Origin: an uncultured bacterium
GTDB taxonomy: Bacteria > Zhuqueibacterota > QNDG01 > DTFT01
Direction: 5' to 3'
Length of the DNA: 64,000 nucleotides
Assembly: GCA_963736115.1 (NCBI GenBank)
Contig: CAVTNR010000008.1
Location: 160,001 to 224,000 of the forward strand
Every line of letters starts with the position of its first letter. Within the stretch, counting starts at the first letter, position 1. The notes under the pieces are model-generated. The model saw only the letters and a list, made by a program, of their open reading frames with translations, had not been told where the DNA came from and made no database searches. Shown here in pieces: positions 1 to 64,000 of this stretch. Position numbers and translations under genes: made by a program.

Positions 1-24
1 GTTTAAACATGAAGATAATTGAAA

Positions 25-1257
25 ATGCGCATTTTTGAATATCAGGCCAAATTTCTTCTCATGCGGTCCGGAATCCCAATACCTGCCGGATTCACGGCAA
101 GCCATTCCAAAACCGTACAGGCCGCCTCAAAATGCATTCAACAGCCCTTCATGGTCAAGGCCCAGGTCCCGGCCGGATCCAGGAAAGCGGCGGGCGGGGT
201 CCGGTCGGCGTCCGACCGGCTTGAGGCCGAACGCGCCGCATCCGGGCTTCTGGGGTCGGTTTTAAACCCGGCCGGAAGCGGGCCTTATACGGTTCGTCTG
301 GTTCTCGTCGAGCGGATGGATGACGTGGTTTCTGAAATGTACGCGGCCGTCGCCCTGGACCGGGATTCGGCCTGCGTGTCCCTGCTGTTGTCCGGAAAAG
401 GGGGAACGGGCGTGGAGGCGGGTGATCCTGTCCGGATTCCACTGACCGCGTCGGATCCGGAGCACGGATTCTCCGCGGTTCTGTCCATGCAAGCCGCGGC
501 CGCAATGGGGCTGTCGGGAAAAACGGCGTTGGAAACGGCCCGGGTTCTTTCCGGACTCGTACGTTTGTTTTATCAGCATGAATGCACTTTGGCCGAGATC
601 AATCCGCTCGCTCTCACCCGGGACGGACGCATCGTCTGCCTGGACGCGAAAATGGACTTCGACGATTACGGCCTTTTCCGGCATCCGGAAATCGGGGCCC
701 TGTCCGATCCTTCGGTTGCCTTTTCCTGTTTGGACGGCCCGGCGTCCGGCGGTTCCGGAAGCTTTTCGTATGATTTCACGGAATCGGACGCGCATGGGAT
801 CGCGGAAGCGCTCAGGCTTTCCGCTTTGGAGGAGAACGCCTCGATTTGCGGGGGCCGCATCCCTTTCGTGCGCATGAACGGGGATGTCGGGCTGATCGCG
901 AACGGCGCGGGACTCGCCATGGCCACGGCCGATGCGCTGGCAGCGGCAGGCGCTTCGGCCTCCGCTTTCTGCGACATCGGGGGAGCGGCCTCTGCCGCGG
1001 ATGTGGAGGAAGCGGTCGCGGCCGTGCTGGCCGTTCCGGCTACGCGGCGGCTTCTCGTGCATGTGTACGGCGGAATCGTCCGGTGCGACGTTGTTGCCGA
1101 AGGCCTCGTGTCCGCTTTGAAGAGCAGAGCCTCGCGGCCTGAAGTCACTGTTCGCTTTGAGGGCAACCGAAAGCAGGAGGGTCTGGCCCTGCTGGCCGCG
1201 TCCGGTCTCCCGTTCCGCATCGCGGGATCGTTCGGGGAGGCGGTAGGGAAGGGGTAG
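25..1257 (+). CDS. sucC: Succinyl-CoA synthetase beta subunit-like (ATP-grasp)
   Basis: MRIFEYQAK start, VKAQV..G.RK.AGGV, EINPL, LDAKMDFDD, NGAGLAMAT, FCDIGG, GGIVRCD motifs; no sucD directly downstream. Confidence 0.85.
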   Translation: MRIFEYQAKFLLMRSGIPIPAGFTASHSKTVQAASKCIQQPFMVKAQVPAGSRKAAGGVRSASDRLEAERAASGLLGSVLNPAGSGPYTVRLVLVERMDDVVSEMYAAVALDRDSACVSLLLSGKGGTGVEAGDPVRIPLTASDPEHGFSAVLSMQAAAAMGLSGKTALETARVLSGLVRLFYQHECTLAEINPLALTRDGRIVCLDAKMDFDDYGLFRHPEIGALSDPSVAFSCLDGPASGGSGSFSYDFTESDAHGIAEALRLSALEENASICGGRIPFVRMNGDVGLIANGAGLAMATADALAAAGASASAFCDIGGAASAADVEEAVAAVLAVPATRRLLVHVYGGIVRCDVVAEGLVSALKSRASRPEVTVRFEGNRKQEGLALLAASGLPFRIAGSFGEAVGKG

Positions 1258-1296
1258 GAGTTAACCCTTCAGGTCTTTCGGCAAGGGAGGAATGAG

Positions 1297-1944
1297 ATGA
1301 AGATAAAATTAGTTGCGATTCTATTGGCATTCTTCTCGATTCAGTCGGGCTCAGCCGCCGGGACTCGTATTCAGTCCGGCTGGAATTTATCTTCTTTTCA
1401 GGATAACGACGGTGAAGGCAGATGGAATTTCATAATCGGGATCGAAAAAGATTGGACAATCCATAAAAGTCTATCCTTCTTCAGCGGTTTGAATTACATC
1501 AGGCATGAGTCCTATTTAAACAACAAGACAGTTAAACGGTATTCGTTTGATTCAGACGTATTTATTTATAACGTGAACGCGAATGTCCAGTATATTGACG
1601 TGCCTCTTGGATTTCTTTTCAGGCACCCGATTTACAGAAAATTCGGTTTGATTTTGAATATATCCCGGTCATTTTATATTGCAGTGGATGATTTTTCAAC
1701 AACGGATATTGTCGATCAATATTTATCAGCGGAATCAGTTTATGATTTGTCATTTACCGAGCGCACAAATTTTCTGTTTGATAATTCCGGTTCCTCCTGG
1801 AATTATGGCGTTGGTATTTATCTGAACAGGGTGACATTTGAGTATGGTTACGTGAAAAACTTGAATGAATTAAGCTTTGTAAATGGTCTGAATATCGGGA
1901 AACGATTTCAGGCTCACTTGATTAAAATGGGTTATCGGTTTTAA
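1297..1944 (+). CDS. Outer-membrane beta-barrel (porin-family) protein
   Basis: Signal peptide, alternating aromatic beta strands, YIDVPL motif, C-terminal GYRF; visibly lower GC than neighbours. Confidence 0.7.
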   Translation: MKIKLVAILLAFFSIQSGSAAGTRIQSGWNLSSFQDNDGEGRWNFIIGIEKDWTIHKSLSFFSGLNYIRHESYLNNKTVKRYSFDSDVFIYNVNANVQYIDVPLGFLFRHPIYRKFGLILNISRSFYIAVDDFSTTDIVDQYLSAESVYDLSFTERTNFLFDNSGSSWNYGVGIYLNRVTFEYGYVKNLNELSFVNGLNIGKRFQAHLIKMGYRF

Positions 1945-1988
1945 AGCCCGCCCAAATGCCAGGCACCTCATAGGAGCCCGGCACTTTT

Positions 1989-4211
1989 TTAAGGTGCCAT
2001 TTTCAGCACGCTCCCGCCGGACCTTTCGATTTTTTCCTTGTCCCACAAGTCCGGCCTGAAATTGTCCCCTGTGAACAAATTCATCTGATCCCTGTAATGG
2101 AGGTCCATGACCTGACCGGATTGGCCGGTCGATAGGCAGGATACGGAACGGTCGAAGTCCGAAAGGTCGATGATGAGTCTGGCCGATGGCCCTGAAACGA
2201 TATGGAACTGCGGGCCTCCGGAGGCATGCGCCCAGCCTTCGATGCTCGACATGGATTTACCCATCGGGAACGGATGCGTTTTAAAGAAGTCCCGGAAGGG
2301 CCAGCGTCCCCCGAGCGGATGGTCGAATTGAAGTTCGTGCACGCCTCCCCAGTTCCATGCTTCAGGCTTGTCCCCTTGTTTTTCCTTCATCGCTGAAACC
2401 GCATCGGCAAAGCTTTTCTCAATGACAGCGACATGCGATTTTACGGCCCATGGCCTGGTCAGGCTGTCCTGAAGCATATCGAGGCGCAGGGACGGGATGC
2501 GCATCGCGAGCCCTGCCGCAACAGGAGGGGATCCGACCTGAATGAGGTTCGAACTGAGCCGGTCGAGAAAGGTTTCGGCCAGAGCCGCGGCCGGACTGCC
2601 GGACCGCATGTCGCCGTCCCATGCGGAAAGCAGGCGCAGGCCGGCGGTTTCGACGGAATCGGTGCGCTGAGCGCGGGTCAATGCGGGAAGAGCGAGACGG
2701 ACGAGAAAGGAAGAACGGACGGAGACCGCATCCGCCAGAAGTCTGCGGCTGTCCGAAAGGGAGACCGGCTGGGAATCGGGCCAGACAGCGGAAAGCCTGC
2801 TGAAGCGGGGGAGGGACCGCGAGTCCGGCGGTACGGGCCGGTCGAGGTTTCCGTTGCAGAGAAACCCCGGGGATGTGATCCATACGGTCCGGGAGTCCGG
2901 CTTGTACCGGACCGGACAGCGCCGGAAATGCCGACGCCGCCCTGCGTATCCGCCGCTATCCAGGAGAATCCGGGAAGCCGGAGGCCAGCGCTTTTCGACA
3001 GGAATTCATCCGCGGTGGCAGCCTTATTCATGTTCAGCAGAACCGCGGTCTCGTCGGCAGGCTCCAGGCCGGCCCATTCCAGAACCACGCCTGACATTTT
3101 ACGGCCGGGTCCGGGTGATGGGGGTGCGCGGCAGACCAGGGGGCCTGAGGGCAGGCGACCAATCTCGATTGGAATATCCGGCGCGTTCAGAACGGCCAGC
3201 GTGTCCCTTTTAAGAACCGGCTGTGCAGATTCGTCCCAGGACACTGCGCGCCAGGGTGTCCGCTTTTTCTCCTGAAGGCGAGAAAGCCCAGGCCGTGGAA
3301 CCGTTGTGGCCCGCGAGCACGAGCGGATAACCGGGAACCATGAAGCCGGAGGCCTCGAAATCCGGGCATCGGAGAACGGCCTGATACCAGGGCGAGGGAA
3401 TCTGCACGGCCGAGTTCGCGACAAAAATCAGCAAAGGTCTGCCTGAATAGGTCCGGGGCCCGGAAACGGCAAGACCAAAAGTGCCCATCAAAGGATCCGG
3501 AGTGAGTCCTTCAGGTTCCGGCTTCCGGACAGCCGCGTCCAGCATGGCGAGAAGGCGGTCAGACGGGTCCGCGGGGATTTGCCTGTCTTTGTCCGGCTTC
3601 GGGACTGCGGACAGAGCCTGACGCACGGGTTGCGTGAGCCACCGCGAGTCCGCCTGCCAGGCGAACAGGCGGAGAACCGATATGCAGTCGGCCGCGGTCC
3701 AGGGCTCGAAAGCGGCATTGAGAAACCTGAATTCGACGGGAATACGCGAACCGGACGGGCCGGCGGACGCGTTCACCCCTGCCGCGTACGCGTCCATGAT
3801 TTCAGCGGATTCCGGGGAAAGGGACATGGCCGCTTGACGGGCCGCGTCCGCCAAACCGATTTTCCGCATCAGGCTGTCCACAGCCGCGGCCTCAGGACCC
3901 AGCCATTCGGACAGCCTGCCGGCCGCGGTGCGGCGGGACAGTTCCATCTGGAAAAGCCTGTCCTGGCCAGTCACGTATCCCAGGCTGAAAAAGAGGTCGC
4001 GCCTGGACGAGGCGGCGATCGCGGGCACGCTGTAGCTGTCGCGCGTCACGCGTACTTCAGCGGACAGGCCGGACAGCCGGATTTTCCCCGTGCGGTCCGG
4101 CAGGGACGAAACGACCGTGCGGTAGCCGTTTATGCACAGCAGAAATACACCGGCTCCGGCGATGAGGGCGGTCAGGCATCCGAAGCGGATGCGGATTTTG
4201 GGTCTGGGCAA
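1989..4211 (-). pseudogene. Penicillin acylase family (Ntn hydrolase) protein, interrupted by two frameshifts (about 3250 and 2700)
   Basis: Three consecutive ORFs (3210-4211, 2678-3424, 1989-2681) give GYVTGQDRLFQMEL, LEWAGLEP..NKA, and GPSARLIIDLSD..TGQSG..HYRDQ; true pseudogene versus sequencing error unresolved. Confidence 0.75.
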
Positions 4212-4437
4212 GGGCGGGTTCCTTTTTTACGGTTGATTGGGCCTGCGTCTACCGCGGGGCTGAGTTCCGGCTGAGCTGCGCCCCGGGGCGATCACGGATG
4301 ATTCCTTCTTTCATGATTGCCGCTCTTACACTCCACGAAGCCCTTCGGGGGAGAAGCAGGGAAGCAGAGCTCAGGGCGACGGCGGAGAGAAAGGAGTACT
4401 CGTCCAATTTCGTGTTTTATCTTCGCCGGTTTAGGGA

Positions 4438-4466
4438 ATTGTAAGAATTCACCTGCTCAATGTCAA
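4438..4466 (-). promoter_or_regulatory. Sigma70-type promoter
   Basis: TTGACA-N17-TACAAT on the minus strand. Confidence 0.7.
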
Positions 4467-4470
4467 GACC

Positions 4471-4504
4471 AAACGAAAACGCACGGCTCTGGAAAGCCGT
4501 GCGT
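4471..4504 (-). terminator. Intrinsic terminator of tmRNA
   Basis: ACGCACGGCT/AGCCGTGCGT 10-bp stem followed by a T-rich tract on the minus strand. Confidence 0.7.
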
Positions 4505-4512
4505 CGTAAAAG

Positions 4513-4872
4513 TGGTGGAGACGGTGGGAATTGAACCCACGTCCGAAAACAGAACACCCCGGAATACTACGTGCGTAGCCCTATCATTTGATCTTGCCCG
4601 GGGCACCCAAAGGGCTGGGATCCCAAGGCCAAGTCCGCTGTTGTCTCGCCGGACTTCCGCGGACATGAAGCCGGCCAGCCCGTCTTAAGCGACGCCCCTA
4701 TACGGCCCCGACAGGCGCGGGCCGCGAGGGACGGGTTGCCTATTTAACTAGGCAGCCATGGCATACGAGTAGTTGTTGCCATTTAATCTGTTCCCGGATT
4801 ATTTACCAGGGTCCAGGAACCTGGACACGCATTCCGAGACCTTACTGAATCCGTCGAATCCAGTTCGTCCCC
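4513..4872 (-). ncRNA. ssrA: tmRNA; tag peptide (A)GNNYSYAMAA at 4780-4748
   Basis: 5' GGGGACGAACTGGATTCGAC, 3' T-arm GTGGGTTCAATTCCCACCGTCTCCACCA, internal tag ORF ending AMAA-stop. Confidence 0.97.
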
Positions 4873-4894
4873 AAATTGTCAATGAACCATCGGT

Positions 4895-4923
4895 AAGTTA
4901 CACAAATTATACGGTTCTGTCAA
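4895..4923 (-). promoter_or_regulatory. Probable ssrA promoter
   Basis: TTGACA-N17-TAACTT about 20 nt upstream of the mature 5' end. Confidence 0.6.
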
Positions 4924-4957
4924 TGGAAAGGTTCCGGGAGATTCATTCCTCCCCGCC

Positions 4958-4985
4958 CCTGGATCCCCGCTTGCGCGGGGATGAC
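4958..4985. repeat. Palindromic repeat family R (GTCATYCCCGC..GCGGGRATCC)
   Basis: Related copies at 17427-17460, 62576-62626 and 62825-62858. Confidence 0.75.
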
Positions 4986-5029
4986 ATTAAAGAAAAATGA
5001 TATTTTAATGCCTTCTCAATATGGAACTG

Positions 5030-7012
5030 TCATTCCTTGTCCGTCTGGTTTTCCCCGAACTGAGTCTCGTAAAGGTTCGCGTACAGCCCAGCCTTCTCGA
5101 TCAGATCCCCGTGCGTCCCGGACTCGGCCACGCGGCCCCGGTCCAGCACCAGGATCATGTCCGCGGCCAGGATGGTGCTGAGCCTGTGCGCGATGACGAT
5201 GTTCGTGCGTCCGGCCATGAGCCGCTTCAGCGCCTCCTGGATGAGCGCCTCGGATTCGCTGTCGAGACTGCTCGTGGCCTCGTCGAGCACCAGGATGCGC
5301 GGGTCCTTCAGGATGACGCGGGCCAGTGCGAGCCTCTGCTTTTCCCCGCCGCTGAGGCGGTAGCCCCTTTCGCCGACCACGGTGTCGTACCGGTCCGGGA
5401 GGCCGGCGATGAAATCGTGTATGTTGGCCGCCTTCGCGGCCTCCTCGAGATCGGTCTGGCGAGCGTCGGGCCTGGCGTAGAGCAGGTTGGTCCGTATGGT
5501 GTCGTGGAACAGGTGCGTCTCCTGCGTCACCATGCCGATCTGTGCCGTCAGCGAGGCCAGAGTCGCTTCGCGGATGTCGACGCCGTCGAGGGTCACGCGA
5601 CCCTCGGTCGGGTCGTACAGCCTGGGAATGAGATAGGTCACCGTGGTCTTGCCCGCGCCGCTGGGCCCGACCAAAGCGGCGAGCTGTCCGGGTTTGACCC
5701 TGAAACTGATGTGTTCGAGCGCCAGACTCCGCGCCTGCGAAGCCGGCGTGGTTCCCGGTCCGCTCTTCGCGCCGGAGAATCCGGCCGCCTGTTTTGCTGC
5801 AGGCAGGGCCGGCTCATCGCCCGACAGGGCCGCGGCCGGGCCATCGGACCGTCCGTAACGCTGAACCTCGGTCAGCAGGCCCTCGGGCCTGACCTCGTAT
5901 CGGAAGGACACATCCTCGAAAGCGAGTTCGCCGGCGATTTTTTTCAGCTCGACCGCGCCCGGTTTTTCCCGGATGTCCGGCCGCATGTCGAGCACCTCGA
6001 ACACGCGCTCGAAACTGACCACGGAGGTCGCGAATTCGACCGGGTTGTTGGCCAGGCCCTGCAGGGACGCGTACAGCAGGGCGAGATAGGACCCGAAGGC
6101 CACGATGGTGCCGACCGTCAGGGACCCGGCCATGACCATGGCCCCGCCGAGCCCGTACACCAGGGCCGTTCCCACGGCGCTGACCAGGCCGATGAAAACC
6201 ATGAACGAGGCGCCCAGCACCGCGCGTTTCACGTCCAGGTCGGCCAGGGCCGAGGCCCTGCGGCTGAAGCGCTCCGTCTCCTCCGCGGCGCGGCCGAAGA
6301 GCTTCACCAGCAGGGCGCCGCCGATGTTCAGGGTCTCCGACATGGCCGCGTTCATGGACGCGTTGGCCTCCATCTGGCGGCGCGAGAGGTCCCGGAGCAG
6401 GCGCGCCAGCCGGCGGGAAACCGCGATGAGGAGCGGCAGGATCACGACGCTGACCGCGGTCAGCCGCCATTCCAGCGAGGCCATCACGGCGAGCACGGCC
6501 GCGCACTGAATCAGGTTCGTGGCAAATCCGGTGATGGTGTAGCTGATCGCGTTCTGCGCGCCCATCACGTCATTGTTCAGCCGGCTGATCAGTTCGCCGG
6601 AGCGGGTGTGCGTGTAGAACCGCAGGGACATTTTCTGCAGGTGGCCGTACAGGGCCGTGCGCAGGTCATAGGTCACGCCCTCGCCGATGGCCGCGTTGAT
6701 GCGTCTCTGCCACACCCGGAGCAGTCCGGCGGCGGCGGGCACGGCCAGCAGGGCGGCCGACAGGCCGACCAGCCGGCGGAGGTCGCCGGACGGGATGACG
6801 CGGTCGATCAGCTGACGCATGATCAGCGGCGTGACGATGCCGAGGCCGGAAGCCGCCAGGATCAGGAGGAAGAGGATGAGGATGCGGCCCCGGTAGGGCC
6901 TGGCGTAACCCAGGACCCGTTTCAGCAGGTTCCGGGTGATTTTCGGTTTTTCGCCCGAAGCATGCATGTATTCGCGCCAGCCCGTGCCGCGCATACCCAT
7001 TCCGAGGCCCAT
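5030..7012 (-). CDS. ABC exporter, fused TMD-NBD (MsbA-like)
   Basis: Six-TM region, GPSGAGKT, LSGGEKQR, ILVLDEATSSLD, AHRLST. Confidence 0.93.
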   Translation of the reverse strand: MGLGMGMRGTGWREYMHASGEKPKITRNLLKRVLGYARPYRGRILILFLLILAASGLGIVTPLIMRQLIDRVIPSGDLRRLVGLSAALLAVPAAAGLLRVWQRRINAAIGEGVTYDLRTALYGHLQKMSLRFYTHTRSGELISRLNNDVMGAQNAISYTITGFATNLIQCAAVLAVMASLEWRLTAVSVVILPLLIAVSRRLARLLRDLSRRQMEANASMNAAMSETLNIGGALLVKLFGRAAEETERFSRRASALADLDVKRAVLGASFMVFIGLVSAVGTALVYGLGGAMVMAGSLTVGTIVAFGSYLALLYASLQGLANNPVEFATSVVSFERVFEVLDMRPDIREKPGAVELKKIAGELAFEDVSFRYEVRPEGLLTEVQRYGRSDGPAAALSGDEPALPAAKQAAGFSGAKSGPGTTPASQARSLALEHISFRVKPGQLAALVGPSGAGKTTVTYLIPRLYDPTEGRVTLDGVDIREATLASLTAQIGMVTQETHLFHDTIRTNLLYARPDARQTDLEEAAKAANIHDFIAGLPDRYDTVVGERGYRLSGGEKQRLALARVILKDPRILVLDEATSSLDSESEALIQEALKRLMAGRTNIVIAHRLSTILAADMILVLDRGRVAESGTHGDLIEKAGLYANLYETQFGENQTDKE

Positions 7013-7064
7013 GATCTATCCCATGCAAAATTTTCGGATTAGGGAATCATATTCGTCAATAACC

Positions 7065-7171
7065 AGTTCATAGTTCATGATTCATAGTTCATAGTTGAAA
7101 ACAGAAAAGATTCTATCGGGATGAACCGTAAGCTTCTTTTCCATGAACTATGAACTATGAACCAGGAACTA
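7065..7171. repeat. Heptamer inverted-repeat element H1: (AGTTCAT)n-spacer-(ATGAACT)n
   Basis: Left arm 7065-7097, right arm 7143-7171 overlapping the stop codon of the adjacent gene. Confidence 0.9.
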
Positions 7172-7624
7172 TTTCTCGATCTTCACCACGGCCTTGCGGA
7201 TCAGGCCCTCGCCGCCCATGGGCGCGTGGCCGTCGGCCGGGAAGAACAGGGCGAAGGACCCGGCCTCTACCGTCTTCCAGGTCTGCGCGTCGTCCCGGAA
7301 GAAGACAATGTCCCTTTCCGCGTCGAAATCCGATTCCGGGGACAGGCAGCGGTCCAGGGGCTTCCACCCCATGACGTCGGCGCCGGACAGGACGAACTGG
7401 AGATCGATGTACCTGCGGTGGGCCTCGAGTCTGGCGCTCTGCCGGCCCTTGCCCTGGCCCGTGCTGATCAGGCAGAACATCCGGTCAGCGTCGATGTCGA
7501 TGCGGCCGTCCGCGGCGTCATCCCGCAGTTCCGTGCGCAGGAATGCGAAGGCGCGTTCCAAGAGCGGGTGGAGGGAGAAGTACGCTTCGGCGTTGTCGAT
7601 CTGGTCGGTTATGAATTGAGCCAT
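7169..7624 (-). CDS. YhcH/YjgK/YiaL family protein
   Basis: EAHRRYIDLQ, DIVFF, FALFFPADGHAP, IRKAVVKI motifs. Confidence 0.9.
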   Translation of the reverse strand: MAQFITDQIDNAEAYFSLHPLLERAFAFLRTELRDDAADGRIDIDADRMFCLISTGQGKGRQSARLEAHRRYIDLQFVLSGADVMGWKPLDRCLSPESDFDAERDIVFFRDDAQTWKTVEAGSFALFFPADGHAPMGGEGLIRKAVVKIEK

Positions 7625-7646
7625 GTATCGTTCCCCGTCTTTCTTG

Positions 7647-7839
7647 AGTTCATAGTTCATGGTTCATAGTTCATAGTTGAAAAGCGGATGGAGGCGGTAC
7701 TATCTATTCTCTTTTAAGTTGAGTTCATAGTTCATAGTTGAAAAAACCAAAAGGGGAAATAGTTCATGGAAAAAACGAGAGCGGACTGTTTTCATGATCT
7801 CTATTTTAACTATGAACCATGAACTATGAACCATGAACT
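7647..7839. repeat. H1 heptamer inverted-repeat element (compound)
   Basis: Arms at 7647-7679, 7722-7740 and inverted arm 7808-7839. Confidence 0.9.
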
Positions 7840-7844
7840 GTTTT

Positions 7845-10247
7845 TCAGTACTTCCCCGGCGCGAAGCCGAGGTAGGGGCTGGAATGATCGGTTTCCCTTC
7901 CTGCGCGGTATTTCAGGTACAGCATGGCCGAGTGGTGGTAGGTGACCGGGTAGTCCCGTATCAGGTAGGCCAGGGACCGGTAATCCTTCTTTTCCAGATC
8001 CGGTTCAGCCGTGAGAAGGGCTTCGAATGCCAGGCCTCCCAGTATCCCGTCCGGAATCACGATGAGACTGCGTCCACGGATCCAAGGCTCGACGGGCCTG
8101 ATCAGCGTTTTGTAGCACCAGAACGCGTCCTCCGCGTAACGGCCGTAGTCCATTTTCACGATGCCCTCCCGCACGCCGTGGACGCGGCGCTCCAGGATAG
8201 TATCCCTGGGCAGGCGCACGGTTTCGAACAGGCCGGCCGTGATGACGAATATCGTGACGAAGCGGTCTCCGATGAAATATTCCACGAGCGCGTCTTCGGG
8301 TTTCAAGAGCCTTTTCCGCAGGTCCTCCACGGTGACGGTATACGTGCCGTACCGCAGGCTGAGAAATTCCGGGTATTCCCTGTCGAACCGGCCGATGATT
8401 TCGTCCCATTCGCGTTTAATCTTGAACCGGCGCGCTTCCAGGGACTTCAGGCGGCTGTCGTCCGCCGCCGTCCCGTTCCCCATCTCGTCCCGGATGACCT
8501 TTTTGCAGTCCCCGAATTCGATCCGAAGCCGGTTCTCCTTCTCAATCAGGTCGGCAGGGACTCTGCCAAGGCGCATGGCCTGCTTGTCCATGACCGACCG
8601 CATCTGGATAAAGACCTTGCTCTTTTCGGAAAAGAAGAAAGCTTTTTCCTTGAACCCCTCATTCCCGGTCAGCCGGTGGAGCTCGAGCGCCGTTTCGACC
8701 CCATGTTCGAATATAAAACGGTAATCCGAGGCCAGATCGAGCCTCGGCTCGATGGACAGCATGCCTCCGCCGATACGGTCCATCAGCCGCATGGCCAGCT
8801 CCCAGTTCGTCAGGGCCGCCTCCAGGTCGGCCGGGGACCGGCTGACGCGGGTGTAGCGTTCCCCGAAGGTTTCCGCCTTCAGACGTAAAAGGGGGAGCAT
8901 TTGGAAGTCCACGTCCGGCCCGTCGATCTGCGGATTCGACGCAGGATCGAACCCGCTGAAGCCGGGAACCGCGGCGAGAACCGCGTCCTGCAGGGACCGG
9001 AGCGCGGCCGCATAATTCCCTTTTTTTCGATGCACGTTGGCAATGGCCTTGTGCGACTCCGAGGTCCAGTTGGAATACCGGCCCAGCTTTTCCAGCCGGA
9101 GATCGAGCGATTTACCGTAAAAAGCCAGAGCTTCGTCCAGTTCGCCGCGCCGGACCTTGACATGCCCGATCCGGAAAACCGCCTGCGCCGCCTGAAGCAA
9201 GGTCGATTCCCTGTTTTTGGCGCAGACAGCCAGGCATTGTCGGTAACAGCGCAGGGCCTCTTCCGTTTTTTTCTGCCGCCAGAAGATGTAGCCCATGTGG
9301 TTGTACACGCCCGCGACCGAAGGATGGTCCGGCCCCAGGGTCGTGACGTAGGCCGAGAGGGCCTTTTGCTGGAATGCCATTGCCTTCGGGAAGTCGTCTT
9401 CGAGCAGGGCCAGGGACCCGAGGTTCTCGTACGCACGGCCGGTTTCCGGATGCGCGTCGCCGAAATGCAGCTTGTTGATGTCGAGCGCCCGGCCGTAGAA
9501 AAGTCCGGCGTTTTCCCAGTCGTGCCGGCTCTTGTAGACATTCCCCATCTGCAGGTAGACCTGCGCGAGGTCCGGATGGTTTTCGTCGCGGCATTTCCGC
9601 AGTATGGCCAGTGCCGTGTCGAGGTAGGCCAGTGCGGTCGGATATCGGGTCCTGGCGATGTAGACTTTTCCGATGCGACGGTACGCCATGCCGAGAAGCG
9701 GGCCGTCCGCGGCCGCGAGGGGCAGGGCGCGGAAATAGCAGCTCAGCGCGCTGTCGAAATCGTTCCGTTCGAAACGGAGCTGTCCCAGTCCTGCCCAGGA
9801 GGCCGCGGTTTCCGGCCGGCCGGGGCCGAGCCGGGTATCGGCGATCTGCATGGCGCTGTCGAAGGCCGCATGCGCCGCGTCGAATTCCATGCTCTGAATC
9901 CGGTTCTCACCTATGCCGTTGAGGCATCGGACTACGCTGGACCAGTCCCTTTGCGCGGCGGCCAGCGTCATGGCCCTGCGGAAACTCAGTATGGACGGAC
10001 CGTGCCGGCTGTCGAGAAGCTCCTGCTCGGCCGTGACCATGAGGGAATGAATCCGATCCGAACCGGAACCATGCGCGGAGGGATCCGTTCCCGAGCCGCC
10101 GTGACGCGGAACGGGATTCGCGATCCAGAGCGCGACGAGGAGAAGGATGACCGCGAGAATCCAGGCCCTGGTATTGAAGGCCAAACAGACCTTTTTGAAA
10201 CCGGCCGTGAACCGGCGGCCGGCCCCGCGGCCCGGGGCCCGTTTCAT
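7845..10247 (-). CDS. Membrane-anchored TPR protein carrying only the N-terminal half of a CHAT domain
   Basis: N-terminal hydrophobic segment, many HPxxAxxYxxxG-type TPRs, then AFFFSEKSK, LVEYF, LIVIPDGILGGLAFEAL, YLIRDYPVTY, YLGFAP-stop; no catalytic His or Cys motif. Confidence 0.85.
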   Translation of the reverse strand: MKRAPGRGAGRRFTAGFKKVCLAFNTRAWILAVILLLVALWIANPVPRHGGSGTDPSAHGSGSDRIHSLMVTAEQELLDSRHGPSILSFRRAMTLAAAQRDWSSVVRCLNGIGENRIQSMEFDAAHAAFDSAMQIADTRLGPGRPETAASWAGLGQLRFERNDFDSALSCYFRALPLAAADGPLLGMAYRRIGKVYIARTRYPTALAYLDTALAILRKCRDENHPDLAQVYLQMGNVYKSRHDWENAGLFYGRALDINKLHFGDAHPETGRAYENLGSLALLEDDFPKAMAFQQKALSAYVTTLGPDHPSVAGVYNHMGYIFWRQKKTEEALRCYRQCLAVCAKNRESTLLQAAQAVFRIGHVKVRRGELDEALAFYGKSLDLRLEKLGRYSNWTSESHKAIANVHRKKGNYAAALRSLQDAVLAAVPGFSGFDPASNPQIDGPDVDFQMLPLLRLKAETFGERYTRVSRSPADLEAALTNWELAMRLMDRIGGGMLSIEPRLDLASDYRFIFEHGVETALELHRLTGNEGFKEKAFFFSEKSKVFIQMRSVMDKQAMRLGRVPADLIEKENRLRIEFGDCKKVIRDEMGNGTAADDSRLKSLEARRFKIKREWDEIIGRFDREYPEFLSLRYGTYTVTVEDLRKRLLKPEDALVEYFIGDRFVTIFVITAGLFETVRLPRDTILERRVHGVREGIVKMDYGRYAEDAFWCYKTLIRPVEPWIRGRSLIVIPDGILGGLAFEALLTAEPDLEKKDYRSLAYLIRDYPVTYHHSAMLYLKYRAGRETDHSSPYLGFAPGKY

Positions 10248-10258
10248 TCCGCGTGTTT

Positions 10259-11089
10259 TCACGGACGCAATTTCCGTTTCGCCGGCCGATGGCCGCGCTT
10301 CATCCGCGTCCATGCGAGGCCCGCGGCCAGGGCGGCGGCCGCGAGACACCCGGCCGCGGCGAGGCTTTTCCGGGTGCGGGACGATGACGGCTTCAAGCGC
10401 AGGGGTTCCACGCTCCCGGACTGGACCATGCCGGCCCAGAAAATCGGATTGGCGCTCCTGGCGTCCGCGTTTTCCAGCCAGGCCAGTTTCGCGTCCCGGA
10501 GTGCCACATGCTTTCTGCGTCCGGCCGCGAGCCCATCGTAGTACGCGGCCACCAGGGTTGACGATGACCTGTCGTCCACGGGCCAGAGGCTCATCAGAGC
10601 GCTGTTGCATCCGGTGAGCATGAAACAGCGTCCCAGGCTGAGGTATCCGTCTCCCTCGGCCAGCACGCCCGAGCCCGTGTTGCAGGCGCTGAGCACGGCC
10701 AGGTCCGCGGAGAATCGCATTTCGTAAATTTCGTGCATGTAGAGGACGCCGTCCTGGCCTGACCCGGCATCGGGCGAGAGGATGAGGCCGGTATCCGCGT
10801 TGTTTTTCTCGTCTACGACACAATGTGTGGCGATGTGGAGGATGCCGGCTTTCGGGGCTTCCCGCTTGAAGCGGCTTTCCGTGGCCCGGCCGCCGCAATA
10901 GGCCTTACCGTGCGCGCGGCCCGCGACCGCGGTGACTTCCCGTTCCGCCCAGCTCAGGCGTATCATGGCCGGCCTTGCGGAATCCGCGGGGGCCTTGCTT
11001 TTAATCGAACGGGAAACGGGACCGGAACCGCCGCAGGACCACAGCAGCAGGACCGCGGCTGAACCGATGAGGACAAGGGGGATTCGGAT
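10259..11089 (-). CDS. CHAT (caspase-like) catalytic half with lipoprotein-like signal and C-terminal TM helix
   Basis: LLLWSC lipobox-like, AEREV, ATESRF, ILHIATH, DGVLY..EIY, VLSACNTG, MSLWPVDD, NPIFWAG; start inferred at ATC 7 nt after AAGGAG. Confidence 0.85.
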   Translation of the reverse strand: MRIPLVLIGSAAVLLLWSCGGSGPVSRSIKSKAPADSARPAMIRLSWAEREVTAVAGRAHGKAYCGGRATESRFKREAPKAGILHIATHCVVDEKNNADTGLILSPDAGSGQDGVLYMHEIYEMRFSADLAVLSACNTGSGVLAEGDGYLSLGRCFMLTGCNSALMSLWPVDDRSSSTLVAAYYDGLAAGRRKHVALRDAKLAWLENADARSANPIFWAGMVQSGSVEPLRLKPSSSRTRKSLAAAGCLAAAALAAGLAWTRMKRGHRPAKRKLRP

Positions 11090-11150
11090 GACCGTTCTCC
11101 TTGAAGGGCGGGCCCCCGCTCGCCGCGGGAGTGCGGGGGAAAAGTTCCGG

Positions 11151-11951
11151 CTACGGACCGGGCGCGTTCCGCCGCAGGCGTCCGGCCAGTTCGGCGGATT
11201 CCCGGCTGAACGGTCCTCCCACGAGGCGGAGGGTGTCGAGCAGGGCCAAAGCGTCTTCGGTTTCACCCTGCCGGACGTGGCAGAGCGCCGCGTACCAGGC
11301 GGCCTGCAGTTCCCAGTCGCTTCCGCGGCTGAGCGCCGCTTCCCTGAGATGGGACAGGGCCGAGCGGGTGTCGTTCATGGCCAGGCTGGAGATTCCCGCG
11401 TAGAAATGCGCGGTCGCGTTCTCCGGTTCGCGGGCCAGAAGGGTTTCGAGCATGATACGGGAGCCCTGGTAATCGCCGGCATCGTATTCGGCCATCGCGT
11501 TTTCCAGCCATCCGGCCGGTTCCTGACTGCGGAACAGAGGGACGGTGTTCGGATACGGCTTGAAATAGGAGTCGAACAGGCTGTTCGTTTCCGGTCCGCG
11601 GGAAAGGACGGTCAGGAGCACAACGGCCGTAACCGGAATCAGCGCGGCCAAACCCAGAACCCAGACTCTGCCGCGCCTGCGTTCCGGAGTCCGGGACAGG
11701 CGCGACGCCCTCGCGCGAAGCTTGAGTTCCGAGACGGTTTTACCGGCAGTTACCGGATCCCCGGCCGCTTCCATGCCGTCCATGGCCTCGGAACAGAACA
11801 GGCAAGCCGCCAGGTGCTCCTCGATTTCGCGATGATCCGCGGCCGTGCCGCGGCCGGACGCGTAAGCCGCGAACTGGTCGAAGCTCAGGCATTGCGTCTG
11901 CCGGAATATGCCGCACACGGGCAGGGCCGGCTTCCGGACGTTTTTCTTCAT
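11151..11951 (-). CDS. Zinc-finger (ZAS) anti-sigma factor with TM helix and extracytoplasmic TPR-like domain
   Basis: HLAACLFC (HxxxCxxC), one TM helix, YFKPYPN, AHFYAGIS, AAWYAAL; ATGA overlap with the sigma gene. Confidence 0.85.
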   Translation of the reverse strand: MKKNVRKPALPVCGIFRQTQCLSFDQFAAYASGRGTAADHREIEEHLAACLFCSEAMDGMEAAGDPVTAGKTVSELKLRARASRLSRTPERRRGRVWVLGLAALIPVTAVVLLTVLSRGPETNSLFDSYFKPYPNTVPLFRSQEPAGWLENAMAEYDAGDYQGSRIMLETLLAREPENATAHFYAGISSLAMNDTRSALSHLREAALSRGSDWELQAAWYAALCHVRQGETEDALALLDTLRLVGGPFSRESAELAGRLRRNAPGP

Positions 11952-12514
11952 TTTTCCCCTCCCGCGAAACGGGTTGCCGCAATCTTCAGGTTTCTTCTTC
12001 CGTTCTGGATACTGCTTTTCACCTGCCTGACCGGGACGCCCATGATTTCCGCGATTTCCCGGTAGGACTTCCGTTTCAGGTAAAAGAGCTCGACGCACGT
12101 TCTCTGCTCCCCGTCCAGTCCGGCGAGCAGGGTCTCGCAGTCCGGAAGATCCCTGCCTGTAAGATTCAAAAAGTCCCCGTTTTCCACAACCGCGGCGTCC
12201 TTTTCCATCAGCGGCCTGAAAATCATTTTCAGGCGCGAGGCCTTGCGGAGCCGCATCAGGCAGTGGTTTTTCGTGACCGCGTGCAGCCAGGCCGGCACAT
12301 TGGAGACCCGGTGTTTCCCGGCCTCGGACAGGAGTTTGTGGAAGATGTCCATGACCGCGTCCCTGCATTCCTCCTCGTCTTTCAGGTATTTCCGGCACAC
12401 GAGGAAAATTGTGTGGCTGTAGCGCAGGAACCAGGATTCCACGGTAGCGGCGTCGGGTACGGTGAGCTCTTGGGAAGGTGAGGAAGATTCGGATTTACCG
12501 AATGGAATTCGCAT
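11948..12514 (-). CDS. ECF RNA polymerase sigma factor
   Basis: VCRKYLKDEEECRDAVMDIF, WLHAVTKNHC, SYREIAE, VKSSIQNGRRNL. Confidence 0.92.
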   Translation of the reverse strand: MRIPFGKSESSSPSQELTVPDAATVESWFLRYSHTIFLVCRKYLKDEEECRDAVMDIFHKLLSEAGKHRVSNVPAWLHAVTKNHCLMRLRKASRLKMIFRPLMEKDAAVVENGDFLNLTGRDLPDCETLLAGLDGEQRTCVELFYLKRKSYREIAEIMGVPVRQVKSSIQNGRRNLKIAATRFAGGEK

Positions 12515-12803
12515 GAAGTCCTGACAGTCGTTCTGGACGGGGAGAATACCTAAATTTATATTCCAAATGAACTTAAATGTAAAACTGTTTTTTGAAAAAT
12601 GCAACAGGAAAAATAATATTTATGGAATCCGGGGATTTCCCGCATCTATCATTTATGGACAGGACGCATTCGGATATCCGTTCCAGGTCCATGCAGAAGC
12701 AATAGAGGATGGATTTCCGGACTTCTTCGGCGGGAGAGGATCGTTCCGGAAAACCATACGTTGATACAACCCCCGGGAGGGGGGTCATAGGGAGAGAGAA
12801 AAA

Positions 12804-12842
12804 CCACCCGTCTGAGAGGGAGCAGGCGGGTGGCTTTTTTTT
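12804..12842. terminator. Likely bidirectional intrinsic terminator
   Basis: CCACCCGTCTG/CAGGCGGGTGG stem, T8 on the plus strand and T5 on the minus strand. Confidence 0.7.
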
Positions 12843-12876
12843 AATATCGGGTCAAATTTGTAATCTTGTCATAGAT

Positions 12877-13100
12877 AGTTCATGGTTCATAGTTCATAGT
12901 TCAGCTGAAGGTCCGAAATGCCGAGTCCCGCCCCCGGATCCAGTCCGTGGCAAGCCATGCGGGACGAGGCTTTCGGACATCCGTTAAGAAAAGTCCGATA
13001 GCCTCGCTGAGGATATGCTCGGCATATCGGACCTACAATGCTTTTTTTACTATGAACCATGAACTATGAACTATGAACTATGAACAATGAACCATGAACT
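12877..13100. repeat. H1 heptamer arms enclosing two REP-like palindromes (family P)
   Basis: Arms 12877-12903 and 13049-13100; GTCCGAWA..TTCGGAC hairpins at 12910-12980 and 12993-13036. Confidence 0.85.
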
Positions 13101-13104
13101 TTTT

Positions 13105-15802
13105 TTAAAGAGTAAACCAGTAACTCGCCTTCACCAGGAAAACGTTCTCCGCGGCGGCGGACGAGAGGGCGTCGAGGTTTTCGGACACCGATTGCTCCCA
13201 CAAGTCCGTCCAGCTCGTCCGGCCCTGCGACCACACCGCGTACAGCACCGATCCCGGCCTGTATTCCCATCTCAGCACAAGGTTCGAGCGGAATTCGCGG
13301 AAGCTGAAGGACGGGTCGTAGAATCTGTATTCCGGCCCGCCGGATTCGGTCACCCAAAGCGTCTGGTCCGCCTCAAGCCGGACGATTTCATCCTTTCCGA
13401 CCTCCCTGAAGCGTTCCTTCCCGGAAATTGCCAGAGGCGAGAGCACCCGCTTGTAATCCGAGTACCGTCCCGTGGAAATGAACGGGCTCCCGTAGAATTG
13501 CACCGAAAAGTCCGGAGTCGCGTACCAATTGAGCCGAAAGGTCGCGGACAGGGTTTTCTGGTCGATGCGGCCGAGCACGTACAGGGTTTCGCCCGGGGAC
13601 CCTTCCACGGTCGTGGCGTACTGCAGGTTCTGGATGTTCCGCGAATGGCTGAAGTCGGCGGACAAAGAAACGCGGTCCGCCGCGCGCCACGAGAATCCCG
13701 CGGACGGTTCGTGCAGTTCCGATACGCCGCCGCCGAAAAAGTGCGCGTGGTCCGAGATCCGGGCGCTGAAGGGTTTGCCGCCGTCGCTCGACACGCTCGC
13801 GGAGACGCAGATCAGGCCGGGCATGCGGAAGGCCGGGCCGCCCCTGAGCATGCGCGTGTCCGCGTACGGCCGCAGGTGGTTGAATCCCGCGTTGAAACCC
13901 CAGCGGTTGTGAAAGGCGCCGCCGAACGAAAGGCCGGTTCCGTCGCTGGTCGAAAGCCCGCCGAAGTCCCAGTTGTTCCACTGGCTGAAATAAACGGACC
14001 AGGAGCGCAGGATTTTGCCCGGGTCGGTCTGGCTGTATTCCACGGACGCGCTGTTCGCCAGCACGTCGGCCTGCTGCAGCCAGCCGATGTCGTTGAGGTC
14101 GAGTCCCGGCGAGTACCAGTGGAACGCGTTTTTCCACCGGAGCTTGCTGTTTCCGGCCCGGCCGAAAGACAGGAATCCGCCGTGGCCGGAAAGCGACTCC
14201 GCGAGGGAATCCACTGTGACGTGACCCGCGTCCGGCCGCTGAAAGAAGTGCACGGCTCCGGTCTGGGCCCGGAGCATGGCTTCCGCGTCCCCCGACAGCC
14301 GGCTGGCGAACACGCGCGCCTCGGCCAGGTAGTTCCGGTTCGCGAGATAATGGCTGAATTCGAGGCCGCCGGTCTGTGCAGATCGGGGCATGAAGCGGAG
14401 GTGCCGGTCGTCGATGATCCGGTTAACGGATGTCGCGATGCCGCCCAGGCTCGTGGTGCCCTTGTCCCAGTCCTTTTTCAGCCTGGCCATGACATAATTC
14501 GTGACCGGCTCGACCGCGGTTTTCTCCTCCCCGGAACCCGGGCCGCCGGGAGAGATGCGGGCCGTTTCCCTCTGCGTCACGCTCTGCAGAACGCCGAGCG
14601 AGAGCCCGTCCACGGTCTTGCCCGTGACCTTCACGGCGTTCAGAATGGTGGTGTTCTCCGGCATTTTAACGTAGCCGTCCGGCACGAAGGGCGTGTATGA
14701 CGGCGCGTGGCCGACACGGCGCGAGTAGAACAGATCGGCGCCGTCCCCTCCCGCGTCGAAGGTCATGAGGTTTCGGCCCTCCAGAAAGAAGGGCCGCTTC
14801 TCGGAGTAGAATGTCTCGAAGGCCGACAGGTTCATCACCGACGGGTCCGCCTCCACCTGGCCGAAGTCCGGGTTGAACGCGGCGTACGAGCGTGATGTCC
14901 GTGGTGAGCCCGATCTTCGCGTCCAGGCCCAGCATGCCCGACACGTCCGACCCGTCATGGAACGGGTCGCCCGGCGCCGCCGGTTTCGCGTCGATACGGC
15001 CCAGGCCGTAGGGCAGAATCTCGACGCGGCGCGAGCGTTTCAGCCCCTTGATGCCGCGCAGTTCGCCGATGTGGTAGAACCGGCCGTTGTTGTTGCGCGG
15101 AATGAGGTTCCACTGGTCCTCCTCCTGGTTCCGGTCCAGCCAGCGCCAGGCGTGCATGCCCCAGACCTGTTCCTCCTGGGGGCCGTAGCGGAGCTGGCTC
15201 AGGGGAATGCGGAACTCGGAGGTCCAGGCGGAGTCTTCCGTTCCGACTTTTCCCTCCCAGACCGCGTCCCAGTTCATGTCCCACTGGCAGTCGCGCTCCG
15301 CGTTCATCAGCAGAAGGTCGATCTTGCCGCCCCCGGCCGTGAGGTCGAATTCGAAGCCCTGGCGTTTCGACCCGTAGCTGTCGAAGCAGATGCCCACGAC
15401 GTCGCCCGTCATTTCGTCGCGCCGCGACACGAACCGGTGCATCAGGGACGGATCGTCGAAGGCGCGGATGGCGAAATAGACGTTGTCGTCGTCGTACAGG
15501 ATGTTCATCTCGGTTTTCGCCGTGGGCGGCGCGTTCTCGGTAGGAATCTGCATGAGAAAATCACCATGCCATTCGCCCTCGGCCCAGCAGGCGTCGTCGA
15601 GTTTTCCGTCGATCACGGGCGGAGGCGACTGAAATCGCCGGGTCTCGTACACGCGCACCGGGTACACGCGGCCGAAGCGGTTCCCGGGAGCCGGGTTCAG
15701 GCTGTCCGGCGCCTGCCCGGAAAGCGGAAAAGCGGCCGTGAAAAGGCCCGCGGCCGTCAGCAGGGCTGCGGGAACGGACAGGATGGGTCGGGTCGAACGC
15801 AT
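13105..15802 (-). CDS. DUF5916 / CBM9-like outer-membrane protein, one frameshift near 14890
   Basis: PVIDGKLDDACW, WDAVW, EFRIPLSQLRY in one frame; NPDFGQVEADP, EKRPFFLEG, LFYSRR, NLVLRWEYRPGS, KASYWF in the next. Confidence 0.85.
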
Positions 15803-16009
15803 CGGATCTCCTGGTCTGTTGGGATGAACAGTGTCCCTTCCGTGACAGGGGATAATATAAGCAACACGCTCATATCCGGCAAGTAAAAGGATGTAATAAA
15901 CTTCGGGTCCGCGGAATGGGAGAAAGGGCTTGATTTTATCGGAAGCGGGGGCTAATTTGACTTCGGGCGGCCGCATCCGCGGCGCCCGGTTTTCACAAGG
16001 AGGGTTGAT

Positions 16010-16483
16010 ATGAACAGTTACCGCATGCTTCCGGTCCTGGTTCTCAGCCTGGCCGTCACTGTCCCGGTCCTCGGACAGACGGCCGATTCCGCGGCTGTTC
16101 CGGCCGTGGTCCCGGACATCGTTTCCGAATCCGCTCCGGATTCGGTGCCGCCGAAAACCCCGATGCGTTCTCTCACCATAGAGAACAACACGGACGTTTT
16201 CACCTCGGTCCGCATCCGCATCCTGCCCGCGGATACGACAGCCGCCTCGCTGGAGATACCGGCCGGCGGGAAAGAGACGGCGCGCCTTCCGAACGGGAAA
16301 TACGTGGAACTGATCCGTTTCGGGTCCGATTCCACCGAGTACCGGTACGGCAAAGGCGAGGGATTCGAGCTGGCCGCCCCCGGGCCGAACCAGTGGATCG
16401 AGGCGACTCTGACGCTCGACGGCCTGGAGGAGGGCAATTACCGCCAGGACGACACGACTGCCGAGGAGTTTGAGGCTAAATGA
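16010..16483 (+). CDS. Secreted hypothetical protein
   Basis: AAGGAGG RBS, signal peptide, beta-rich body. Confidence 0.65.
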   Translation: MNSYRMLPVLVLSLAVTVPVLGQTADSAAVPAVVPDIVSESAPDSVPPKTPMRSLTIENNTDVFTSVRIRILPADTTAASLEIPAGGKETARLPNGKYVELIRFGSDSTEYRYGKGEGFELAAPGPNQWIEATLTLDGLEEGNYRQDDTTAEEFEAK

Positions 16484-16526
16484 CATCCGACCCCGGGGTC
16501 GATTTTACGAATAAGGAGAAACAACC

Positions 16527-17375
16527 ATGCGCTGGATAGGTCGAAGGCAGAGCGAGAACGTCGAGGACAGAAGGGGCATGTCGCCCAAGACCATGGTCGG
16601 CGGCGGCCTCGGAACCCTCGTCATCCTGATCATCGTGTTTCTGCTCGGCGGCAATCCCCTCGAACTCCTGCAGAACATGCCGGATGCGGAAACGGGCATG
16701 GTTGATCAGACCACGAGCCAGGAGGACAACGAGCTGGCCCAGTTCGCCAAGGTCGTGATGGCCGATACCGAGGACATCTGGGGCAAGCTGTTCCAGCAGG
16801 CGGGCAGCCAGTACCAGCCGCCCGTGCTCGTGCTGTACACCGACATGGTGCAGTCCGCGTGCGGATACGGCAGCGCGGCCACGGGCCCGTTCTACTGCCC
16901 GGGAGACAACCGGGTGTACATCGACCTTTCCTTCTACCGCGACCTGCAGACGCGCTTTCAGGCGCCTGGCGATTTCGCCATGGCCTATGTCATCGCGCAC
17001 GAGGTCGGCCACCACATCCAGAACCTGCTGGGCGTCAATGACAAGGTCATGGCGGTGCGCGAGCGCGTCGACGAGCGCACGTACAACCGGTACAGCGTGG
17101 CCATGGAGCTCCAGGCCGATTTCTTCTCCGGCATCTGGGCGCATTACGACCAGAAGCTGAACAACGTGCTCGAGGAGGGCGACCTGGAGGAGGCCCTGAA
17201 CGCGGCTTCTGCTGTCGGCGACGACCGCATTCAGAAGCGCACGCGTGGCACGGTCGTGCCCGACGCGTTCACGCACGGCACGTCGGAGCAGAGGCGCATG
17301 TGGTTCGAAAAGGGATTCAAGACCGGCGACCTGAGCCAGGGCGACACCTTCGCGGCGTACGGGTTAGAGTTGTAA
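16527..17375 (+). CDS. Neutral zinc metallopeptidase (YpfJ family)
   Basis: SENVEDRR, GPFYCP, AHEVGHH, ELQAD, FTHGTSEQR. Confidence 0.93.
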   Translation: MRWIGRRQSENVEDRRGMSPKTMVGGGLGTLVILIIVFLLGGNPLELLQNMPDAETGMVDQTTSQEDNELAQFAKVVMADTEDIWGKLFQQAGSQYQPPVLVLYTDMVQSACGYGSAATGPFYCPGDNRVYIDLSFYRDLQTRFQAPGDFAMAYVIAHEVGHHIQNLLGVNDKVMAVRERVDERTYNRYSVAMELQADFFSGIWAHYDQKLNNVLEEGDLEEALNAASAVGDDRIQKRTRGTVVPDAFTHGTSEQRRMWFEKGFKTGDLSQGDTFAAYGLEL

Positions 17376-17378
17376 ATA

Positions 17379-17697
17379 AGTTCATAGTTCATGGTTCATA
17401 GTTCATAAAAAAATCATAAGGGGGGTGTCATTCCCGCATTCTTTAAGCGGGAATCCAGGGGTGGGGTGGAAAGTAGGCCGAGTCGCGGCGCGCGGTTTTT
17501 TGCGCGGCTATCGGACAACTCCGTGTCCGGTTGAAGGTATGGTAGCCGCAACCCTTCAATATTCTCAAGATATAATGGTTTGGTCCCGTTCATCGGGGCT
17601 TTAGGTTGCGCTGGTCAGCTTTTATAGATCCGAAATGCCGGGTCCCGCCCCCGGATCAAGTCCGGGGCAAGCTTTGCGGGACGAGGCTTTCGGACAT
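17379..17697. repeat. Cluster of repeat elements (H1 arm, family R, family P, GTAG palindrome)
   Basis: H1 arm 17379-17406; R 17427-17460; P-like 17473-17517; GTAGCCGCAACC..GGTTGCG 17542-17610; P 17627-17697 nearly identical to 12910-12980. Confidence 0.8.
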
Positions 17698-17730
17698 TTC
17701 CTTCTAATACTTCAAGGATCGGACACTGCC

Positions 17731-20250
17731 ATGAGAACATTTCATCGGATCGCAGCCGCAGCACTGTTGACCGCCCTGTTCTACATTTTGCCGGCAGCCA
17801 TTCAGGCCTCAGACCGCATCGAATCCCTCCTGGGCCGCATGACCCTCGGGCAGAAAATCGACTTCATCGGCGGTTACGAGGGTTACTGCATCCGTCCGAT
17901 GCCCGAACTGGGCATACCGCAGATTCTCATGGCGGACGGTCCGCTCGGCGTGCGGGGCAAGACGCCGTCCACGGCCTTTCCGGCCTCCATCGGTCTGGCC
18001 GCTTCATTTGACACGTCCCTGGCGCGGCGCTACGGCGCGGCCATCGGTATGGAGTCGCGGGCGAAAAACGTGCACATCCTGCTCGGCCCTGCCATGAACA
18101 TTCACCGCGCTCCCATGTGCGGCCGCAATTTCGAGTACCTCGGCGAAGACCCCCTGCTCGCGGGCCGCATCGCGGTGCCGTACATCCACGGCCTTCAGGC
18201 GCAGGGCGTCATGGCCACGGCCAAGCATTTCGCGGCCAACAACCAGGAATGCGACCGGAACAACGTGTCGTCCGACATGGACGAACGCACGCTCCGCGAA
18301 ATCTACCTGCCCGCGTTCAAAGCCTCCGCTGTGGAGGGCAATGTCGCGGCCTTCATGACGTCGTACAATCTCCTCAACGGCGTGCACGCGTCCCAGCACG
18401 ACCAGCTGATCAACCGGATACTGAAAGAGGAGTGGGGTTACGACGGTATCGTGATGTCCGACTGGACCTCGGTGTACGACGGTGTGGCCGCCGCGGCAGG
18501 CGGCCTCGACCTCGAGATGCCGTCCGGAAAGATGATGTGCCGCGACACGCTTCTGCCCGCCTTCCGGTCCGGCAGACTCGCGGAATCCGTGATCGACGAC
18601 AAGGTCCGCCGTATTCTGCGTCAGTATGAGCGCTTCGGGCTTCTGGACAACGCTGAACTGGCCAAAGGATACAGCCTCGACTCATCCTTCGTCCGTTCCG
18701 TGGCTTTAGACGCGGCCAGGGGCGGCATCGTGCTTCTGAAGAACGATTCCGGGCTCCTGCCGCTCAATTCCAGAACGATCCGCCGCGTCGCGATCATCGG
18801 CCCGAACGGCCACCCTGCGGTCACGGGCGGAGGCGGCAGTTCACAGGTCACTTCAGCCGTTTCCCTGTCCCTTGTCGAAGCGGTGAGGAAAATCGCGGGC
18901 CGGGATGCGGTCGTGTCGCATGAAAGCGGGCTGATTCCGTCCGGACCAGAGGAGGCGTCTTTCTACGAATCGTCCCGGTTCATGACCGAATCGGAAGGCA
19001 GGCCGGTGTCCGGGTTGAAAGCCGAGTTTTTCTCCTCCCGCAGGCCCGAGGGAAAGCCGGAGGCGGAAATGGTGATGCCCTTCCTGAACAAGACATTCAC
19101 GGACAGCATTCAGGGCATCAAAAAAGGCCGCCTGTTCGTCCGCTTCTCCGCGACACTAAAGCCTGAAAAGTCCGGGCCGCACCGTTTCGTGGTGTCGAGC
19201 GACGGCGGTTTCCGCCTGACCCTGGACGGCAAGCCGGTCGCGGGCATGTGGTGGGGAAGGGGAGAGAACAGCCGCGACGCGATCGTGAACCTGGAGGCCG
19301 GGCGATCCTACCCGATCGAACTCGGATACATGCAGAGGGGAGAGACGGGGACCATACGCATGGGATACGAAGGCCCGGACGCGGTGGAGGCGAAAATGGC
19401 GGCCGCAGCCGATCGGGTCCGCAAGCTCGCGGCCGAAAGCGACTGCGTGATTCTGTCCCTCGGGTTCAACCCCGAAACCGAGACCGAGGGCTCGGACCGT
19501 TCTTTCGGTCTTCCGCCCGAGCAGGAGAAGCTGGCGCTCGAAATCATACGAACAGGCGCGAACGTGATCGCGGTTCTGAACGCGGGCGGCAACGCGGACA
19601 TCGCGGCCTGGGCCGGAGGGGCGAAGGCCCTGGTACACGCCTGGTATCCGGGACAGGAGGGTAATCTCGCTGTCGCTGAAATCCTGTTCGGCCTGACGAA
19701 TCCTTCCGGAAAACTCCCGATCAGCATCGAGAAGCGCTGGGAGGACAACGCGACCTTCAACAGCTACCTCGACCCGGACGGGGACAAGAAGGTGTTCTAC
19801 TCCGAGGGCGTGTTCCTCGGGTACAGGCATTTCGACACACGCGGCGTCGAGCCCCTGTATCCCTTCGGATTCGGGATGTCGTACACGACTTTCGAGTTCG
19901 GCAAGCTGAAAGCGGACAGAAAAAAAATCAAGGACGGGGAGAGCGTGACCGTTTCCCTTGAAATAAAAAACACGGGCAAGCGGGAAGGCGCCGAGGTGGT
20001 GCAGATCTACGTGGCCGATCCTGTTTCGTCCGTTCCCAGGCCCCCGAAAGAACTCAAGGCTTTCGCGAAGGTGCACCTGTGGCCGGGGGAGAAGAAGCTT
20101 GTGACGCTCACGCTCGGCCCGGACGCGTTTCAGTTCTTCCATCCGGAGTTGAAGGCCTGGACCGCCGAACCCGGCGAGTTCTTGCTCATGGCAGGGCCGT
20201 CGTCGAGGGATATACGAGCGACGGAGAAGATCAGGCTGATCGGGGAATAA
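17731..20250 (+). CDS. GH3 beta-glucosidase with PA14 and Fn3-like domains
   Basis: ADGPLGVR, GRNFEYLGEDP, KHFAAN, VMSDW nucleophile, EGSDR, YPFGFGMSYT, PPKELKAF. Confidence 0.95.
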   Translation: MRTFHRIAAAALLTALFYILPAAIQASDRIESLLGRMTLGQKIDFIGGYEGYCIRPMPELGIPQILMADGPLGVRGKTPSTAFPASIGLAASFDTSLARRYGAAIGMESRAKNVHILLGPAMNIHRAPMCGRNFEYLGEDPLLAGRIAVPYIHGLQAQGVMATAKHFAANNQECDRNNVSSDMDERTLREIYLPAFKASAVEGNVAAFMTSYNLLNGVHASQHDQLINRILKEEWGYDGIVMSDWTSVYDGVAAAAGGLDLEMPSGKMMCRDTLLPAFRSGRLAESVIDDKVRRILRQYERFGLLDNAELAKGYSLDSSFVRSVALDAARGGIVLLKNDSGLLPLNSRTIRRVAIIGPNGHPAVTGGGGSSQVTSAVSLSLVEAVRKIAGRDAVVSHESGLIPSGPEEASFYESSRFMTESEGRPVSGLKAEFFSSRRPEGKPEAEMVMPFLNKTFTDSIQGIKKGRLFVRFSATLKPEKSGPHRFVVSSDGGFRLTLDGKPVAGMWWGRGENSRDAIVNLEAGRSYPIELGYMQRGETGTIRMGYEGPDAVEAKMAAAADRVRKLAAESDCVILSLGFNPETETEGSDRSFGLPPEQEKLALEIIRTGANVIAVLNAGGNADIAAWAGGAKALVHAWYPGQEGNLAVAEILFGLTNPSGKLPISIEKRWEDNATFNSYLDPDGDKKVFYSEGVFLGYRHFDTRGVEPLYPFGFGMSYTTFEFGKLKADRKKIKDGESVTVSLEIKNTGKREGAEVVQIYVADPVSSVPRPPKELKAFAKVHLWPGEKKLVTLTLGPDAFQFFHPELKAWTAEPGEFLLMAGPSSRDIRATEKIRLIGE

Positions 20251-20259
20251 TCTACAGTT

Positions 20260-20306
20260 GCAGGTCCGATATGCCGCGCGTTTTTCTCCGCGCGGCTATC
20301 GGACAT
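20260..20306. repeat. REP-like palindrome family P
   Basis: GCAGGTCCGATATGCCGCGCG..CGCGCGGCTATCGGAC just after the GH3 stop. Confidence 0.75.
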
Positions 20307-20590
20307 CTCCGGATTCCGGGTTACAGGGGGGGTGTCAACCCCATAAAATGGACCAAGCTATTATATTTGTAAATTATTGAAGGCCCGAAATCTGTTATCG
20401 GGGATCCAGGACTGGGCGGACAATGAAAGGAAGAATGTGACCTTCTGACAGAAGGTTGCCTTTTTCCTGGTTCCGTAGCGATGACGCGGTGCGTCGCCCG
20501 TATTTGGGATTCAGGTTCCGCTGCGAGGAACCAAGCTATTCGTTATTTTTAGTCATTGAAGGCCTCAGCCTTTCATCCTCCGGAAAAAAC

Positions 20591-21679
20591 ATGACCGTTC
20601 CGAACGATTCGAATCCAGCGCCTGCCTTTCCGTCGCCGGTTTCCAAGCGCGCGGCTGAGGAATTCCGCGCCTCTCTTCCTTCGCTACTCGCCCAGGCTTC
20701 AGCCTGCCTTGAAACGTCCGGTTTTACCGCGGTCGGCAAACCCGGGCCCGCGGAGCGCGGCTTCATGCTGGACCTTCAGGGCTATTTCGGCGAAACGCTC
20801 GCCGCTGTCTGGGAAATGGACCTGGCTGCGGCTTTGCCGGAGGAAATGGAATGGCTCTCGGACGCGCTTGCCGGACGCGGTCTGGGCCCGCGCAGTCTTC
20901 AGGTCTTGTGCAGGGCCTGGATCGCCGCCATGCACGGAGCGCTGGGCATCGCCGCACTGAAGGAGACGGTACCCTGGCTCGAGTGGATTTCCGCGTCCGC
21001 GGACCGTTTCCGCCTGTCTTCCGCTTCCGCTGCACCAGCCTCCCCGGATCCTGAAACAGAGGCTTTCCTGAAAAGCCTGATCGCGAACCGCACGGAAGAG
21101 GCGGTCGAAGCGGCGGTCCGCCACAGCCGGAAACACGGCGTCGAATCCTGCCTGGAGAAACTCTTTCTGTCCGGCCTGCGGGAGATCGGCCGGGCCTGGG
21201 CCGGCAACCGGTTCACGGTCGCGGATGAGCATCTCGCCACGGTCAATCTCATCCGGGCCGCATTCCGTTTTTTTTCAAGCCTGAAGCCGGAGACAGGCCG
21301 CGGAAGGAGCGTGGCTGTTTCCTCTGCGCCGGGCGACGCGCATTCCGTCTCCGGGGAGCTCCTGTCACTCTACCTCGAACACAGGGGATGGACGGTGCTG
21401 TTCTTCGGAAACAGTATGCCCGAATCCGACCTGGTCCGGGCAATTGTCGAAGCCGACCCGTCCGCCGCCGTGATCACCGCCTCCATGCTGGCCCGACTGC
21501 CGGCACTGCGCCGCGTCGCGGCCGCGCTCCGCAAACAGAAGCCCGGCCTGCGCGTTCTCGCGACCGCGCCCCGCAAGGCCGCCCGTCCGGCGGTTCAGGC
21601 CTTTTGCGACGGGGTGTTCGGCTCCTTTGAAGAATGCCACGCGCTCCTCAGCGGAAAGGGTGGCGGCCATGCGGCGTGA
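20591..21679 (+). CDS. Cobalamin (B12)-binding domain protein without DNA-binding domain
   Basis: W-x9-EH (WAGNRFTVADEH), PGDAHSVSG, LEHRGW.V.FFG Rossmann domain. Confidence 0.8.
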   Translation: MTVPNDSNPAPAFPSPVSKRAAEEFRASLPSLLAQASACLETSGFTAVGKPGPAERGFMLDLQGYFGETLAAVWEMDLAAALPEEMEWLSDALAGRGLGPRSLQVLCRAWIAAMHGALGIAALKETVPWLEWISASADRFRLSSASAAPASPDPETEAFLKSLIANRTEEAVEAAVRHSRKHGVESCLEKLFLSGLREIGRAWAGNRFTVADEHLATVNLIRAAFRFFSSLKPETGRGRSVAVSSAPGDAHSVSGELLSLYLEHRGWTVLFFGNSMPESDLVRAIVEADPSAAVITASMLARLPALRRVAAALRKQKPGLRVLATAPRKAARPAVQAFCDGVFGSFEECHALLSGKGGGHAA

Positions 21680-22793
21680 GTCCGCGGCGTTCAAGATGCT
21701 GTTTCACGACCGGGCCTCTGCCCTCGGGTCCATCGCCGGAGTCGTGGCCATTGTCTTTCTCGTGGGCCAGCAGCTGACCATTTTTTTCGGGCTCCTGAGC
21801 TATATGTCCGGCCTGGCCGACCGGAGCGGAGCGGACATCTGGGTGCTTGCCGGGAAGGCCGACAACGTGAACTCATCCGCCTCGATTCCCATGGCCTACC
21901 GGGACCGCGCGGCAGGCGTCAGCGGCGTGGCCTCGGTGTCGGCTCTGGTTCTCGCGGCCGGTTCCCTGAAAAGAACGGACGGTAATTCGCAGGCCGTGCA
22001 GGTGGTCGGCCTGGAAAGGCCGGCCATGACGGGCGGGCCGAACCGGTTCGACGTCGGGTCGGTGAACGACCTTCTCGACGGCGAGGCCGTCAGCGTGGAC
22101 AGGCTCGACCTGCCCCTGCTGGGAAACCCTGAAATCGGTACCGTTCTGACCATCAACGGAAAGCGCGTCCGGGTCGCGGCCATTACCATGGGACAGCAGG
22201 GTTTCGCCGGCACTTTGGTGTATGCCAATTCGGAGAAAGCGCGGGAAATCGCCGGCCTTCCGCAGGACCGGTGCACCGGCCTGCTGGTGAACGCCCGCCC
22301 CGGCCTGTCCGCCGCCTCCCTGGTTCCGGCCCTGCGGCAGTCTCTGCCCCGCACCGAGGTGTTCCTCACCCGCGAGTTGTCGCTCATGAGCCGGCTGTAC
22401 TACCTGCGCAACACGGGCATCGGCACGAGCTTTCTGTTCTCGACCCTCATCGGCGCCCTGGTCGGGCTGGTCATCATCACGCTCACCATGTACACAAACG
22501 TCCTGAACAAGAGCCGCGATTACGCCATGCTGAGGGCGCTGGGCGGACGCCGCAGGGACGTGCTGTATATCGTCTTCATTCAGTCGCTGTACATCGCGGC
22601 CATCGGCATTCTGGCCGGGTTCACGCTCCTGGCCCTGTTCCTGACCGGCACCGCGGACACGGCCCTGCCCTCGAAACTGCCCTGGCAGGCGCCGGCGGTT
22701 CACGCGGCCGCCACTCTGGCCTTATGCATGCTGGGGTCCCTGATCGCCATGCGCCGCGCTGTAGCCATCGATCCGGCCAGCGCTTTCCGGTGA
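21669..22793 (+). CDS. ABC permease (MacB/FtsX/DevC type)
   Basis: ADIWV after the first TM helix, RDYAMLRALG, three C-terminal TM helices, IDPASAFR. Confidence 0.88.
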   Translation: MRRESAAFKMLFHDRASALGSIAGVVAIVFLVGQQLTIFFGLLSYMSGLADRSGADIWVLAGKADNVNSSASIPMAYRDRAAGVSGVASVSALVLAAGSLKRTDGNSQAVQVVGLERPAMTGGPNRFDVGSVNDLLDGEAVSVDRLDLPLLGNPEIGTVLTINGKRVRVAAITMGQQGFAGTLVYANSEKAREIAGLPQDRCTGLLVNARPGLSAASLVPALRQSLPRTEVFLTRELSLMSRLYYLRNTGIGTSFLFSTLIGALVGLVIITLTMYTNVLNKSRDYAMLRALGGRRRDVLYIVFIQSLYIAAIGILAGFTLLALFLTGTADTALPSKLPWQAPAVHAAATLALCMLGSLIAMRRAVAIDPASAFR

Positions 22794-22801
22794 GGCGGCC
22801 G

Positions 22802-23515
22802 ATGGCGAACCAGAAAAGCGGCCGGACCCCGGCCCCGGTGATCCGGCTCGAAGCCGCGGCCCGCGATTTTTTCGACGGCCGGCAGACCCGCCGCGTCCTG
22901 CACCCGACCGACATCGCGTTCCGGACGGGATCTCTCGCCGTCCTCTCCGGACCGTCCGGAAGCGGCAAGACGACCCTGCTGACGATCATGGCCCTGATTC
23001 TCGCGCCCTCGGCCGGCAGGGTCTTCGTGAGGGACCGGGACGTCACGCAGGCGACCGAGGACGGACGCGCCACGCTCCGCATGCGGCATTTCGGGTTCGT
23101 GTTCCAGAACGCGGCGCTCATCCCGGCGCTCTCCGTGACCGAGAACGTGCTCATCGCGTCAACCATTCAGGGCGGCCGCGCTCCCGCCGCCGCGGTCCGG
23201 CGGGCGGAAACGTCGATTGAACGGCTGGGGCTCGCCGAATTCTCGCACATGAAGGTCGAGAAGCTTTCGGGCGGGCAGAAACAGCGCGTCGCCATCGCGC
23301 GGGCGCTCGTCAACGACCCAGAGGTCATTCTGTGCGACGAGCCGACTTCGGCGCTCGACGTCGAAAGCAGCGCCGTCGTGCTGAAGACGCTCCAGGACCT
23401 CAGCCGCGAGAACCGTTCCGTGGTGCTGGTCACGCACGATCCCCGGGTGTTCCCGTACGCGGACCGGCTGATTCAGATGGAAGACGGCCGCGTGATCACC
23501 GACACCGACCCCTGA
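22802..23515 (+). CDS. ABC ATP-binding protein (LolD/DevA type)
   Basis: GPSGSGKT, FGFVFQ, LSGGQKQR, DEPTSALD, VTHDPR. Confidence 0.93.
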   Translation: MANQKSGRTPAPVIRLEAAARDFFDGRQTRRVLHPTDIAFRTGSLAVLSGPSGSGKTTLLTIMALILAPSAGRVFVRDRDVTQATEDGRATLRMRHFGFVFQNAALIPALSVTENVLIASTIQGGRAPAAAVRRAETSIERLGLAEFSHMKVEKLSGGQKQRVAIARALVNDPEVILCDEPTSALDVESSAVVLKTLQDLSRENRSVVLVTHDPRVFPYADRLIQMEDGRVITDTDP

Positions 23516-23538
23516 ACCGAAGGCGGAGAGAAACTTAA

Positions 23539-24399
23539 ATGAAGCCGAAAATCAGAAACGCGGCGGTCGCCGCGGCCGTCATCCTGCTCGTCATTTTCAT
23601 CGTGACCAGCCTGCGGCGCGCGTCCAGCCGGCCGGCTCCCGCGCCTCCGGCCGGATTGGACAGCGCAGCGGCCGCGTTTTACGGCAGGGTGGAGCCCGAG
23701 GGCAAGGCCGCGGCCGTGAGCCCGGCCGTTCCGGGGCGCGTGAAGTCCGTTCTCGTCAAAGAGGGCGGCCGCGTCCGGCCCGGACAGACGCTGGTCCTGC
23801 TTGAAGCCGCGGAGCAGGAGGCCGAATGGAAAGCCGCGCTCGGTCGGGCGGCCGCGGCCCGCAAGTCCGCCGAACTCAGCCGCGACCAGCGCGTCCGCGC
23901 CGAGGCCCTGAGCCGCGGCGGAGGCATCTCGGAGGCCGAGGTCGTGCGACTGCGCCTCGCCAGCGAACTGGACGAGGAAGTTGTGACCGTGGCCGTCCGG
24001 GAGGCCGAGTTGGCCCGAGAGCGGCTGGAGAACCGCACGGTCCGCGCCCCCTTGGCCGGAATCGTTTACAAGGCCGATCTGAGGCCGGGGGAGTATTTCG
24101 GGAGCGGCGGGGGAGAGATTCTGATCGGATCGGAGCGTCTCGAGTTGAGATGCGACGTGGAAGTGTTCTGGATCGGCAGACTCGATCCGGCGACAGAGTA
24201 CCGTGTGTTCAATGCGGAATCGGGCGAGCCGGTCGGCAGGGCCAGGCTCGTGTCCGTGTCGCGCTACCTGCGGCCCAAGGAGACGCGCACCGAGGATACG
24301 GGCGAGCGGCTCTCGGCCGATTATCAGGAGGCGGTTCTATCCTTCGAACCGGATCGTCCGGGCATTCCCATTGGTCTGCCTGTGCTGGTGAAGCCTTAG
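23539..24399 (+). CDS. Periplasmic adaptor (HlyD/MFP family)
   Basis: N-terminal TM helix, PGRVKSVLVKEGGRV and VRAPLAG lipoyl halves around a coiled coil. Confidence 0.85.
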   Translation: MKPKIRNAAVAAAVILLVIFIVTSLRRASSRPAPAPPAGLDSAAAAFYGRVEPEGKAAAVSPAVPGRVKSVLVKEGGRVRPGQTLVLLEAAEQEAEWKAALGRAAAARKSAELSRDQRVRAEALSRGGGISEAEVVRLRLASELDEEVVTVAVREAELARERLENRTVRAPLAGIVYKADLRPGEYFGSGGGEILIGSERLELRCDVEVFWIGRLDPATEYRVFNAESGEPVGRARLVSVSRYLRPKETRTEDTGERLSADYQEAVLSFEPDRPGIPIGLPVLVKP

Positions 24400-24512
24400 A
24401 TCGAAGCGAAGGGTTTCTCCCTTTCAGAGTGATGATTCCGCAGGGGCGCCGCGCCGCGTCGCCCGTGTTCTTTGGAGTGCGGTGACTGTTTCGCTGCTTT
24501 TAAATAGAATAT

Positions 24513-24597
24513 TTGACATTCCCCCTCCAAATCATTAAATTGCATATATTAGTGTGATTGGGGAGGGCTTATTTTTTATAGGGTTAGTTAACGTTTA
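24513..24597 (+). promoter_or_regulatory. Promoter and LacI-type operator-like site
   Basis: TTGACA-N17-TAAATT at 24513-24541; TAGTTAACGTTTAA upstream of the LacI gene. Confidence 0.45.
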
Positions 24598-24640
24598 AGT
24601 CACCAATGACTTAAAATCCAAGTACAAATTAAGGTAAAAA

Positions 24641-25654
24641 ATGCGAAAATCATCCAACATCACGCAGGCGCAGATCGCCAAAATGCTGAACATCTCCACG
24701 GTCACGGTTTCCAAGGCCCTGCGCAACCATCCCGACATTTCATCCGAAACCATACACCGCGTCAAGAAGCTGGCCGACGAGATCGGATACACGCCCGATC
24801 TCATCGCTCGCGCCCTCTCCTCGCGCCGCTCGAACATCATCGGCGTGGTCGTCCCCGAAATCGACCATACCTTCTTCTCGGCCGTGACCAAGGGCATTTA
24901 CTCCGCGACCAAGGACCAGCAGTTCCAGGTTCTGCTCACGGTCTCGCACGAGGACGAGCAGCGGGAGGTCGAGAACCTGCACACGCTGGTCGCGATGCGC
25001 GTCGACGGCATTCTCATTTCCATCTCCGAGACAACGCAGAATCACAACGTGTTCAAGATGATCCGGCGCAAGGGCGTTCCGCTGGTGTTCTTCGACCGCT
25101 ACATCCACGATCCGGACTTCACGCGCGTGATCGTCGACGACCGCAAGGGCGCGTCCGACGCGGTGGCGCATCTCGTGTCAAAGGGCCGCCGGACGATCGC
25201 GCATCTCGGCGGCACGCCGCAGGTGTCGGTGTCCATCGAGAGGCTCGCGGGGTACAGGGAAGGCCTCGAGGCCGCGGGCATTGCGTTCGACGAGAAGTGG
25301 GTCGTACCGTGCGGGTTTTCGGAGGAGGAAGGATACAAGGGATTCATGGAGCTGTATAAAAACGCGGGAAGGCCGGACGCGGTGTTCGCGGTGAACGACC
25401 CGGTGGCGATCGGCGTGTACGACGCCGCGCGCGAACTCGGTCTTCGCATCCCGCAGGATCTCGGTGTGGTCGGATTCTCGGACCTCACCATGGCGCGGTT
25501 CATGTCGCCGCCGCTGACCACGGTTCATCAGCCCGCGCTCGACCTCGGCAAGGAAGCCGTCCGCGCTCTGCTGGAGGCAATTCAGAAACCCGACTCCTAC
25601 GTCCCCCGCGAAATCGTAATGCCCACGAGGCTGGTGGTGAGGGAGTCGGGGTGA
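24641..25654 (+). CDS. LacI family transcriptional regulator
   Basis: IAKMLNISTVTVSKAL HTH, IGY.PD, FAVND, RIPQDLGVVGF, LVVRES. Confidence 0.95.
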   Translation: MRKSSNITQAQIAKMLNISTVTVSKALRNHPDISSETIHRVKKLADEIGYTPDLIARALSSRRSNIIGVVVPEIDHTFFSAVTKGIYSATKDQQFQVLLTVSHEDEQREVENLHTLVAMRVDGILISISETTQNHNVFKMIRRKGVPLVFFDRYIHDPDFTRVIVDDRKGASDAVAHLVSKGRRTIAHLGGTPQVSVSIERLAGYREGLEAAGIAFDEKWVVPCGFSEEEGYKGFMELYKNAGRPDAVFAVNDPVAIGVYDAARELGLRIPQDLGVVGFSDLTMARFMSPPLTTVHQPALDLGKEAVRALLEAIQKPDSYVPREIVMPTRLVVRESG

Positions 25655-26049
25655 GGGGGGAAGTCAATATCCCAAAAAAATATAAATCAATCGAAGATTT
25701 TAATTATCGAACACAATGATGGTACCTATACTTTTTGAATAATTTCATATTCCAAGAAAGATAAATTAATATTATATTAATATACTACATAATAATTAAA
25801 AATCTCTTGACAATGAAAATTTAATTTCATAAGATAAAGCACAATTAAGAGAAACTAGAATTTTCCCTCTTTTTTGTCCCGCTCATCTCGCACCCTCATC
25901 CTGGTTTACATTTCAGTATAGTGAATTTAGGTAATTATTATGGCTTTTATTGTTGGGATACCACCATAAATAAGTAGTGATTACTTATTTATTTTTTAAA
26001 AAATAATTAACTAGAAGATCTTTAAAATACCATGTTTTGGGAGGGACAA

Positions 26050-26637
26050 ATGAAAAGCAATATCGTCATATTAATAACCTCTTTTTTCATCTTTCTGAGC
26101 TGTTCGAAATACGGGGAAAATAATATTACAAAATGGACTGATGTTAGTGCAAAATCACAAGAGATTTATGAATTAGAAATGATAAGAGATTTTGTCTATA
26201 ATAGGATTTCAGATTATAATATAAGCAGGAAGGATTTTCTTAAGGCAATATTGTTAAATGATGTAAGTAATACGGCAAATTTATTGCGGTGTTCTATTGC
26301 AGAAATAGAAGATTTAAACAATAAATTATCTGAAACAGTTAATGTTCTAAAAGATGATTGTTATTCGAGATTCAATATAAAAAGTAACAATAATTTAGAA
26401 TTTTTTATTGGCAATTATGACAACATTCAGCCAAAGCTAAAACAATTCTCTGGAGTTATCAATAAAAGTCAACAACGCGTAGGATGTAAGTATGGTCAAT
26501 ATACAACATGTTTAATGCTTGCTGGTTATGGGGCGGCTGCCACAGGAGGGGCGGCATTACTCGTATATGCTGGAGGATCATATTTATGCTTGTGTAGTTA
26601 TTGTAGCGGTGGGTGGGTCAACTGGGCTTGTTTTTAA
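26050..26637 (+). CDS. Lipoprotein with C-terminal 6-Cys hydrophobic peptide (bacteriocin precursor-like)
   Basis: GGAGG RBS, FIFLSC lipobox, tail CKYGQYTTC..GAAATGGAALLVYAGGSYLCLCSYCSGGWVNWACF. Confidence 0.65.
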   Translation: MKSNIVILITSFFIFLSCSKYGENNITKWTDVSAKSQEIYELEMIRDFVYNRISDYNISRKDFLKAILLNDVSNTANLLRCSIAEIEDLNNKLSETVNVLKDDCYSRFNIKSNNNLEFFIGNYDNIQPKLKQFSGVINKSQQRVGCKYGQYTTCLMLAGYGAAATGGAALLVYAGGSYLCLCSYCSGGWVNWACF

Positions 26638-26654
26638 ATATACGAGTTTAAAAT

Positions 26655-26897
26655 ATGAATACAATTAACAATTATATCCCGATAATATTAATATTTGTTG
26701 TGTATTTATTTATACGTTTTATAAAAAATCGGCTTTTAAATTGGATTATAATAAATATTGTCGCTATCACCTATATTATATTGGGAATTAGCGACAGAAG
26801 TAGTTCGTTAAATATCTATAAAATAGATCTTTTTATATACTTAATGATGATATTCATGGCTATTAGATTGAAAAATCGCCACAGTAAAATCAACTAA
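26655..26897 (+). CDS. Small membrane protein (about 3 TM), immunity-like
   Basis: 80 aa, three Ile/Leu/Phe-rich segments, basic ends, 17 nt after the lipoprotein gene. Confidence 0.55.
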   Translation: MNTINNYIPIILIFVVYLFIRFIKNRLLNWIIINIVAITYIILGISDRSSSLNIYKIDLFIYLMMIFMAIRLKNRHSKIN

Positions 26898-26906
26898 TAT
26901 GTATCA

Positions 26907-26952
26907 TTCGATCGAATCCGGTATATGTATTATATTGCCGGATTCGATCGAA
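26907..26952. terminator. Long hairpin between convergent genes
   Basis: TTCGATCGAATCCGG / CCGGATTCGATCGAA perfect 15-bp inverted repeat. Confidence 0.65.
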
Positions 26953-26978
26953 CCATTATAATTAAATCCCGCGAACTT

Positions 26979-28139
26979 TTATTTATTTCCCAGCACTTCC
27001 CCCAGCTTCTCCGCGACGAAGTCGAGATCTTCCGTCGGGATGGTAAGTGGCGGGAGGAGGCGGATCACAGTCATGCCAGAGGGGAGCGTCAGCACGCCCT
27101 TTTCCGTCAGTGCCTGGATGAACGGTTTCGCCTTTTCCTTCAGTTCGATGCCGATCATCAGCCCGAGGCCGCGGACCTCCCGGATCAGACCGGAACGGAT
27201 GGCATTCAGCTTCTCCATCATATAGGCGCCCTTGGACGCGGCCTGCTCGTCGAGCCGCTCGCGCTTCATGAAGTCGATGGCCGCGTTCGCGGCCGCGCAG
27301 GCAAGCGGGTTGGCGCCGAATGTGGTGCCGTGCCGTCCCACGGGCGACTGAATCTTCTCAGAGCACAGCACCGCGCCCATGGGCACACCCCCGGCAATGG
27401 CCTTGGCGACGACCATCATATCGGGCAGCACGCCGAAATGCCCGCAGGCGAACCACTTGCCCGTGCGGCAGAATCCCGACTGAATCTCGTCCATGATCAG
27501 CAGGATGCCGCGCTCGTCGCAGAGGGCCCGGATCCGTTCAAAATATTCCTTTTTCCCGATATGGATGCCGCCTTCGCCCTGCACCGGCTCGAGCAGGACC
27601 GCGGCGGTTTTTTCGTTCACCTGGGCCAGGAGCGCCTCGAAATCATTGTACGGCACGTGGCGGAACCCGGGAACCAGGGGCTCGAAATCCTCCTTGTATT
27701 TCGGGTTGTGCGTCGCGGAGAGCGCCCCGAACGTGCGGCCGTGGAAGCTCCGCATGGCGCAGATGAACTCCGTTTTCTTTGTCGTGAAACGCGCGAACTT
27801 GAGCGCCGCCTCGACGGCTTCAGCGCCGGAATTGCAGAGAAAGGAGCGGTTCAGCCCAGAGGGCGCGACGGACGCGAGCTTCTCGAAGAGCCGGGCGCGC
27901 TGGTCGTTGTAGAAAATGCCCGAGCAGGTGATCAGCGTCTTCGCCTGGCTGGCCAGGGCAGCGGCCACGTCCGGGTTCGCGTGCCCCACGCTGGCCACGC
28001 CGTGGCCCGCGATGCAGTCCACATAGACGTTCCCCTGGTCGTCCCACAGACGGGCGTTCTCCCCGCGGACGATGCAGACGTCCCGCTTGGTGAACACGTC
28101 GAATTCATAGCGCCGTTCCAGATCGATCGATTCGCTCAT
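26979..28139 (-). CDS. lysJ: [LysW]-semialdehyde / acetylornithine aminotransferase (class III PLP)
   Basis: [54 protein letters not shown]; next to lysZ. Confidence 0.8.
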
Positions 28140-28927
28140 CTGATCAGAGTCCCTTTCCCTTCAAGCGCGTCCGACACCGGGTTTTCCGCCCGGCCGTCCG
28201 CGATATGCACGCACGCCGCCCCGGCATCGAACAGGTTCCGCAGGGCGAGCATTTTACGTTTCATCCGTCCCTCCACCTGGGCCTCGCGGCCGGCCAGATC
28301 GGCTTTCTCGATCACCGGGACGAGGGAGGCGGGGTCGTTTTTATCCTCGAGGAATCCAGGCGCCTCGATGAACTGGAATATCCGTTCCGGCCGGAAGGCG
28401 CCTGCGAGAACGGTGAGGATGTCGTCGTTCTCGGAATTGATCGCGAAGCCGTTCTCGTCCGCGATGGGAACGCAGAGCACGGGCGTGTACCCGTGGTCGA
28501 GGAGGAGGCGGAGAAGGCCCTCGTTGACGGACTGCGGCTTGCCCGAGAGATCCCGGCGCATCAGGGTTTTGCCGCCTTCGCGCACGCGGATGCCCGCGTT
28601 CCGCTTTCCCTGCACGGTGCGGCCGTCCAGTCCGGAAAGGCCCACGGCGTTGAGCCCGTACCGCTGGGCCGTCTCGACGATGCGTTTGTTCCGCAGGCCC
28701 GCGTAGGCCATCATCTGCAGATCGATGACGCGTTCATCCGAGAAGACGCTCGAATAACCCGACACCGACGTGACGGTTTCCTTCTCAATGCCCAGGGAGG
28801 CGGCCAGGCGGTCACGGGCGGCGTTCGCGCCGTGCAGAAGAATCACAGGCTCCTTCCGTCCTGCCAGATCCCGGATAATTCCCTCGGCGTTGATGCCGCC
28901 GCCGCCGCCGATCTTCACGATCCACAT
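28136..28927 (-). CDS. lysZ: [LysW]-aminoadipate/glutamate kinase
   Basis: IVKIGGG, LHG, TSVSGYSS, GLSGLDG, GKRNAGIR...GGK..RRDLSGK basic segment typical of LysZ, GRMKRKM. Confidence 0.82.
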   Translation of the reverse strand: MWIVKIGGGGGINAEGIIRDLAGRKEPVILLHGANAARDRLAASLGIEKETVTSVSGYSSVFSDERVIDLQMMAYAGLRNKRIVETAQRYGLNAVGLSGLDGRTVQGKRNAGIRVREGGKTLMRRDLSGKPQSVNEGLLRLLLDHGYTPVLCVPIADENGFAINSENDDILTVLAGAFRPERIFQFIEAPGFLEDKNDPASLVPVIEKADLAGREAQVEGRMKRKMLALRNLFDAGAACVHIADGRAENPVSDALEGKGTLIR

Positions 28928-29563
28928 TCAGACTTCCCCTATGAAACGGTTGTCCACGGATTCCCATCCCGGTTCGCCCGGAAAAGGTTCGGAGCAGAGC
29001 AGACGGACCCCGTCCGCCGTTTTCCTGCGCAGGGTGAAATAATCCGGGTTCTCGGAGAAGAGGGACGAGGCCCAGGCGCGCTCCCCGTCCAGCCAGACGA
29101 TGTTCATGGCCCGGATGGTGCGGGAGCGTTTCTCGATGACGCCCACCGCGCGGCGAAGGGCCTCGAGCCGGTCGCCATGGTCGAAGCCCCGGATCAGGTT
29201 GTAGATTTTCTCGGCGCCGATGCGGCCCTCGGCGCGGAGCCGCACGCCGTGCAGTTCGCCGTTGAAGGCGAACACACTGCGGCCGTCCGAGAACGGCATG
29301 TTGTTCTCCACGGCGATGCCCTCGTCCCGGAAAGCCGAGCGCGCGTGGCCGAGCAGGCGCGTCGTCGGCGCGAATCGGGAAAGGTCATCCTCCCAGACCG
29401 GCCGGATGTTCCGGTACAGGGCCCAGCCCGATCCGTCCCACGAGGCACAGCCCCATCCGTGGCCCTGGTATTCACGGCTGTTCCGCGAGACTTCAGCGAA
29501 GGACCGGAGATACGGCGCCGGGTCAAAAGGCCGGGCGGAAGTGACGAGCAGAAGTCGGCACAT
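28928..29563 (-). CDS. Class II glutamine amidotransferase-like Ntn hydrolase (YafJ/EgtC/Dug3-like)
   Basis: N-terminal MCRLL, HGWG, GHARSA, NNMPF, FAFNG, CSEP. Confidence 0.85.
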   Translation of the reverse strand: MCRLLLVTSARPFDPAPYLRSFAEVSRNSREYQGHGWGCASWDGSGWALYRNIRPVWEDDLSRFAPTTRLLGHARSAFRDEGIAVENNMPFSDGRSVFAFNGELHGVRLRAEGRIGAEKIYNLIRGFDHGDRLEALRRAVGVIEKRSRTIRAMNIVWLDGERAWASSLFSENPDYFTLRRKTADGVRLLCSEPFPGEPGWESVDNRFIGEV

Positions 29564-29605
29564 GTTTTTGTCCTGGGATGAAGGGAAACGCGGCCGGCCG
29601 CGGCG

Positions 29606-30385
29606 TCAGAATCGGTTCGGGGCCTGCGGTTTTGTCCGGAAAATCGCGGCCCGGTACAGGCCGAGCCTGTGCAGCAGGTATTTTCCCATGACGCCGACGG
29701 TCTGGATGCCGTATTTCAGGGAGCGGCGGAAATTGATGGAGGAAGCATCGTCCGCGTAACGCGTGGGAATGGGGATGTCGCCGATCCGGAATCCCAGGAC
29801 CACGGCCTGGGCCAGCAGTTCGGTGTCGAATATGAAATCGTCGGAATTGCCCTGATAGGGAACCGCCTCCAGCACGCGGCGGTGATACACCCGGAAACCC
29901 GAATGGAAATCCCCGAGGTTCTGGCCGAGCACCACGTTCTCGAATATGGTGAGGATTCGGTTCGAGAGGTACTTGTACACCGGCATTCCGCCTTCCAGCG
30001 TCTCGCGGCGGGTGCGGACGCGCGATCCGATCACGATGTCGCAGATGCCGGTTTCGATGAATCCGACGGCGAAGGGAATGACCCTCGGATCGTACTGGTA
30101 GTCCGGGTGCACCATGACCACGATGTCGGCCCGGTCCGCGAGCGCGGCGTCATAGCAGGTTTTCTGGTTTCCGCCGTATCCCTTGTTCTTTTCGTGCCGG
30201 ATCACCCGTATGCCGAGCCGTTCGGCCGTGGCCACGGTGCTGTCGCGGCTCGCGTCGTCCACGAGAAGCACGCTGTCCACGCTTCCGGGAGGGATGTCGC
30301 GGAAAGTCTTTTCCACGGTCCGCTCGGCGTTGTACGCCGGCATGACGACCATGACCCTGGATTTGCGGTTGTATTCGTTCTGCAT
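29606..30385 (-). CDS. Glycosyltransferase family 2 (polyprenol-phosphate mannose synthase-like)
   Basis: VMPAYNA, VDDASRD, NKGYGGNQK, HPDYQYDP, GSR, FHSGFR. Confidence 0.92.
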   Translation of the reverse strand: MQNEYNRKSRVMVVMPAYNAERTVEKTFRDIPPGSVDSVLLVDDASRDSTVATAERLGIRVIRHEKNKGYGGNQKTCYDAALADRADIVVMVHPDYQYDPRVIPFAVGFIETGICDIVIGSRVRTRRETLEGGMPVYKYLSNRILTIFENVVLGQNLGDFHSGFRVYHRRVLEAVPYQGNSDDFIFDTELLAQAVVLGFRIGDIPIPTRYADDASSINFRRSLKYGIQTVGVMGKYLLHRLGLYRAAIFRTKPQAPNRF

Positions 30386-30515
30386 AAGCCTATTCCATTT
30401 CGGAGAAAAGTGATAAAATATAAGGTCTGGGAGGCCGATATGCAAGGAAAGTTTGTAAAAATCGGCATTTAGGCGGTGAAGCAGGGAGGACGGGGCGCGT
30501 TCAACGGAACCGCGT

Positions 30516-31082
30516 TCAGCGTATATGCAGAACCTGCCGCATGGTCGGGAGGATGAGAACCGCGGCCGCTCCGCCTGCGATCGCGGTGAACAGCTGGGGC
30601 AAGGCGAGGGCCGCTGCGGCCTGGGCCGGAACAGCCCGTCCCAGTATGAGCGGCATCCACCACGCGACCGCGGCCGCCAGCCAGGCGAATTTCACTCCAG
30701 CGGCCGGTAAAATCGCGAATGCGTCGGTCAAGCGGCTGACCGGTTTCTTTGGTGCGAGCCGCAATCTCCGGAAAGCGTGAAAGACCAGGACCAGGAGAAT
30801 ATTGCCGACAGCGATGACCGGCAGGAAAGGCCACAGCGGGGGCGGGAGCTGGCCCAGCAGGAGGGCCGGAAAAGGCGTCAGGCATCCGACTACGGCCGCG
30901 GTCCAGGGTCCGAAAAGGGCGGCGGACAGGAACAGGACGCAGTTGACAAATGTCCCGGTGACCGGCTGGGGCAGACCCAGGGCCTGGAAGGCCAGGGTCA
31001 GGCCCAGCATTACGCCGATACGGGTGATGAAAAGGGTTCCGTGTTCCGTGTTCCGGGTTCCGGGTTGAGAAGATGGTTTCAT
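30516..31082 (-). CDS. ECF transporter S component
   Basis: QPVTGTFVN, LTPFPA, PFLPVIAVGN, PQLFTAIAGG; multiple TM helices. Confidence 0.8.
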   Translation of the reverse strand: MKPSSQPGTRNTEHGTLFITRIGVMLGLTLAFQALGLPQPVTGTFVNCVLFLSAALFGPWTAAVVGCLTPFPALLLGQLPPPLWPFLPVIAVGNILLVLVFHAFRRLRLAPKKPVSRLTDAFAILPAAGVKFAWLAAAVAWWMPLILGRAVPAQAAAALALPQLFTAIAGGAAAVLILPTMRQVLHIR

Positions 31083-31270
31083 TCAAGACGACTCGTGTCT
31101 GTGACTGGTTTGAAAAACAGGGTTCCGGGTCGGGAATGAGGATTCATGACAATCCGTCCGCGGTTGAGTTTCTAAAAGTACGATGCCGAAAGTATGTCCG
31201 AAAGGCCCGCGAAAAGAAGCGGGCCATTTCGGACCTACAACTTGGAATACGGAACACGGAACTCGGAACC
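31035..31270. repeat. Heptamer inverted-repeat element H2 (GTTCCGK)n...(CGGAACN)n enclosing a family P palindrome
   Basis: Arms 31035-31066 and 31238-31270; P hairpin 31195-31238; other H2 copies at 59617-59660 and 61009-61090. Confidence 0.8.
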
Positions 31271-31277
31271 GCTGGTT

Positions 31278-31367
31278 TCACCACTCCGTCCTCACCCCGA
31301 CTGCGACATCCCTTCCCGGCCCGTCCCACCAGGTCACGCCCGAAAGCGGGTCCCGGACGCTCCGGTC
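31278..31367 (-). repeat. Orphan copy of the last 30 codons of the TonB-dependent receptor gene (direct repeat of 42715-42804)
   Basis: 79 of 90 nt identical by manual alignment; encodes DRSVRDPLSGVTWWDGPGRDVAVGVRTEW-stop. Confidence 0.93.
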
Positions 31368-33207
31368 AGGAGCCTGATGCGATCTCCCCGGCCGCAGCTC
31401 CCCATGTCGGAAAAAATACGGAATCCGTCGTCGCCGGGGCGTCCTCCGTCAGGCTTCCCCCGTATCGTTCGCGGCAAGTATGCAATATTTCCGAAAAACG
31501 GCCTTTTCCGAAGGGAGACGGAATCCGCCGGCTCTCCTGGGCGAAGGAAATGAGGATGCCGAGCCGGATGGGCCCTTTTTCCGCATATTCGAGGGCCATC
31601 CAGCGGTTTTGAGCGTCGCAGCGCGTCCGGCAGAACCGGCTTCCAAGCAGCCGCCGCGAGCGGATCCGAATCAGGTCTCTGTACAAAATCCACAGACGGG
31701 AACCCGGACTTCCTTCCGGAAAATCCCAGCGTAATTTTGAGTCCAGGAAAGTCTTTTCCGCAGCGGGGTCCGGAATCTCGGTCCAGCCGAAATGCGCGAA
31801 CTCCCGTTTTCTCCCTTCCCGGACGGCTCGGACCAGATCCGGATCGGAGTGGTCGATGAAATAATGAAAGGGCGTACGCTCGCCGTATTCCTGGCCCATA
31901 AATAAAAGCGGCGTGGCCGGGGATAACAGAAGAAGAAGGGCCGCGAGTTTCTGCTGTTCAAAATCGACCAGGGTGGAGAGCCGATCGCCCGAGGCCCGGT
32001 TGCCGACCTGGTCGTGATTCTGGACGCAGACGACGAGTTTCTCCCTGTCCAGGTCCCGGACCGGATTTCCGTGCCGTCTTCCGCGAAAGGTCGAATAGAT
32101 GCCGTCATACACAAAGCCGTCCTCGACGGCTTTGGCGATATCCCCGATTTTCCCGAAATCCTCGTAATACCCCTGCCGTTCGCCGGTGAGAACCGAATGC
32201 ACCGCATGATGAAAGTCGTCGCTCCATTGCGCCGACAATCCGTGCCCCCCCTGCGGTTCGGGGCGGATGATGCGGGAGTCGTTCAGGTCGCTTTCCGCGA
32301 TCACGTGGACGGCGCGCCCCGAATCATCCGCCAGCGCCTGAACGGCTTCGTTCAGTTCCCGCAGGATGTGCGTTGCGCTGAAATCGAAGATTCCATGAAC
32401 CGCGTCCAGCCGCAAGGCGTCGACGTGGTATTCACGGATCCAGAAGAGCGCGTTCTCGATCACGAAACGACGAACGGGATCACTCAGCCGGTCGTCGTAA
32501 TTGATCGCGTCGCCCCATGGCGTGTGGTACTTGGGCGTGAAGTACGGGCCGAAATCGTGCAGATAATTCCCCTCGGGCCCCAGATGGTTGTAAACCACGT
32601 CCAGGCAGACGGCGATCCCCCCGAGATGGCAGGCGTCGATCAGCTTTTTCAATGCATCCGGTCCCCCGTAGCTGTTCTGTACGGCGTACAGGCCGACGCC
32701 GTCATACCCCCAGTTTTTCCCGCCCGGAAACTGCGCCACCGGCATGATTTCCAGGCAGGTGATCCCCAGTCGCTGCAGATAGGGGATCTTGTCGATAATG
32801 GCCTGAAAAGTTCCCTCCGGCGAAAAAGTGCCCACGTGAACCTCGTAAAAAATCATGTCCCGAAGCGCCAGGCCTTTCCATTCATGGTCTTTCCATGAAT
32901 GCGCGCCGGGATCGACGACGGCGGAAGGGCCGTGAACGCCTTCGGGCTGAAAACGCGATGCGGGATCCGGCCGTTCCTTGACGCCGTCCAGGACATAGAC
33001 GTATTTCGCGCCCGAGAGATCCCCCGGGACCTCCACGTAAAAATATCCCTCCTGGTCCTTGGACATGGCGTGCCGGCTCCATTTTCCAGAAACGCACAGC
33101 TTGAGATCAACGGTGGAGCAAAAAGGAGCCCAGACGCGGAAGGCATACTGATGATGATCGTATCTGGCCGCACCCAGACGGCCGGCCCCGTCCGTTGCCG
33201 GTCTCAT
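31366..33207 (-). CDS. treZ: Malto-oligosyltrehalose trehalohydrolase
   Basis: FRVWAP, PDPASRFQPEGVHGPS, WGYDGV, DVVYNHLGPEGN, RLDAVH, QNHDQVGNR. Confidence 0.95.
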   Translation of the reverse strand: MRPATDGAGRLGAARYDHHQYAFRVWAPFCSTVDLKLCVSGKWSRHAMSKDQEGYFYVEVPGDLSGAKYVYVLDGVKERPDPASRFQPEGVHGPSAVVDPGAHSWKDHEWKGLALRDMIFYEVHVGTFSPEGTFQAIIDKIPYLQRLGITCLEIMPVAQFPGGKNWGYDGVGLYAVQNSYGGPDALKKLIDACHLGGIAVCLDVVYNHLGPEGNYLHDFGPYFTPKYHTPWGDAINYDDRLSDPVRRFVIENALFWIREYHVDALRLDAVHGIFDFSATHILRELNEAVQALADDSGRAVHVIAESDLNDSRIIRPEPQGGHGLSAQWSDDFHHAVHSVLTGERQGYYEDFGKIGDIAKAVEDGFVYDGIYSTFRGRRHGNPVRDLDREKLVVCVQNHDQVGNRASGDRLSTLVDFEQQKLAALLLLLSPATPLLFMGQEYGERTPFHYFIDHSDPDLVRAVREGRKREFAHFGWTEIPDPAAEKTFLDSKLRWDFPEGSPGSRLWILYRDLIRIRSRRLLGSRFCRTRCDAQNRWMALEYAEKGPIRLGILISFAQESRRIPSPFGKGRFSEILHTCRERYGGSLTEDAPATTDSVFFPTWGAAAGEIASGS

Positions 33208-36200
33208 GTTTCATCCGTGATGTTTGTCAGGAGTGCGGCTCCGTTCCAGTGAAACAGGTCGGCGGCCCTGATCACGGCGGTTTTTCCGCGCGCGATGACA
33301 TCCACGGATCCGGAGGTCATGATGTCCTTGAGTTTGCCCGGCAATTCGACGTCCTCCGGCCAGACGAGCTCCGTGCCGGTCAGAAAGTCGGCCCCGTTTT
33401 CCGCGGACGGAACAGCCGGCCACCGCGTGAAAAACCTTCCCGCAGCGGCCAACGCAAGGTGCCGGCCGCGTCTGCGGATGAAAGCGACGATACAATTTTC
33501 CCGGGGTCCCGTCACTTCCACCGGCACGTATTCCCCCCCGATGAACAGGTCCCTGTGAGCCTGACGGAACCGCAATCCGTTCAGGGTGAAGAACAGTTTG
33601 CCGGTTTTCAGGCCCTCCTCGGTCCACCGGGAAACCGTTCGCCCCCCGGGGTTTGCCCCGGACCTCTCCCCGGCGACCGAACGCAACGCCTGTTTCCGGG
33701 ATTCGAAATCAACCGGCCGGCGGTTGTCCGGGTCCACCAGGGAATAATTCCATGTTTCGTTGCCCTGATACAAGTCGACCACCCCGGGGGATGCGACCTT
33801 GAGGACGGTCGCCGAAAGCCCGTTGAGCTTCGCGTAAAACGAGATTTTCCTCTGGAACGGCAGAAAGCTTCTGTAAAAGGCGCTTTCTTTCCCCTGCAAC
33901 AGGACGGAAAAGATGAACCGCTTTACGGCTTCCTCGTACCCGGCGTCGGGCTGCACCCAATTCGTGTAGATTTTGGCTTCCCGTACGGATTTGAGCACAT
34001 ACTGCCAGATCCGTTCGATAAGCGGGTCGTTCCGGGATGCCTCGGCCTGTTCATCCGGCCAGATCCCGATCAGTGTCTGGTAGAAGAAGTATTCCGTGTT
34101 TTTCCTGGGCTCGGGATGCCCCTCGACCTCGGTTTTGAATCGGCAGTGATAACCCGCCCACTCGTGAATCCTCGCATCCCATTCGGCGGGGATTTCGCTC
34201 AGGACGTTGATCCGCATCCGGACGTCCTCGCTGCGTTTCGTGTCGTGAGTCGAGGTGGTCATCATGCTGTTCGGCCACCTCCGGTTGCGTTCGCGGTTGT
34301 GGGAATGGAAGTCGCTCCTGGAGTGGCCGAAAAAGAACGGATCCCCGCCGACTTCATTCAGAGAAACCAGACGGTTGTACACGTAGAACGAAGTGTCCTC
34401 GACTCCCTTGGCCATGATGGGTCCGGTCAGCTGCTGGAAGCGCAGTAAAAAGTCGCGATACAGTTTTTCCTCTTCGCTTCCGGGCTCGACGTTCAGGCGC
34501 AGGAGAAGCGCGTCGCGAAGAAAATCGAAAACCGCCGAGCTCAGGGCGGGCGTTTTCTTTCTGGCCTTGGCCACGGCCTCACGGATGTATCTTTCGTCTC
34601 TTTCGGACACGCTCGTGCTGGCCGGGGTGACATACGTGCGGTAGACGGGAAAACCCGCGATGACTTCCCGTATGGCGACCGTCAGGTCGTTTCGGGTATA
34701 GTCCCGGTATTTCCGGTTGGTTTCGGAAATCCGGTCCAGGCGATCGCCCAGGGCGTTGATTTCGCTGGCCATTGGAACGAGGCCGAAGAATTTTTTCTTG
34801 TTGTAAACCAGTTCGTCAAAATCGATCCGGTGTCCGATGAAGTTCCTGTAAAGCCCCGCGAAGGCCTCTTCGTGGGTCGAATCCACAAAAAGACCGTTGA
34901 GCACGTTCAGAAAATCATATCCGACAGTGCCGTGGACGTTCCAGTTCTCCGGCAACGGCTCTTTGCGGTCCAGAATCTTTTCCGCCACCACGTAAAAGGC
35001 CGTCATGGATGAAAATTCGTTGGAGAGGAGCCTGTCGATTTTATCCCGAAGGTCCTCGAGATCAAGCTCGACGGTTTCCCCGCCTTCCTCCCGGGAACGC
35101 TCCGTTTCGCCCTTCAGGATCATCTGCAGGAGATATTCCCGCTGAAGCCGCTGGAAATAGACGGGCGGGTCGTACAGCCCGTCCGGGTGATCGATCCGGA
35201 AGCCCTGAATTCTGCCTTCCTTGACCAATTGAAACAGGAATTCGTGATAATGCCTGAACACCTTCTCGTCTTCGATCCGGATCGCGGCAAGCTCGTTGAT
35301 GTCAAAAAACCGGCGGTAGTTGATTTCCTGCGAAGCCACGTTCCAGAAGGCCAGTCGATACGACTGGGCATTCAAGAGCCGATCCAGGTCGTCGAAACTC
35401 CGGGGATCCTTGATATCCCCGTTGAAATGAAGAATGCGGCTTTCGATGAAAAGCCGTACGGACTCGCAGCGATCCGCCAGAAGCCGCAGACGCTGTTTGG
35501 CGATTTCTTTTTCACGACTCCTTTCGAGAGTCCTTTCGGCTTCCGATTCGCTGGAGGCGGGCAGGTTTTTTAGCGCGGTCAGGACGCTCAAATACTCAAG
35601 ATAATCCGGATTTTCCGGGCGCATTTTTGTCCCCAGTGCGCCGTATGCGTCCGCCAGGATGAGCGCATACGTTTTAGGGTCCACCGGAAAACGGTGGTCG
35701 AAGTAGAGGAGGAAGAATTCGCCTGCCCGGTACGCGAGCCGTATTTCCTGATTCTCCAGGACGCGGCCGTAAAAATTGCCCAAAACCGGCAGCAGCACCT
35801 TTCCCCTGAGCTCCTGTTTGACGGGCGACCAATCGATGTCGAAATAGCGCGCGAACGGCGAACTGGGTCCGTTCTCCAGGACATCGTTCCACCAGGGATT
35901 GTTGTTTCCGGTCACGCCCATGTGGTTGGGCACGACGTCGACGATCTGGCCCAGGCTGTTCTCCGTCAGCGCGGCGCAGAAGGCATCGAACGCCTCGATG
36001 GGGCCGATTTCGGGATTGAGGCGGCCGGGATCGGTTATATTATAACCGTGCATGCTTCCGGGGGACGCCTGGAAATAGGGGGAGCAATAAACCGCCGCGA
36101 CGCCCAGTTCGCTGAAATACGGCGTCTGTTCCGTTGCGTCGCGGAACGTGAACGCCTGATTGAGCTGGATGCGGTAAACCGAAGCGGGAACGTAGGCTGC

Positions 36201-36308
36201 GTTGAGTCTCCGGTAGATCCACGACCGGATTTTTTCATCGCTCAGAGTTTTTCGGATCGGTTCCCTGTCAGGAGAGACGTTTTCGGCGTTTAGATGATTG
36301 TTGCGCAT
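33204..36308 (-). CDS. treY: Malto-oligosyltrehalose synthase
   Basis: YRIQ, GSMHGY, DVVPNHMG, INYRRFFDINEL, RIDHPDGL, AKGVEDT, STHDTKRSED, LVDPDNRRPVD. Confidence 0.95.
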   Translation of the reverse strand: MRNNHLNAENVSPDREPIRKTLSDEKIRSWIYRRLNAAYVPASVYRIQLNQAFTFRDATEQTPYFSELGVAAVYCSPYFQASPGSMHGYNITDPGRLNPEIGPIEAFDAFCAALTENSLGQIVDVVPNHMGVTGNNNPWWNDVLENGPSSPFARYFDIDWSPVKQELRGKVLLPVLGNFYGRVLENQEIRLAYRAGEFFLLYFDHRFPVDPKTYALILADAYGALGTKMRPENPDYLEYLSVLTALKNLPASSESEAERTLERSREKEIAKQRLRLLADRCESVRLFIESRILHFNGDIKDPRSFDDLDRLLNAQSYRLAFWNVASQEINYRRFFDINELAAIRIEDEKVFRHYHEFLFQLVKEGRIQGFRIDHPDGLYDPPVYFQRLQREYLLQMILKGETERSREEGGETVELDLEDLRDKIDRLLSNEFSSMTAFYVVAEKILDRKEPLPENWNVHGTVGYDFLNVLNGLFVDSTHEEAFAGLYRNFIGHRIDFDELVYNKKKFFGLVPMASEINALGDRLDRISETNRKYRDYTRNDLTVAIREVIAGFPVYRTYVTPASTSVSERDERYIREAVAKARKKTPALSSAVFDFLRDALLLRLNVEPGSEEEKLYRDFLLRFQQLTGPIMAKGVEDTSFYVYNRLVSLNEVGGDPFFFGHSRSDFHSHNRERNRRWPNSMMTTSTHDTKRSEDVRMRINVLSEIPAEWDARIHEWAGYHCRFKTEVEGHPEPRKNTEYFFYQTLIGIWPDEQAEASRNDPLIERIWQYVLKSVREAKIYTNWVQPDAGYEEAVKRFIFSVLLQGKESAFYRSFLPFQRKISFYAKLNGLSATVLKVASPGVVDLYQGNETWNYSLVDPDNRRPVDFESRKQALRSVAGERSGANPGGRTVSRWTEEGLKTGKLFFTLNGLRFRQAHRDLFIGGEYVPVEVTGPRENCIVAFIRRRGRHLALAAAGRFFTRWPAVPSAENGADFLTGTELVWPEDVELPGKLKDIMTSGSVDVIARGKTAVIRAADLFHWNGAALLTNITDET

Positions 36309-36389
36309 GGTGACTCCGCACGGATGAATGATAGCGTGCAATGAAAGGAACCGCCGGCGAAGATCCGGACGTCCGGTCCGTCAGGGACT

Positions 36390-38534
36390 TCAGGAATCCG
36401 CGAGTGTCCAGATGGCAAGCGAACGGTTCATCAGGCTGGTTGCCCGCCCCCCGGGGAGCGAAACGCGGCCCTGATTGGGGTCGGATGTGTCCATGACAAG
36501 CTCCCACACCCATTTCGGCCCGAAGGCGGGAAGAACGAAGGGGACATCATCGGCCGAGGCATTCATCATCAGCAGAATCGTGCTTCCCGCGATCCGGTCA
36601 CCGTATTCGTCGACTTCAGTCATGGCGTCCCCGGACATCACAACCCCTATGCATCGAACCAGTGCGGTGTTCCAGATATCGTCGGTCATTTCCCGGCCGT
36701 CGGTGTTGAGCCAGGTGATGTCCTTCACGTCCGCTCCCCGGATGAGACGTCCCTGGAAGAACTTTCGTCTGCGAAAGACCGCTTCCTGCTTCCTGAGACG
36801 GATGAGCCGACGGGTCACGTCGAGCATCTTCTCCTTTTGCGGCGTCAAGCGCCAATCCACCCAGCTCAGTTCGTTGTCCTGGCAATAGGTGTTGTTGTTT
36901 CCGCCTTGTGTGCGCCCGATCTCGTCGCCGGCCAGGATCATCGGAACACCCTGGGAGAGCAGAATCGTCGCCATCATATTCCTTTTCTGCCTTTCCCGAA
37001 GCGTCAGGATCGTCCTGTCTCCGGTGGGGCCTTCAACCCCGCAATTCCAGCTGTTGTTGTCGTCCGACCCGTCCGCGTTGTTTTCGCCGTTGGCCTCATT
37101 GTGCTTCTGGTTGTAACTGACAAGATCCTCGAGCGGAAAACCGTCGTGACAGGTGATAAAATTGATGCTCGCGTAAGGGCGCCGCCCGCTCTGTTCGTAG
37201 AGATCGCTGCTGCCGCTGAATCGCGTCGCGAATTCACCGACCTTCCCCCAGTCCCCTTTCCAGAAGCGGCGCATCAGATCCCGGTATTTGCCGTTCCATT
37301 CGGTCCATCCCACCGGGAAATTGCCGACCTGATAGCCGCCCTGTCCCAGATCCCAGGGTTCGGCGATCAACTTGACCTGAGAGAGCACCGGATCCTGCCG
37401 GATGACATCGAAAAACGCGCTCAGCTTGTCGACATCATACAGTTCCCGGGCCAGGGCGCTGGCCAGATCAAAACGGAAGCCGTCGACGTGCATCTCGAGC
37501 ACCCAATAACGCAGGCTATCCATGATCAGTTGGATGACGCGCGGCTGCTGCATGTTGAGGGTGTTGCCGCATCCGGTGAAATCCTGATAATGACGGGCGT
37601 TTTCCCGCGAAAGGCGATAGTAGACGGCGTTGTCCACACCCCGGAAGGAAAGCGTCGGGCCCAGCTGGTTGCCTTCTCCTGTATGATTGTATACGACGTC
37701 CAGGATGATCTCGATGCCCGCCTGGTGAAGGGCGCGGACCATTTGCTTGAATTCAGAAAGGCATTCCTGCGGAACCGCCGATGCGGCATACCGCGTGTCC
37801 GGCGCAAAAAAGGACAAGGTGTTGTAGCCCCAGTAATTGTTCAATCCTCTGGCGGTCAATTGCCGGTCATCGATGTGATGATGGACCGGCATGAGTTCGA
37901 CGGCCGTGATCCCCAGTTCCTTCAGGTATCGGATCACCGGTTCGGATGCCAGACCGGCATACGTTCCTCGCTGGGCGGCCGGCACGCGCGGATGCAGTTG
38001 CGTGAATCCCTTCACATGCAGCTCAAAGAGGATGGTCCGGTTCCATGGAATTCCGGGGGGGGAATCGTCCTTCCAGTCGAACGCCGGATCGACGACCACG
38101 GCCAGGGGAGCGAAAGCCGCATTGTCCCGTCCGTCGAAGGACAGGTCTCCGTTCGGATCTCCGATGGTGTAGCCGAACATTTCATCGCTCCACCTCACGC
38201 GGCGGCCGATCGCTTTGGCGTAGGGATCCAGAATGATCTTATGCGGATTGAACCGGTGCCCGTTTTCGGGCTGATACGGGCCGTGCACGCGGTATCCGTA
38301 GAGCTGTCCCGGCCGTGCATCCGGAAGGTAGCAGTGCCAGACCTGGTCTGTATTCTCCGTCATCGGAATCGTCCGGGATTCCCGATCGTCGCTTTCCGTA
38401 TCAAACAGACACAATTCGATTTTCGTCGCGTTTTCGGAATAGATGGTGAAATTGACCCCGTGACCGTCCCATGAGGCGCCCAGGGGAGCCGGGCGGCCGG
38501 GCCATACGCGTATTGCTTTCGAAGAATTATTCAT
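36390..38534 (-). CDS. glgX: Glycogen debranching enzyme
   Basis: PLGASWDG, NYWGYNT, DVVYNHTGEG, DGFRFDLA, IAEPWD, CHDGF, NNTYCQDN. Confidence 0.96.
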   Translation of the reverse strand: MNNSSKAIRVWPGRPAPLGASWDGHGVNFTIYSENATKIELCLFDTESDDRESRTIPMTENTDQVWHCYLPDARPGQLYGYRVHGPYQPENGHRFNPHKIILDPYAKAIGRRVRWSDEMFGYTIGDPNGDLSFDGRDNAAFAPLAVVVDPAFDWKDDSPPGIPWNRTILFELHVKGFTQLHPRVPAAQRGTYAGLASEPVIRYLKELGITAVELMPVHHHIDDRQLTARGLNNYWGYNTLSFFAPDTRYAASAVPQECLSEFKQMVRALHQAGIEIILDVVYNHTGEGNQLGPTLSFRGVDNAVYYRLSRENARHYQDFTGCGNTLNMQQPRVIQLIMDSLRYWVLEMHVDGFRFDLASALARELYDVDKLSAFFDVIRQDPVLSQVKLIAEPWDLGQGGYQVGNFPVGWTEWNGKYRDLMRRFWKGDWGKVGEFATRFSGSSDLYEQSGRRPYASINFITCHDGFPLEDLVSYNQKHNEANGENNADGSDDNNSWNCGVEGPTGDRTILTLRERQKRNMMATILLSQGVPMILAGDEIGRTQGGNNNTYCQDNELSWVDWRLTPQKEKMLDVTRRLIRLRKQEAVFRRRKFFQGRLIRGADVKDITWLNTDGREMTDDIWNTALVRCIGVVMSGDAMTEVDEYGDRIAGSTILLMMNASADDVPFVLPAFGPKWVWELVMDTSDPNQGRVSLPGGRATSLMNRSLAIWTLADS

Positions 38535-38752
38535 GTGTCGTCTCTCGTTGGCAGGACGGGGTGGTATCCGGGCGGGGATGGCCCCGTGTGGGACGTTCAG
38601 GGTTCCCGGAAGCGCTTCAAGCTTGCGGCTGCATTTTTGCGAAAGGGAATTATTCCCGCCTGCGGACGCGCTTCTCCAGGCCGTTTCAGTCGGTATCGGG
38701 GCGCGGCAGGACAGGATGGATCACGCCGTGCGGGTCCCTCCCGGGTGAACCC

Positions 38753-41700
38753 CTACTCCGGTTTCCCCTCAGTCGCAGCCGGGACCTCCCCGTCCTGCGC
38801 CAGGATATGCAGGATGCCGCGGGCCGCGATGATAATCCGGTCGGCGTGCGAATCGATTGCATGCCCGAAGGCATGGAGGGCCCGGTCCAGCATGTATATC
38901 CGGAGGAGCATGTCCAGCTCGTCCGGATCTTTCGGCAGAATGTCCTCCTTGCCGACGGATTCGATATAGGACTTCAGGAATGTTTCGCCGGTCCGCCTTC
39001 GCCAGTTCCGTGCGGCGGTTTCCAGAACGGCGATATCGACATCCCGCAGGGAAGCGTCATGAAAAAGCGTGAAGTAAGCCGCACAGTGAAAGGACCACAT
39101 CATGCCGGCGATGTCGCGAAGGACGGAACGCTTGATCCGCCGTTCGCTGATCGGTCGGGTCGGATCGCCCTCGAAATCGGTGATGACAAAGTCCTTCCCC
39201 GTGAAAAGAACCTGGCCCAGATGATAATCCCCGTGAATGCGGATTCTTTTTGCCGTGAAATTTTTCCGCAAAATCAGCTGAAACCGTTCACGGATTGCCC
39301 TTTCCGATTCGAGGATCGGCGAGATTTCGCGTTGAATCTCCGGCGGGAACCGGCCCATCCTTCGGCGCAGGACGGCCAGCAGCAGCCGCGCCTGGCTTCC
39401 CATGGACTGATAAATCGAGCGTTGATAGAGAAACGTAAAGGGTTCGGGCGTCCAATCGGCCTGATTGGGCGCCGAAGCCAGCAGCAGGTGCATTTCGGCG
39501 GTTCTCCGTCCCAGGCGTTCAATCATTTCGACGAACAAAGGGTCAATCGCCGACTGGGCCGCCGCGGACGCGGTTGTGCCGGAACCGGCCGGCGCGTGCG
39601 GCGCCGCACCGCCCTTGGCCGCGGCCAGTGCGCGATCCAAATAACTTCGGACCTGATCGGTCGCGTAATCCCAGGCGTCCGACTGGGCCTGGACATGCCC
39701 CTGCAGGACGGCCATCGTCATCGGTTCCGTTCCGGCTCGGTGGAATTCGATGGAACCCGCATAGGCGGGCGCAGACCCGAATTTTTTCTGTTCGCTCAGA
39801 AAGCGGGACAACTCCGTTTCCGGATGGACTCCCTCGTCCAGTTTTCGGAAGACTTTCATGAAGAAACCGTTATCCAGGACGATCGACGTGTTGCTCCGGT
39901 CGTGCTTGAGGACTTTCGATGAATAATTCCGGGACGGATGATCGCCGATCAGGGATTTCAGCCGTTTCCCGGGGAATCCGGCGATCACGGAACCGTTTCT
40001 TGAGATTCTCTTTTTTTGGGTGATGAGCTCGAAGAGCGTTCTGTGAAATGCGCGATCATAGAGGCCGTCGTAAAGATAGCCTTCGGCTCCGCCCGCCGAC
40101 AGCCGGCAGATGATGCTCTGCGGAAAATCCCTGACGACATTCGGGTCTTCCTTCGAGCCGACGAAGGACAGGGGGAGCAGATAGGTTTCCGAGGGCCCCG
40201 TCGCGACCTGAACGATCAAGATGGCGATTCTCGTTCCCTGCGCATCCGATGGTACAACCTCGGAGACATGGACGGACCGGATCCGTTTGCCTCCGCCGTC
40301 GAACCATCGGCACCGTTTCAGATACGCCGGCAGGATGTCCGAGTCAAGACGATGAACGATGTCCGGAAGGAATATTTCCGGCCACGGGTTCTCCGCCCGC
40401 AAGAGGCCCTGTTCGATATGCGAAAAATCCGTCATATCGGATTTTTTCAGGATGAACCAGAAATGGCTGTATGGCCCGAGCGTCATCGGATAGGGATCCG
40501 CCGTAATGCGGGGAAAGGCGTTCTGGCTGAAAATTTCCTCGGGGACGTAATCCCGGTATCCCTTCAGATCCAGTTCCACGGATTGGGCGTACCGGGAAAG
40601 GTTGACGACGACCAGAATAATTTCGCTCCCGAGGATCCGGAGAAAACCGAGCACCTTGGAGTCGTCCGGCATGAGAAAAACCGTCGTCCCCCTGCTGAAA
40701 GCCCGGAGTTTCCGGCGCATGGCGATCACGCGCCGCATCCACCACAGCGGGGAGGACAGATTGTTCTCCTGCGTTTCCACGTTGATCGTCTCGTAATGGT
40801 ACTCCGAATCGATGACGACCGGCAGATACAGCTCCTGCGGGTTGACCCGGGAAAAGCCGGCATTCCGGTCCGGGCTCCATTGCATCGGAGTCCGGACCCC
40901 GTCCCGGTCGCCCAGGAATCGGTTGTCACCCATGCCGATTTCGTCGCCGTAATAGAGGACGGGCGTCCCCGGAAGAGAGAACAGAAGGATGTTGGCCAGC
41001 TCGATCTTGCGTCTGTTGTTCCCCAGTAGCGGCGCGAGCCTGCGGCGTATGCCCGAATTGATTTTAGACCGGGAATCCTTCGCGTAGGCCCGGTACATGT
41101 AGTCTCTTTCCTCGTCGGTCACCATCTCCAGGGTCAGCTCGTCGTGATTGCGAAGGAAAACGGCCCACTGGCAATTGGAGGGGATGTCCGGCGTCTGATC
41201 CAGGATGTCCACGATGGGGAAACGATCCTCCATCTGCAGGCTCATGAAAACGCGCGGCATGATCGGAAAATGGAAGGCCATCTGACATTCGTCTCCGCAG
41301 CCGAAATAAGCGGCGGCGTCCTCCGGCCACTGATTGGCTTCGGCCAGGAGCATTCGGTCCGGAAATCCGGAATCGATGTGTCGACGCAGTTTCTTCAGGA
41401 ATTCATGCGTCTCGGGCAGATTCTCGCAATTGGTCCCTTCCCGCTCGAACAGATACGGAACCGCATCCAGCCGCAGGCCGTCCACGCCCAGATCCAGCCA
41501 GAAATCCGCGATTCTGAGTATCTCCTCCTGAACGTCGGGATTCTCGAAATTCAGATCCGGCTGGTGGGAATAAAAACGGTGCCAGAAATAGGCCTTGGCC
41601 CGCTCATCCCAGGTCCAGTTCGATTGCTCGAAGTCCCCGAAAATGACGCGGGCGTCGGGATAGCGTTCGGGAGTGTCGCTCCATACGTAGTAATCGCGGT

Positions 41701-42094
41701 GATTGGAATGCGGCTGCGCCCGGCGTGCCCTCTGAAACCAGGGATGCTGATCGGACGTATGGTTGATGACCAGTTCCGTAATGACGCGGAGTCCGCGATG
41801 ATGGGCTTCCCTCAGGAATTCCCTGAAATCCTTCAGTGTTCCGTACTTGGGATGAACGTCGTAATAGTCCGATATATCATAACCGTCATCCTTTAGAGGG
41901 GAGGGATAAAAGGGAAGCAGCCAGATCGCCGATACGCCCAGGTTTTTCAGGTAATCCAGTTTTCGGGTCAGACCCCTGAAATCGCCGATTCCGTCGCCCG
42001 AACTGTCAAGAAAGGTTTTAATATGCAGCTGGTAAATGACGGCGTCTTTATACCAGAGCGGGTCGTGTTCAGGAGGTGTATTCATTGAATACAT
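38753..42094 (-). CDS. treS: Trehalose synthase fused to maltokinase (TreS-Pep2)
   Basis: [35 protein letters not shown]; C-terminal kinase with [10 protein letters not shown] and DFEG. Confidence 0.95.
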
Positions 42095-42714
42095 CGCATA
42101 TTTCCCCGGTTGTCACAATCGAAGTTCTGCTCGGGTGATGACACCGGACGTCGTTCCGAACGAATCCGGCGCTTCCGGTTTTACCCGGATCCGGATGAAC
42201 CGGATGTGACTGGCCATTCATGCATCCGTTCCGGCCTGATTTTCCGCTGACCCGGCTTGTCCGCAGGCAGGCACGACGAACGCGTCCGTGTGAAACGGGA
42301 GGCCGGACCGGGGCGGGTCCTGTTTCGCTGATCCGCTATGGCCGTGAGCCGGAACGGGCGTTTCCCGCTGCCCGCCAGGCGAAAGCGGGTATTCCGGGCC
42401 GGTTGGCATATGGAGAGCGGCGGCCCATTCTGTCCGTCCCGGGCCAGACACCGCCCGGGTGTCCTTCCCATTGCGGCTCCGCGAAGGATCCCGAAATTTC
42501 CAGCATTGGGATCGCTCCGCTTAAAACAATACGACATCCAGGTTATAAAATCAAGCGGGAAATGAAACTACCGGCTGGGCGGCCGTCCCCGGAGAGGGCG
42601 CGCCCGTATCGTCCGCCGTTGAACGACGGGGACCCATCCACGCGTACTTGAACGCGTCCCGGTTCAGCCGCAACCCGCCGGAACGCCGTGCTTTCAAAGG
42701 TTCGGCCGCGTTCC

Positions 42715-44787
42715 TCACCACTCCGTCCTCACCCCGACCACCACGTCCCTCCCAGGCCCGTCCCACCACGTCACGCCGGACAGCGGGTCGCGCACGCTCC
42801 GGTCCATGACATTCCGCACGCTGAGAGACACGCGAAGCGGCATGCCTGCCGTGAACCTGCCCCGGAAAACGGATCCGAAATACAGGTCCAGCAATACGGC
42901 GCCCCCGGTTTGGAGCTCATTCTCGGCCGCGTCCTTCCGGTCCGCGGACAGGCGGAGATCCGCGCCCGCGGTCCATTCGAACGGCGCGCCGTTCAGACGG
43001 ACGGAAAGCGTCCCCCTGAGAGGCGGAACGCCGGGAAGGGGCGCATCTTCCGTTTCGTCCCGGCCTTCCACCGCGGATACGATCAGGCCGAAGCGGGCAT
43101 GACCGGACGCGGCCCAGGATGCGCCGGCTTCCCCGCCGGTCAGGAGCGCGCGGCCCACGTTCGCGTAAGCGAATGTGTCCCTGGCCGCGGTGAGCGTCCG
43201 CAGAACAATGAGCCGGTCAATGCGGTTCCGGAAGAGAGAAAATTCTCCTTCAACGCGGTCCGACTTCCATTTTACGCCCGCGTCCAGATTCAGGCTCGTT
43301 TCGGAGCGGAGTTCCGGATTGCCGATCACGAATCCGGCCTGGCCCGATCCGCGGAAATACCGCTCCTGCGGATCCGGTGAACGGAACGCGCGGCCGACAT
43401 TGGCGAACAGGCGGAGAGGTCCGGCCGGCCTGCAGAGAACACCGGCATTTCCGGACCAGTTCGACTCCGATTCCCTGCGGTCCGATTCGACGAAGGTGCC
43501 GGCCGTTCCCCCGGCCCGGCTCAGGAAAAGGTCGGTCCGGCCGCCGGCTTGCACTGATATAAAGCGTGAGGCTGCGAGCTCGGCGTTGACGAAAACCCCC
43601 GCTCCGGACTGCGTGAGACGGGGCAGGGGAGGCGTCCGGTCAGGGGGAGGATCCTTCAGCACGGCGCCGGACGCGTTGCGGAGCAGGAGATCCGCGATCC
43701 GTTCGGAGACGACCCGGTGCGTGAATGCCTCCCCTCCGGCGATCACGTAATGCGGGCCCAGCACCCAGTCGGACTGGCCGCTGAAGCCCGCGGCCCTCAG
43801 GCGCCGTTCCGCGTTCTGGGTTTGTTCAACGAACGCCGGGCCCTTCGGTTTTCCGGAAATCAAAGCCTCAAAACTCCGGTATTCCTTCTGACCGTAGGTC
43901 CGGACGCGGACGCCTTTCCACGCGCCCTTCGGCCGACGTATTTCGAATTCCGCGGTGAGTCGGTCGCGGTCATAGGCGTTGAAACCGGCCCGGGCCGCGT
44001 ACCGGTCCGCGGGCACGCCGACCTTGTCCATCCGGTCCGTTTGGCCGCGGAACGTCAGGCGCACGCCCCGGCCCGGTTTCAGGACCGCTTCGGCCTGAAA
44101 CGCGTTGCCCCGGAAAGCCGTATTGGCCAGCCTGCCCATGGGCGTCCGGAGATCCTCGGCTGTGCGGCGGGCCGCATTCACGGATAGAGAAGCTCTGCGG
44201 CCGTCCGCGGCCAGGGATGCCGTACCGTTCCACTGGCTGTTCGCGGACAGGTATTGGACGCCGGACCGGCCTGACACACCTGAGGGCCGCGGCCCGGGCG
44301 TCGGCGCCGGTCCTGTGATGAGGTTCACGACCCCGGCCACCGCGTCCGATCCGTACAGGACCGAGGCCGGACCCCGGATCACCTCGATCCGGACGATCTG
44401 GTCCGCGTCCACGAGAAAGGGGTGCTCGCCGTACCCGCGCAGGATGTCGAGGCGGAGCCCGTCCACGAGCAGGAGCACGCGCGAACCGGAAAGGCCGCGT
44501 ATCGACCACCGGCCCGTCCATGGGCCGACGGACTGCGTTGCGGCGCCGGGAAGGATCGCGGCCGCGTCCGACGCGGTCGCGACACCGTCCGACCACAGGC
44601 GGTCCGCGGGTATGGCGGACAGGGGCCGGTTCGTTTCCATGGCGTCCGACTCGCGCCGGTTCGCTGTGACAAAGACTTCCGGCATCCGGTAACGCACGGA
44701 ATCGGGGGGAGGCACGGATGCGGTCTGGCCGGACAGGGACACAGCCGCGGTCAGGAAGAGAATGAGGGAATGCGTTCGGGCGGACAT
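42715..44787 (-). CDS. TonB-dependent receptor (heme/cobalamin-like substrate class, substrate unknown)
   Basis: EVFVTANR TonB box, SIRGL..RVLLLVDG, RIEVIRGPASVLYGSDA, FRSP, GNPELRSE, terminal W. Confidence 0.92.
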   Translation of the reverse strand: MSARTHSLILFLTAAVSLSGQTASVPPPDSVRYRMPEVFVTANRRESDAMETNRPLSAIPADRLWSDGVATASDAAAILPGAATQSVGPWTGRWSIRGLSGSRVLLLVDGLRLDILRGYGEHPFLVDADQIVRIEVIRGPASVLYGSDAVAGVVNLITGPAPTPGPRPSGVSGRSGVQYLSANSQWNGTASLAADGRRASLSVNAARRTAEDLRTPMGRLANTAFRGNAFQAEAVLKPGRGVRLTFRGQTDRMDKVGVPADRYAARAGFNAYDRDRLTAEFEIRRPKGAWKGVRVRTYGQKEYRSFEALISGKPKGPAFVEQTQNAERRLRAAGFSGQSDWVLGPHYVIAGGEAFTHRVVSERIADLLLRNASGAVLKDPPPDRTPPLPRLTQSGAGVFVNAELAASRFISVQAGGRTDLFLSRAGGTAGTFVESDRRESESNWSGNAGVLCRPAGPLRLFANVGRAFRSPDPQERYFRGSGQAGFVIGNPELRSETSLNLDAGVKWKSDRVEGEFSLFRNRIDRLIVLRTLTAARDTFAYANVGRALLTGGEAGASWAASGHARFGLIVSAVEGRDETEDAPLPGVPPLRGTLSVRLNGAPFEWTAGADLRLSADRKDAAENELQTGGAVLLDLYFGSVFRGRFTAGMPLRVSLSVRNVMDRSVRDPLSGVTWWDGPGRDVVVGVRTEW

Positions 44788-44802
44788 GGTTTGGTATTCT
44801 CA

Positions 44803-44826
44803 GTAGCCCACGGTTTTAACCGTGGG
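44803..44826. repeat. GTAG-type REP-like palindrome
   Basis: GTAG-CCCACGGTT-TT-AACCGTGGG. Confidence 0.55.
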
Positions 44827-44872
44827 CGGCTTCAGCCGGGGGAGGTTTTAACCGTAGGTCGTCCGTATCGGT

Positions 44873-46009
44873 TCACTCCGTCGGAATCGGGCGCAGCACA
44901 ACGGTGAACGTGCTTCCCCGGTCCGGTTCGCTTTCGACGGAGACGTCCCCGCCGTACATCAGCGCGAGTTTCTTCACGATGGCGAGGCCGAGGCCGGAGC
45001 CCAGGATGCTCCGGGTTTTCTCGTTCTTGATGCGGACGAACTCCCGGAACAGCATGGCGGTCTCCTCCGGGGTCAACCCGATGCCGGTGTCCCGGACCGT
45101 CAGCCGGGCGGTTCCGTTCTCGTCCGAGAGAAGGATGTCCACGCGGCCGCCGTCGCGGTTGTATTTCACAGCGTTGGTGATCAGGTTGTTGAGGATCATC
45201 TCGATCTCGCCCGCGTCGCAGCGGAACCGGAATGCCGCGGGCGCTTCCACGGCGATCGTGACGCCTTTTTCCCCGGCCTGCGGCAAAACGGTTTCGACGG
45301 CGGTTCTCAGGACGGACGTCAGGTCCTGTTCGGCGGCCTCGCGGCGCTTCGCCCCCGATTCGATGCGGGTCAGATCGAGCAGGTCGTGGATGATCTTGCG
45401 CATGCCCGTGAGGCGGAGGAGGCTGCGGTTCAGGGGCTCGTCGTAGTCGGACAGCGAGTCGCCCAGGGTCCGGTCGCGGATCATGTGGAGATACCCTTCC
45501 ACCGCGTTCAGGGGCGCCTTCAGTTCGTGCCCGAGCACGGAGATGAACTGGAACCGCACCTTGCGCTGTTCCCGGGCGAGCTTTTTCACCTGCCGCGCGA
45601 GGAGGAGGTTCTGCGCGGCCTTGGTCAGCGTTTTGCGGAGTTCGTCCGGCGTGAAGGGCTTGGCGAGAAAATCGAAGGCGCCGCCCTTGATCGCGCTCAC
45701 CGCGGTTTCGAGCGACGCGTAGGCGGTGATCATCAGCGTGACCGATTCGGACAGTTCCGGCCGGAACCGTTCCAGTATCTCCAGCCCGGTGGTATCCGGC
45801 AGTTTGTAGTCGAGCAGGAGGACGTCGGGCGCCGCGGACCGTATCTTTTCCCCGGCCTCGGCGCCGCTCTCCGCGGTTTCCACTTCGAAACCGAACGTCT
45901 CGTCCATGTCGGGGATGCGGAACTCGAACCGGTCCAGCGCGCGGCGAATGCCCTCGCGCATGCCGAGTTCATCATCGACGACCAGCGTGCGGAGCCGCTC
46001 CACGGTCAC
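44873..46009 (-). CDS. Hybrid receiver-histidine kinase
   Basis: VVDDE, LLDYKLPD, AKPF; HELKAPL, NAVKYN, DTGIG, GSGLGL. Confidence 0.92.
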   Translation of the reverse strand: MTVERLRTLVVDDELGMREGIRRALDRFEFRIPDMDETFGFEVETAESGAEAGEKIRSAAPDVLLLDYKLPDTTGLEILERFRPELSESVTLMITAYASLETAVSAIKGGAFDFLAKPFTPDELRKTLTKAAQNLLLARQVKKLAREQRKVRFQFISVLGHELKAPLNAVEGYLHMIRDRTLGDSLSDYDEPLNRSLLRLTGMRKIIHDLLDLTRIESGAKRREAAEQDLTSVLRTAVETVLPQAGEKGVTIAVEAPAAFRFRCDAGEIEMILNNLITNAVKYNRDGGRVDILLSDENGTARLTVRDTGIGLTPEETAMLFREFVRIKNEKTRSILGSGLGLAIVKKLALMYGGDVSVESEPDRGSTFTVVLRPIPTE

Positions 46010-46401
46010 TTCCCCCCGAGCAGGCGGCGCATCTCGCGCTCCAGCTGTTCGAAGCGGACGGGTTTCGAGAGCAGGGCGTCGGCCTTGACCCATGACCGTT
46101 CCTCGTCCGTGGCCGCGTCGAATTCCATGCCCGTTTCGGCCGTCACGGCCGTCACGAGGATGACCGGAATCGAGGGGTCGGTCTTCTTGATGTGGTACGA
46201 AAGCGCGAACCCGCCGTCCGTGTGCTCCATCATGAGGTCCACGACGGCGAGGTCGGGTTTCAGTTCGCGGAGCTTCTCCTCGGCCTCCCGCTGGCCGCCC
46301 GCGGTGACCACCCGGTACCCGGCCCGCTTCAGCATGGTTTCCATCTGAAACAGAAAGTCGGGATCGTCGTCCACCACGAGAATGGTCTGATTTTCAGTCA
46401 T
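46006..46401 (-). CDS. Single-domain response regulator
   Basis: ILVVDDD, VDLMME, VTAV, KPV. Confidence 0.92.
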   Translation of the reverse strand: MTENQTILVVDDDPDFLFQMETMLKRAGYRVVTAGGQREAEEKLRELKPDLAVVDLMMEHTDGGFALSYHIKKTDPSIPVILVTAVTAETGMEFDAATDEERSWVKADALLSKPVRFEQLEREMRRLLGGK

Positions 46402-46452
46402 GCGGTTCCCTTCGTTATTCATGTCTTGCGCGGCCGGATCGGGCCGTGCCGA

Positions 46453-48513
46453 TCACGCGGCCGGGATGTTTTCGTCCGGCCGGGCCGCGATGGTGCGGTC
46501 CACGGATTCGGCCTCCGGGGCCCGCGCGGGCAGGTCGATCGTGAAGCTCGATCCCGTCGGCCCCTGCGACGGATCGGCGTTGGACTCCACCCGGATGTCG
46601 CCCCGGTGCATCTTCACGATGCCGTAGGCGATGGCGAGCCCGAGCCCCGTGCCGCGTCCGATCTGGCGCGTCGTAAAGAACGGCTCGAAGATTTTCTTGA
46701 GGTTCTCCCGGGGAATGCCCACGCCGGTGTCGGACACCCGGAACCGGACGCGCTCGCCCGACCGCTCCGTCCCCACGGTCAGCACGCCGCCGGCGGGCAT
46801 GGCGGCGGCCGCGTTGTGGACCAGATTGTTGAGCACCTGGAGAATCTGGTCCCGGTCCAGATCGGCGACGGGGTCGTCGCCCCGGTGCGCGATCTCCGCC
46901 CGCACGTTCTCGGGCAGACGCAGGGGTTTCAGGCATTCTTCGGCGAGCGTCCGGACGTCGACCGGTTTGAGAAAAACCTTGTTCTGGCGCGCGAAATGGA
47001 GCAGGCCGGACACGATTTTCTTGGCCCGGTCCGCGTGGTCCACGATCATCTTCAGGTCGTCGGTCATCTGCGAGGGCCGGTCGGCCGCGTCCTTGAGCAG
47101 GTGCGCGTACATCAGCACCACGCCGAGCGGGTTGTTGACCTCGTGCGCGATGCCCGCGGCCAGCTGGCCCATGCTGGCCATTTTCTCCGACTGGATGAGC
47201 GCCTCGCGGGTCTCGTCGAGCCGCCGGTTGGAGACATTCAGCTCGCGGATGGTGCTGTGCAGCTGCTCGATGGAGTAGGGCAGGCACATTTCCTCCTCGG
47301 CGTGGCCGCGGATGATGGCGGCGGCGTGCTCGCGGCAGGTGTCGTACCCGCAGGCGCCGCAGTTCAGCTCGTCCTCCCTGCGGAACTTCCCGATCGACGC
47401 GAGCACCTCGCGGATTTTCTCCTCGGGAGGCGGGGACACGCGCTGGTCGAAGGGGATGAAGCGGCGGCCCAGGTGGATGTCCGCGAACCGTTCCATGGCG
47501 TCCTGCCAGGCGGCTTTATCGCGGCGGCCGATGATGTCGCGCGCGTAGCGGCCGATCCGGCTGCGGCGCCGGAACGGGGGCGCCTCGGTCGTCATGCCCG
47601 GCCCCATGATGCAGCCGTCGCAGCAGAGCACGTCGAGAAACCGGGCCTCCACGTCACCGGCCGAGAATTCCATCACCGCGTCGATGAAGATGGCCTTTCC
47701 GTTGGCGGAGACGACCTTGCCGTCGATCAAATCCTCCTCGATGCCGGCGGCCTCGAGGAGCCCGCGGCCGACCGGAAAGAGCGACCCCTTGCCCGCGTGG
47801 GGCGGGTTGAAATCGCGCGGCGTGACCCCGCCTGGGGTGACGCCGTGTCGCTCGAACATGCCCCGGAGCTCCGAGAAGGTCAGCACTTCGTCCACTTCGC
47901 CGTCGACTTCCTCGCTCTCGGCCTCGATTTTCTTCGAAATGCAGGGGCCGATGAAGATGATGCGGATATCCGGCCCGTGCATCTCGTGCAGTACCCGGGC
48001 CGTGGCGATCATGGGGGAGACCACGGGCGCCAGGTCGTCGAGGAGCTCGGGGTGGTACCGCTTGACGTAGCCGAACACGGCCGGGCAGGCGGTGGAGATG
48101 TACCGCTCCACGCCGGGCGCGTCCAGGAGCTCGCGCATGCGGCGCGCCACCAGGTCCGCCCCGAACCCGACCTCGTGGACGAAGGAGAACCCGAGGGCCC
48201 GGATCATGCCGACGAGCCGTGTGTGGGCCATGTCCGGGAACTCCGCCGCGAAGCTGGGCGCGACGATGGCCGCGACGAGGTCGTCCGATTCGAGCAGGCG
48301 TTCGATCTCGGGAATGTTGTTCCGGACCCGCTTGGCGTTCTGGCTGCAGACGCGCACGCAGTTGCCGCACCCGATACAGCTGTCGGGTATGACCTGGGCC
48401 TGCCCTCCGGCGATCCGGATCGCCTTGGCGGGGCATTCCCGCACGCAGGTGTAGCAGACCCGGCACCGGTCGTAGATCGTGCTGACGAGAGGTTCTGTCT
48501 TTCTCAGCGGCAA
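46453..48513 (-). CDS. Sensory [FeFe]-hydrogenase-like domain fused to a histidine kinase (group C1-like)
   Basis: Two CxxCxxCxxxC ferredoxin motifs, TACPA, GPCISKKIE, CCDGCIMG, LNCGACGY.TC, AHEVNNP, FEPFFTT, GTGLGL. Confidence 0.88.
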   Translation of the reverse strand: MPLRKTEPLVSTIYDRCRVCYTCVRECPAKAIRIAGGQAQVIPDSCIGCGNCVRVCSQNAKRVRNNIPEIERLLESDDLVAAIVAPSFAAEFPDMAHTRLVGMIRALGFSFVHEVGFGADLVARRMRELLDAPGVERYISTACPAVFGYVKRYHPELLDDLAPVVSPMIATARVLHEMHGPDIRIIFIGPCISKKIEAESEEVDGEVDEVLTFSELRGMFERHGVTPGGVTPRDFNPPHAGKGSLFPVGRGLLEAAGIEEDLIDGKVVSANGKAIFIDAVMEFSAGDVEARFLDVLCCDGCIMGPGMTTEAPPFRRRSRIGRYARDIIGRRDKAAWQDAMERFADIHLGRRFIPFDQRVSPPPEEKIREVLASIGKFRREDELNCGACGYDTCREHAAAIIRGHAEEEMCLPYSIEQLHSTIRELNVSNRRLDETREALIQSEKMASMGQLAAGIAHEVNNPLGVVLMYAHLLKDAADRPSQMTDDLKMIVDHADRAKKIVSGLLHFARQNKVFLKPVDVRTLAEECLKPLRLPENVRAEIAHRGDDPVADLDRDQILQVLNNLVHNAAAAMPAGGVLTVGTERSGERVRFRVSDTGVGIPRENLKKIFEPFFTTRQIGRGTGLGLAIAYGIVKMHRGDIRVESNADPSQGPTGSSFTIDLPARAPEAESVDRTIAARPDENIPAA

Positions 48514-48568
48514 ATCCGTTCACCCTTTCCCCGGGCCGGCCGGATCCGGACGAGCGGCCGGCGGCGGG

Positions 48569-50292
48569 TCATTGCAGGACGTCCCGATCGTGGTAATGCG
48601 TGTGCAGCAGGCGGTGGCTCTTCTCGCCGAGGGGCTCGCCCAGGAATTCCTTGTACAGCCGGACGACGGAGGGGTTCCCGTGCGAGGTCCGGACGCGGGA
48701 CGTTTCGTCGATCTCGTACAGGGCCTTCATCCGGGCCCGGACGGCCGCCAGGTTGGCGCTCAGCGGCTGGCCGCCGCCCGCGATGCATCCCCCGGGGCAG
48801 GTCATGACCTCGATGAAGTGCAGGTCGTTCCGGCCGGTTTTGATCTCCTCGAGAAGGCGCCGCGCGTTGCCGAGGCCGGAGACCACGGCGAACCCCATGC
48901 GGATGCCGCCGACCTCGAGGTGGACCTGCTTGATCCCGTCCAGCCCGCGGAGCTCCTGGATTTTCGGCCGGTCGAGTTCCTTCCCGGTCAGGAGGAAATG
49001 GGCCGTCCGGATGGCGGCCTCCATCACGCCGCCCGACACGCCGAAGAGCTTGCCCGCGCTGCTGCGTTCGCCGAAGGGCGAGTCGTCGGGCTCGGGCTCC
49101 AGGGCCTTCAGGTCGAGGCCGCGCATGCGGATCACGCGCGACAGTTCGCGCGTGGTCAGCACGGCGTCGACGTCTGCGACCTCGCCGCCGGTCATTTCGG
49201 AGCGCTCGCACTCGAATTTCTTGGCGGTGCAGGGCATGACGGACACGCTGAAGATGTCTTCGGGCGACGCGCCTTCGCGTTCGGCGAAAGCGCTCTTGAT
49301 CAGCGCGCCCATCATCTGCTGGGGGCTCTTGCACGAGGAGAGGTTCTCCAGGAACTCCGGATAGAACTGCTCCACGAACTTGATCCATCCGGGCGAACAG
49401 CTGGTGAACATGGGCAGGCGGCCGCCCGTCTGGACGCGCCGGATGAATTCCGCGGCCTCCTCCATGATGGTCAGGTCGGCCGAGAACGAGGTGTCGAAAA
49501 CGCGGTCGAACCCGAGCCGGCGGAACGCGGCGGCCATGATGCCCATCACGTCCGCGCCGGGCTTGAGGCCGAATTCCTCGCCGAGGGTGACCGATACGGC
49601 CGGCGCGTGCTGGACCACCACGAGCTTCTTCGGGTTCTGGATGGCGCTGATGACGCGCTTCAGGGCGCTCTGCTCCCGGAGGGCCCCGGTCGGGCAGACG
49701 ACGACGCACTGACCGCAGTTGACGCAGCTCGAGACGTTCATGCCCTCGTCGAACGCCGTGCCCCACGACCGTTTTGCTGCCCCGGCCGATGAAGTCGATG
49801 GCCGACACGCCCTGCACCTCCTCGCAGACGCGGACGCACTTGCCGCAGAGGATGCACTTGTCCGGGTCGCGCTCGATGGCCGGGCTCGAGATGTCCATCT
49901 TGTGCTGGGACTTGGCGCCCTGAAACCGGCGCTGTCGCACGCCCAGCTCCTGGGCCAGGTCCTGCAGGTCGCAGTTCCCCGTTGCGCACGCAGTAGAGGC
50001 AGTCGTCCGGATGGTTGGCGAGCAGCAGTTCGATGATGGTCTTGCGCGAGCGGACCGCCTTGGGCGAATGGGTCCGGATCTTCTGGCCCGCCTGAACGGG
50101 GTACGCGCAGGAGGGGACCAGCCCCGGGACGCCGTCGATTTCGACGACGCACATGCGGCAGGCGCCGCTGGGGAAGAGCCCCTCCAGGTGGCAGAGCGTG
50201 GGCACCTTGATGCCTTCGCGCTTGAGCGCCGTGAGGAGGGTCTCGCCTTCGTTGGCCTGGATCGGCCGGTTGTTGACTTCGATCTGTATCAC
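48569..50292 (-). CDS. hydA: [FeFe]-hydrogenase catalytic subunit (group A3-like), frameshifts near 49980 and 49762
   Basis: PTLCH, GACRMC, H.DDCLYC, CILCGKC; H-cluster motifs [32 protein letters not shown] across three frames. Confidence 0.9.
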
Positions 50293-50317
50293 GCGTTGGC
50301 TCCGTGTTCTGAGTTTT

Positions 50318-52314
50318 TCATTGCGCCGAGACCGCCCCGAACCTGCAGACCGTGACGCAGTTGCCGCATCCCACGCACTTGTCGGGGATGATGTAATGGG
50401 GCGTCTTGGGATTGCCCAGGATGGCCTCGGCCGGGCAGTTCTTCGCGCACAGCGTGCATCCCGTGCATTTTTCCTTCTCGATCGTGTAGCTGCAGCAGCT
50501 CCGTGCACGCGCCCGCCGGACAGCGGCGCTCGTAGATGTGGGCCTCGTATTCGTCCTTGAACCAGCGCAGGGTCGAGAGCACCGGGTTCGGCGCCGACCG
50601 GCCGAGCCCGCACAGGCTCGTGTCGCGGATGACGCCGGCGAGCCGGTTCAGGTACATGACGCCCTGGAACCGCTCGAGCGCGTCGTTCTCCGTCTCGTTC
50701 GCCCGGCTCCGGGTGATCCGCTGGAGAATTTCCAGCATCCGGCGCGTGCCCTCGCGGCAGGGGATGCATTTGCCGCAGCTCTCCCGCTGGATGAAATCCA
50801 TGAAGAACTTGGCCAGGTCGACCATGCAGGTGTCCTCGTCCATGACCACGAGGCCGCCCGATCCCATCATGGCGCCGACCCGGATCAGCGATTCGTAGTC
50901 GATGGCGATGTCCAGGTTCTGCTCGGAGATGCACCCGCCCGACGGACCGCCGATCTGCACGGCCTTGAATTTCTTGCCGTTCGGAATGCCGCCCCCGATG
51001 TCCTCGACGATGCTGCGGAGCGTGACCCCCATGGCGACCTCGACGAGTCCGGTCCGCGCAATCTTGCCGGAAAGGGCGAAGACCTTGGTCCCCTTGCTGG
51101 TTTCCGTGCCCACCGAGGCGAACGCCTCGGCGCCGAGGGTGATGACGTCGGGCACGTTGGCGAGGGTTTCGACGTTGTTGATCACCGTGGGCTTGCCGAA
51201 CAAACCGCTGGTCGTCGGGAAAGGGCGGCCGGGGCCGCGGCATTCCGCGCTTGCCCTCGATGGAGTGGATGAGGGCCGTCTCCTCGCCGCACACGAAGGC
51301 GCCGGCGCCCTTCTTGATGAGCACCTCGATCTTGAACCCGCTGTCCAGCACGTTGCCGCCGAGCAGGCCGTAGCGGCGCGCCTCGGAGATGGCGTGCTCC
51401 AGACGGCGGATCGCCAGGGGGTATTCGGCGCGGATGTAGACATAGGCCTTGGTGGCGCCGATGGCGTAGGACGCGATCGCCAGTCCCTCCAGGAGCCGGT
51501 ACGGGTCGCCCTCGATCACGGCCCGGTCCATGAAGGCGCCCGGATCGCCCTCGTCCGCGTTGCAGATGAAGTACTTCTGGTCCGCGGCCTGGTCCAGCGC
51601 CAGTTTCCATTTCATGCCCGTGGAGAATCCGCCCCCGCCCCGGCCGCGGAGCCCGCTGTGATGGACGATCTCGCACACCTCGCGGGGCGTCCGGTCGTGG
51701 AGGATCGACGCCAGGGCGCGGTATCCGCCCGCGGCGATGTACGCCTCGAGGCTCGAGGGATCGAGCACGCCGCAGTTGGCCAGCACGCGGCGCGTCTGGG
51801 GCGCGAAAAAGGGGTGTTCGTCGAGAAAGGCAACGCCTTCCCACGGCTGAAGAGAAGCATGCCGGTGCTGGCCGATGCGGCCCCCGGCCGGCGCCGTTCC
51901 ACCGAACACCGCGGACAGGATGGATTCGACTTTATCCTCAGTGGCTTTTCCGAAGGATAGCCGGCAGCGGCCGGGCATCTGGATGTCGACGATGGGCTCT
52001 TCGACGCACAGGCCGATGCAGCCCACCTCCACCACGTCGGCCTTTTGGCCTGCGGCCTCAATCCACGCGCGGATGCGGGCGAGCGTCTTGCCGGCGCCCG
52101 CGCCGAGTCCGCAGGTTCCGGTGCCGACAAAGATCATGGGAATGTCCAGGGCGTTCCGGGAGGCGGCGGCCCCGCGGCCGCGGCGGAATTCCACGCAGGC
52201 CGGGTCTTCGTGGCAGGCCTTGTCGTCCTGCAGGCAGGCGATGAGGTCGGGGCACGGCTTCACGGCCTCGTGGGTGCAGCGGTCGCAGCATTTCCAGGGA
52301 TCAGTTTGCGGCAT
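50318..52314 (-). CDS. hydB: Bifurcating hydrogenase NADH/FMN subunit (NuoF-like), frameshifts near 51215 and 50490
   Basis: [53 protein letters not shown]-terminal 2x[4Fe-4S]. Confidence 0.9.
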
Positions 52315-52783
52315 CGTTCTTCTCTTCCTCTCGGCGGATCGACCGCAGCAGTTTCCGGGTCCCGTCCGGCGTCATGTTCGCGTGAAACTCCCCGTTGATC
52401 GAGATGACCGGCGCCAGGCCGCATGCGCCGATGCAGGCGACGACTTCCAGGCTGAAGAGCCCGTCCTTGGTGGCGGCGCCGGGTTCGATTTTAAGATCGC
52501 GCTTCAGCGCGTCCAGCACCTTGGCGGATCCCTTCACGTGGCAGGCCGTGCCCCGGCAGACCTGGATGTGGTGCTTTCCGTTCGACTGAAAGCGGAACTG
52601 GTTGTAGAAGGTGGCGACGCCGTAGATCTTGCTCGCGGGAAGCCGCAGATGACGGCCGATGCGGGCCACGGCCTCGCGGGACAGGAAACCCTCGCTCTCC
52701 TGGATTTCCTGGAGCAGGGGGATCAGCTGGTCCCGCCTCGCGTTTTTGTATTTTTCGAGTATGGTCTCGACCGCTGGGCTCAT
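52301..52783 (-). CDS. hydC: Hydrogenase [2Fe-2S] subunit (NuoE-like)
   Basis: YGVATFYNQF, CRGTACHVKG, ACIGACGLAP. Confidence 0.93.
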   Translation of the reverse strand: MSPAVETILEKYKNARRDQLIPLLQEIQESEGFLSREAVARIGRHLRLPASKIYGVATFYNQFRFQSNGKHHIQVCRGTACHVKGSAKVLDALKRDLKIEPGAATKDGLFSLEVVACIGACGLAPVISINGEFHANMTPDGTRKLLRSIRREEEKNDAAN

Positions 52784-53424
52784 CCCGTTTCCTTTCGCTG
52801 TCCGGTTTTCGGACCGGAGAAGTAAACCACTTTTTCGACGGCCATGATCATGTCCCGGTTCTCGACATACACGTCCGGCGGAACGATCAGACGGGTGGGG
52901 GCATAGTTCAGAATGCCGCGGACGCCGCCTTCGACGAAGGCGTCCGTCACGGTCTGGGCCGCTCCCGCGGGCACGCAGAGGATGCCGGTGCGGATGCTCC
53001 GGCCGCGGATGATTTCGGAGAGCCGGTCAATGGGATAGCAACGGCATCCGTGTATCACGCGTTCCGTCTTTTCCGGGTCCGTATCGAATGCGGCCGTGAT
53101 CTCCAGGAGAGTCGATCGTCCCTGAAAGTAGGCGAGTATGGCGCGGCCGATGGAGCCGATGCCCGCGAGAGCCACTTCCCGTTTTTCCCGCGGATCCACG
53201 AGCGCGCTGATGCTTTGAATCAGCTTGGCTTTGTCGTAACCGCGCGCCGGAGAGCCGGTATAACCGACCTGCATCAGGTCTCGGCGGACCTGGGCGGGCG
53301 TGAAACCGGCCATGCGGCCGAGCTGGTGGGAATAGATACCTGTTTCGTTTTCAGCGGTTGCCTGTAAAAGCAATCCTCTGTACAGAATCAGGCGTTCAAT
53401 TGTTTTTTCTGAAATTACGCTCAT
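52780..53424 (-). CDS. rex: Redox-sensing transcriptional repressor Rex
   Basis: ERLILYR, AQVRRDL, G.GY, GIGSIG.A, GILNYAP. Confidence 0.93.
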   Translation of the reverse strand: MSVISEKTIERLILYRGLLLQATAENETGIYSHQLGRMAGFTPAQVRRDLMQVGYTGSPARGYDKAKLIQSISALVDPREKREVALAGIGSIGRAILAYFQGRSTLLEITAAFDTDPEKTERVIHGCRCYPIDRLSEIIRGRSIRTGILCVPAGAAQTVTDAFVEGGVRGILNYAPTRLIVPPDVYVENRDMIMAVEKVVYFSGPKTGQRKETG

Positions 53425-53457
53425 TAGATTCGCTTGGTTGCTGTTACTGCAATAACA

Positions 53458-53475
53458 TTGTGAAAAATTTCACAG
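53458..53475. promoter_or_regulatory. Rex operator
   Basis: TTGTGAA-AAAT-TTCACAG, one mismatch to TTGTGAA-N4-TTCACAA, 33 nt upstream of rex. Confidence 0.85.
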
Positions 53476-54226
53476 TCAATATAAATAAAAGGTCTAGGAA
53501 AAGCAAGTGAATTTTCATTCATATTGTAATAAATAATTCAATTCCGGTCTTGCGACGGACTTGATCCTGTTCTCGGGACTGCAGGGATATATAATGTATA
53601 AATTCTTCATTCCTGTGTGAGCCATGTTGCCACGCCCGGTGCTCAATCCAATTTTTTTATTCCTCTACATCCGTCTGACCCGATCCGGCATCCATTTGGT
53701 TTCCGCTTCGTCGGACCGATCATACGTTTCCCGTTCCGATTGAAGACGAATTATGGTTGGGCAATAAATTGGATTCCTCCGTCCGATCGGGCCGAATGTT
53801 CGGTCTTCCGCACTTTCCGTAACGGGTGAAGGTCGAGGTCATTTTTTAATTTTAGATTCGACTGATCAGGAAGGCCCGATTATCTTCTTCCGATTGCCGG
53901 GAAAGCGATGGTAACGATTGGATTCGGAGCCGGCCGGATGACAGAATAACCGGCGGCGTCACGCGGTCCGGGTGCGTTCAACCGGGCGTCCGGAAGCCTG
54001 GAATACTGGTTCCGGTTTTTCCGGATGATCGGTGATCAGGCTTCCGGCCGCTCCGTGAGTCTGATTTTCCGGTCGCGCGAAGTCTTCAATAATTGGCATC
54101 TGTTGGTTGATCCCGCATAGCGGGACGGGGCTACGGCGTCCTTCATTTTACTGGACTTTCTTTTTTTAATAACGTAAATTGATTGAGTGACGTTGATTGC
54201 AATCCCAAAGGTTCCGGAGGACCCAC

Positions 54227-54613
54227 ATGCCCAAACGCATTCTGCTGATCGATGACGACCAGGATTTTGTGAGTATGAACCGGATGGCCCTGGAAAAGGC
54301 CGGATATCAGGTCCTGACCGCGTATGACGGAAAGGAAGGCCTCGAGAAAGCGGTCCGCGAAATGCCCGACTGCATCGTGCTGGACGTGATGATGACCGAG
54401 GAGACCGAGGGTTTCCACACCGCCAAGGCGATACGGGAACATGAAGCACTCAGCCGGACGCCGATTCTCATGCTGACCTCGATCCGAGAAGCCATGGATC
54501 TGCCTTTCAAGTACGAGCCGGACGAACAGTTTCTTCCGGTTACGGAATTCGTCGAGAAGCCCCTGCCGCCCGCCGAGCTGGTAGCCAAGGTAGCGAAGCT
54601 GACGGAAAAGTAG
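54227..54613 (+). CDS. Single-domain response regulator
   Basis: GGAGG RBS, ILLIDDD, LDVMM, LTS, EKP. Confidence 0.9.
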   Translation: MPKRILLIDDDQDFVSMNRMALEKAGYQVLTAYDGKEGLEKAVREMPDCIVLDVMMTEETEGFHTAKAIREHEALSRTPILMLTSIREAMDLPFKYEPDEQFLPVTEFVEKPLPPAELVAKVAKLTEK

Positions 54614-54645
54614 GTGACCGACCAAACGAGTGGAGGAGATGAAAG

Positions 54646-55434
54646 ATGAGAACCGGACGTTTTGTTCTGATCCTCGCCCTGGCGCCGGCTTTCCTCTTCG
54701 GCCAGGCCGCGAAGGAAAAAGGGAAAGTCTTCACTGTCAAATTGGGGCCGACTCATCAGTCCTCCCAGTTCGGACTTGCGGGGAAACGGCTTCAGCCGTA
54801 TGCCGGTCTGGACTATGCTTCGGCCTCGTTCACGGCGGATATGGGCCTGCTCATGTGGGCCGAGAATCCATCGACCCTTGAACTCGTGAAGGCCATGAAA
54901 ATCGGCGCGGTCGTGGAGGGCTCGGTTTCATTCTGGATGCCCCATGCCGGAGTCAAGTACTATCTGGCGGACGGCGAATCGCGGCCGTACGTGTTCGGAG
55001 GCGTGTATAAGAACTTTTCCTCGATCGACGCCGCGCTCGACCTGAAACTCCAGGGGTACGACGAGAACGGGGAGGACGCAGGCGACCCGATTTCGTCCGA
55101 TACGGACCTGCTGGAGGACGATCTGAAGGAATTCGTCGAGAGTCTGCTCAACCACTGGGGCGTGCAGGCCGGGTTCGGGGTCGAGTGGCGCGTCAACAAG
55201 CATTTCGGCATCGGCGGGGAATACGGGGTGAAACTGAATTTCAATTCGGCCGAACAGAAGTTCAATGACACCAGCGCGCTCGCCGTGCTGGGGCTTCTCC
55301 TCGGCGATATGGGGACGAACCCGGAAGCGGGCACGGGCAGCCTGCTCGGGGCTGAACGGACCGATCTCGTCCTCGATCTTTCCGGCAAGTACATCACGAG
55401 CCAGGCGTCGGTGGTGTTCAACTTCTACTTTTAA
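54646..55434 (+). CDS. Outer-membrane beta-barrel protein
   Basis: Signal peptide, RPYVFGG, GFGVEW, IGGEYG, terminal FNFYF. Confidence 0.75.
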   Translation: MRTGRFVLILALAPAFLFGQAAKEKGKVFTVKLGPTHQSSQFGLAGKRLQPYAGLDYASASFTADMGLLMWAENPSTLELVKAMKIGAVVEGSVSFWMPHAGVKYYLADGESRPYVFGGVYKNFSSIDAALDLKLQGYDENGEDAGDPISSDTDLLEDDLKEFVESLLNHWGVQAGFGVEWRVNKHFGIGGEYGVKLNFNSAEQKFNDTSALAVLGLLLGDMGTNPEAGTGSLLGAERTDLVLDLSGKYITSQASVVFNFYF

Positions 55435-55464
55435 TTTCTCCTGACATTTCGGTTTTTTTGTTCG

Positions 55465-55494
55465 GCCGGCTCCAGTGGGGGCCGGCTTTTTTTT
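55465..55494 (+). terminator. Intrinsic terminator
   Basis: GCCGGCTCC/GGGGCCGGC stem plus T8. Confidence 0.8.
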
Positions 55495-55495
55495 C

Positions 55496-55595
55496 AGTTC
55501 ATAATTCATGGTTCATAGTTCATAGTTAACAAAACAGATATACAGCTTTTAAGTCACTTCCTTAACTATGAATCATGAACTATGAACCATGAACT
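55496..55595. repeat. H1 heptamer inverted-repeat element
   Basis: Arms 55496-55527 and 55565-55595. Confidence 0.9.
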
Positions 55596-55644
55596 TTTAA
55601 TGATGAAATTCGGATTTTGTGATGAAATAGTAATAAAAATTTCC

Positions 55645-55698
55645 TTGACATTCCCGAAAAATCAGTTTACTTTATCCAGCCTGACGTTAACGTTAACG
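55645..55698 (+). promoter_or_regulatory. Promoter with perfect palindromic operator
   Basis: TTGACA-N17-TACTTT (55645-55673); CGTTAACGTTAACG at 55685-55698. Confidence 0.7.
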
Positions 55699-55730
55699 CA
55701 AATTCCGCTCCCGGGGGGCCCCGCTGTCGC

Positions 55731-56849
55731 ATGGTCACCATCCGTGAAATCGCCCAGAAGGCCGGCGTCTCCATCGGCACCGTGGACCGGGCCCTGCACA
55801 ACCGGGGCCGCGTGTCCAAGGCGACGCAGGAGCGGATCTCCCGGATCATCGCCGAGTGCCGGTACAAGCCCAATGTGTTCGCGAGCCATCTCTCCCTGGC
55901 CAAAAAGTACACGTTCGCGGTCCTGACCCCGGAGCCCGAGCAGGACGGCCGCTACTGGGAGCTCCCGATGCGGGGCATCCGCAAAGCCGCGGACGAACTG
56001 AAACCCTACCCGATCCGCATCTGGCCCGTCCATTACGACAAATACTCGGAATCATCCTTTTTCAAGGCGGGGGAGAAGATCCTGAAATCCAAGTCGGAAG
56101 TGGACGGCCTCGTCGTCGCGCCCGTGCTCTCCGCCGCCTCCGAAACCTTTGTCCGCAGAATCCCCCCGGCCCTGCCGTACGTGTTCATCGACTCATACGT
56201 GCCGGACACGTCCTGCCTGTCCCGCATCGCCCAGAACCCCTACCGGAGCGGCGCGCTCGGCGCCCGGCTCATGGATCTTCTCATCGGCGGAAAGGGCACG
56301 GTCGCGGTGTGCCGCATCGTCCCGCGCGATTACCACATTGACGACCGGGTCAACGGCTTCACCGAGGCCCTCCGGTTCCGGAAGGACGTGGAAATCGTAT
56401 CCTTCGAGGCCGACCGGAGGACGGATGAGGCTGTTTTCTACCATCTGGCGGAGCGCATTCTGGCCGAACGGCCATCCTGCAACGGCATTTTCGTGCCCAA
56501 TTCGCTGGGCCACCAGGTGGCGCAGCTGCTCAAGGAGCGGGTGCCGCCGGGCCGCATCCATCTCATCGGATATGACCTGGTCGAGCCGAACCTCCCGTTC
56601 CTGAAGGAGGGCTGGATCCGTTTCCTGATCAGCCAGAGGCCGGATGTGCAGGGGTACCAGGGCATTCAGCTTCTGGTTCAGCATCTCCTGCTGAAGAATC
56701 CCGTTCCGGCGGAGATGAATCTTCCCATCGACATCGTCACGGCCGAAAACCTGGACGAGCACGCCGGAACCGACCCGCAGGAACACCGTGGCCCGTCCGC
56801 TGAGACGCGTGAAACGCGCCAGGCCGGCCGAAAGGCTTATAAAAAATAA
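55731..56849 (+). CDS. LacI family regulator of the pentose operon
   Basis: TIREIAQKAGVSIGTVDRALHNRGRVS HTH, IGYDL, ISQRP..QGY. Confidence 0.92.
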   Translation: MVTIREIAQKAGVSIGTVDRALHNRGRVSKATQERISRIIAECRYKPNVFASHLSLAKKYTFAVLTPEPEQDGRYWELPMRGIRKAADELKPYPIRIWPVHYDKYSESSFFKAGEKILKSKSEVDGLVVAPVLSAASETFVRRIPPALPYVFIDSYVPDTSCLSRIAQNPYRSGALGARLMDLLIGGKGTVAVCRIVPRDYHIDDRVNGFTEALRFRKDVEIVSFEADRRTDEAVFYHLAERILAERPSCNGIFVPNSLGHQVAQLLKERVPPGRIHLIGYDLVEPNLPFLKEGWIRFLISQRPDVQGYQGIQLLVQHLLLKNPVPAEMNLPIDIVTAENLDEHAGTDPQEHRGPSAETRETRQAGRKAYKK

Positions 56850-56894
56850 CCTCACCGCGGCGTACGCCGCTTTCACCCCATCATGGGAGGCCGT

Positions 56895-58001
56895 ATGGCT
56901 TATCAGTTGAAGGACCTGCAGTACCAGAAGGCTGCGATCAGCCCCGAAAAGATGCTTGAGAACCTGAAGAAGGACCTGAAAATCCGGACATCAGTGGGGA
57001 TCTGGTATTTCACGCCTGGCGGCGGCCGTTTCCATGACCGTTTCGTCAAGGAAGCTTCCGTTACGGAACGCCTGAAAATGGCCGAGGACCTGGCCAAATT
57101 CGGGGTCACCGGCATCGAGGCGCATTATCCGGACGAGGTGAACGAGGACAATCTGCACCTCTTTCAGCAGCTCGAGAAGAACGCGGGCATCAAACTCATC
57201 GGCGTCCCTTTCTCCCATTTCTACCACACGCGGTTCGAGTTCGGCAGTCTGTCGAGCCCGGATGCGGCCGTGCGCAAGGCGGCGAAGGACATCGCGGTGA
57301 AGGGGCTCCAGCTGGTCCAGGCCGCGGGCGCCGGGGCGGCGATTTCCTGGCCGGGCATGGACGGATACCGCTACATTCACGGCAAGCCCTACATGCAGAT
57401 GTGGGACTGGTTCGAATCCTCCATGGCCGAGGCCCTGGACGAGGTTCCGGGCGTGCGCGTGGCCATCGAACCCAAGGGGTATGAGCCCGCGCCGAACAAC
57501 ATCTACCGCACGACCGCGGAGGGCGTGCTCGCCTGCCAGCGCATCGAGGCGAAGCTGAAGAACCCGAAGAACGTCGAGCTGATCAAGAAGGGCGTGACCC
57601 TCATGGGTCTGAATCCCGAAATCGGCCACGTGAAAATGAGCTTCGAGATGCTGCCCGCGGCCTACGCCATGTGCATGATGGAAGGCCGGCTGGCGCACAC
57701 CCACTGGAACAGCCAGCCCGACGGCAATTACGATCAGGACAACAACGTGGGCGTGGTCAATTTCCCGGAAACCGAGGCCCTGCTGTACACGCTCTGGGCG
57801 CACGGGTATGACGAGTACTTCGGCATCGATATCAACCCCGAGAATATGCCCTTCCAGAAGGCGGTTGAGATCAACGTCATGGCGATCAAGCGTCTCAAGG
57901 AGCGCGTCGCGCGCCTGCCGCACGAGAAGCTGATGGCCTGCCATCTCGATCCCGCCAATCACCGCGGCGAGCTCGAGGAAATTCTCATCAAAAACTGGTA
58001 G
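56895..58001 (+). CDS. Xylose isomerase-like TIM barrel sugar isomerase
   Basis: EAHY, WPGMDG, IEPKGYEP, NPEIGH, HWN..NYDQD, GIDINP metal-binding motifs; upstream of the kinase gene. Confidence 0.8.
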   Translation: MAYQLKDLQYQKAAISPEKMLENLKKDLKIRTSVGIWYFTPGGGRFHDRFVKEASVTERLKMAEDLAKFGVTGIEAHYPDEVNEDNLHLFQQLEKNAGIKLIGVPFSHFYHTRFEFGSLSSPDAAVRKAAKDIAVKGLQLVQAAGAGAAISWPGMDGYRYIHGKPYMQMWDWFESSMAEALDEVPGVRVAIEPKGYEPAPNNIYRTTAEGVLACQRIEAKLKNPKNVELIKKGVTLMGLNPEIGHVKMSFEMLPAAYAMCMMEGRLAHTHWNSQPDGNYDQDNNVGVVNFPETEALLYTLWAHGYDEYFGIDINPENMPFQKAVEINVMAIKRLKERVARLPHEKLMACHLDPANHRGELEEILIKNW

Positions 58002-58010
58002 GAGCGGGCC

Positions 58011-59597
58011 ATGTCCGAATCGCTGTTCGCGGGCCTGGACGTCTCCACCCAGGGCACCAAGCTTGTAGTGATCGACCCCGCCGCCGCCGACGTCGTATTC
58101 GTCGCCGGGGTGAACTACGACGTCGACCTGCCGCAGTACGGCACGAAGGACGGCGTCATGCGCAACCGGGGGGAGGGCGCTTCCGAGTCCGATCCCCGCA
58201 TGTGGATCGAGGCCGTTCGCTGCGTGTTCGCGGCCGCGAAATCCGCGGGTGTCGACTTCGGCCGGATCCGCTGCGTGTCCGTAAGCGGACAGCAGCACGG
58301 TCTCGTGTCGCTCGACGCCGCGGGCGAATTGACCCGCCCGGCCAGCAAGCTGTGGAACGACTTCTCCACGTCGGAGGAGTGCCGCATTCTGACGGAAAAA
58401 CTGGGCGGCCTGAAGGCGGTGATCCGCGAGACCGGCAACAGCCAGCGGACCGGATACACGGCGGCCAAGATCTTCCACATGAAGCGGCATGAACCGCAGG
58501 CGTTCCGGAAAACCGCCACTTTCTTTCTGGTGCACAATTACATCAACTGGGTGCTGACCGGGGGCAAGGAAGGCGGCGTGCGAGTCATGGAGCCCGGCGA
58601 CACTTCGGGCATGGCGCTCTGGAACCCGAAAACCGGGCGCTGGTCCAAAAAGGCGCTCGCCGCGATCGATCCCTCACTGTCGAAGAAGATCCCGCCGGTG
58701 AAACCTTCGGACGCGAGCATCGGCCGCATCGGCGCCGCGTTCGTCCGCGAATTCGGATTCCCGGCGGACTGCAGGATCGACGCGGGATGCGGCGACAACA
58801 TGTACGGCGCGGTCGGCACCGGCAATGTCATGCCGGGCATCGTGACCGTCAGCCTCGGGACCAGCGGCACGGCGTACACGTTCATGAAAACGCCGTATGT
58901 GGACCCGACCGGCGAAATCGCCGCGTTCTGCGACAGCACGGGGCATTACCTGCCCCTGCTCTGCGTGTCCAACCTGGCGAACGGGTACAACGAGATCCTC
59001 CGCCTGCACGGCATCTCTCACGAGGCCTTCAACACGCTTGTGAAGAAAACGAAGCCGGGCAACGGCGGCCGTCTGCTCCTGCCCTGGTACATGGGCGAAC
59101 GCACGCCGGACCTGCCCTGGGCCACGCCGCTGTATTTCGGATTCGGGCTCGACGACTTCACGCCCGAAATTCTCAGCCGCGCCGTGCTGGAGGGCCACGT
59201 CCTGAATCTGTTCGAAGGGTTCTGCCGCATGCCGGTGAAGCCGAAAGAAATCCGGCTCACGGGCGGCATGTCCAAGTCCGAGGCCTGGTGCCAGACCATC
59301 GCCGACGTGTTTGAGGCGGAGACGGTGCCGGTCGAGGGCGAGGGCGCGGCGCTCGGCGCCGCTTTGCACGCGGCATGGGTGTGGAAGAAGGAGTGCGGAA
59401 AGGGCGGCAAGTCCGCCAAGCTTGCCGATGTGGTGAAGCCTTTCGTGAAGCTCGACGAGTCGCGCCGGAAGAAGCCGGTGGCCGAGAACGTCGCGGTGTA
59501 TCGCGCGATGAAGCAGGCCTACTTCGCGCTTTCCGGACGCGTCCGCGGCAAGGGCGGTGAGGATCCGTTCGAGCTGAGAAGCAAAATGAGTTCATAG
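58011..59597 (+). CDS. xylB: Xylulokinase (FGGY family)
   Basis: GLDVSTQGTK, VSGQQHG, KLWND, GDNM.GAVG, SLGTSGT, GERTP, LTGG. Confidence 0.85.
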   Translation: MSESLFAGLDVSTQGTKLVVIDPAAADVVFVAGVNYDVDLPQYGTKDGVMRNRGEGASESDPRMWIEAVRCVFAAAKSAGVDFGRIRCVSVSGQQHGLVSLDAAGELTRPASKLWNDFSTSEECRILTEKLGGLKAVIRETGNSQRTGYTAAKIFHMKRHEPQAFRKTATFFLVHNYINWVLTGGKEGGVRVMEPGDTSGMALWNPKTGRWSKKALAAIDPSLSKKIPPVKPSDASIGRIGAAFVREFGFPADCRIDAGCGDNMYGAVGTGNVMPGIVTVSLGTSGTAYTFMKTPYVDPTGEIAAFCDSTGHYLPLLCVSNLANGYNEILRLHGISHEAFNTLVKKTKPGNGGRLLLPWYMGERTPDLPWATPLYFGFGLDDFTPEILSRAVLEGHVLNLFEGFCRMPVKPKEIRLTGGMSKSEAWCQTIADVFEAETVPVEGEGAALGAALHAAWVWKKECGKGGKSAKLADVVKPFVKLDESRRKKPVAENVAVYRAMKQAYFALSGRVRGKGGEDPFELRSKMSS

Positions 59598-59708
59598 TTC
59601 ATTGTTCTCAGAATACCGGTTCCGGGTTCCGAGTTGTTAAAATGTTCCGCGTTCCGGGTTGTAGGTCCGATATGCCGAGTCCCCGACGGGGACGAGGCTA
59701 TCGGACAT
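59589..59708. repeat. H1 arm, H2 arm and family P palindrome
   Basis: AGTTCATAGTTCAT supplying the xylB stop; GGTTCCGGGTTCCGAGTT; GTAGGTCCGATATGCC..GGCTATCGGAC. Confidence 0.75.
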
Positions 59709-59846
59709 ACACCTGTTACGGTAGACAATCGGCAATCGGGTATCCTCCATCTGGAGGATACCCGACTCTTTTTTTGCCGGCCGGCCGGAGCGGGAACCGG
59801 TTTTCCCGGATCACGTAAAACCTTCAAATGAACGATCGGAAGGGAT

Positions 59847-61004
59847 ATGAATTACAGGCCATTCGGTAATACGGACTGGAACGTCTCGGCTCTGGGATTC
59901 GGGGCCATGCGCCTGCCGGTCACGGACGGGAATCCGGGCGGACCGGCGGTGGATGAGGCGGAAAGCGTCCGCATGATCAGGGCGGCGATAGACGGCGGCG
60001 TGAACTACGTGGACACGGCATATCCCTATCACGGGGGTATGAGCGAAACCGTTGTCGGGAAGGCGCTGGCGGGCGGGTACCGGTCGAAAGTCCGTCTGAC
60101 GACCAAGAGTCCGGTGTGGCTGATTCAGAAACCCGTTGATTTCGACCGGTATCTGAACGAACAGCTGAACCGCCTGGGTACGGATCGGATCGATTATTAC
60201 CTGCTGCACGCGCTGGATGCCGGGCGGTGGAACGACGTCGTTCTCAGGCACGGGCTTCTGGAAAAAGGCGAAGCCGCTGTCGCGGACGGACGCATCGGAT
60301 CCCTGGGCTTCTCTTTTCACGACGGGTTCGATACATTCATGCGCATTCTGGACGGAACTGACAAGTGGGGGATATGCCAGATCCAGTACAATTACCTGGA
60401 CGTTGAAAACCAGGCGGGGAAACGCGGTCTGGAGGAAGCAACCGCGAGGGGCATTCCCGTGGTTGTCATGGAACCCCTGCTCGGCGGAAGGCTTGCCCGT
60501 CCGCCCCTGAAGATCAGGAAGATGATCGAAGTCCATCCTTCGGGCCGGACTCCGGCGGAATGGGCCCTGGCCTGGCTGTGGGACCAGAGCGGCGTGTCCA
60601 CGGTGCTGAGCGGCATGAGCGCCATGTCCGAGATCCGGGACAATCTTGCGTTCGCGGGCCGCGCTGAAACGGGGATGCTTGAAGCGGAGGACCGGGAAAG
60701 GATCGCGACGATCCGGCAGGCCTACCAGGAATCGGCGCACATCCCGTGCACGAATTGCGGATACTGCATGCCCTGTCCGCACGGCGTCCTGATTCCGGCC
60801 AATTTCGGATTATACAATGACATGTTCATGCACGAGAATCCCGGGGTGCCCCGTTTCAGCTACGCAAATTTCTTTCCGGACGCCGGCAAAGCTTCGGTCT
60901 GCGTGCAATGCGGTGAATGCCTGGACAAATGCCCTCAGAAAATCGACATCCCGGGATGGATGCCGAAAGTCCACGCAGAGCTCTCGGGGGAGGGGAAAGG
61001 ATGA
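59847..61004 (+). CDS. Aldo/keto reductase with C-terminal 4Fe-4S dicluster
   Basis: LGFGAMRLP, DTAYPYH, MEPLLGG, CTNCGYCMPCP, CVQCGECLDKCPQ. Confidence 0.93.
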   Translation: MNYRPFGNTDWNVSALGFGAMRLPVTDGNPGGPAVDEAESVRMIRAAIDGGVNYVDTAYPYHGGMSETVVGKALAGGYRSKVRLTTKSPVWLIQKPVDFDRYLNEQLNRLGTDRIDYYLLHALDAGRWNDVVLRHGLLEKGEAAVADGRIGSLGFSFHDGFDTFMRILDGTDKWGICQIQYNYLDVENQAGKRGLEEATARGIPVVVMEPLLGGRLARPPLKIRKMIEVHPSGRTPAEWALAWLWDQSGVSTVLSGMSAMSEIRDNLAFAGRAETGMLEAEDRERIATIRQAYQESAHIPCTNCGYCMPCPHGVLIPANFGLYNDMFMHENPGVPRFSYANFFPDAGKASVCVQCGECLDKCPQKIDIPGWMPKVHAELSGEGKG

Positions 61005-61175
61005 ACAAGGTTCCGGGTTGAAAACCATGGAGCGCTTCTAGATGGAAAACAGTTCTTTAACTCGGAACCCGGAACCCTGAACTCGGAACTCTTCTCGGGA
61101 CAAATCCAGTAAAAAGAAAAGGATGGATCGGCTTTTGATCGTGGAATTGCCCGCAAGGCTATGAACAAAAAGAAT

Positions 61176-61204
61176 TTGACTTTTGAAATTCGTCTGGCTA
61201 TATT
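61176..61204 (+). promoter_or_regulatory. Promoter of the tRNA operon
   Basis: TTGACT-N17-TATATT. Confidence 0.65.
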
Positions 61205-61238
61205 AAGTGCTCAATCCCGAAAAGGGAGAAACGGCCTT

Positions 61239-61312
61239 TGGGGAGTCGTCCAATGGTAGGACATGCGGCTCTGGACCGTAGTATCGGGGTTCGAATCCCT
61301 GCTCCCCAGCCA
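61239..61312 (+). tRNA. tRNA-Gln(CTG)
   Basis: Cloverleaf, anticodon loop CT-CTG-GA, GTTCGAATC, encoded CCA. Confidence 0.95.
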
Positions 61313-61318
61313 AGCGTT

Positions 61319-61392
61319 GCGCCCGTAGCTCAATTGGATAGAGCATCTGACTTCGGATCAGAGGGTTGTGGGTTCGAGTCCCTCCGGGCGTA
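61319..61392 (+). tRNA. tRNA-Arg(TCG)
   Basis: TCTGA-CTTCGGA-TCAGA anticodon arm; CCA not encoded. Confidence 0.95.
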
Positions 61393-61407
61393 CGGTTGAA
61401 AGAGAAA

Positions 61408-61507
61408 AGTTCATAGTTCATAGTTCATGGTTCATAGTTGAGAAGAAGGGGAAATAGTAAGCCTCGGCTCTTTTTTTCTATGAACTATGAACTATCAACC
61501 ATGAACT
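61408..61507. repeat. H1 inverted-repeat element in tRNA spacer
   Basis: Arms 61408-61440 and 61478-61507. Confidence 0.9.
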
Positions 61508-61518
61508 GCTTTAAAAAT

Positions 61519-61591
61519 GGCGCGTTCGTCCAGAGGCCCAGGACGCCGGCCTCTCACGTCGGCAACACGGGTTCGAATCCCGTACGCGCTA
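61519..61591 (+). tRNA. tRNA-Glu(CTC)
   Basis: CCGGC-CTCTCAC-GTCGG anticodon arm, GTTCGAATC. Confidence 0.93.
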
Positions 61592-61598
61592 CGACAAA

Positions 61599-61693
61599 AG
61601 TTCATGGTTCATAGTTCAAAGTTCATAGTAAGAGAGGGCAACATCGGACCCCTTCGTTTTCCGCTATGAACCATGAACTATGAACCATGAACT
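61599..61693. repeat. H1 inverted-repeat element in tRNA spacer
   Basis: Arms 61599-61629 and 61665-61693. Confidence 0.9.
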
Positions 61694-61705
61694 GGTTTTT
61701 CTCTT

Positions 61706-61779
<74 letters not shown>

Positions 61780-61794
61780 CGGTTGGAAGAAAAA

Positions 61795-61882
61795 GTTCAT
61801 AGTTCATGGTTTATAGTTCATAGTTAAAAAGAGTTTTTCAAATGTCTTTCCGACTATGAACCATGAACTATGAACTATGAAC
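61795..61882. repeat. H1 inverted-repeat element overlapping the tadA start region
   Basis: Arms 61795-61825 and 61853-61882. Confidence 0.9.
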
Positions 61883-62394
61883 CTGCAAAAGAGTCGGAGT
61901 CCGCGGATTCCGACTCGGTGTGGATGCGCTGGGCGCTCCGGGAGGCGGAAAAGGCCTTCGAGGAAGGCGAGGTTCCGGTCGGGGCCGTGATCGTGTCCGA
62001 AAACCGGATCATCGGACGGGCGCACAACCAGACGGAAACCCTGCAGGATCCGACGGCGCACGCCGAGATGATCGCCATTTCAGCCGCGGCCAATACGCTC
62101 GGATCCTGGCGGCTCGAGGGTTGCACGATGTACGTCACCCTGGAGCCGTGCGCGATGTGCGCGGGCGCGGTCGTTCTGTCGCGCATCCGGCGCGTGGTGT
62201 TCGGGGCTTTTGATCCGAAGGCCGGGGCATGCGGATCCCTGCGCAACCTGGTGCAGGACGCGAGACTGAACCACCGGGTCGAACTCACCTCCGGCGTTCT
62301 GGACGCGGAGGTTTCGAACCTGATGAAGGCGTTCTTTCACAATCTGCGCGATGTCAAACGAAGCCGCAGGCAGGCCGGCGGGGAAGAGAATTAG
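61870..62394 (+). CDS. tadA: tRNA adenosine(34) deaminase; exact start uncertain
   Basis: GEVPVGAV, DPTAHAEM, YVTLEPCAMCAGA, DPKAGA.GS, LNH. Confidence 0.95.
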   Translation: MNYEPAKESESADSDSVWMRWALREAEKAFEEGEVPVGAVIVSENRIIGRAHNQTETLQDPTAHAEMIAISAAANTLGSWRLEGCTMYVTLEPCAMCAGAVVLSRIRRVVFGAFDPKAGACGSLRNLVQDARLNHRVELTSGVLDAEVSNLMKAFFHNLRDVKRSRRQAGGEEN

Positions 62395-62438
62395 TCCTTC
62401 CCGCGCGGATGGAAACCCATCCGTCCGGTTCGTATTCC

Positions 62439-62526
62439 GGAGAGGTGCGAGAGTGGTTGAATCGGACGGTCTCGAAAACCGTTGTCCCTATAAACGGGAC
62501 CGTGGGTTCGAATCCCACCCTCTCCG
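62439..62526 (+). tRNA. tRNA-Ser(CGA)
   Basis: ACGGT-CTCGAAA-ACCGT arm, long variable arm. Confidence 0.95.
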
Positions 62527-62534
62527 CTTGATCA

Positions 62535-62626
62535 AGTTCATAGTTCTGAATTCATAGTTCATAGTTTTTAAGATGTCATCCCCGCGAAACTTGTCCCGGA
62601 CCTGATCCGGGAGCGGGGATCCAGGG
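62535..62626. repeat. H1 single arm followed by family R palindrome
   Basis: AGTTCAT repeats 62535-62565; GTCATCCCCGC..GCGGGGATCCAG 62576-62626. Confidence 0.8.
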
Positions 62627-62670
62627 GAGCGGGCGGGGAGGAAGAAGTCAGGCGGATTTGACAGTAACCC

Positions 62671-62758
<88 letters not shown>

Positions 62759-62764
62759 AATACA

Positions 62765-62858
62765 GTTCATGGTTCATCGTTCATAGTTTATAGTTAAAAG
62801 AAGAGTCCTTTCAGCTTTGGGGATGTCATCCCCGCACTCTTCCAGAGGGGATCCGGGG
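62765..62858. repeat. H1 single arm followed by family R palindrome
   Basis: Arm 62765-62795; GTCATCCCC..GGGGATCCGG 62825-62858. Confidence 0.75.
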
Positions 62859-62889
62859 CGGGGCGGAAAAAACACTCGACGTTTAAAAT

Positions 62890-62962
62890 GGGGCAGTAGC
62901 TCAGCTGGGAGAGCGGTACGTTCGCAACGTACAGGCCGGCGGTTCGATCCCGCTCTGCTCCA
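62890..62962 (+). tRNA. tRNA-Ala(CGC)
   Basis: GGGGCAG acceptor with G3-U70, GTACG-TTCGCAA-CGTAC arm. Confidence 0.95.
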
Positions 62963-62970
62963 CATCATGA

Positions 62971-63243
62971 GGCCGTGCTAGACGGGGAGCCTAGCGGTGC
63001 CCTGTAACCCGCAATCCGCTCCAGCAGGGTCGAATTCCCTTCCAGAGACTGCGCAAGAACCACTCCCTGATGGCGCGCCGGCGTTGATGGTCCGAGCTCC
63101 TGCGCAATGGGAGGCCGCCGAACCCCGTCAGGACCGGAAGGTAGCAGCGGTAAGCGGTTTGAACATGTGCCGCGGAACCGCTTGGCCGGAGCCGGCCGCC
63201 ACTGGGGATTGGCGCTTCAGGAATCGAAGGCGGGCGCACAGCC
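62971..63243 (+). ncRNA. ffs: Large bacterial SRP RNA (with Alu domain)
   Basis: 5' GCCGTGCTAGACGGGGAG..GCGGTGCCCTGTAACCCGCAATCCGC, helix 8 TCAGGACCGGAAGGTAGCAGC, 3' GCACAGCC pairing with the 5' end; upstream of dnaX. Confidence 0.93.
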
Positions 63244-63272
63244 TCTTTCATCTCACCCGAAAGCGTGATCCC

Positions 63273-64000
<728 letters not shown>

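Follow-up and report, generated by a model that had tools for sequence, protein, structure and literature searches.

One of the nearest described systems is DdvA, the only solved structure that was found by sequence (E 2.5e-7). In PMC11506125, DdvA is described as a periplasmic TPR-CHAT protein with a His/Cys dyad that is tied to an ECF sigma factor, and the authors propose a site-1-protease-like role for it. As described there, its zinc-binding anti-sigma domain, transmembrane (TM) segment and TPR-CHAT region lie on one chain in the canonical order; in the locus studied here, a small protein of its own is the anti-sigma factor, and the TPR-CHAT part is both permuted and divided between genes. 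Another TPR-CHAT protease linked to an ECF-like sigma factor and its inhibitor is Csx29 of Craspase, for which PMC10028731 reports that cleavage of the sigma inhibitor Csx30 relieves the ECF-like factor CASP-sigma. Csx29 differs in being cytoplasmic, RNA-activated via Cas7-11 and single-chain with canonical order. A search of solved structures gave no sequence-level match between Csx29 and the proteins of this locus.

Canonical exported TPR-CHAT proteins of Bacteroidota, exemplified by a 1000-aa ORF of a relative (L008:3727-6729), share with the locus a signal peptide, TPR array, helical middle region, CHAT His/Cys residues, C-terminal TM segment and basic tail, and likewise adjoin an ECF sigma/anti-sigma pair, which in L008 is convergent and not upstream. 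They are, however, one polypeptide in the order TPR-CHATn-CHATc-TM and lack a TM hairpin, CHATn being the first part of CHAT and CHATc the catalytic part. Mature caspases are two-chain enzymes of a large and a small subunit, with a His/Cys dyad in the caspase-hemoglobinase fold, which separase likewise has. The arrangement proposed here would resemble them in its His/Cys dyad fold and in forming an active enzyme of two chains from one fold. Caspase chains, in contrast, are produced by a proteolytic cut behind the Cys-bearing strand, and their native order is retained, whereas here the break is genetic, falls after what is read as the first core strand, and accompanies a rotated order. No description of a permuted CHAT was found in a literature search on CHAT domains, in which DdvA was the only periplasmic TPR-CHAT protein.

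Organization of the locus

The window, the whole 64,000-nucleotide stretch of DNA that was analysed, carries on its minus strand, in this order, genes for an ECF sigma factor, an anti-sigma factor, a 276-aa CHATc protein (P0002) and an 800-aa TPR-CHATn protein (P0001). The features of the locus are as follows.

11948..12604, minus strand: ECF-type sigma-70 factor gene (true start uncertain; Pfam Sigma70_r2 and r4_2)
11151..11768, minus strand: anti-sigma factor gene (HxxxCxxC zinc-finger motif, one TM segment, periplasmic TPR domain)
11097..11102, minus strand: AAGGAG Shine-Dalgarno-like motif, 7 nt ahead of the ATC at 11089
10259..11089, minus strand: CHATc gene (signal peptide, possibly of a lipoprotein; caspase-like core from helix 1; His/Cys dyad; C-terminal TM segment; basic tail)
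10823..10825, minus strand: codon of His89 (ATH motif), presumed catalytic from the CHAT/caspase dyad; invariant in 11 of 11
10682..10684, minus strand: codon of Cys136 (LSAC motif), presumed catalytic; invariant in 11 of 11
10307..10363, minus strand: C-terminal TM segment of CHATc, aa 243-261 (hydropathy scan), followed by the basic tail RMKRGHRPAKRKLRP
7845..10247, minus strand: TPR-CHATn gene (basic N-terminus, signal-anchor TM segment, TPR array, helical middle region, first part of CHAT)
10110..10166, minus strand: N-terminal TM segment of TPR-CHATn, aa 28-46 (hydropathy scan)
7848..7880, minus strand: C-terminal segment PYLGFAPGKY of TPR-CHATn, taken to be the first core strand of the caspase-like fold

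The sigma factor scored 62.3 bits against the NCBIfam sigma70-ECF model (cut-off 42.9). The anti-sigma factor is a separate protein of 205 aa, whose small TPR domain matched TPR_16 and TPR_19. The CHATc and TPR-CHATn genes are 11 nt apart or overlapping. Scanning 7500-13100 for promoters and terminators yielded no decisive signal; there were 5 terminator-like sites where 6.9 were expected. Elsewhere in the neighbourhood, a gene of the CBM9/DUF5916 type has an apparent frameshift.

The original prediction, made from the letters and ORF translations, had assigned an N-terminal membrane segment, TPRs and only the first part of CHAT, ending at YLGFAP, to the downstream gene, and both translation and Pfam bore this out. 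P0001 begins with a basic N-terminus and the TM segment AWILAVILLLVALWIANPV, continues with a TPR array (TPR_12, 167.7 bits) and a helical region that precede CHATn, and ends with SSPYLGFAPGKY (YLGFAPGKY); its NCBIfam matches were generic TPR models only. The translation may start at ATG 10313 (MDADEAR...) instead of 10247, as the sequences of relatives suggest: the homologues P0003-P0005 use that start, and the relative L001 has no ATG at the position equivalent to 10247. Homologues of TPR-CHATn include P0003-P0009. The protein ends at GFAPxxY in all 8 TPR-half homologues, with G794, F795, A796, P797 and Y800 invariant in the 8 close homologues, and the termini are identical down to 49% identity.

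For the upstream gene, the motifs LSWAEREV, HIATH, LSAC and PIFWAG and the TM tail were all found where they had been placed. P0002 reads IRIPLVLIGSAAVLLLWSC at its N-terminus, then LSWAEREV, ILHIATH, LSAC, PIFWAG, a TM segment and a basic tail, and had no family match in NCBIfam. All 11 catalytic halves that were compared keep H85, H89 and C136; the catalytic role given to His89 follows the CHAT/caspase dyad as described in PMC11506125. P0115-P0121 are short homologues of CHATc, of which P0115 and P0118 are tentatively paired, by the equal lengths of their contigs, with the TPR-CHATn homologues P0003 and P0009.

The codon at 11089 is ATC and not ATG, GTG or TTG. Both the AAGGAG motif and the ATC are kept in L001 and L002, and TTCAAGGAGAACG..C followed by ATC CGA ATC is common to the window and these two relatives, although the proteins are only 58-87% identical. 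From this conservation, CHATc is likely translated from a non-canonical ATC start. The comparison covers three related genomes. A catalytic half of 235 aa (P0116) is annotated from an internal Met and without its signal peptide, presumably because the likely start is ATC. A signal peptide is present as predicted, possibly that of a lipoprotein; by the lipobox rule, the LWSC of the window is atypical and only L002 (LAGC) has a good lipobox.

Permutation and division of TPR-CHAT

The two proteins are complementary halves of one CHAT domain. P0002 aa 44-226 matched positions 102-289 of the 289-position PF12770 profile with 154.2 bits (cut-off 24), and P0001 aa 710-793 matched positions 6-82 with 21.9 bits, just below that cut-off; together they cover 6-289. 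Indeed, on one-ORF relatives the halves abut by BLASTP without overlap and within about 3 residues, P0001 aa 798 corresponding to aa 753 and P0002 aa 33 to aa 759 of the L008 ORF, to which P0001 is 27% and P0002 39% identical. The CHAT domain is therefore not contiguous in one polypeptide, being divided between two genes in rotated order, and the complementarity without overlap that had been proposed was confirmed. Neither stop-codon read-through nor frameshifting was accepted as a way of making a single chain, since the genes occupy different frames in the window, L004 and L007 and the offset between them is not consistent. An extension of the anti-sigma gene into CHATc by read-through was rejected too: the two are in frame in L001 and out of frame in the window.

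The sub-cut-off match of P0001, and public names that do not relate the two genes ('CHAT domain-containing protein' and 'tetratricopeptide repeat protein'), would suit two independent proteins, the short one a minimal CHAT protease that works by itself and the long one a TPR scaffold whose CHAT stub is vestigial. This is very unlikely, since conservation is among the highest in the stub and at the very C-terminal end (all 8 homologues keep GFAP and Y800), the last 100 codons of TPR-CHATn have dN/dS of 0.41-0.45, the parts always co-occur in order, and the predicted interface described below is specific (0.80 against 0.00 for controls).

Of 80 genome loci, the 7 best-ranked have the same order, and so does L034. 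By tblastn, the 80 loci comprised 6 permuted on the same strand, 34 canonical, 1 on the opposite strand, 1 tandem and 38 without a CHATn match; L005 and L034 were permuted by ORF maps, in addition to this count. The permuted order occurs as two ORFs in the window, L001, L002, L004, L005 and L007, and as a single ORF in L003 and L006, where CHAT is on one chain yet non-contiguous. The CHATc reading frame of L034 is interrupted. The single-chain permuted layout is signal peptide, CHATc, TM, short basic loop, TM, TPR and CHATn. P0254 and P0255 have CHATc, TM, loop, TM, TPR and CHATn in one ORF, and P0288, P0298, P0310, P0346 and P0379 are further single-chain permuted proteins. Among the best 150 of 90,122 phmmer matches, 7 long proteins had an N-terminal CHATc; all 7 read signal peptide-CHATc-TM-basic loop-TM-TPR and ended in G(F/L)AP plus 3-13 residues. 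The C-terminal TM segment of CHATc corresponds to the first TM segment of the single-chain hairpin, and the N-terminal TM segment of TPR-CHATn to the second.

Given that the source is an assembly of an uncultured organism, and given the apparent frameshift in the neighbouring CBM9/DUF5916 gene, the arrangement might be ascribed to a chimeric join or a rotated contig. The chance of this is negligible: the same order and break recur in the independently assembled L001, L002, L004, L005 and L007 and in JGI, NCBI, ENA and Logan proteins, and the break consists of a stop codon and a start codon within the loop of the TM hairpin and does not coincide with a repeat. It is also highly improbable that the two genes are what is left of a decaying tandem pair of canonical TPR-CHAT genes. 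Tandem canonical copies do occur in the relatives L012 and L021 (each with two CHATc matches), and the broken frame of L034 would fit such decay. Both ORFs of the window are intact, however, and dN/dS does not reach 0.5 even where dS is about 1 (TPR-CHATn 0.31-0.46; CHATc 0.22-0.39; 0.31 and 0.22, respectively, against L001). The dyad is invariant, the termini hold down to 49% identity, and neither a second CHAT copy nor leftover CHAT fragments were found in the window at E <= 1e-3. Because the order is conserved, the TPR half ends at GFAPxxY, the dyad is invariant and dN/dS is 0.22-0.46, the split, reversed arrangement is a genuine conserved variant and not an assembly artefact or decay. The original prediction that the reversed order was no error is thus upheld by 8 loci among 80.

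What that prediction missed is that, judging from the gene orders, the underlying event is a circular permutation of TPR-CHAT common to a whole family. The split of the window would, on the same comparison of sequences, have arisen secondarily, through a break in the TM hairpin's cytoplasmic loop. Circular permutation is generally modelled as duplication followed by loss at both ends. The family resembles that model in that its new termini fall within the former domain and the former termini are joined (TM to TM), and tandem canonical copies exist in L012 and L021; no intermediate of duplication and loss was found among the loci examined. This is a natural permutation that places the new termini within the catalytic caspase-like core, so that the first core strand is supplied from the far end or by another chain. 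A single origin of the permuted sequences was not rejected (AU p = 0.246). The trees were poorly resolved; the maximum-likelihood tree needs 3 changes between fused and split forms, of which well-supported branches force only 1. An earlier alignment (A7; 117 rows, 1841 columns), in which TPR-CHATn rows were misplaced at 12-15% identity, was discarded; MAFFT trials indicated that more single-chain anchors were needed, leading to alignment A8.

Predicted structure and assembly of the two chains

Complex prediction joined the halves into one reconstituted CHAT domain, as had been anticipated. P0001 and P0002 scored 0.80 (runs 0.80, 0.80 and 0.79), and the best of 3 controls scored 0.00. Of 157 solved complexes, 116 reach the mark for this score, as do 2 of 215 mismatched pairs, a calibration that holds only roughly for the small alignments used here (11 and 10 rows). 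The runs agreed in at least 80% of contacts (214-250 contacts; partner pLDDT at least 76) and placed TPR-CHATn 786-800 against CHATc 59-67 and 80-89. The prediction supports binding of the chains to each other; the score may also reflect the model's memory of single-chain CHAT structures. Consistent with the strand assignment, the AF2 model of the single-chain orthologue P0254 (pLDDT 87.9, pTM 0.82; CHATc blocks 86-98) has its C-terminal YVGFA as a beta-strand (994-998). A first run of P0254 with a 23-row alignment (A6) modelled the TPRs well and was unusable for CHATc and the C-terminus (pLDDT about 30-60). A Foldseek search of the good model against the PDB returned TPR proteins only (KLC1, designed CTPR, LGN and others) and carried no information on CHAT. 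The strand order in the CHAT core is what we take it to be from the interface list, DSSP and the caspase topology.

From the sequences and models, the two genes probably encode the two chains of one periplasm-facing, membrane-anchored, permuted TPR-CHAT protease that is an obligate heterodimer. The canonical order signal-TPR-CHATn-CHATc-TM would have been rotated to signal-CHATc-TM-short cytoplasmic loop-TM-TPR-CHATn. Some family members are one polypeptide with a TM hairpin, and in the window and several relatives a break in the cytoplasmic loop of the hairpin would have given two adjacent genes that are probably co-transcribed. CHATc, translated from its putative ATC start, would be exported via its N-terminal signal peptide and held by its C-terminal TM segment, and TPR-CHATn would be inserted N-in through its signal-anchor TM segment. 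In the periplasm, YLGFAPGKY would pack on CHATc 59-67 and on the His-bearing strand 80-89 and complete the sheet, with the remaining CHATn packing onto CHATc helices. The presumed product is an obligate heterodimer that corresponds to the single-chain enzyme; that the chains assemble in vivo is a step that we infer.

The original prediction went further and held that docking of a TPR sensor subunit switches on the catalytic subunit. Its two complementary chains stand, but single-chain orthologues and the large interface speak against its switch. In such a regulated two-component protease, docking of the TPR sensor would be a signal-dependent activation of an otherwise inactive subunit. CHATc lacks the N-terminal CHAT segment and would be incomplete alone, the chains appear to be exported separately and the split is kept in several lineages, as this mechanism would expect. 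It is nonetheless unlikely: orthologues of the same order in a single chain indicate that separability is unnecessary for function, the large interface with a core segment is typical of co-folding and not of reversible docking, and genes 11 nt apart or overlapping suggest stoichiometric co-expression. Because single-chain orthologues exist and the modelled interface of the C-terminal segment on the catalytic half is large, a constitutive, obligate two-chain enzyme appears more likely than regulated docking.

Sigma factor neighbourhood and implications

In all permuted loci (L001-L007, L011 and L034), a homologue of the sigma factor lies directly upstream on the same strand, with the anti-sigma factor kept beside it. 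In the canonical relatives L008, L010, L015, L028 and L043, sigma and/or anti-sigma genes are convergent and not upstream, so that a regulatory link is suggested by gene neighbourhood. By analogy with DdvA and Csx29-Csx30, the proposed two-chain protease could possibly, and we say so tentatively, cleave the periplasmic part of the co-encoded anti-sigma factor in response to a signal and release the ECF sigma factor.

A more speculative and distinctly unlikely extension is that strand donation between the separately exported chains is itself a control point, delayed, reversed or competed for by a signal, and so gates cleavage of the anti-sigma factor. If this were true, candidate signals would be damage to the envelope or a phage component that the TPRs bind, and repeated fission and fusion at the hairpin loop would reflect lineages switching between constitutive and assembly-gated control.

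The locus adds a third arrangement of a TPR-CHAT protease with an ECF sigma factor and its inhibitor, beside DdvA and Csx29-Csx30, and strengthens the idea of CHAT proteases as recurrent sigma-release triggers. The finding matters mainly for protein evolution and annotation. Current annotation loses the link between the chains, naming the TPR half only 'tetratricopeptide repeat protein' and giving the catalytic half without its signal peptide. One-chain and two-chain versions within one family offer a system for studies of gene fission and fusion and for split-protease design.

Gene organisation of the split TPR-CHAT locus

Four consecutive genes lie on the minus strand of the window:

11948-12604, minus strand: ECF-type sigma factor
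11151-11768, minus strand: anti-sigma factor with an HxxxCxxC motif, one transmembrane (TM) segment and a small TPR domain
10259-11089, minus strand: CHATc gene, a 276-codon ORF (P0002)
7845-10247, minus strand: TPR-CHATn gene, an 800-codon ORF (P0001)

P0002 consists of IRIPLVLIGSAAVLLLWSC, a linker and the motifs LSWAEREV, ILHIATH, LSAC and PIFWAG, followed by a TM segment and then by a basic tail. At the N-terminus of P0001 a basic stretch precedes a TM segment; next come a TPR array and a helical region, and the protein closes with ...LIVIPDG...PYLGFAPGKY before the stop codon. The original prediction described these as the split, reordered genes of a TPR-CHAT protein and expected complementary partial matches to PF12770; the description was correct. 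In Pfam, P0002 matched positions 102-289 of the 289-position CHAT profile (154 bits) and P0001 positions 6-82 (21.9 bits, slightly under the 24-bit cut-off), and the two complementary pieces make up the CHAT coverage. On L008, a canonical one-ORF relative, residue 798 of P0001 aligned with residue 753 and residue 33 of P0002 with residue 759, and the same adjoining mapping was found on nine further one-ORF relatives.

A word-indexed search recovered seven non-self close homologues of P0001 (49-86% identity, 715-829 aa), the next match being only 26% identical, and seven short homologues of P0002 (40-88% identity, 234-285 aa). The stop position was common to 8 of 8 TPR-half proteins, with G794, F795, A796, P797 and Y800 invariant, and H85, H89 and C136 were invariant across 11 catalytic halves. 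Relative to the related locus L001 (dS ~0.36), CHATc had a dN/dS of 0.22 and TPR-CHATn one of 0.31; relative to L002, the values were 0.30 and 0.45, respectively. Judged by sequence, the split arrangement in the window is neither an artefact nor decay.

Translation starts and other features of the window

The sole ATG, GTG or TTG upstream of the CHATc signal peptide in the window is GTG 11266, within the anti-sigma gene. The stretch upstream of CHATc in L001 contains no ATG or GTG, and its only canonical codon is a TTG within the hydrophobic core of the signal peptide. The window, L001 and L002 have in common TTCAAGGAGAACG..C followed by ATC CGA ATC CCC CTT GTC CTC, and more distant family members carry an ATG and signal peptide at the equivalent place. 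Given the shared upstream motif and ATC, the absence of canonical codons and the distant ATG starts, the most economical start of CHATc is likely ATC 11089, preceded at 7 nt by an AAGGAG motif. This arrangement was kept in three genomes (window 11087-11102, minus strand; L001:3324; L002:1799). The signal peptide has been missed by public gene models because the likely start is the non-canonical ATC, and the NCBI model of the L001 catalytic half (P0116, 235 aa) begins at an internal Met.

Translation of TPR-CHATn possibly starts at ATG 10247 or ATG 10313. The latter (10311-10313, minus strand) encodes MDADEAR..., lies 22 codons upstream of ATG 10247, and as a start would overlap the CHATc gene end by 55 nt. 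This alternative start is used by the homologues P0003-P0005, and L001 has ACA at the position of ATG 10247.

Elsewhere in the window, a CBM9_1 and DUF5916 gene is apparently frameshifted at ~14880-14960 (minus strand; ORFs 14666-16486 and 13105-14958), CBM9 and DUF5916 (profile 46-562/572) being encoded in separate frames, with an overlap near ...ACGCTCGTACGCCGCG...; the interruption marks a pseudogene or, alternatively, an assembly error. A tmRNA gene (4513-4872, minus strand, Rfam 186.8 bits) encodes the tag peptide GNNYSYAMAA, and seven tRNA genes (Gln, Arg, Glu, Arg, Ser, Ser, Ala) are directly followed by a large SRP RNA (61239-63241, plus strand). The G+C content is ~0.47 at ~1000-2500 versus ~0.62 elsewhere; it contains an ORF of 215 aa (1297-1944) that matched nothing in Pfam, as well as the C-terminal end of a penicillin-amidase-like ORF (1989-2681, covering just profile 477-674/675).

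Permuted relatives and the site of the break

A one-genome-per-species scan gave 364 confirmed stretches, the best 80 of which were retained as loci and classed by tblastn with both halves. Among these 80, six had CHATn on the strand of CHATc, 1.3-1.7 kb downstream of it (L001-L004, L006, L007), 34 had the canonical order (signal, TPR, CHATn, CHATc, TM), one (L011) had its CHATn gene on the strand opposite to CHATc, one was a tandem case (L012), and in 38 no CHATn match was found by tblastn at the threshold of E <= 1e-3. Two of these 38, L005 and L034, have ORF maps of sigma, anti-sigma, CHATc and a TM-plus-TPR ORF cut by the contig end; with L005 permuted by its ORF map, all seven best-scoring loci have the permuted order. 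In every permuted locus, sigma and anti-sigma genes lie directly upstream on the same strand. The permuted L034 (5908-7069, Calditrichota) has an interruption of the CHATc frame between 6117 and 6196, and its contig stops within the TPR part. In the canonical loci L008, L010, L015, L028 and L043, sigma and/or anti-sigma genes (both detected only in L008) lie downstream on the opposite strand, a convergent position that contrasts with the upstream position in the permuted family.

The rotated order was found as one ORF in L003 (1948-4959) and L006 (5938-9030), encoding a signal peptide, CHATc, TM, a basic loop of 4-9 residues, TM, TPR array, helical region and CHATn, and ending in ...GFAPVVFHH or ...GFAPIEY. 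A full phmmer scan with P0002 gave 90,122 matches; of the 150 best, seven were long proteins (946-1222 aa) with an N-terminal CHATc, and 7 of 7 showed the single-chain permuted layout. Thirteen short matches were inspected by sequence: five had the split form (signal, CHATc, TM, stop), two were fragments of single-chain forms and one was ambiguous. The remaining five were rejected as split forms, since an xFAPxF strand at their start marks them as N-truncated canonical proteins. From the single-ORF rotated forms and the split forms among the short matches, the family is, in sequence terms, a circularly permuted TPR-CHAT with a TM hairpin.

By hydropathy and charge, the CHATc TM is followed by a basic tail and the TPR-CHATn TM is preceded by a basic N-terminus, so that both halves agree with a TM-hairpin topology broken in the cytoplasmic loop. 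The proposed search for the same split and order in other genomes recovered the two-gene permuted form in L001, L002, L004, L005 and L007. In these and in the window the break is placed in the cytoplasmic loop of the predicted hairpin, with the genes separated by gaps of 1 nt (L007), 11 nt (window), 38 nt (L004) and 42 nt (L005), and overlapping by 4 nt in L002.

L011 (Bacteroidota MAG) belongs to the other main clade. Its CHATc (5773-6552, plus strand) follows the sigma and anti-sigma genes and is without the TM tail, and the convergent 804-aa TPR-CHATn gene (7090-9504, minus strand) ends ...GALIMSGALRP, at the equivalent fold position. L011 may be an independent CHAT split at an equivalent point.

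A tree built on the CHATc part (38 rows) placed the window together with P0115-P0118, all of them split forms, with 100/99 support. The 94/92 clade containing the window also held the single-chain proteins P0254, P0262 and P0268, plus the single-ORF orthologue P0255, and the split proteins P0258, P0121 and P0256 formed a trio with single-chain P0298 as its sister. Three changes between fused and split forms were needed on the ML tree, only one of which was forced by well-supported branches alone, and monophyly of all permuted rows was not rejected (AU p = 0.246). The simplest reading is one origin of the permutation, then more than one fission or fusion, in either direction.

Predicted assembly and proposed role

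In caspase topology, the first strand is flanked by the second and the third. Complex prediction with CHATc residues 24-236 and TPR-CHATn residues 440-800 gave a score of 0.80 (runs 0.80, 0.80 and 0.79) versus at best 0.00 in three controls, with small self-made alignments as input and for halves of a split domain, which may pass through likeness to solved single-chain structures. Of 157 solved complexes, 116 attained this score mark, as did 2 of 215 mismatched pairs; contact agreement between runs was at least 80% and partner pLDDT at least 76. The model supports, short of showing, binding of the two proteins. The predicted interface joins the last 15 residues of TPR-CHATn (786-800) to CHATc 59-67 and to CHATc 80-89, a strand ending in the presumed catalytic His. 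From this interface and the caspase topology, we read the C-terminal segment of TPR-CHATn as providing the first core strand in trans in the model. As a prediction, the two-chain protease of the original interpretation holds; its regulated docking does not. An AF2 model of single-chain P0254 (95-row alignment; pLDDT 87.9, pTM 0.82) has its CHATc blocks at 86-98 and the C-terminal YVGFA as beta-strand 994-998, and low scores were confined to the linker after the signal (18-34) and to the second TM plus its linker (259-299).

The only solved relative by sequence is DdvA (PDB 8ROT/8RW5, E 2.5e-7). PMC11506125 describes DdvA as a transmembrane anti-sigma factor with a periplasmic TPR-CHAT that is proposed to serve as its own site-1 protease, and according to PMC10028731, cleavage of Csx30 by Csx29 relieves an ECF-like sigma factor. 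Unlike in DdvA, the anti-sigma here is a separate small protein with a periplasmic TPR domain, always encoded just upstream of the permuted TPR-CHAT genes. Because of these precedents and this constant position, we tentatively propose by analogy that the assembled protease would cleave the co-encoded anti-sigma upon a periplasmic signal, which we consider possible rather than probable. The split permuted TPR-CHAT is relevant to protein evolution, annotation and split-protease design.

What the first reader, a model, noticed from the sequence alone, without database searches (positions are those of the whole stretch)
31278..42804. 11.3-kb trehalose/glycogen island inserted in the 3' end of a TonB receptor gene, with a recoded replacement tail and no integrase
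Seen: the last 90 nt of the receptor gene (42715-42804) recur in direct orientation at 31278-31367, starting within the treZ stop codon. Of 11 differences, 9 are synonymous third-position changes and 2 make one Val/Ala change, so both copies evolved under protein selection. Removing the intervening DNA would place the receptor directly upstream of the ECF S-component gene, a plausible ancestral uptake operon. Between the copies lie only treS, glgX, treY and treZ. Established: elements integrating into protein genes carry a replacement 3' end. Inference: a cargo-only island mobilised in trans or captured by short-homology recombination, using an unusual target gene.
Basis: partly seen in the sequence, partly recalled or inferred. 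Interest (0 to 1): 0.75.

Follow-up and report, generated by a model that had tools for sequence, protein, structure and literature searches.

The report
Trehalose operon inserted behind duplicated receptor tail
An 11.4-kb block of four trehalose/glycogen genes was inserted between an outer-membrane receptor gene and its conserved transporter partner, bringing a second copy of the receptor's last 29 codons but no recombinase of its own; it is a clean, single example of a known type of event.

Summary
A 90-nt direct repeat (31278-31367 and 42715-42804, 79/90 identical) flanks treS-mak, glgX, treY and treZ, and the genome has only these two copies.

All three congeneric genomes held show the empty site: the receptor gene is followed directly by the ECF S-component gene. 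The orphan copy's downstream DNA is colinear with their spacer. Receptor-to-S-component adjacency is kept in 10 of 11 relatives with an ortholog.

Ten of the 11 differences between the copies fall at third codon positions (P about 0.001 under duplication in place with a neutral orphan). The one amino-acid change is at a site that varies naturally in functional orthologs. So both copies have a coding history, and one came from a related lineage.

The cargo is foreign. TreZ was not found in the congeners, its best relative anywhere is 70% identical, and in a tree it sits with an Omnitrophota sequence.

There is no integrase in the island or in its 620-bp leader. No second instance or other cargo at this tail was found.

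The mechanism is unresolved: host homologous recombination at the tail (about 0.5) against a trans-acting integrase, CIME-like (about 0.3). Mobility could not be tested because no sequencing runs were listed. Moderate interest.

The parts
42715..44787 (-). TonB-dependent receptor gene (690 aa), intact; heme/hemoglobin-receptor-like, below the family cut-off
   Evidence: Pfam Plug 2.1e-19 and TonB_dep_Rec_b-barrel 1.2e-40. NCBIfam TonB-hemin 198 bits, below the 316.85 cut-off. Orthologs 86-90% identical in G001-G003.
42715..42804 (-). Receptor-linked copy of the last 29 codons plus stop; followed by island-specific DNA
   Evidence: Differs at 6, 6 and 8 of 90 nt from the tails of G001, G002 and G003.
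42095..42714 (-). 620-bp island leader between the receptor stop and the treS start. It is unique in the genome and has no family match. It is presumed to hold the operon's promoter or regulatory region (inference).
   Evidence: No Pfam hit at E<=1 in 7 frames. No other copy in the genome or in the tre loci of other organisms. No sigma-70 or terminator consensus. Not alignable to relatives.
38753..42094 (-). treS-mak fusion (trehalose synthase plus maltokinase), 1113 aa
   Evidence: NCBIfam treS_nterm 887.7 bits (cut-off 678) and TreS_Cterm 407.6 bits (cut-off 375). Pfam Alpha-amylase and Mak_N_cap.
36390..38534 (-). glgX glycogen debranching enzyme, 714 aa
   Evidence: NCBIfam glgX_debranch 1055 bits (cut-off 641). 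70% identical to the colinear gene in L032.
33204..36341 (-). treY malto-oligosyltrehalose synthase (ORF of 1045 aa; the family match starts near residue 48)
   Evidence: NCBIfam trehalose_TreY 883.6 bits (cut-off 499).
31366..33207 (-). treZ malto-oligosyltrehalose trehalohydrolase, 613 aa. It is complete to its natural C-terminus, and its TGA stop overlaps the first 2 nt of the orphan copy.
   Evidence: NCBIfam trehalose_TreZ 733 bits (cut-off 539). The C-terminal alignment with 12 homologs ends within a few residues of theirs. Sequence.
31278..31367 (-). Orphan copy of the receptor's last 29 codons plus stop. It is not part of any gene and is contiguous with the native spacer.
   Evidence: Differs at 9, 9 and 10 of 90 nt from the tails of G001, G002 and G003.
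31083..31277 (-). Native receptor-to-S-component spacer, colinear with the empty sites of congeners. It contains a GC hairpin, and heptad repeat arrays form an inverted repeat (31238-31270 with 31035-31067).
   Evidence: Alignment. Inverted repeat I1. Consensus fold with compensatory changes.
30516..31082 (-). ECF-type S-component gene, the conserved downstream partner of the receptor
   Evidence: Pfam ECF_trnsprt 37.4 bits (cut-off 30.7). Adjacent to the receptor in 10 of 11 relatives.

Best explanation
This is a lineage-specific insertion of a horizontally acquired trehalose/alpha-glucan operon (treS-mak, glgX, treY, treZ, with a 620-bp leader) into a conserved receptor-plus-ECF-S-component gene pair.

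The incoming DNA carried its own copy of the receptor's last 29 codons, taken from a functional receptor gene of a related lineage at about genus-level distance. Recombination at this 90-nt homology joined one copy to the resident receptor, which stays intact. The other copy was left as a dead orphan next to the native spacer.

The island encodes no recombinase. I consider host homologous recombination the most likely route. That could be a single (Campbell-type) crossover with a circular molecule carrying the tail, or a one-ended homologous anchor plus an illegitimate join (homology-facilitated illegitimate recombination).

Shown: the repeat, the insertion, the empty sites, the foreign origin of the cargo, the coding history of both copies, and the absence of a recombinase. 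Inferred: the donor, the recombination route, and that the island is now a fixed passenger which gives this lineage glycogen-to-trehalose conversion.
For: Empty site in 3 of 3 congeners, with orphan-side colinearity to their spacer. Receptor-to-S-component adjacency in 10 of 11 relatives with an ortholog.

The two copies differ at 11 of 90 nt, 10 of them at third codon positions: P=1.3e-4 if uniform, and 0.001 in 20,000 simulations of duplication in place with a neutral orphan. The only amino-acid difference (V/A) is at a site that is V, A or T in intact orthologs P0127, P0134, P0128 and P0129.

The copies' identity (88%) matches the interspecies identity of this gene in the genus (85-89%), so the second tail came from a close relative and not from the distant source of the cargo.

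The cargo is foreign. treZ was not found in G001-G003 (completeness 96, 76 and 84%). The best TreZ relative among 5.8 billion proteins is 70% identical. TreZ is sister to an Omnitrophota MAG sequence (SH-aLRT 99) and lies apart from the same-phylum and same-family rows. That MAG has a colinear glgX-treY-treZ at 70, 63 and 64% identity.

No recombinase domain was found in the island ORFs or in 7 frames of the leader. The genome has only 3 Phage_integrase matches over the cut-off and 1 resolvase, none on this contig. The homology ends exactly at the receptor stop codon and at the treZ stop codon. A glycogen synthase is present elsewhere in the genome, so a substrate is plausible.
Against: Nothing distinguishes host recombination from a site-specific integrase acting in trans. 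A replacement 3' end that differs by synonymous changes is the classic signature of integrase-type elements.

RecA-type recombination across 90 nt at 88% identity (longest exact runs 24, 14 and 11 nt) would be inefficient.

The joins lie exactly at two stop codons, which looks tidier than expected for an illegitimate join.

Polarising the differences with the three relatives gives a mosaic: the receptor copy is unique at positions 27, 60 and 63, the orphan is unique at 15, 24, 36, 65 and 66, and 3 sites are ambiguous. This fits a crossover near positions 37-59 only if three sites are explained away, and it fits a wholly foreign receptor copy equally well.

No donor, no second instance and no circular or empty form in the same population was seen.

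The island's base composition is typical of the genome (GC3 at the 38th-46th percentile), so composition gives no independent sign of recent arrival.
Confidence: 0.5

Rival explanations
1. The island is an integrase-less remnant or satellite of a site-specific integrative element, comparable to a cis-mobilizable element (CIME). The two 90-nt copies would be attL and attR. An integrase encoded elsewhere, or since lost, would have catalysed integration into the receptor's 3' end, with the element-borne tail restoring the gene.
For: Direct repeats that include the 3' end of the target gene, an intact target gene and an empty site in relatives are the standard anatomy of such elements. The definition is in passages of the review PMC5704250 read. 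The first 11 nt of the repeat are identical in both copies and could hold a crossover core. The genome holds a third tyrosine-recombinase match on C12, interrupted by one TGA, and a small serine recombinase on C17.
Against: No integrase or remnant was found in the island or the leader. No other element or cargo sits at this tail in 3 of 3 congeners or in the 7 more distant loci where the pair is adjacent. None of 160 tre loci from other organisms carries the tail, the receptor or the S-component gene. The left boundary lies inside the treZ stop codon, so an attP arm would have to lie within the treZ coding sequence. Two of the three Phage_integrase matches over the cut-off have open frames of about 340 aa, and I take them for XerC/D-like housekeeping recombinases from size alone. 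That assignment was not tested.
Confidence: 0.3
2. A single illegitimate insertion duplicated 90 nt of the resident receptor tail in place. The copies diverged later, helped by allelic replacement of one flank through homologous recombination with an island-free relative.
For: It needs no tail-carrying donor. Both copies fall within the range of genus tails (6-10 differences from G001-G003). The receptor gene shows higher third-position divergence from G001 (0.219) than its neighbours do (0.06-0.17), which could reflect an imported allele.
Against: Duplication in place with a neutrally decaying orphan gives 10 or more of 11 third-position differences in only 0.1% of simulations. No known bacterial insertion process makes a 90-nt target duplication (from my own knowledge, not tested here). 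It needs a further interspecies replacement event to explain 12% divergence.
Confidence: 0.1
3. The island with its two tails is ancestral to the genus and was lost from the other species by recombination between the repeats.
For: Recombination between 90-nt direct repeats would leave exactly the empty site seen, with a hybrid tail. The mosaic sharing of variants between each copy and the relatives is compatible with this.
Against: It requires at least two or three independent losses, since G000 is closest to G001 at this locus while G002 and G003 also lack the island. The 7 more distant relatives with an adjacent pair also lack it. TreZ was not found in any congener.
Confidence: 0.05
4. The structure is an assembly artefact. 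A circular or other-strain tre segment sharing the tail was threaded into the chromosome of a metagenome-assembled genome.
For: The assembly looks like a metagenome-assembled genome (31 contigs, 87% complete). The copies share exact runs of 24, 14 and 11 nt. No reads could be laid.
Against: The treZ/orphan junction has no shared sequence across it, so it must exist in reads. Shared runs of 24 nt or less are shorter than the final k-mers of common assemblers (my own knowledge). The island's composition matches the genome. The block sits in the middle of a 265-kb contig.
Confidence: 0.05

Closest known systems
Cis-mobilizable elements (CIMEs) and integrative mobilizable/conjugative elements inserted in the 3' end of protein genes (passages of the review PMC5704250 read)
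   Same: The inserted block is flanked by direct repeats, one of which forms the 3' end of the target gene so that the gene stays intact. Relatives have an empty site. Like a CIME, the block carries no integration or transfer genes.
   Different: No cognate integrase-bearing element using this site was found. The target is a TonB-dependent receptor tail rather than a tRNA or housekeeping gene. The repeats are long (90 nt) and only 88% identical. One boundary lies inside the stop codon of a cargo gene. att function is untested.
C-terminal displacement with orphaned 3' fragments in Rhs, CDI and T6SS effector loci, proposed to arise by homology-facilitated illegitimate recombination (passages of PMC5361080 read; the primary HFIR papers were seen only in its reference list)
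   Same: New DNA enters behind a conserved upstream gene segment that serves as the homologous anchor. The resident 3' segment is pushed downstream and survives as an orphan. No integrase is involved.
   Different: Here the displaced and the incoming 3' ends encode the same protein tail (1 difference in 29 residues), not alternative toxin tips. The insert is a metabolic operon, not an effector-immunity module. There is a single displacement, not an array.
treY-treZ-glgX-treS trehalose/alpha-glucan gene clusters
   Same: All four enzymes score above NCBIfam equivalog cut-offs. glgX-treY-treZ is colinear with an Omnitrophota MAG locus.
   Different: No close relative exists (at most 70% identity for TreZ). 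A GlgE N-domain match was not found in this 87%-complete genome. The location inside a receptor/transporter pair is unique among the 160 tre loci examined.

Membership tests
Site-specific integrative island (ICE/IME/prophage-like) | [quoted passage not shown] | tested here: met
   90-nt repeats, 79/90 identical; one is the receptor's 3' end.
Site-specific integrative island (ICE/IME/prophage-like) | Element-encoded integrase or recombinase | tested here: not met
   No recombinase family in the island ORFs or in 7 frames of the 620-bp leader at E<=1.
Site-specific integrative island (ICE/IME/prophage-like) | Unoccupied target site in related genomes | tested here: met
   3 of 3 congeners have the receptor directly followed by the S-component gene.
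Site-specific integrative island (ICE/IME/prophage-like) | Excision to a circular form and regeneration of the empty site | not testable with these tools
   No sequencing run was listed for the island.
Cis-mobilizable element (CIME) | Has lost integration and transfer genes but retains attL and attR | tested here: inconclusive
   Mobility genes are absent and flanking repeats are present. Whether the repeats act as att sites is unknown.
Cis-mobilizable element (CIME) | A related integrase-bearing element uses the same att site | tested here: not met
   No other element at this tail in 3 congeners or in 7 more distant adjacent pairs. No tail next to 160 other tre loci. Sampling of this clade is thin.
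Homology-facilitated illegitimate recombination / 3'-end displacement | Displaced resident 3' segment retained downstream as an orphan | tested here: met
   The orphan copy is contiguous with the native spacer.
Homology-facilitated illegitimate recombination / 3'-end displacement | Incoming segment carries a homologous anchor from a related donor | tested here: inconclusive
   The copies differ almost only synonymously and at interspecies level. The donor and the extent of any donor tract in the receptor were not identified.
Homology-facilitated illegitimate recombination / 3'-end displacement | Illegitimate junction at microhomology | not testable with these tools
   This needs the donor sequence downstream of treZ, which is not available.
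TreY/TreZ/GlgX/TreS-Mak pathway | Each protein scores above the curated equivalog cut-off | tested here: met
   TreS_N 887.7/678, TreS_C 407.6/375, GlgX 1055/641, TreY 883.6/499, TreZ 733/539 bits.
TonB-dependent receptor | Plug domain, 22-strand barrel domain, and a C-terminal strand ending in an aromatic residue | tested here: met
   Pfam Plug and TonB_dep_Rec_b-barrel. Both tail copies end ...VGVRTEW. That a terminal aromatic residue is characteristic is from my own knowledge.

The most novel reading that the evidence does not exclude
The 90-nt receptor tail is itself the whole integration module. On this reading the block is a recombinase-free operon cassette that carries a working copy of its target gene's last two beta-strands. 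It would move between members of this uncultured genus by host homologous recombination, excising and re-integrating through the flanking tails and re-sorting tail variants each time. The essential C-terminal targeting strand of an outer-membrane receptor would then serve as a safe, conserved landing pad.
Probability: 0.2. Interest if true: 0.65.

Novelty: new member of a known kind. Interest (0 to 1): 0.45.

Why it matters
This is a clean natural example, with empty sites in hand, of how a complete metabolic operon can be placed inside a conserved gene pair without harming the upstream gene and without any mobility gene of its own.

If host recombination at a borrowed gene tail is the route, then short pieces of conserved genes can act as addresses for operon transfer between related species of uncultured bacteria. 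Such events would be invisible to island finders that look for integrases or skewed composition.

For the organism, the insert is its only TreY/TreZ/GlgX/TreS-Mak set. It is not found in the three congeners, so it plausibly marks a niche difference in stress or osmotic tolerance through trehalose. That link to niche is an inference.

The insert also separates a receptor from an ECF S-component gene that are otherwise almost always adjacent in this order, a pairing that deserves study in its own right.

Tried and rejected
Sequencing runs: none was listed for window 33000-42900. Spanning reads, circle junctions and empty-site reads could therefore not be examined, and read laying was not used.

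Metagenome scan with the receptor protein: 97 pattern matches, none confirmed as a relative.

Genome-collection scan with TreZ: 80 loci kept, best 64%. In all 160 tre loci, no receptor, S-component or tail match was found (tail hits all at E>=0.075).

Tandem-paralog remnant: rejected because of the empty sites. Frameshift or readthrough joining TreZ to the orphan tail: considered from the sequence and rejected as making no biological sense; it was not tested further.

Composition as evidence of foreignness: the island's GC (0.57-0.59) is below its immediate flanks. However, its GC3 lies at the 38th-46th percentile of the genome's long ORFs (crude ORF set), so this argument was dropped.

Remnant integrase in the 620-bp leader: none found. 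Rfam over 26000-50000: only one sub-threshold chance match. Promoter and terminator consensus scans at both junctions: nothing.

Genome-wide screen for other gene-tail duplications: of 114 same-contig direct repeat pairs (50-400 nt long, 2-80 kb apart), 6 passed a filter requiring one copy in a long ORF and the other not. Only the focal pair has both copies ending in the stop codon of the shared frame. I judged the other five to be non-coding repeats by eye.

Recombination-tract search in the receptor with sliding windows against G001-G003: no clear breakpoint.

Earlier findings of this scan: none near this place.

Literature: a search combining TonB-dependent receptor and island terms failed on term syntax and was not re-run. 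I therefore make no claim that this target is unreported.


Full report
OBSERVATION

The repeat is real. The repeat finder reports one two-copy family of 90 nt at 31278-31367 and 42715-42804, in direct orientation, 88% identical and 11,437 nt apart. Aligning both copies with their flanks shows that similarity stops abruptly on both sides. A search of the whole assembly finds only these two copies. The assembly is G000: 3.34 Mb, 31 contigs, 87% complete, with the window in the middle of the 265-kb contig C8.

All genes here are on the minus strand. Position 42715-42804 is the end of an intact 690-aa TonB-dependent receptor gene with Plug and barrel domains. Both copies translate to 29 residues plus TGA and differ only by Val/Ala.

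The orphan copy begins inside the TGA stop of treZ. It lies in a different frame and has no usable upstream ORF. Between the copies lie a 620-bp leader and four genes. These genes score above NCBIfam equivalog cut-offs as TreS-maltokinase, GlgX, TreY and TreZ.

IS IT AN INSERTION?

Yes. The three other species of the genus that are held (G001-G003) have receptor orthologs at 86-90% amino-acid identity. In all three the receptor is followed directly by the ECF S-component gene and then by the same glycosyltransferase, amidotransferase and kinase genes. No tre genes lie between.

A junction alignment shows that the DNA downstream of the orphan copy is colinear with the congeners' receptor-to-S-component spacer, best with G001. 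The DNA downstream of the receptor-linked copy aligns to nothing in them.

Among more distant relatives with a receptor ortholog (37-43% identity), 7 of 8 also have the S-component gene immediately downstream. Overall, adjacency holds in 10 of 11; the exception is G035, where nothing was seen within the 1.5-kb flank that was fetched. The tandem-paralog alternative is contradicted.

IS THE CARGO FOREIGN?

treZ was not found in G001-G003 (completeness 96, 76 and 84%), and it matched in only 5 of the 40 relatives searched at E<=1e-30. All four island genes are single-copy in G000.

The best TreZ relative among 5.8 billion clustered proteins is 70% identical. Among species-representative genomes the best is 64%, in an Omnitrophota MAG whose glgX-treY-treZ is colinear with the island at 70, 63 and 64% identity.

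I built a quick maximum-likelihood tree of 86 TreZ rows (the window's TreZ plus 85 tblastn segments of at least 380 aligned residues). In it the window's TreZ is sister to that Omnitrophota sequence (SH-aLRT 99). It lies apart from the same-phylum rows and from the long-branched same-family row.

Composition gives no independent signal. The island's GC (0.57-0.59) is below its immediate flanks, but its GC3 sits at the 38th-46th percentile of the genome's long ORFs.

WHAT THE TWO TAILS SAY

Of the 11 differences, 10 are at third codon positions and one is at a second position. This has P=1.3e-4 under uniform placement. It occurred in 0.1% of 20,000 simulations in which a duplication in place is followed by neutral decay of the orphan and purifying selection on the receptor copy.

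The one amino-acid difference falls at a residue that is V, A or T in intact orthologs from other lineages (P0127 ...DVALGVRTEW, P0134 ...NVAVG..., P0128 and P0129 ...DVTVG...). Both copies therefore carry the marks of evolution as coding sequence, and their divergence mostly predates their coming together.

Their identity (88%) equals the interspecies identity of this gene within the genus (85-89%; third-position divergence 0.22-0.245). So the second tail came from a close relative's receptor gene, not from the distant source of the tre genes.

Which copy is the newcomer is known only from position. Against the three congeners, the receptor copy is unique at positions 27, 60 and 63, and the orphan is unique at 15, 24, 36, 65 and 66. 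Three sites are ambiguous. This mosaic fits a crossover around positions 37-59 with three later changes. It fits a wholly imported receptor-linked copy equally well.

MECHANISM

No recombinase family is found in any island ORF or in 7 reading frames of the leader at E<=1. The leader is unique in the genome. The genome has three Phage_integrase matches over the cut-off: two with open frames of about 340 aa, and one on C12 interrupted by a TGA. It also has one small resolvase. None is on this contig.

The homology is bounded exactly by the treZ stop codon and the receptor stop codon. treZ is complete to its natural end when compared with 12 homologs.

A genome-wide screen found no other gene-tail duplication of this kind. 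Of 114 candidate repeat pairs, 6 passed the ORF filter, and only this one has both copies ending in a stop.

I favour host homologous recombination at the tail (confidence 0.5). The route would be either a Campbell-type single crossover with a circular molecule bearing the tail, or homology-facilitated illegitimate recombination of the kind invoked for orphaned 3' ends in T6SS and Rhs loci (passages of PMC5361080).

The main rival (0.3) is site-specific integration by an integrase acting in trans or since lost. That would make this a CIME-like element as defined in passages of PMC5704250. The anatomy fits, but no cognate element was found.

Three minor rivals remain: duplication in place with later allelic replacement (0.1), ancestral presence with repeated loss (0.05), and assembly artefact (0.05).

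WHAT IT DOES

The function is inferred from the families. GlgX debranches glycogen, and TreY and TreZ convert the resulting maltooligosaccharides to trehalose. TreS-Mak interconverts trehalose and maltose and phosphorylates maltose.

A glycogen synthase is present elsewhere in the genome. A GlgE N-domain match was not found in this 87%-complete genome. The receptor stays intact.

The S-component gene keeps its native upstream spacer, including a conserved long-range inverted repeat. It now lies 11.6 kb from the receptor.

LIMITS

No sequencing run was listed, so excision, circles and assembly support are untested. The genus has only four sampled species. The contexts of the nearest receptor and TreZ relatives in metagenomes could not be fetched. 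No literature search on this specific target gene was completed (one search failed), so I do not claim it is unreported.

VERDICT

It is a well-documented single case of a known kind of event, a repeat-flanked island that restores the 3' end of its target gene. The unusual points are the target, the lack of a recombinase, and a replacement tail borrowed from a relative. Interest is moderate (0.45).

Noticed in passing
window 31035-31067 and 31238-31270 (also L023, L024, L025): Arrays of about four heptad repeats (GTTCCGN) start about 10 nt after the receptor stop codon. Their reverse complement lies at the start of the S-component gene, so together they form a 33-nt inverted repeat that encloses a spacer of variable length. 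In G003 both arms have changed to GTTCAA/TTGAAC units, which keeps the pairing. The consensus fold has 11 of 49 pairs with compensatory changes. No Rfam match. It may be a regulatory RNA or DNA structure coupling the two genes.
   Followed up: partly
window 30516-31082 with 42715-44787; loci L004-L013: A TonB-dependent receptor (heme-receptor-like, below cut-off) is paired with an ECF-type S-component gene immediately downstream in 10 of 11 relatives across several families. This pairing of an outer-membrane receptor with an ECF substrate-capture subunit is unusual. The substrate is unknown (no NCBIfam match for the S component).
   Followed up: partly
window 26000-26999: A sharp low-GC patch (GC 0.30 against about 0.6 around it) contains a 201-aa ORF (26032-26637) with an N-terminal hydrophobic segment and a Cys/Gly-rich C-terminus. 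It lies between a LacI-type regulator ORF and the aminotransferase gene and may be a separate small foreign insert.
   Followed up: no
window 46453-48513 (minus strand): A 686-aa protein combines an [FeFe]-hydrogenase large-subunit domain and ferredoxin-type Fe-S domains with HisKA and HATPase domains, which suggests a sensory hydrogenase-like histidine kinase. It is followed by a response-regulator/kinase hybrid (44873-46093) just upstream of the receptor. The arrangement is conserved in G001-G003.
   Followed up: no
window 42715-44787 against L023-L025: The receptor gene has higher third-position divergence from G001 (0.219) than the neighbouring genes do (0.06-0.17). This may reflect faster evolution or an imported allele linked to the island's arrival.
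   Followed up: partly
G000:C12:325019-325573: A tyrosine-recombinase (Phage_integrase) match in a 372-aa frame interrupted by one TGA. It may be a decayed integrase of another element and is the only such match in the genome with an interrupted frame.
   Followed up: no
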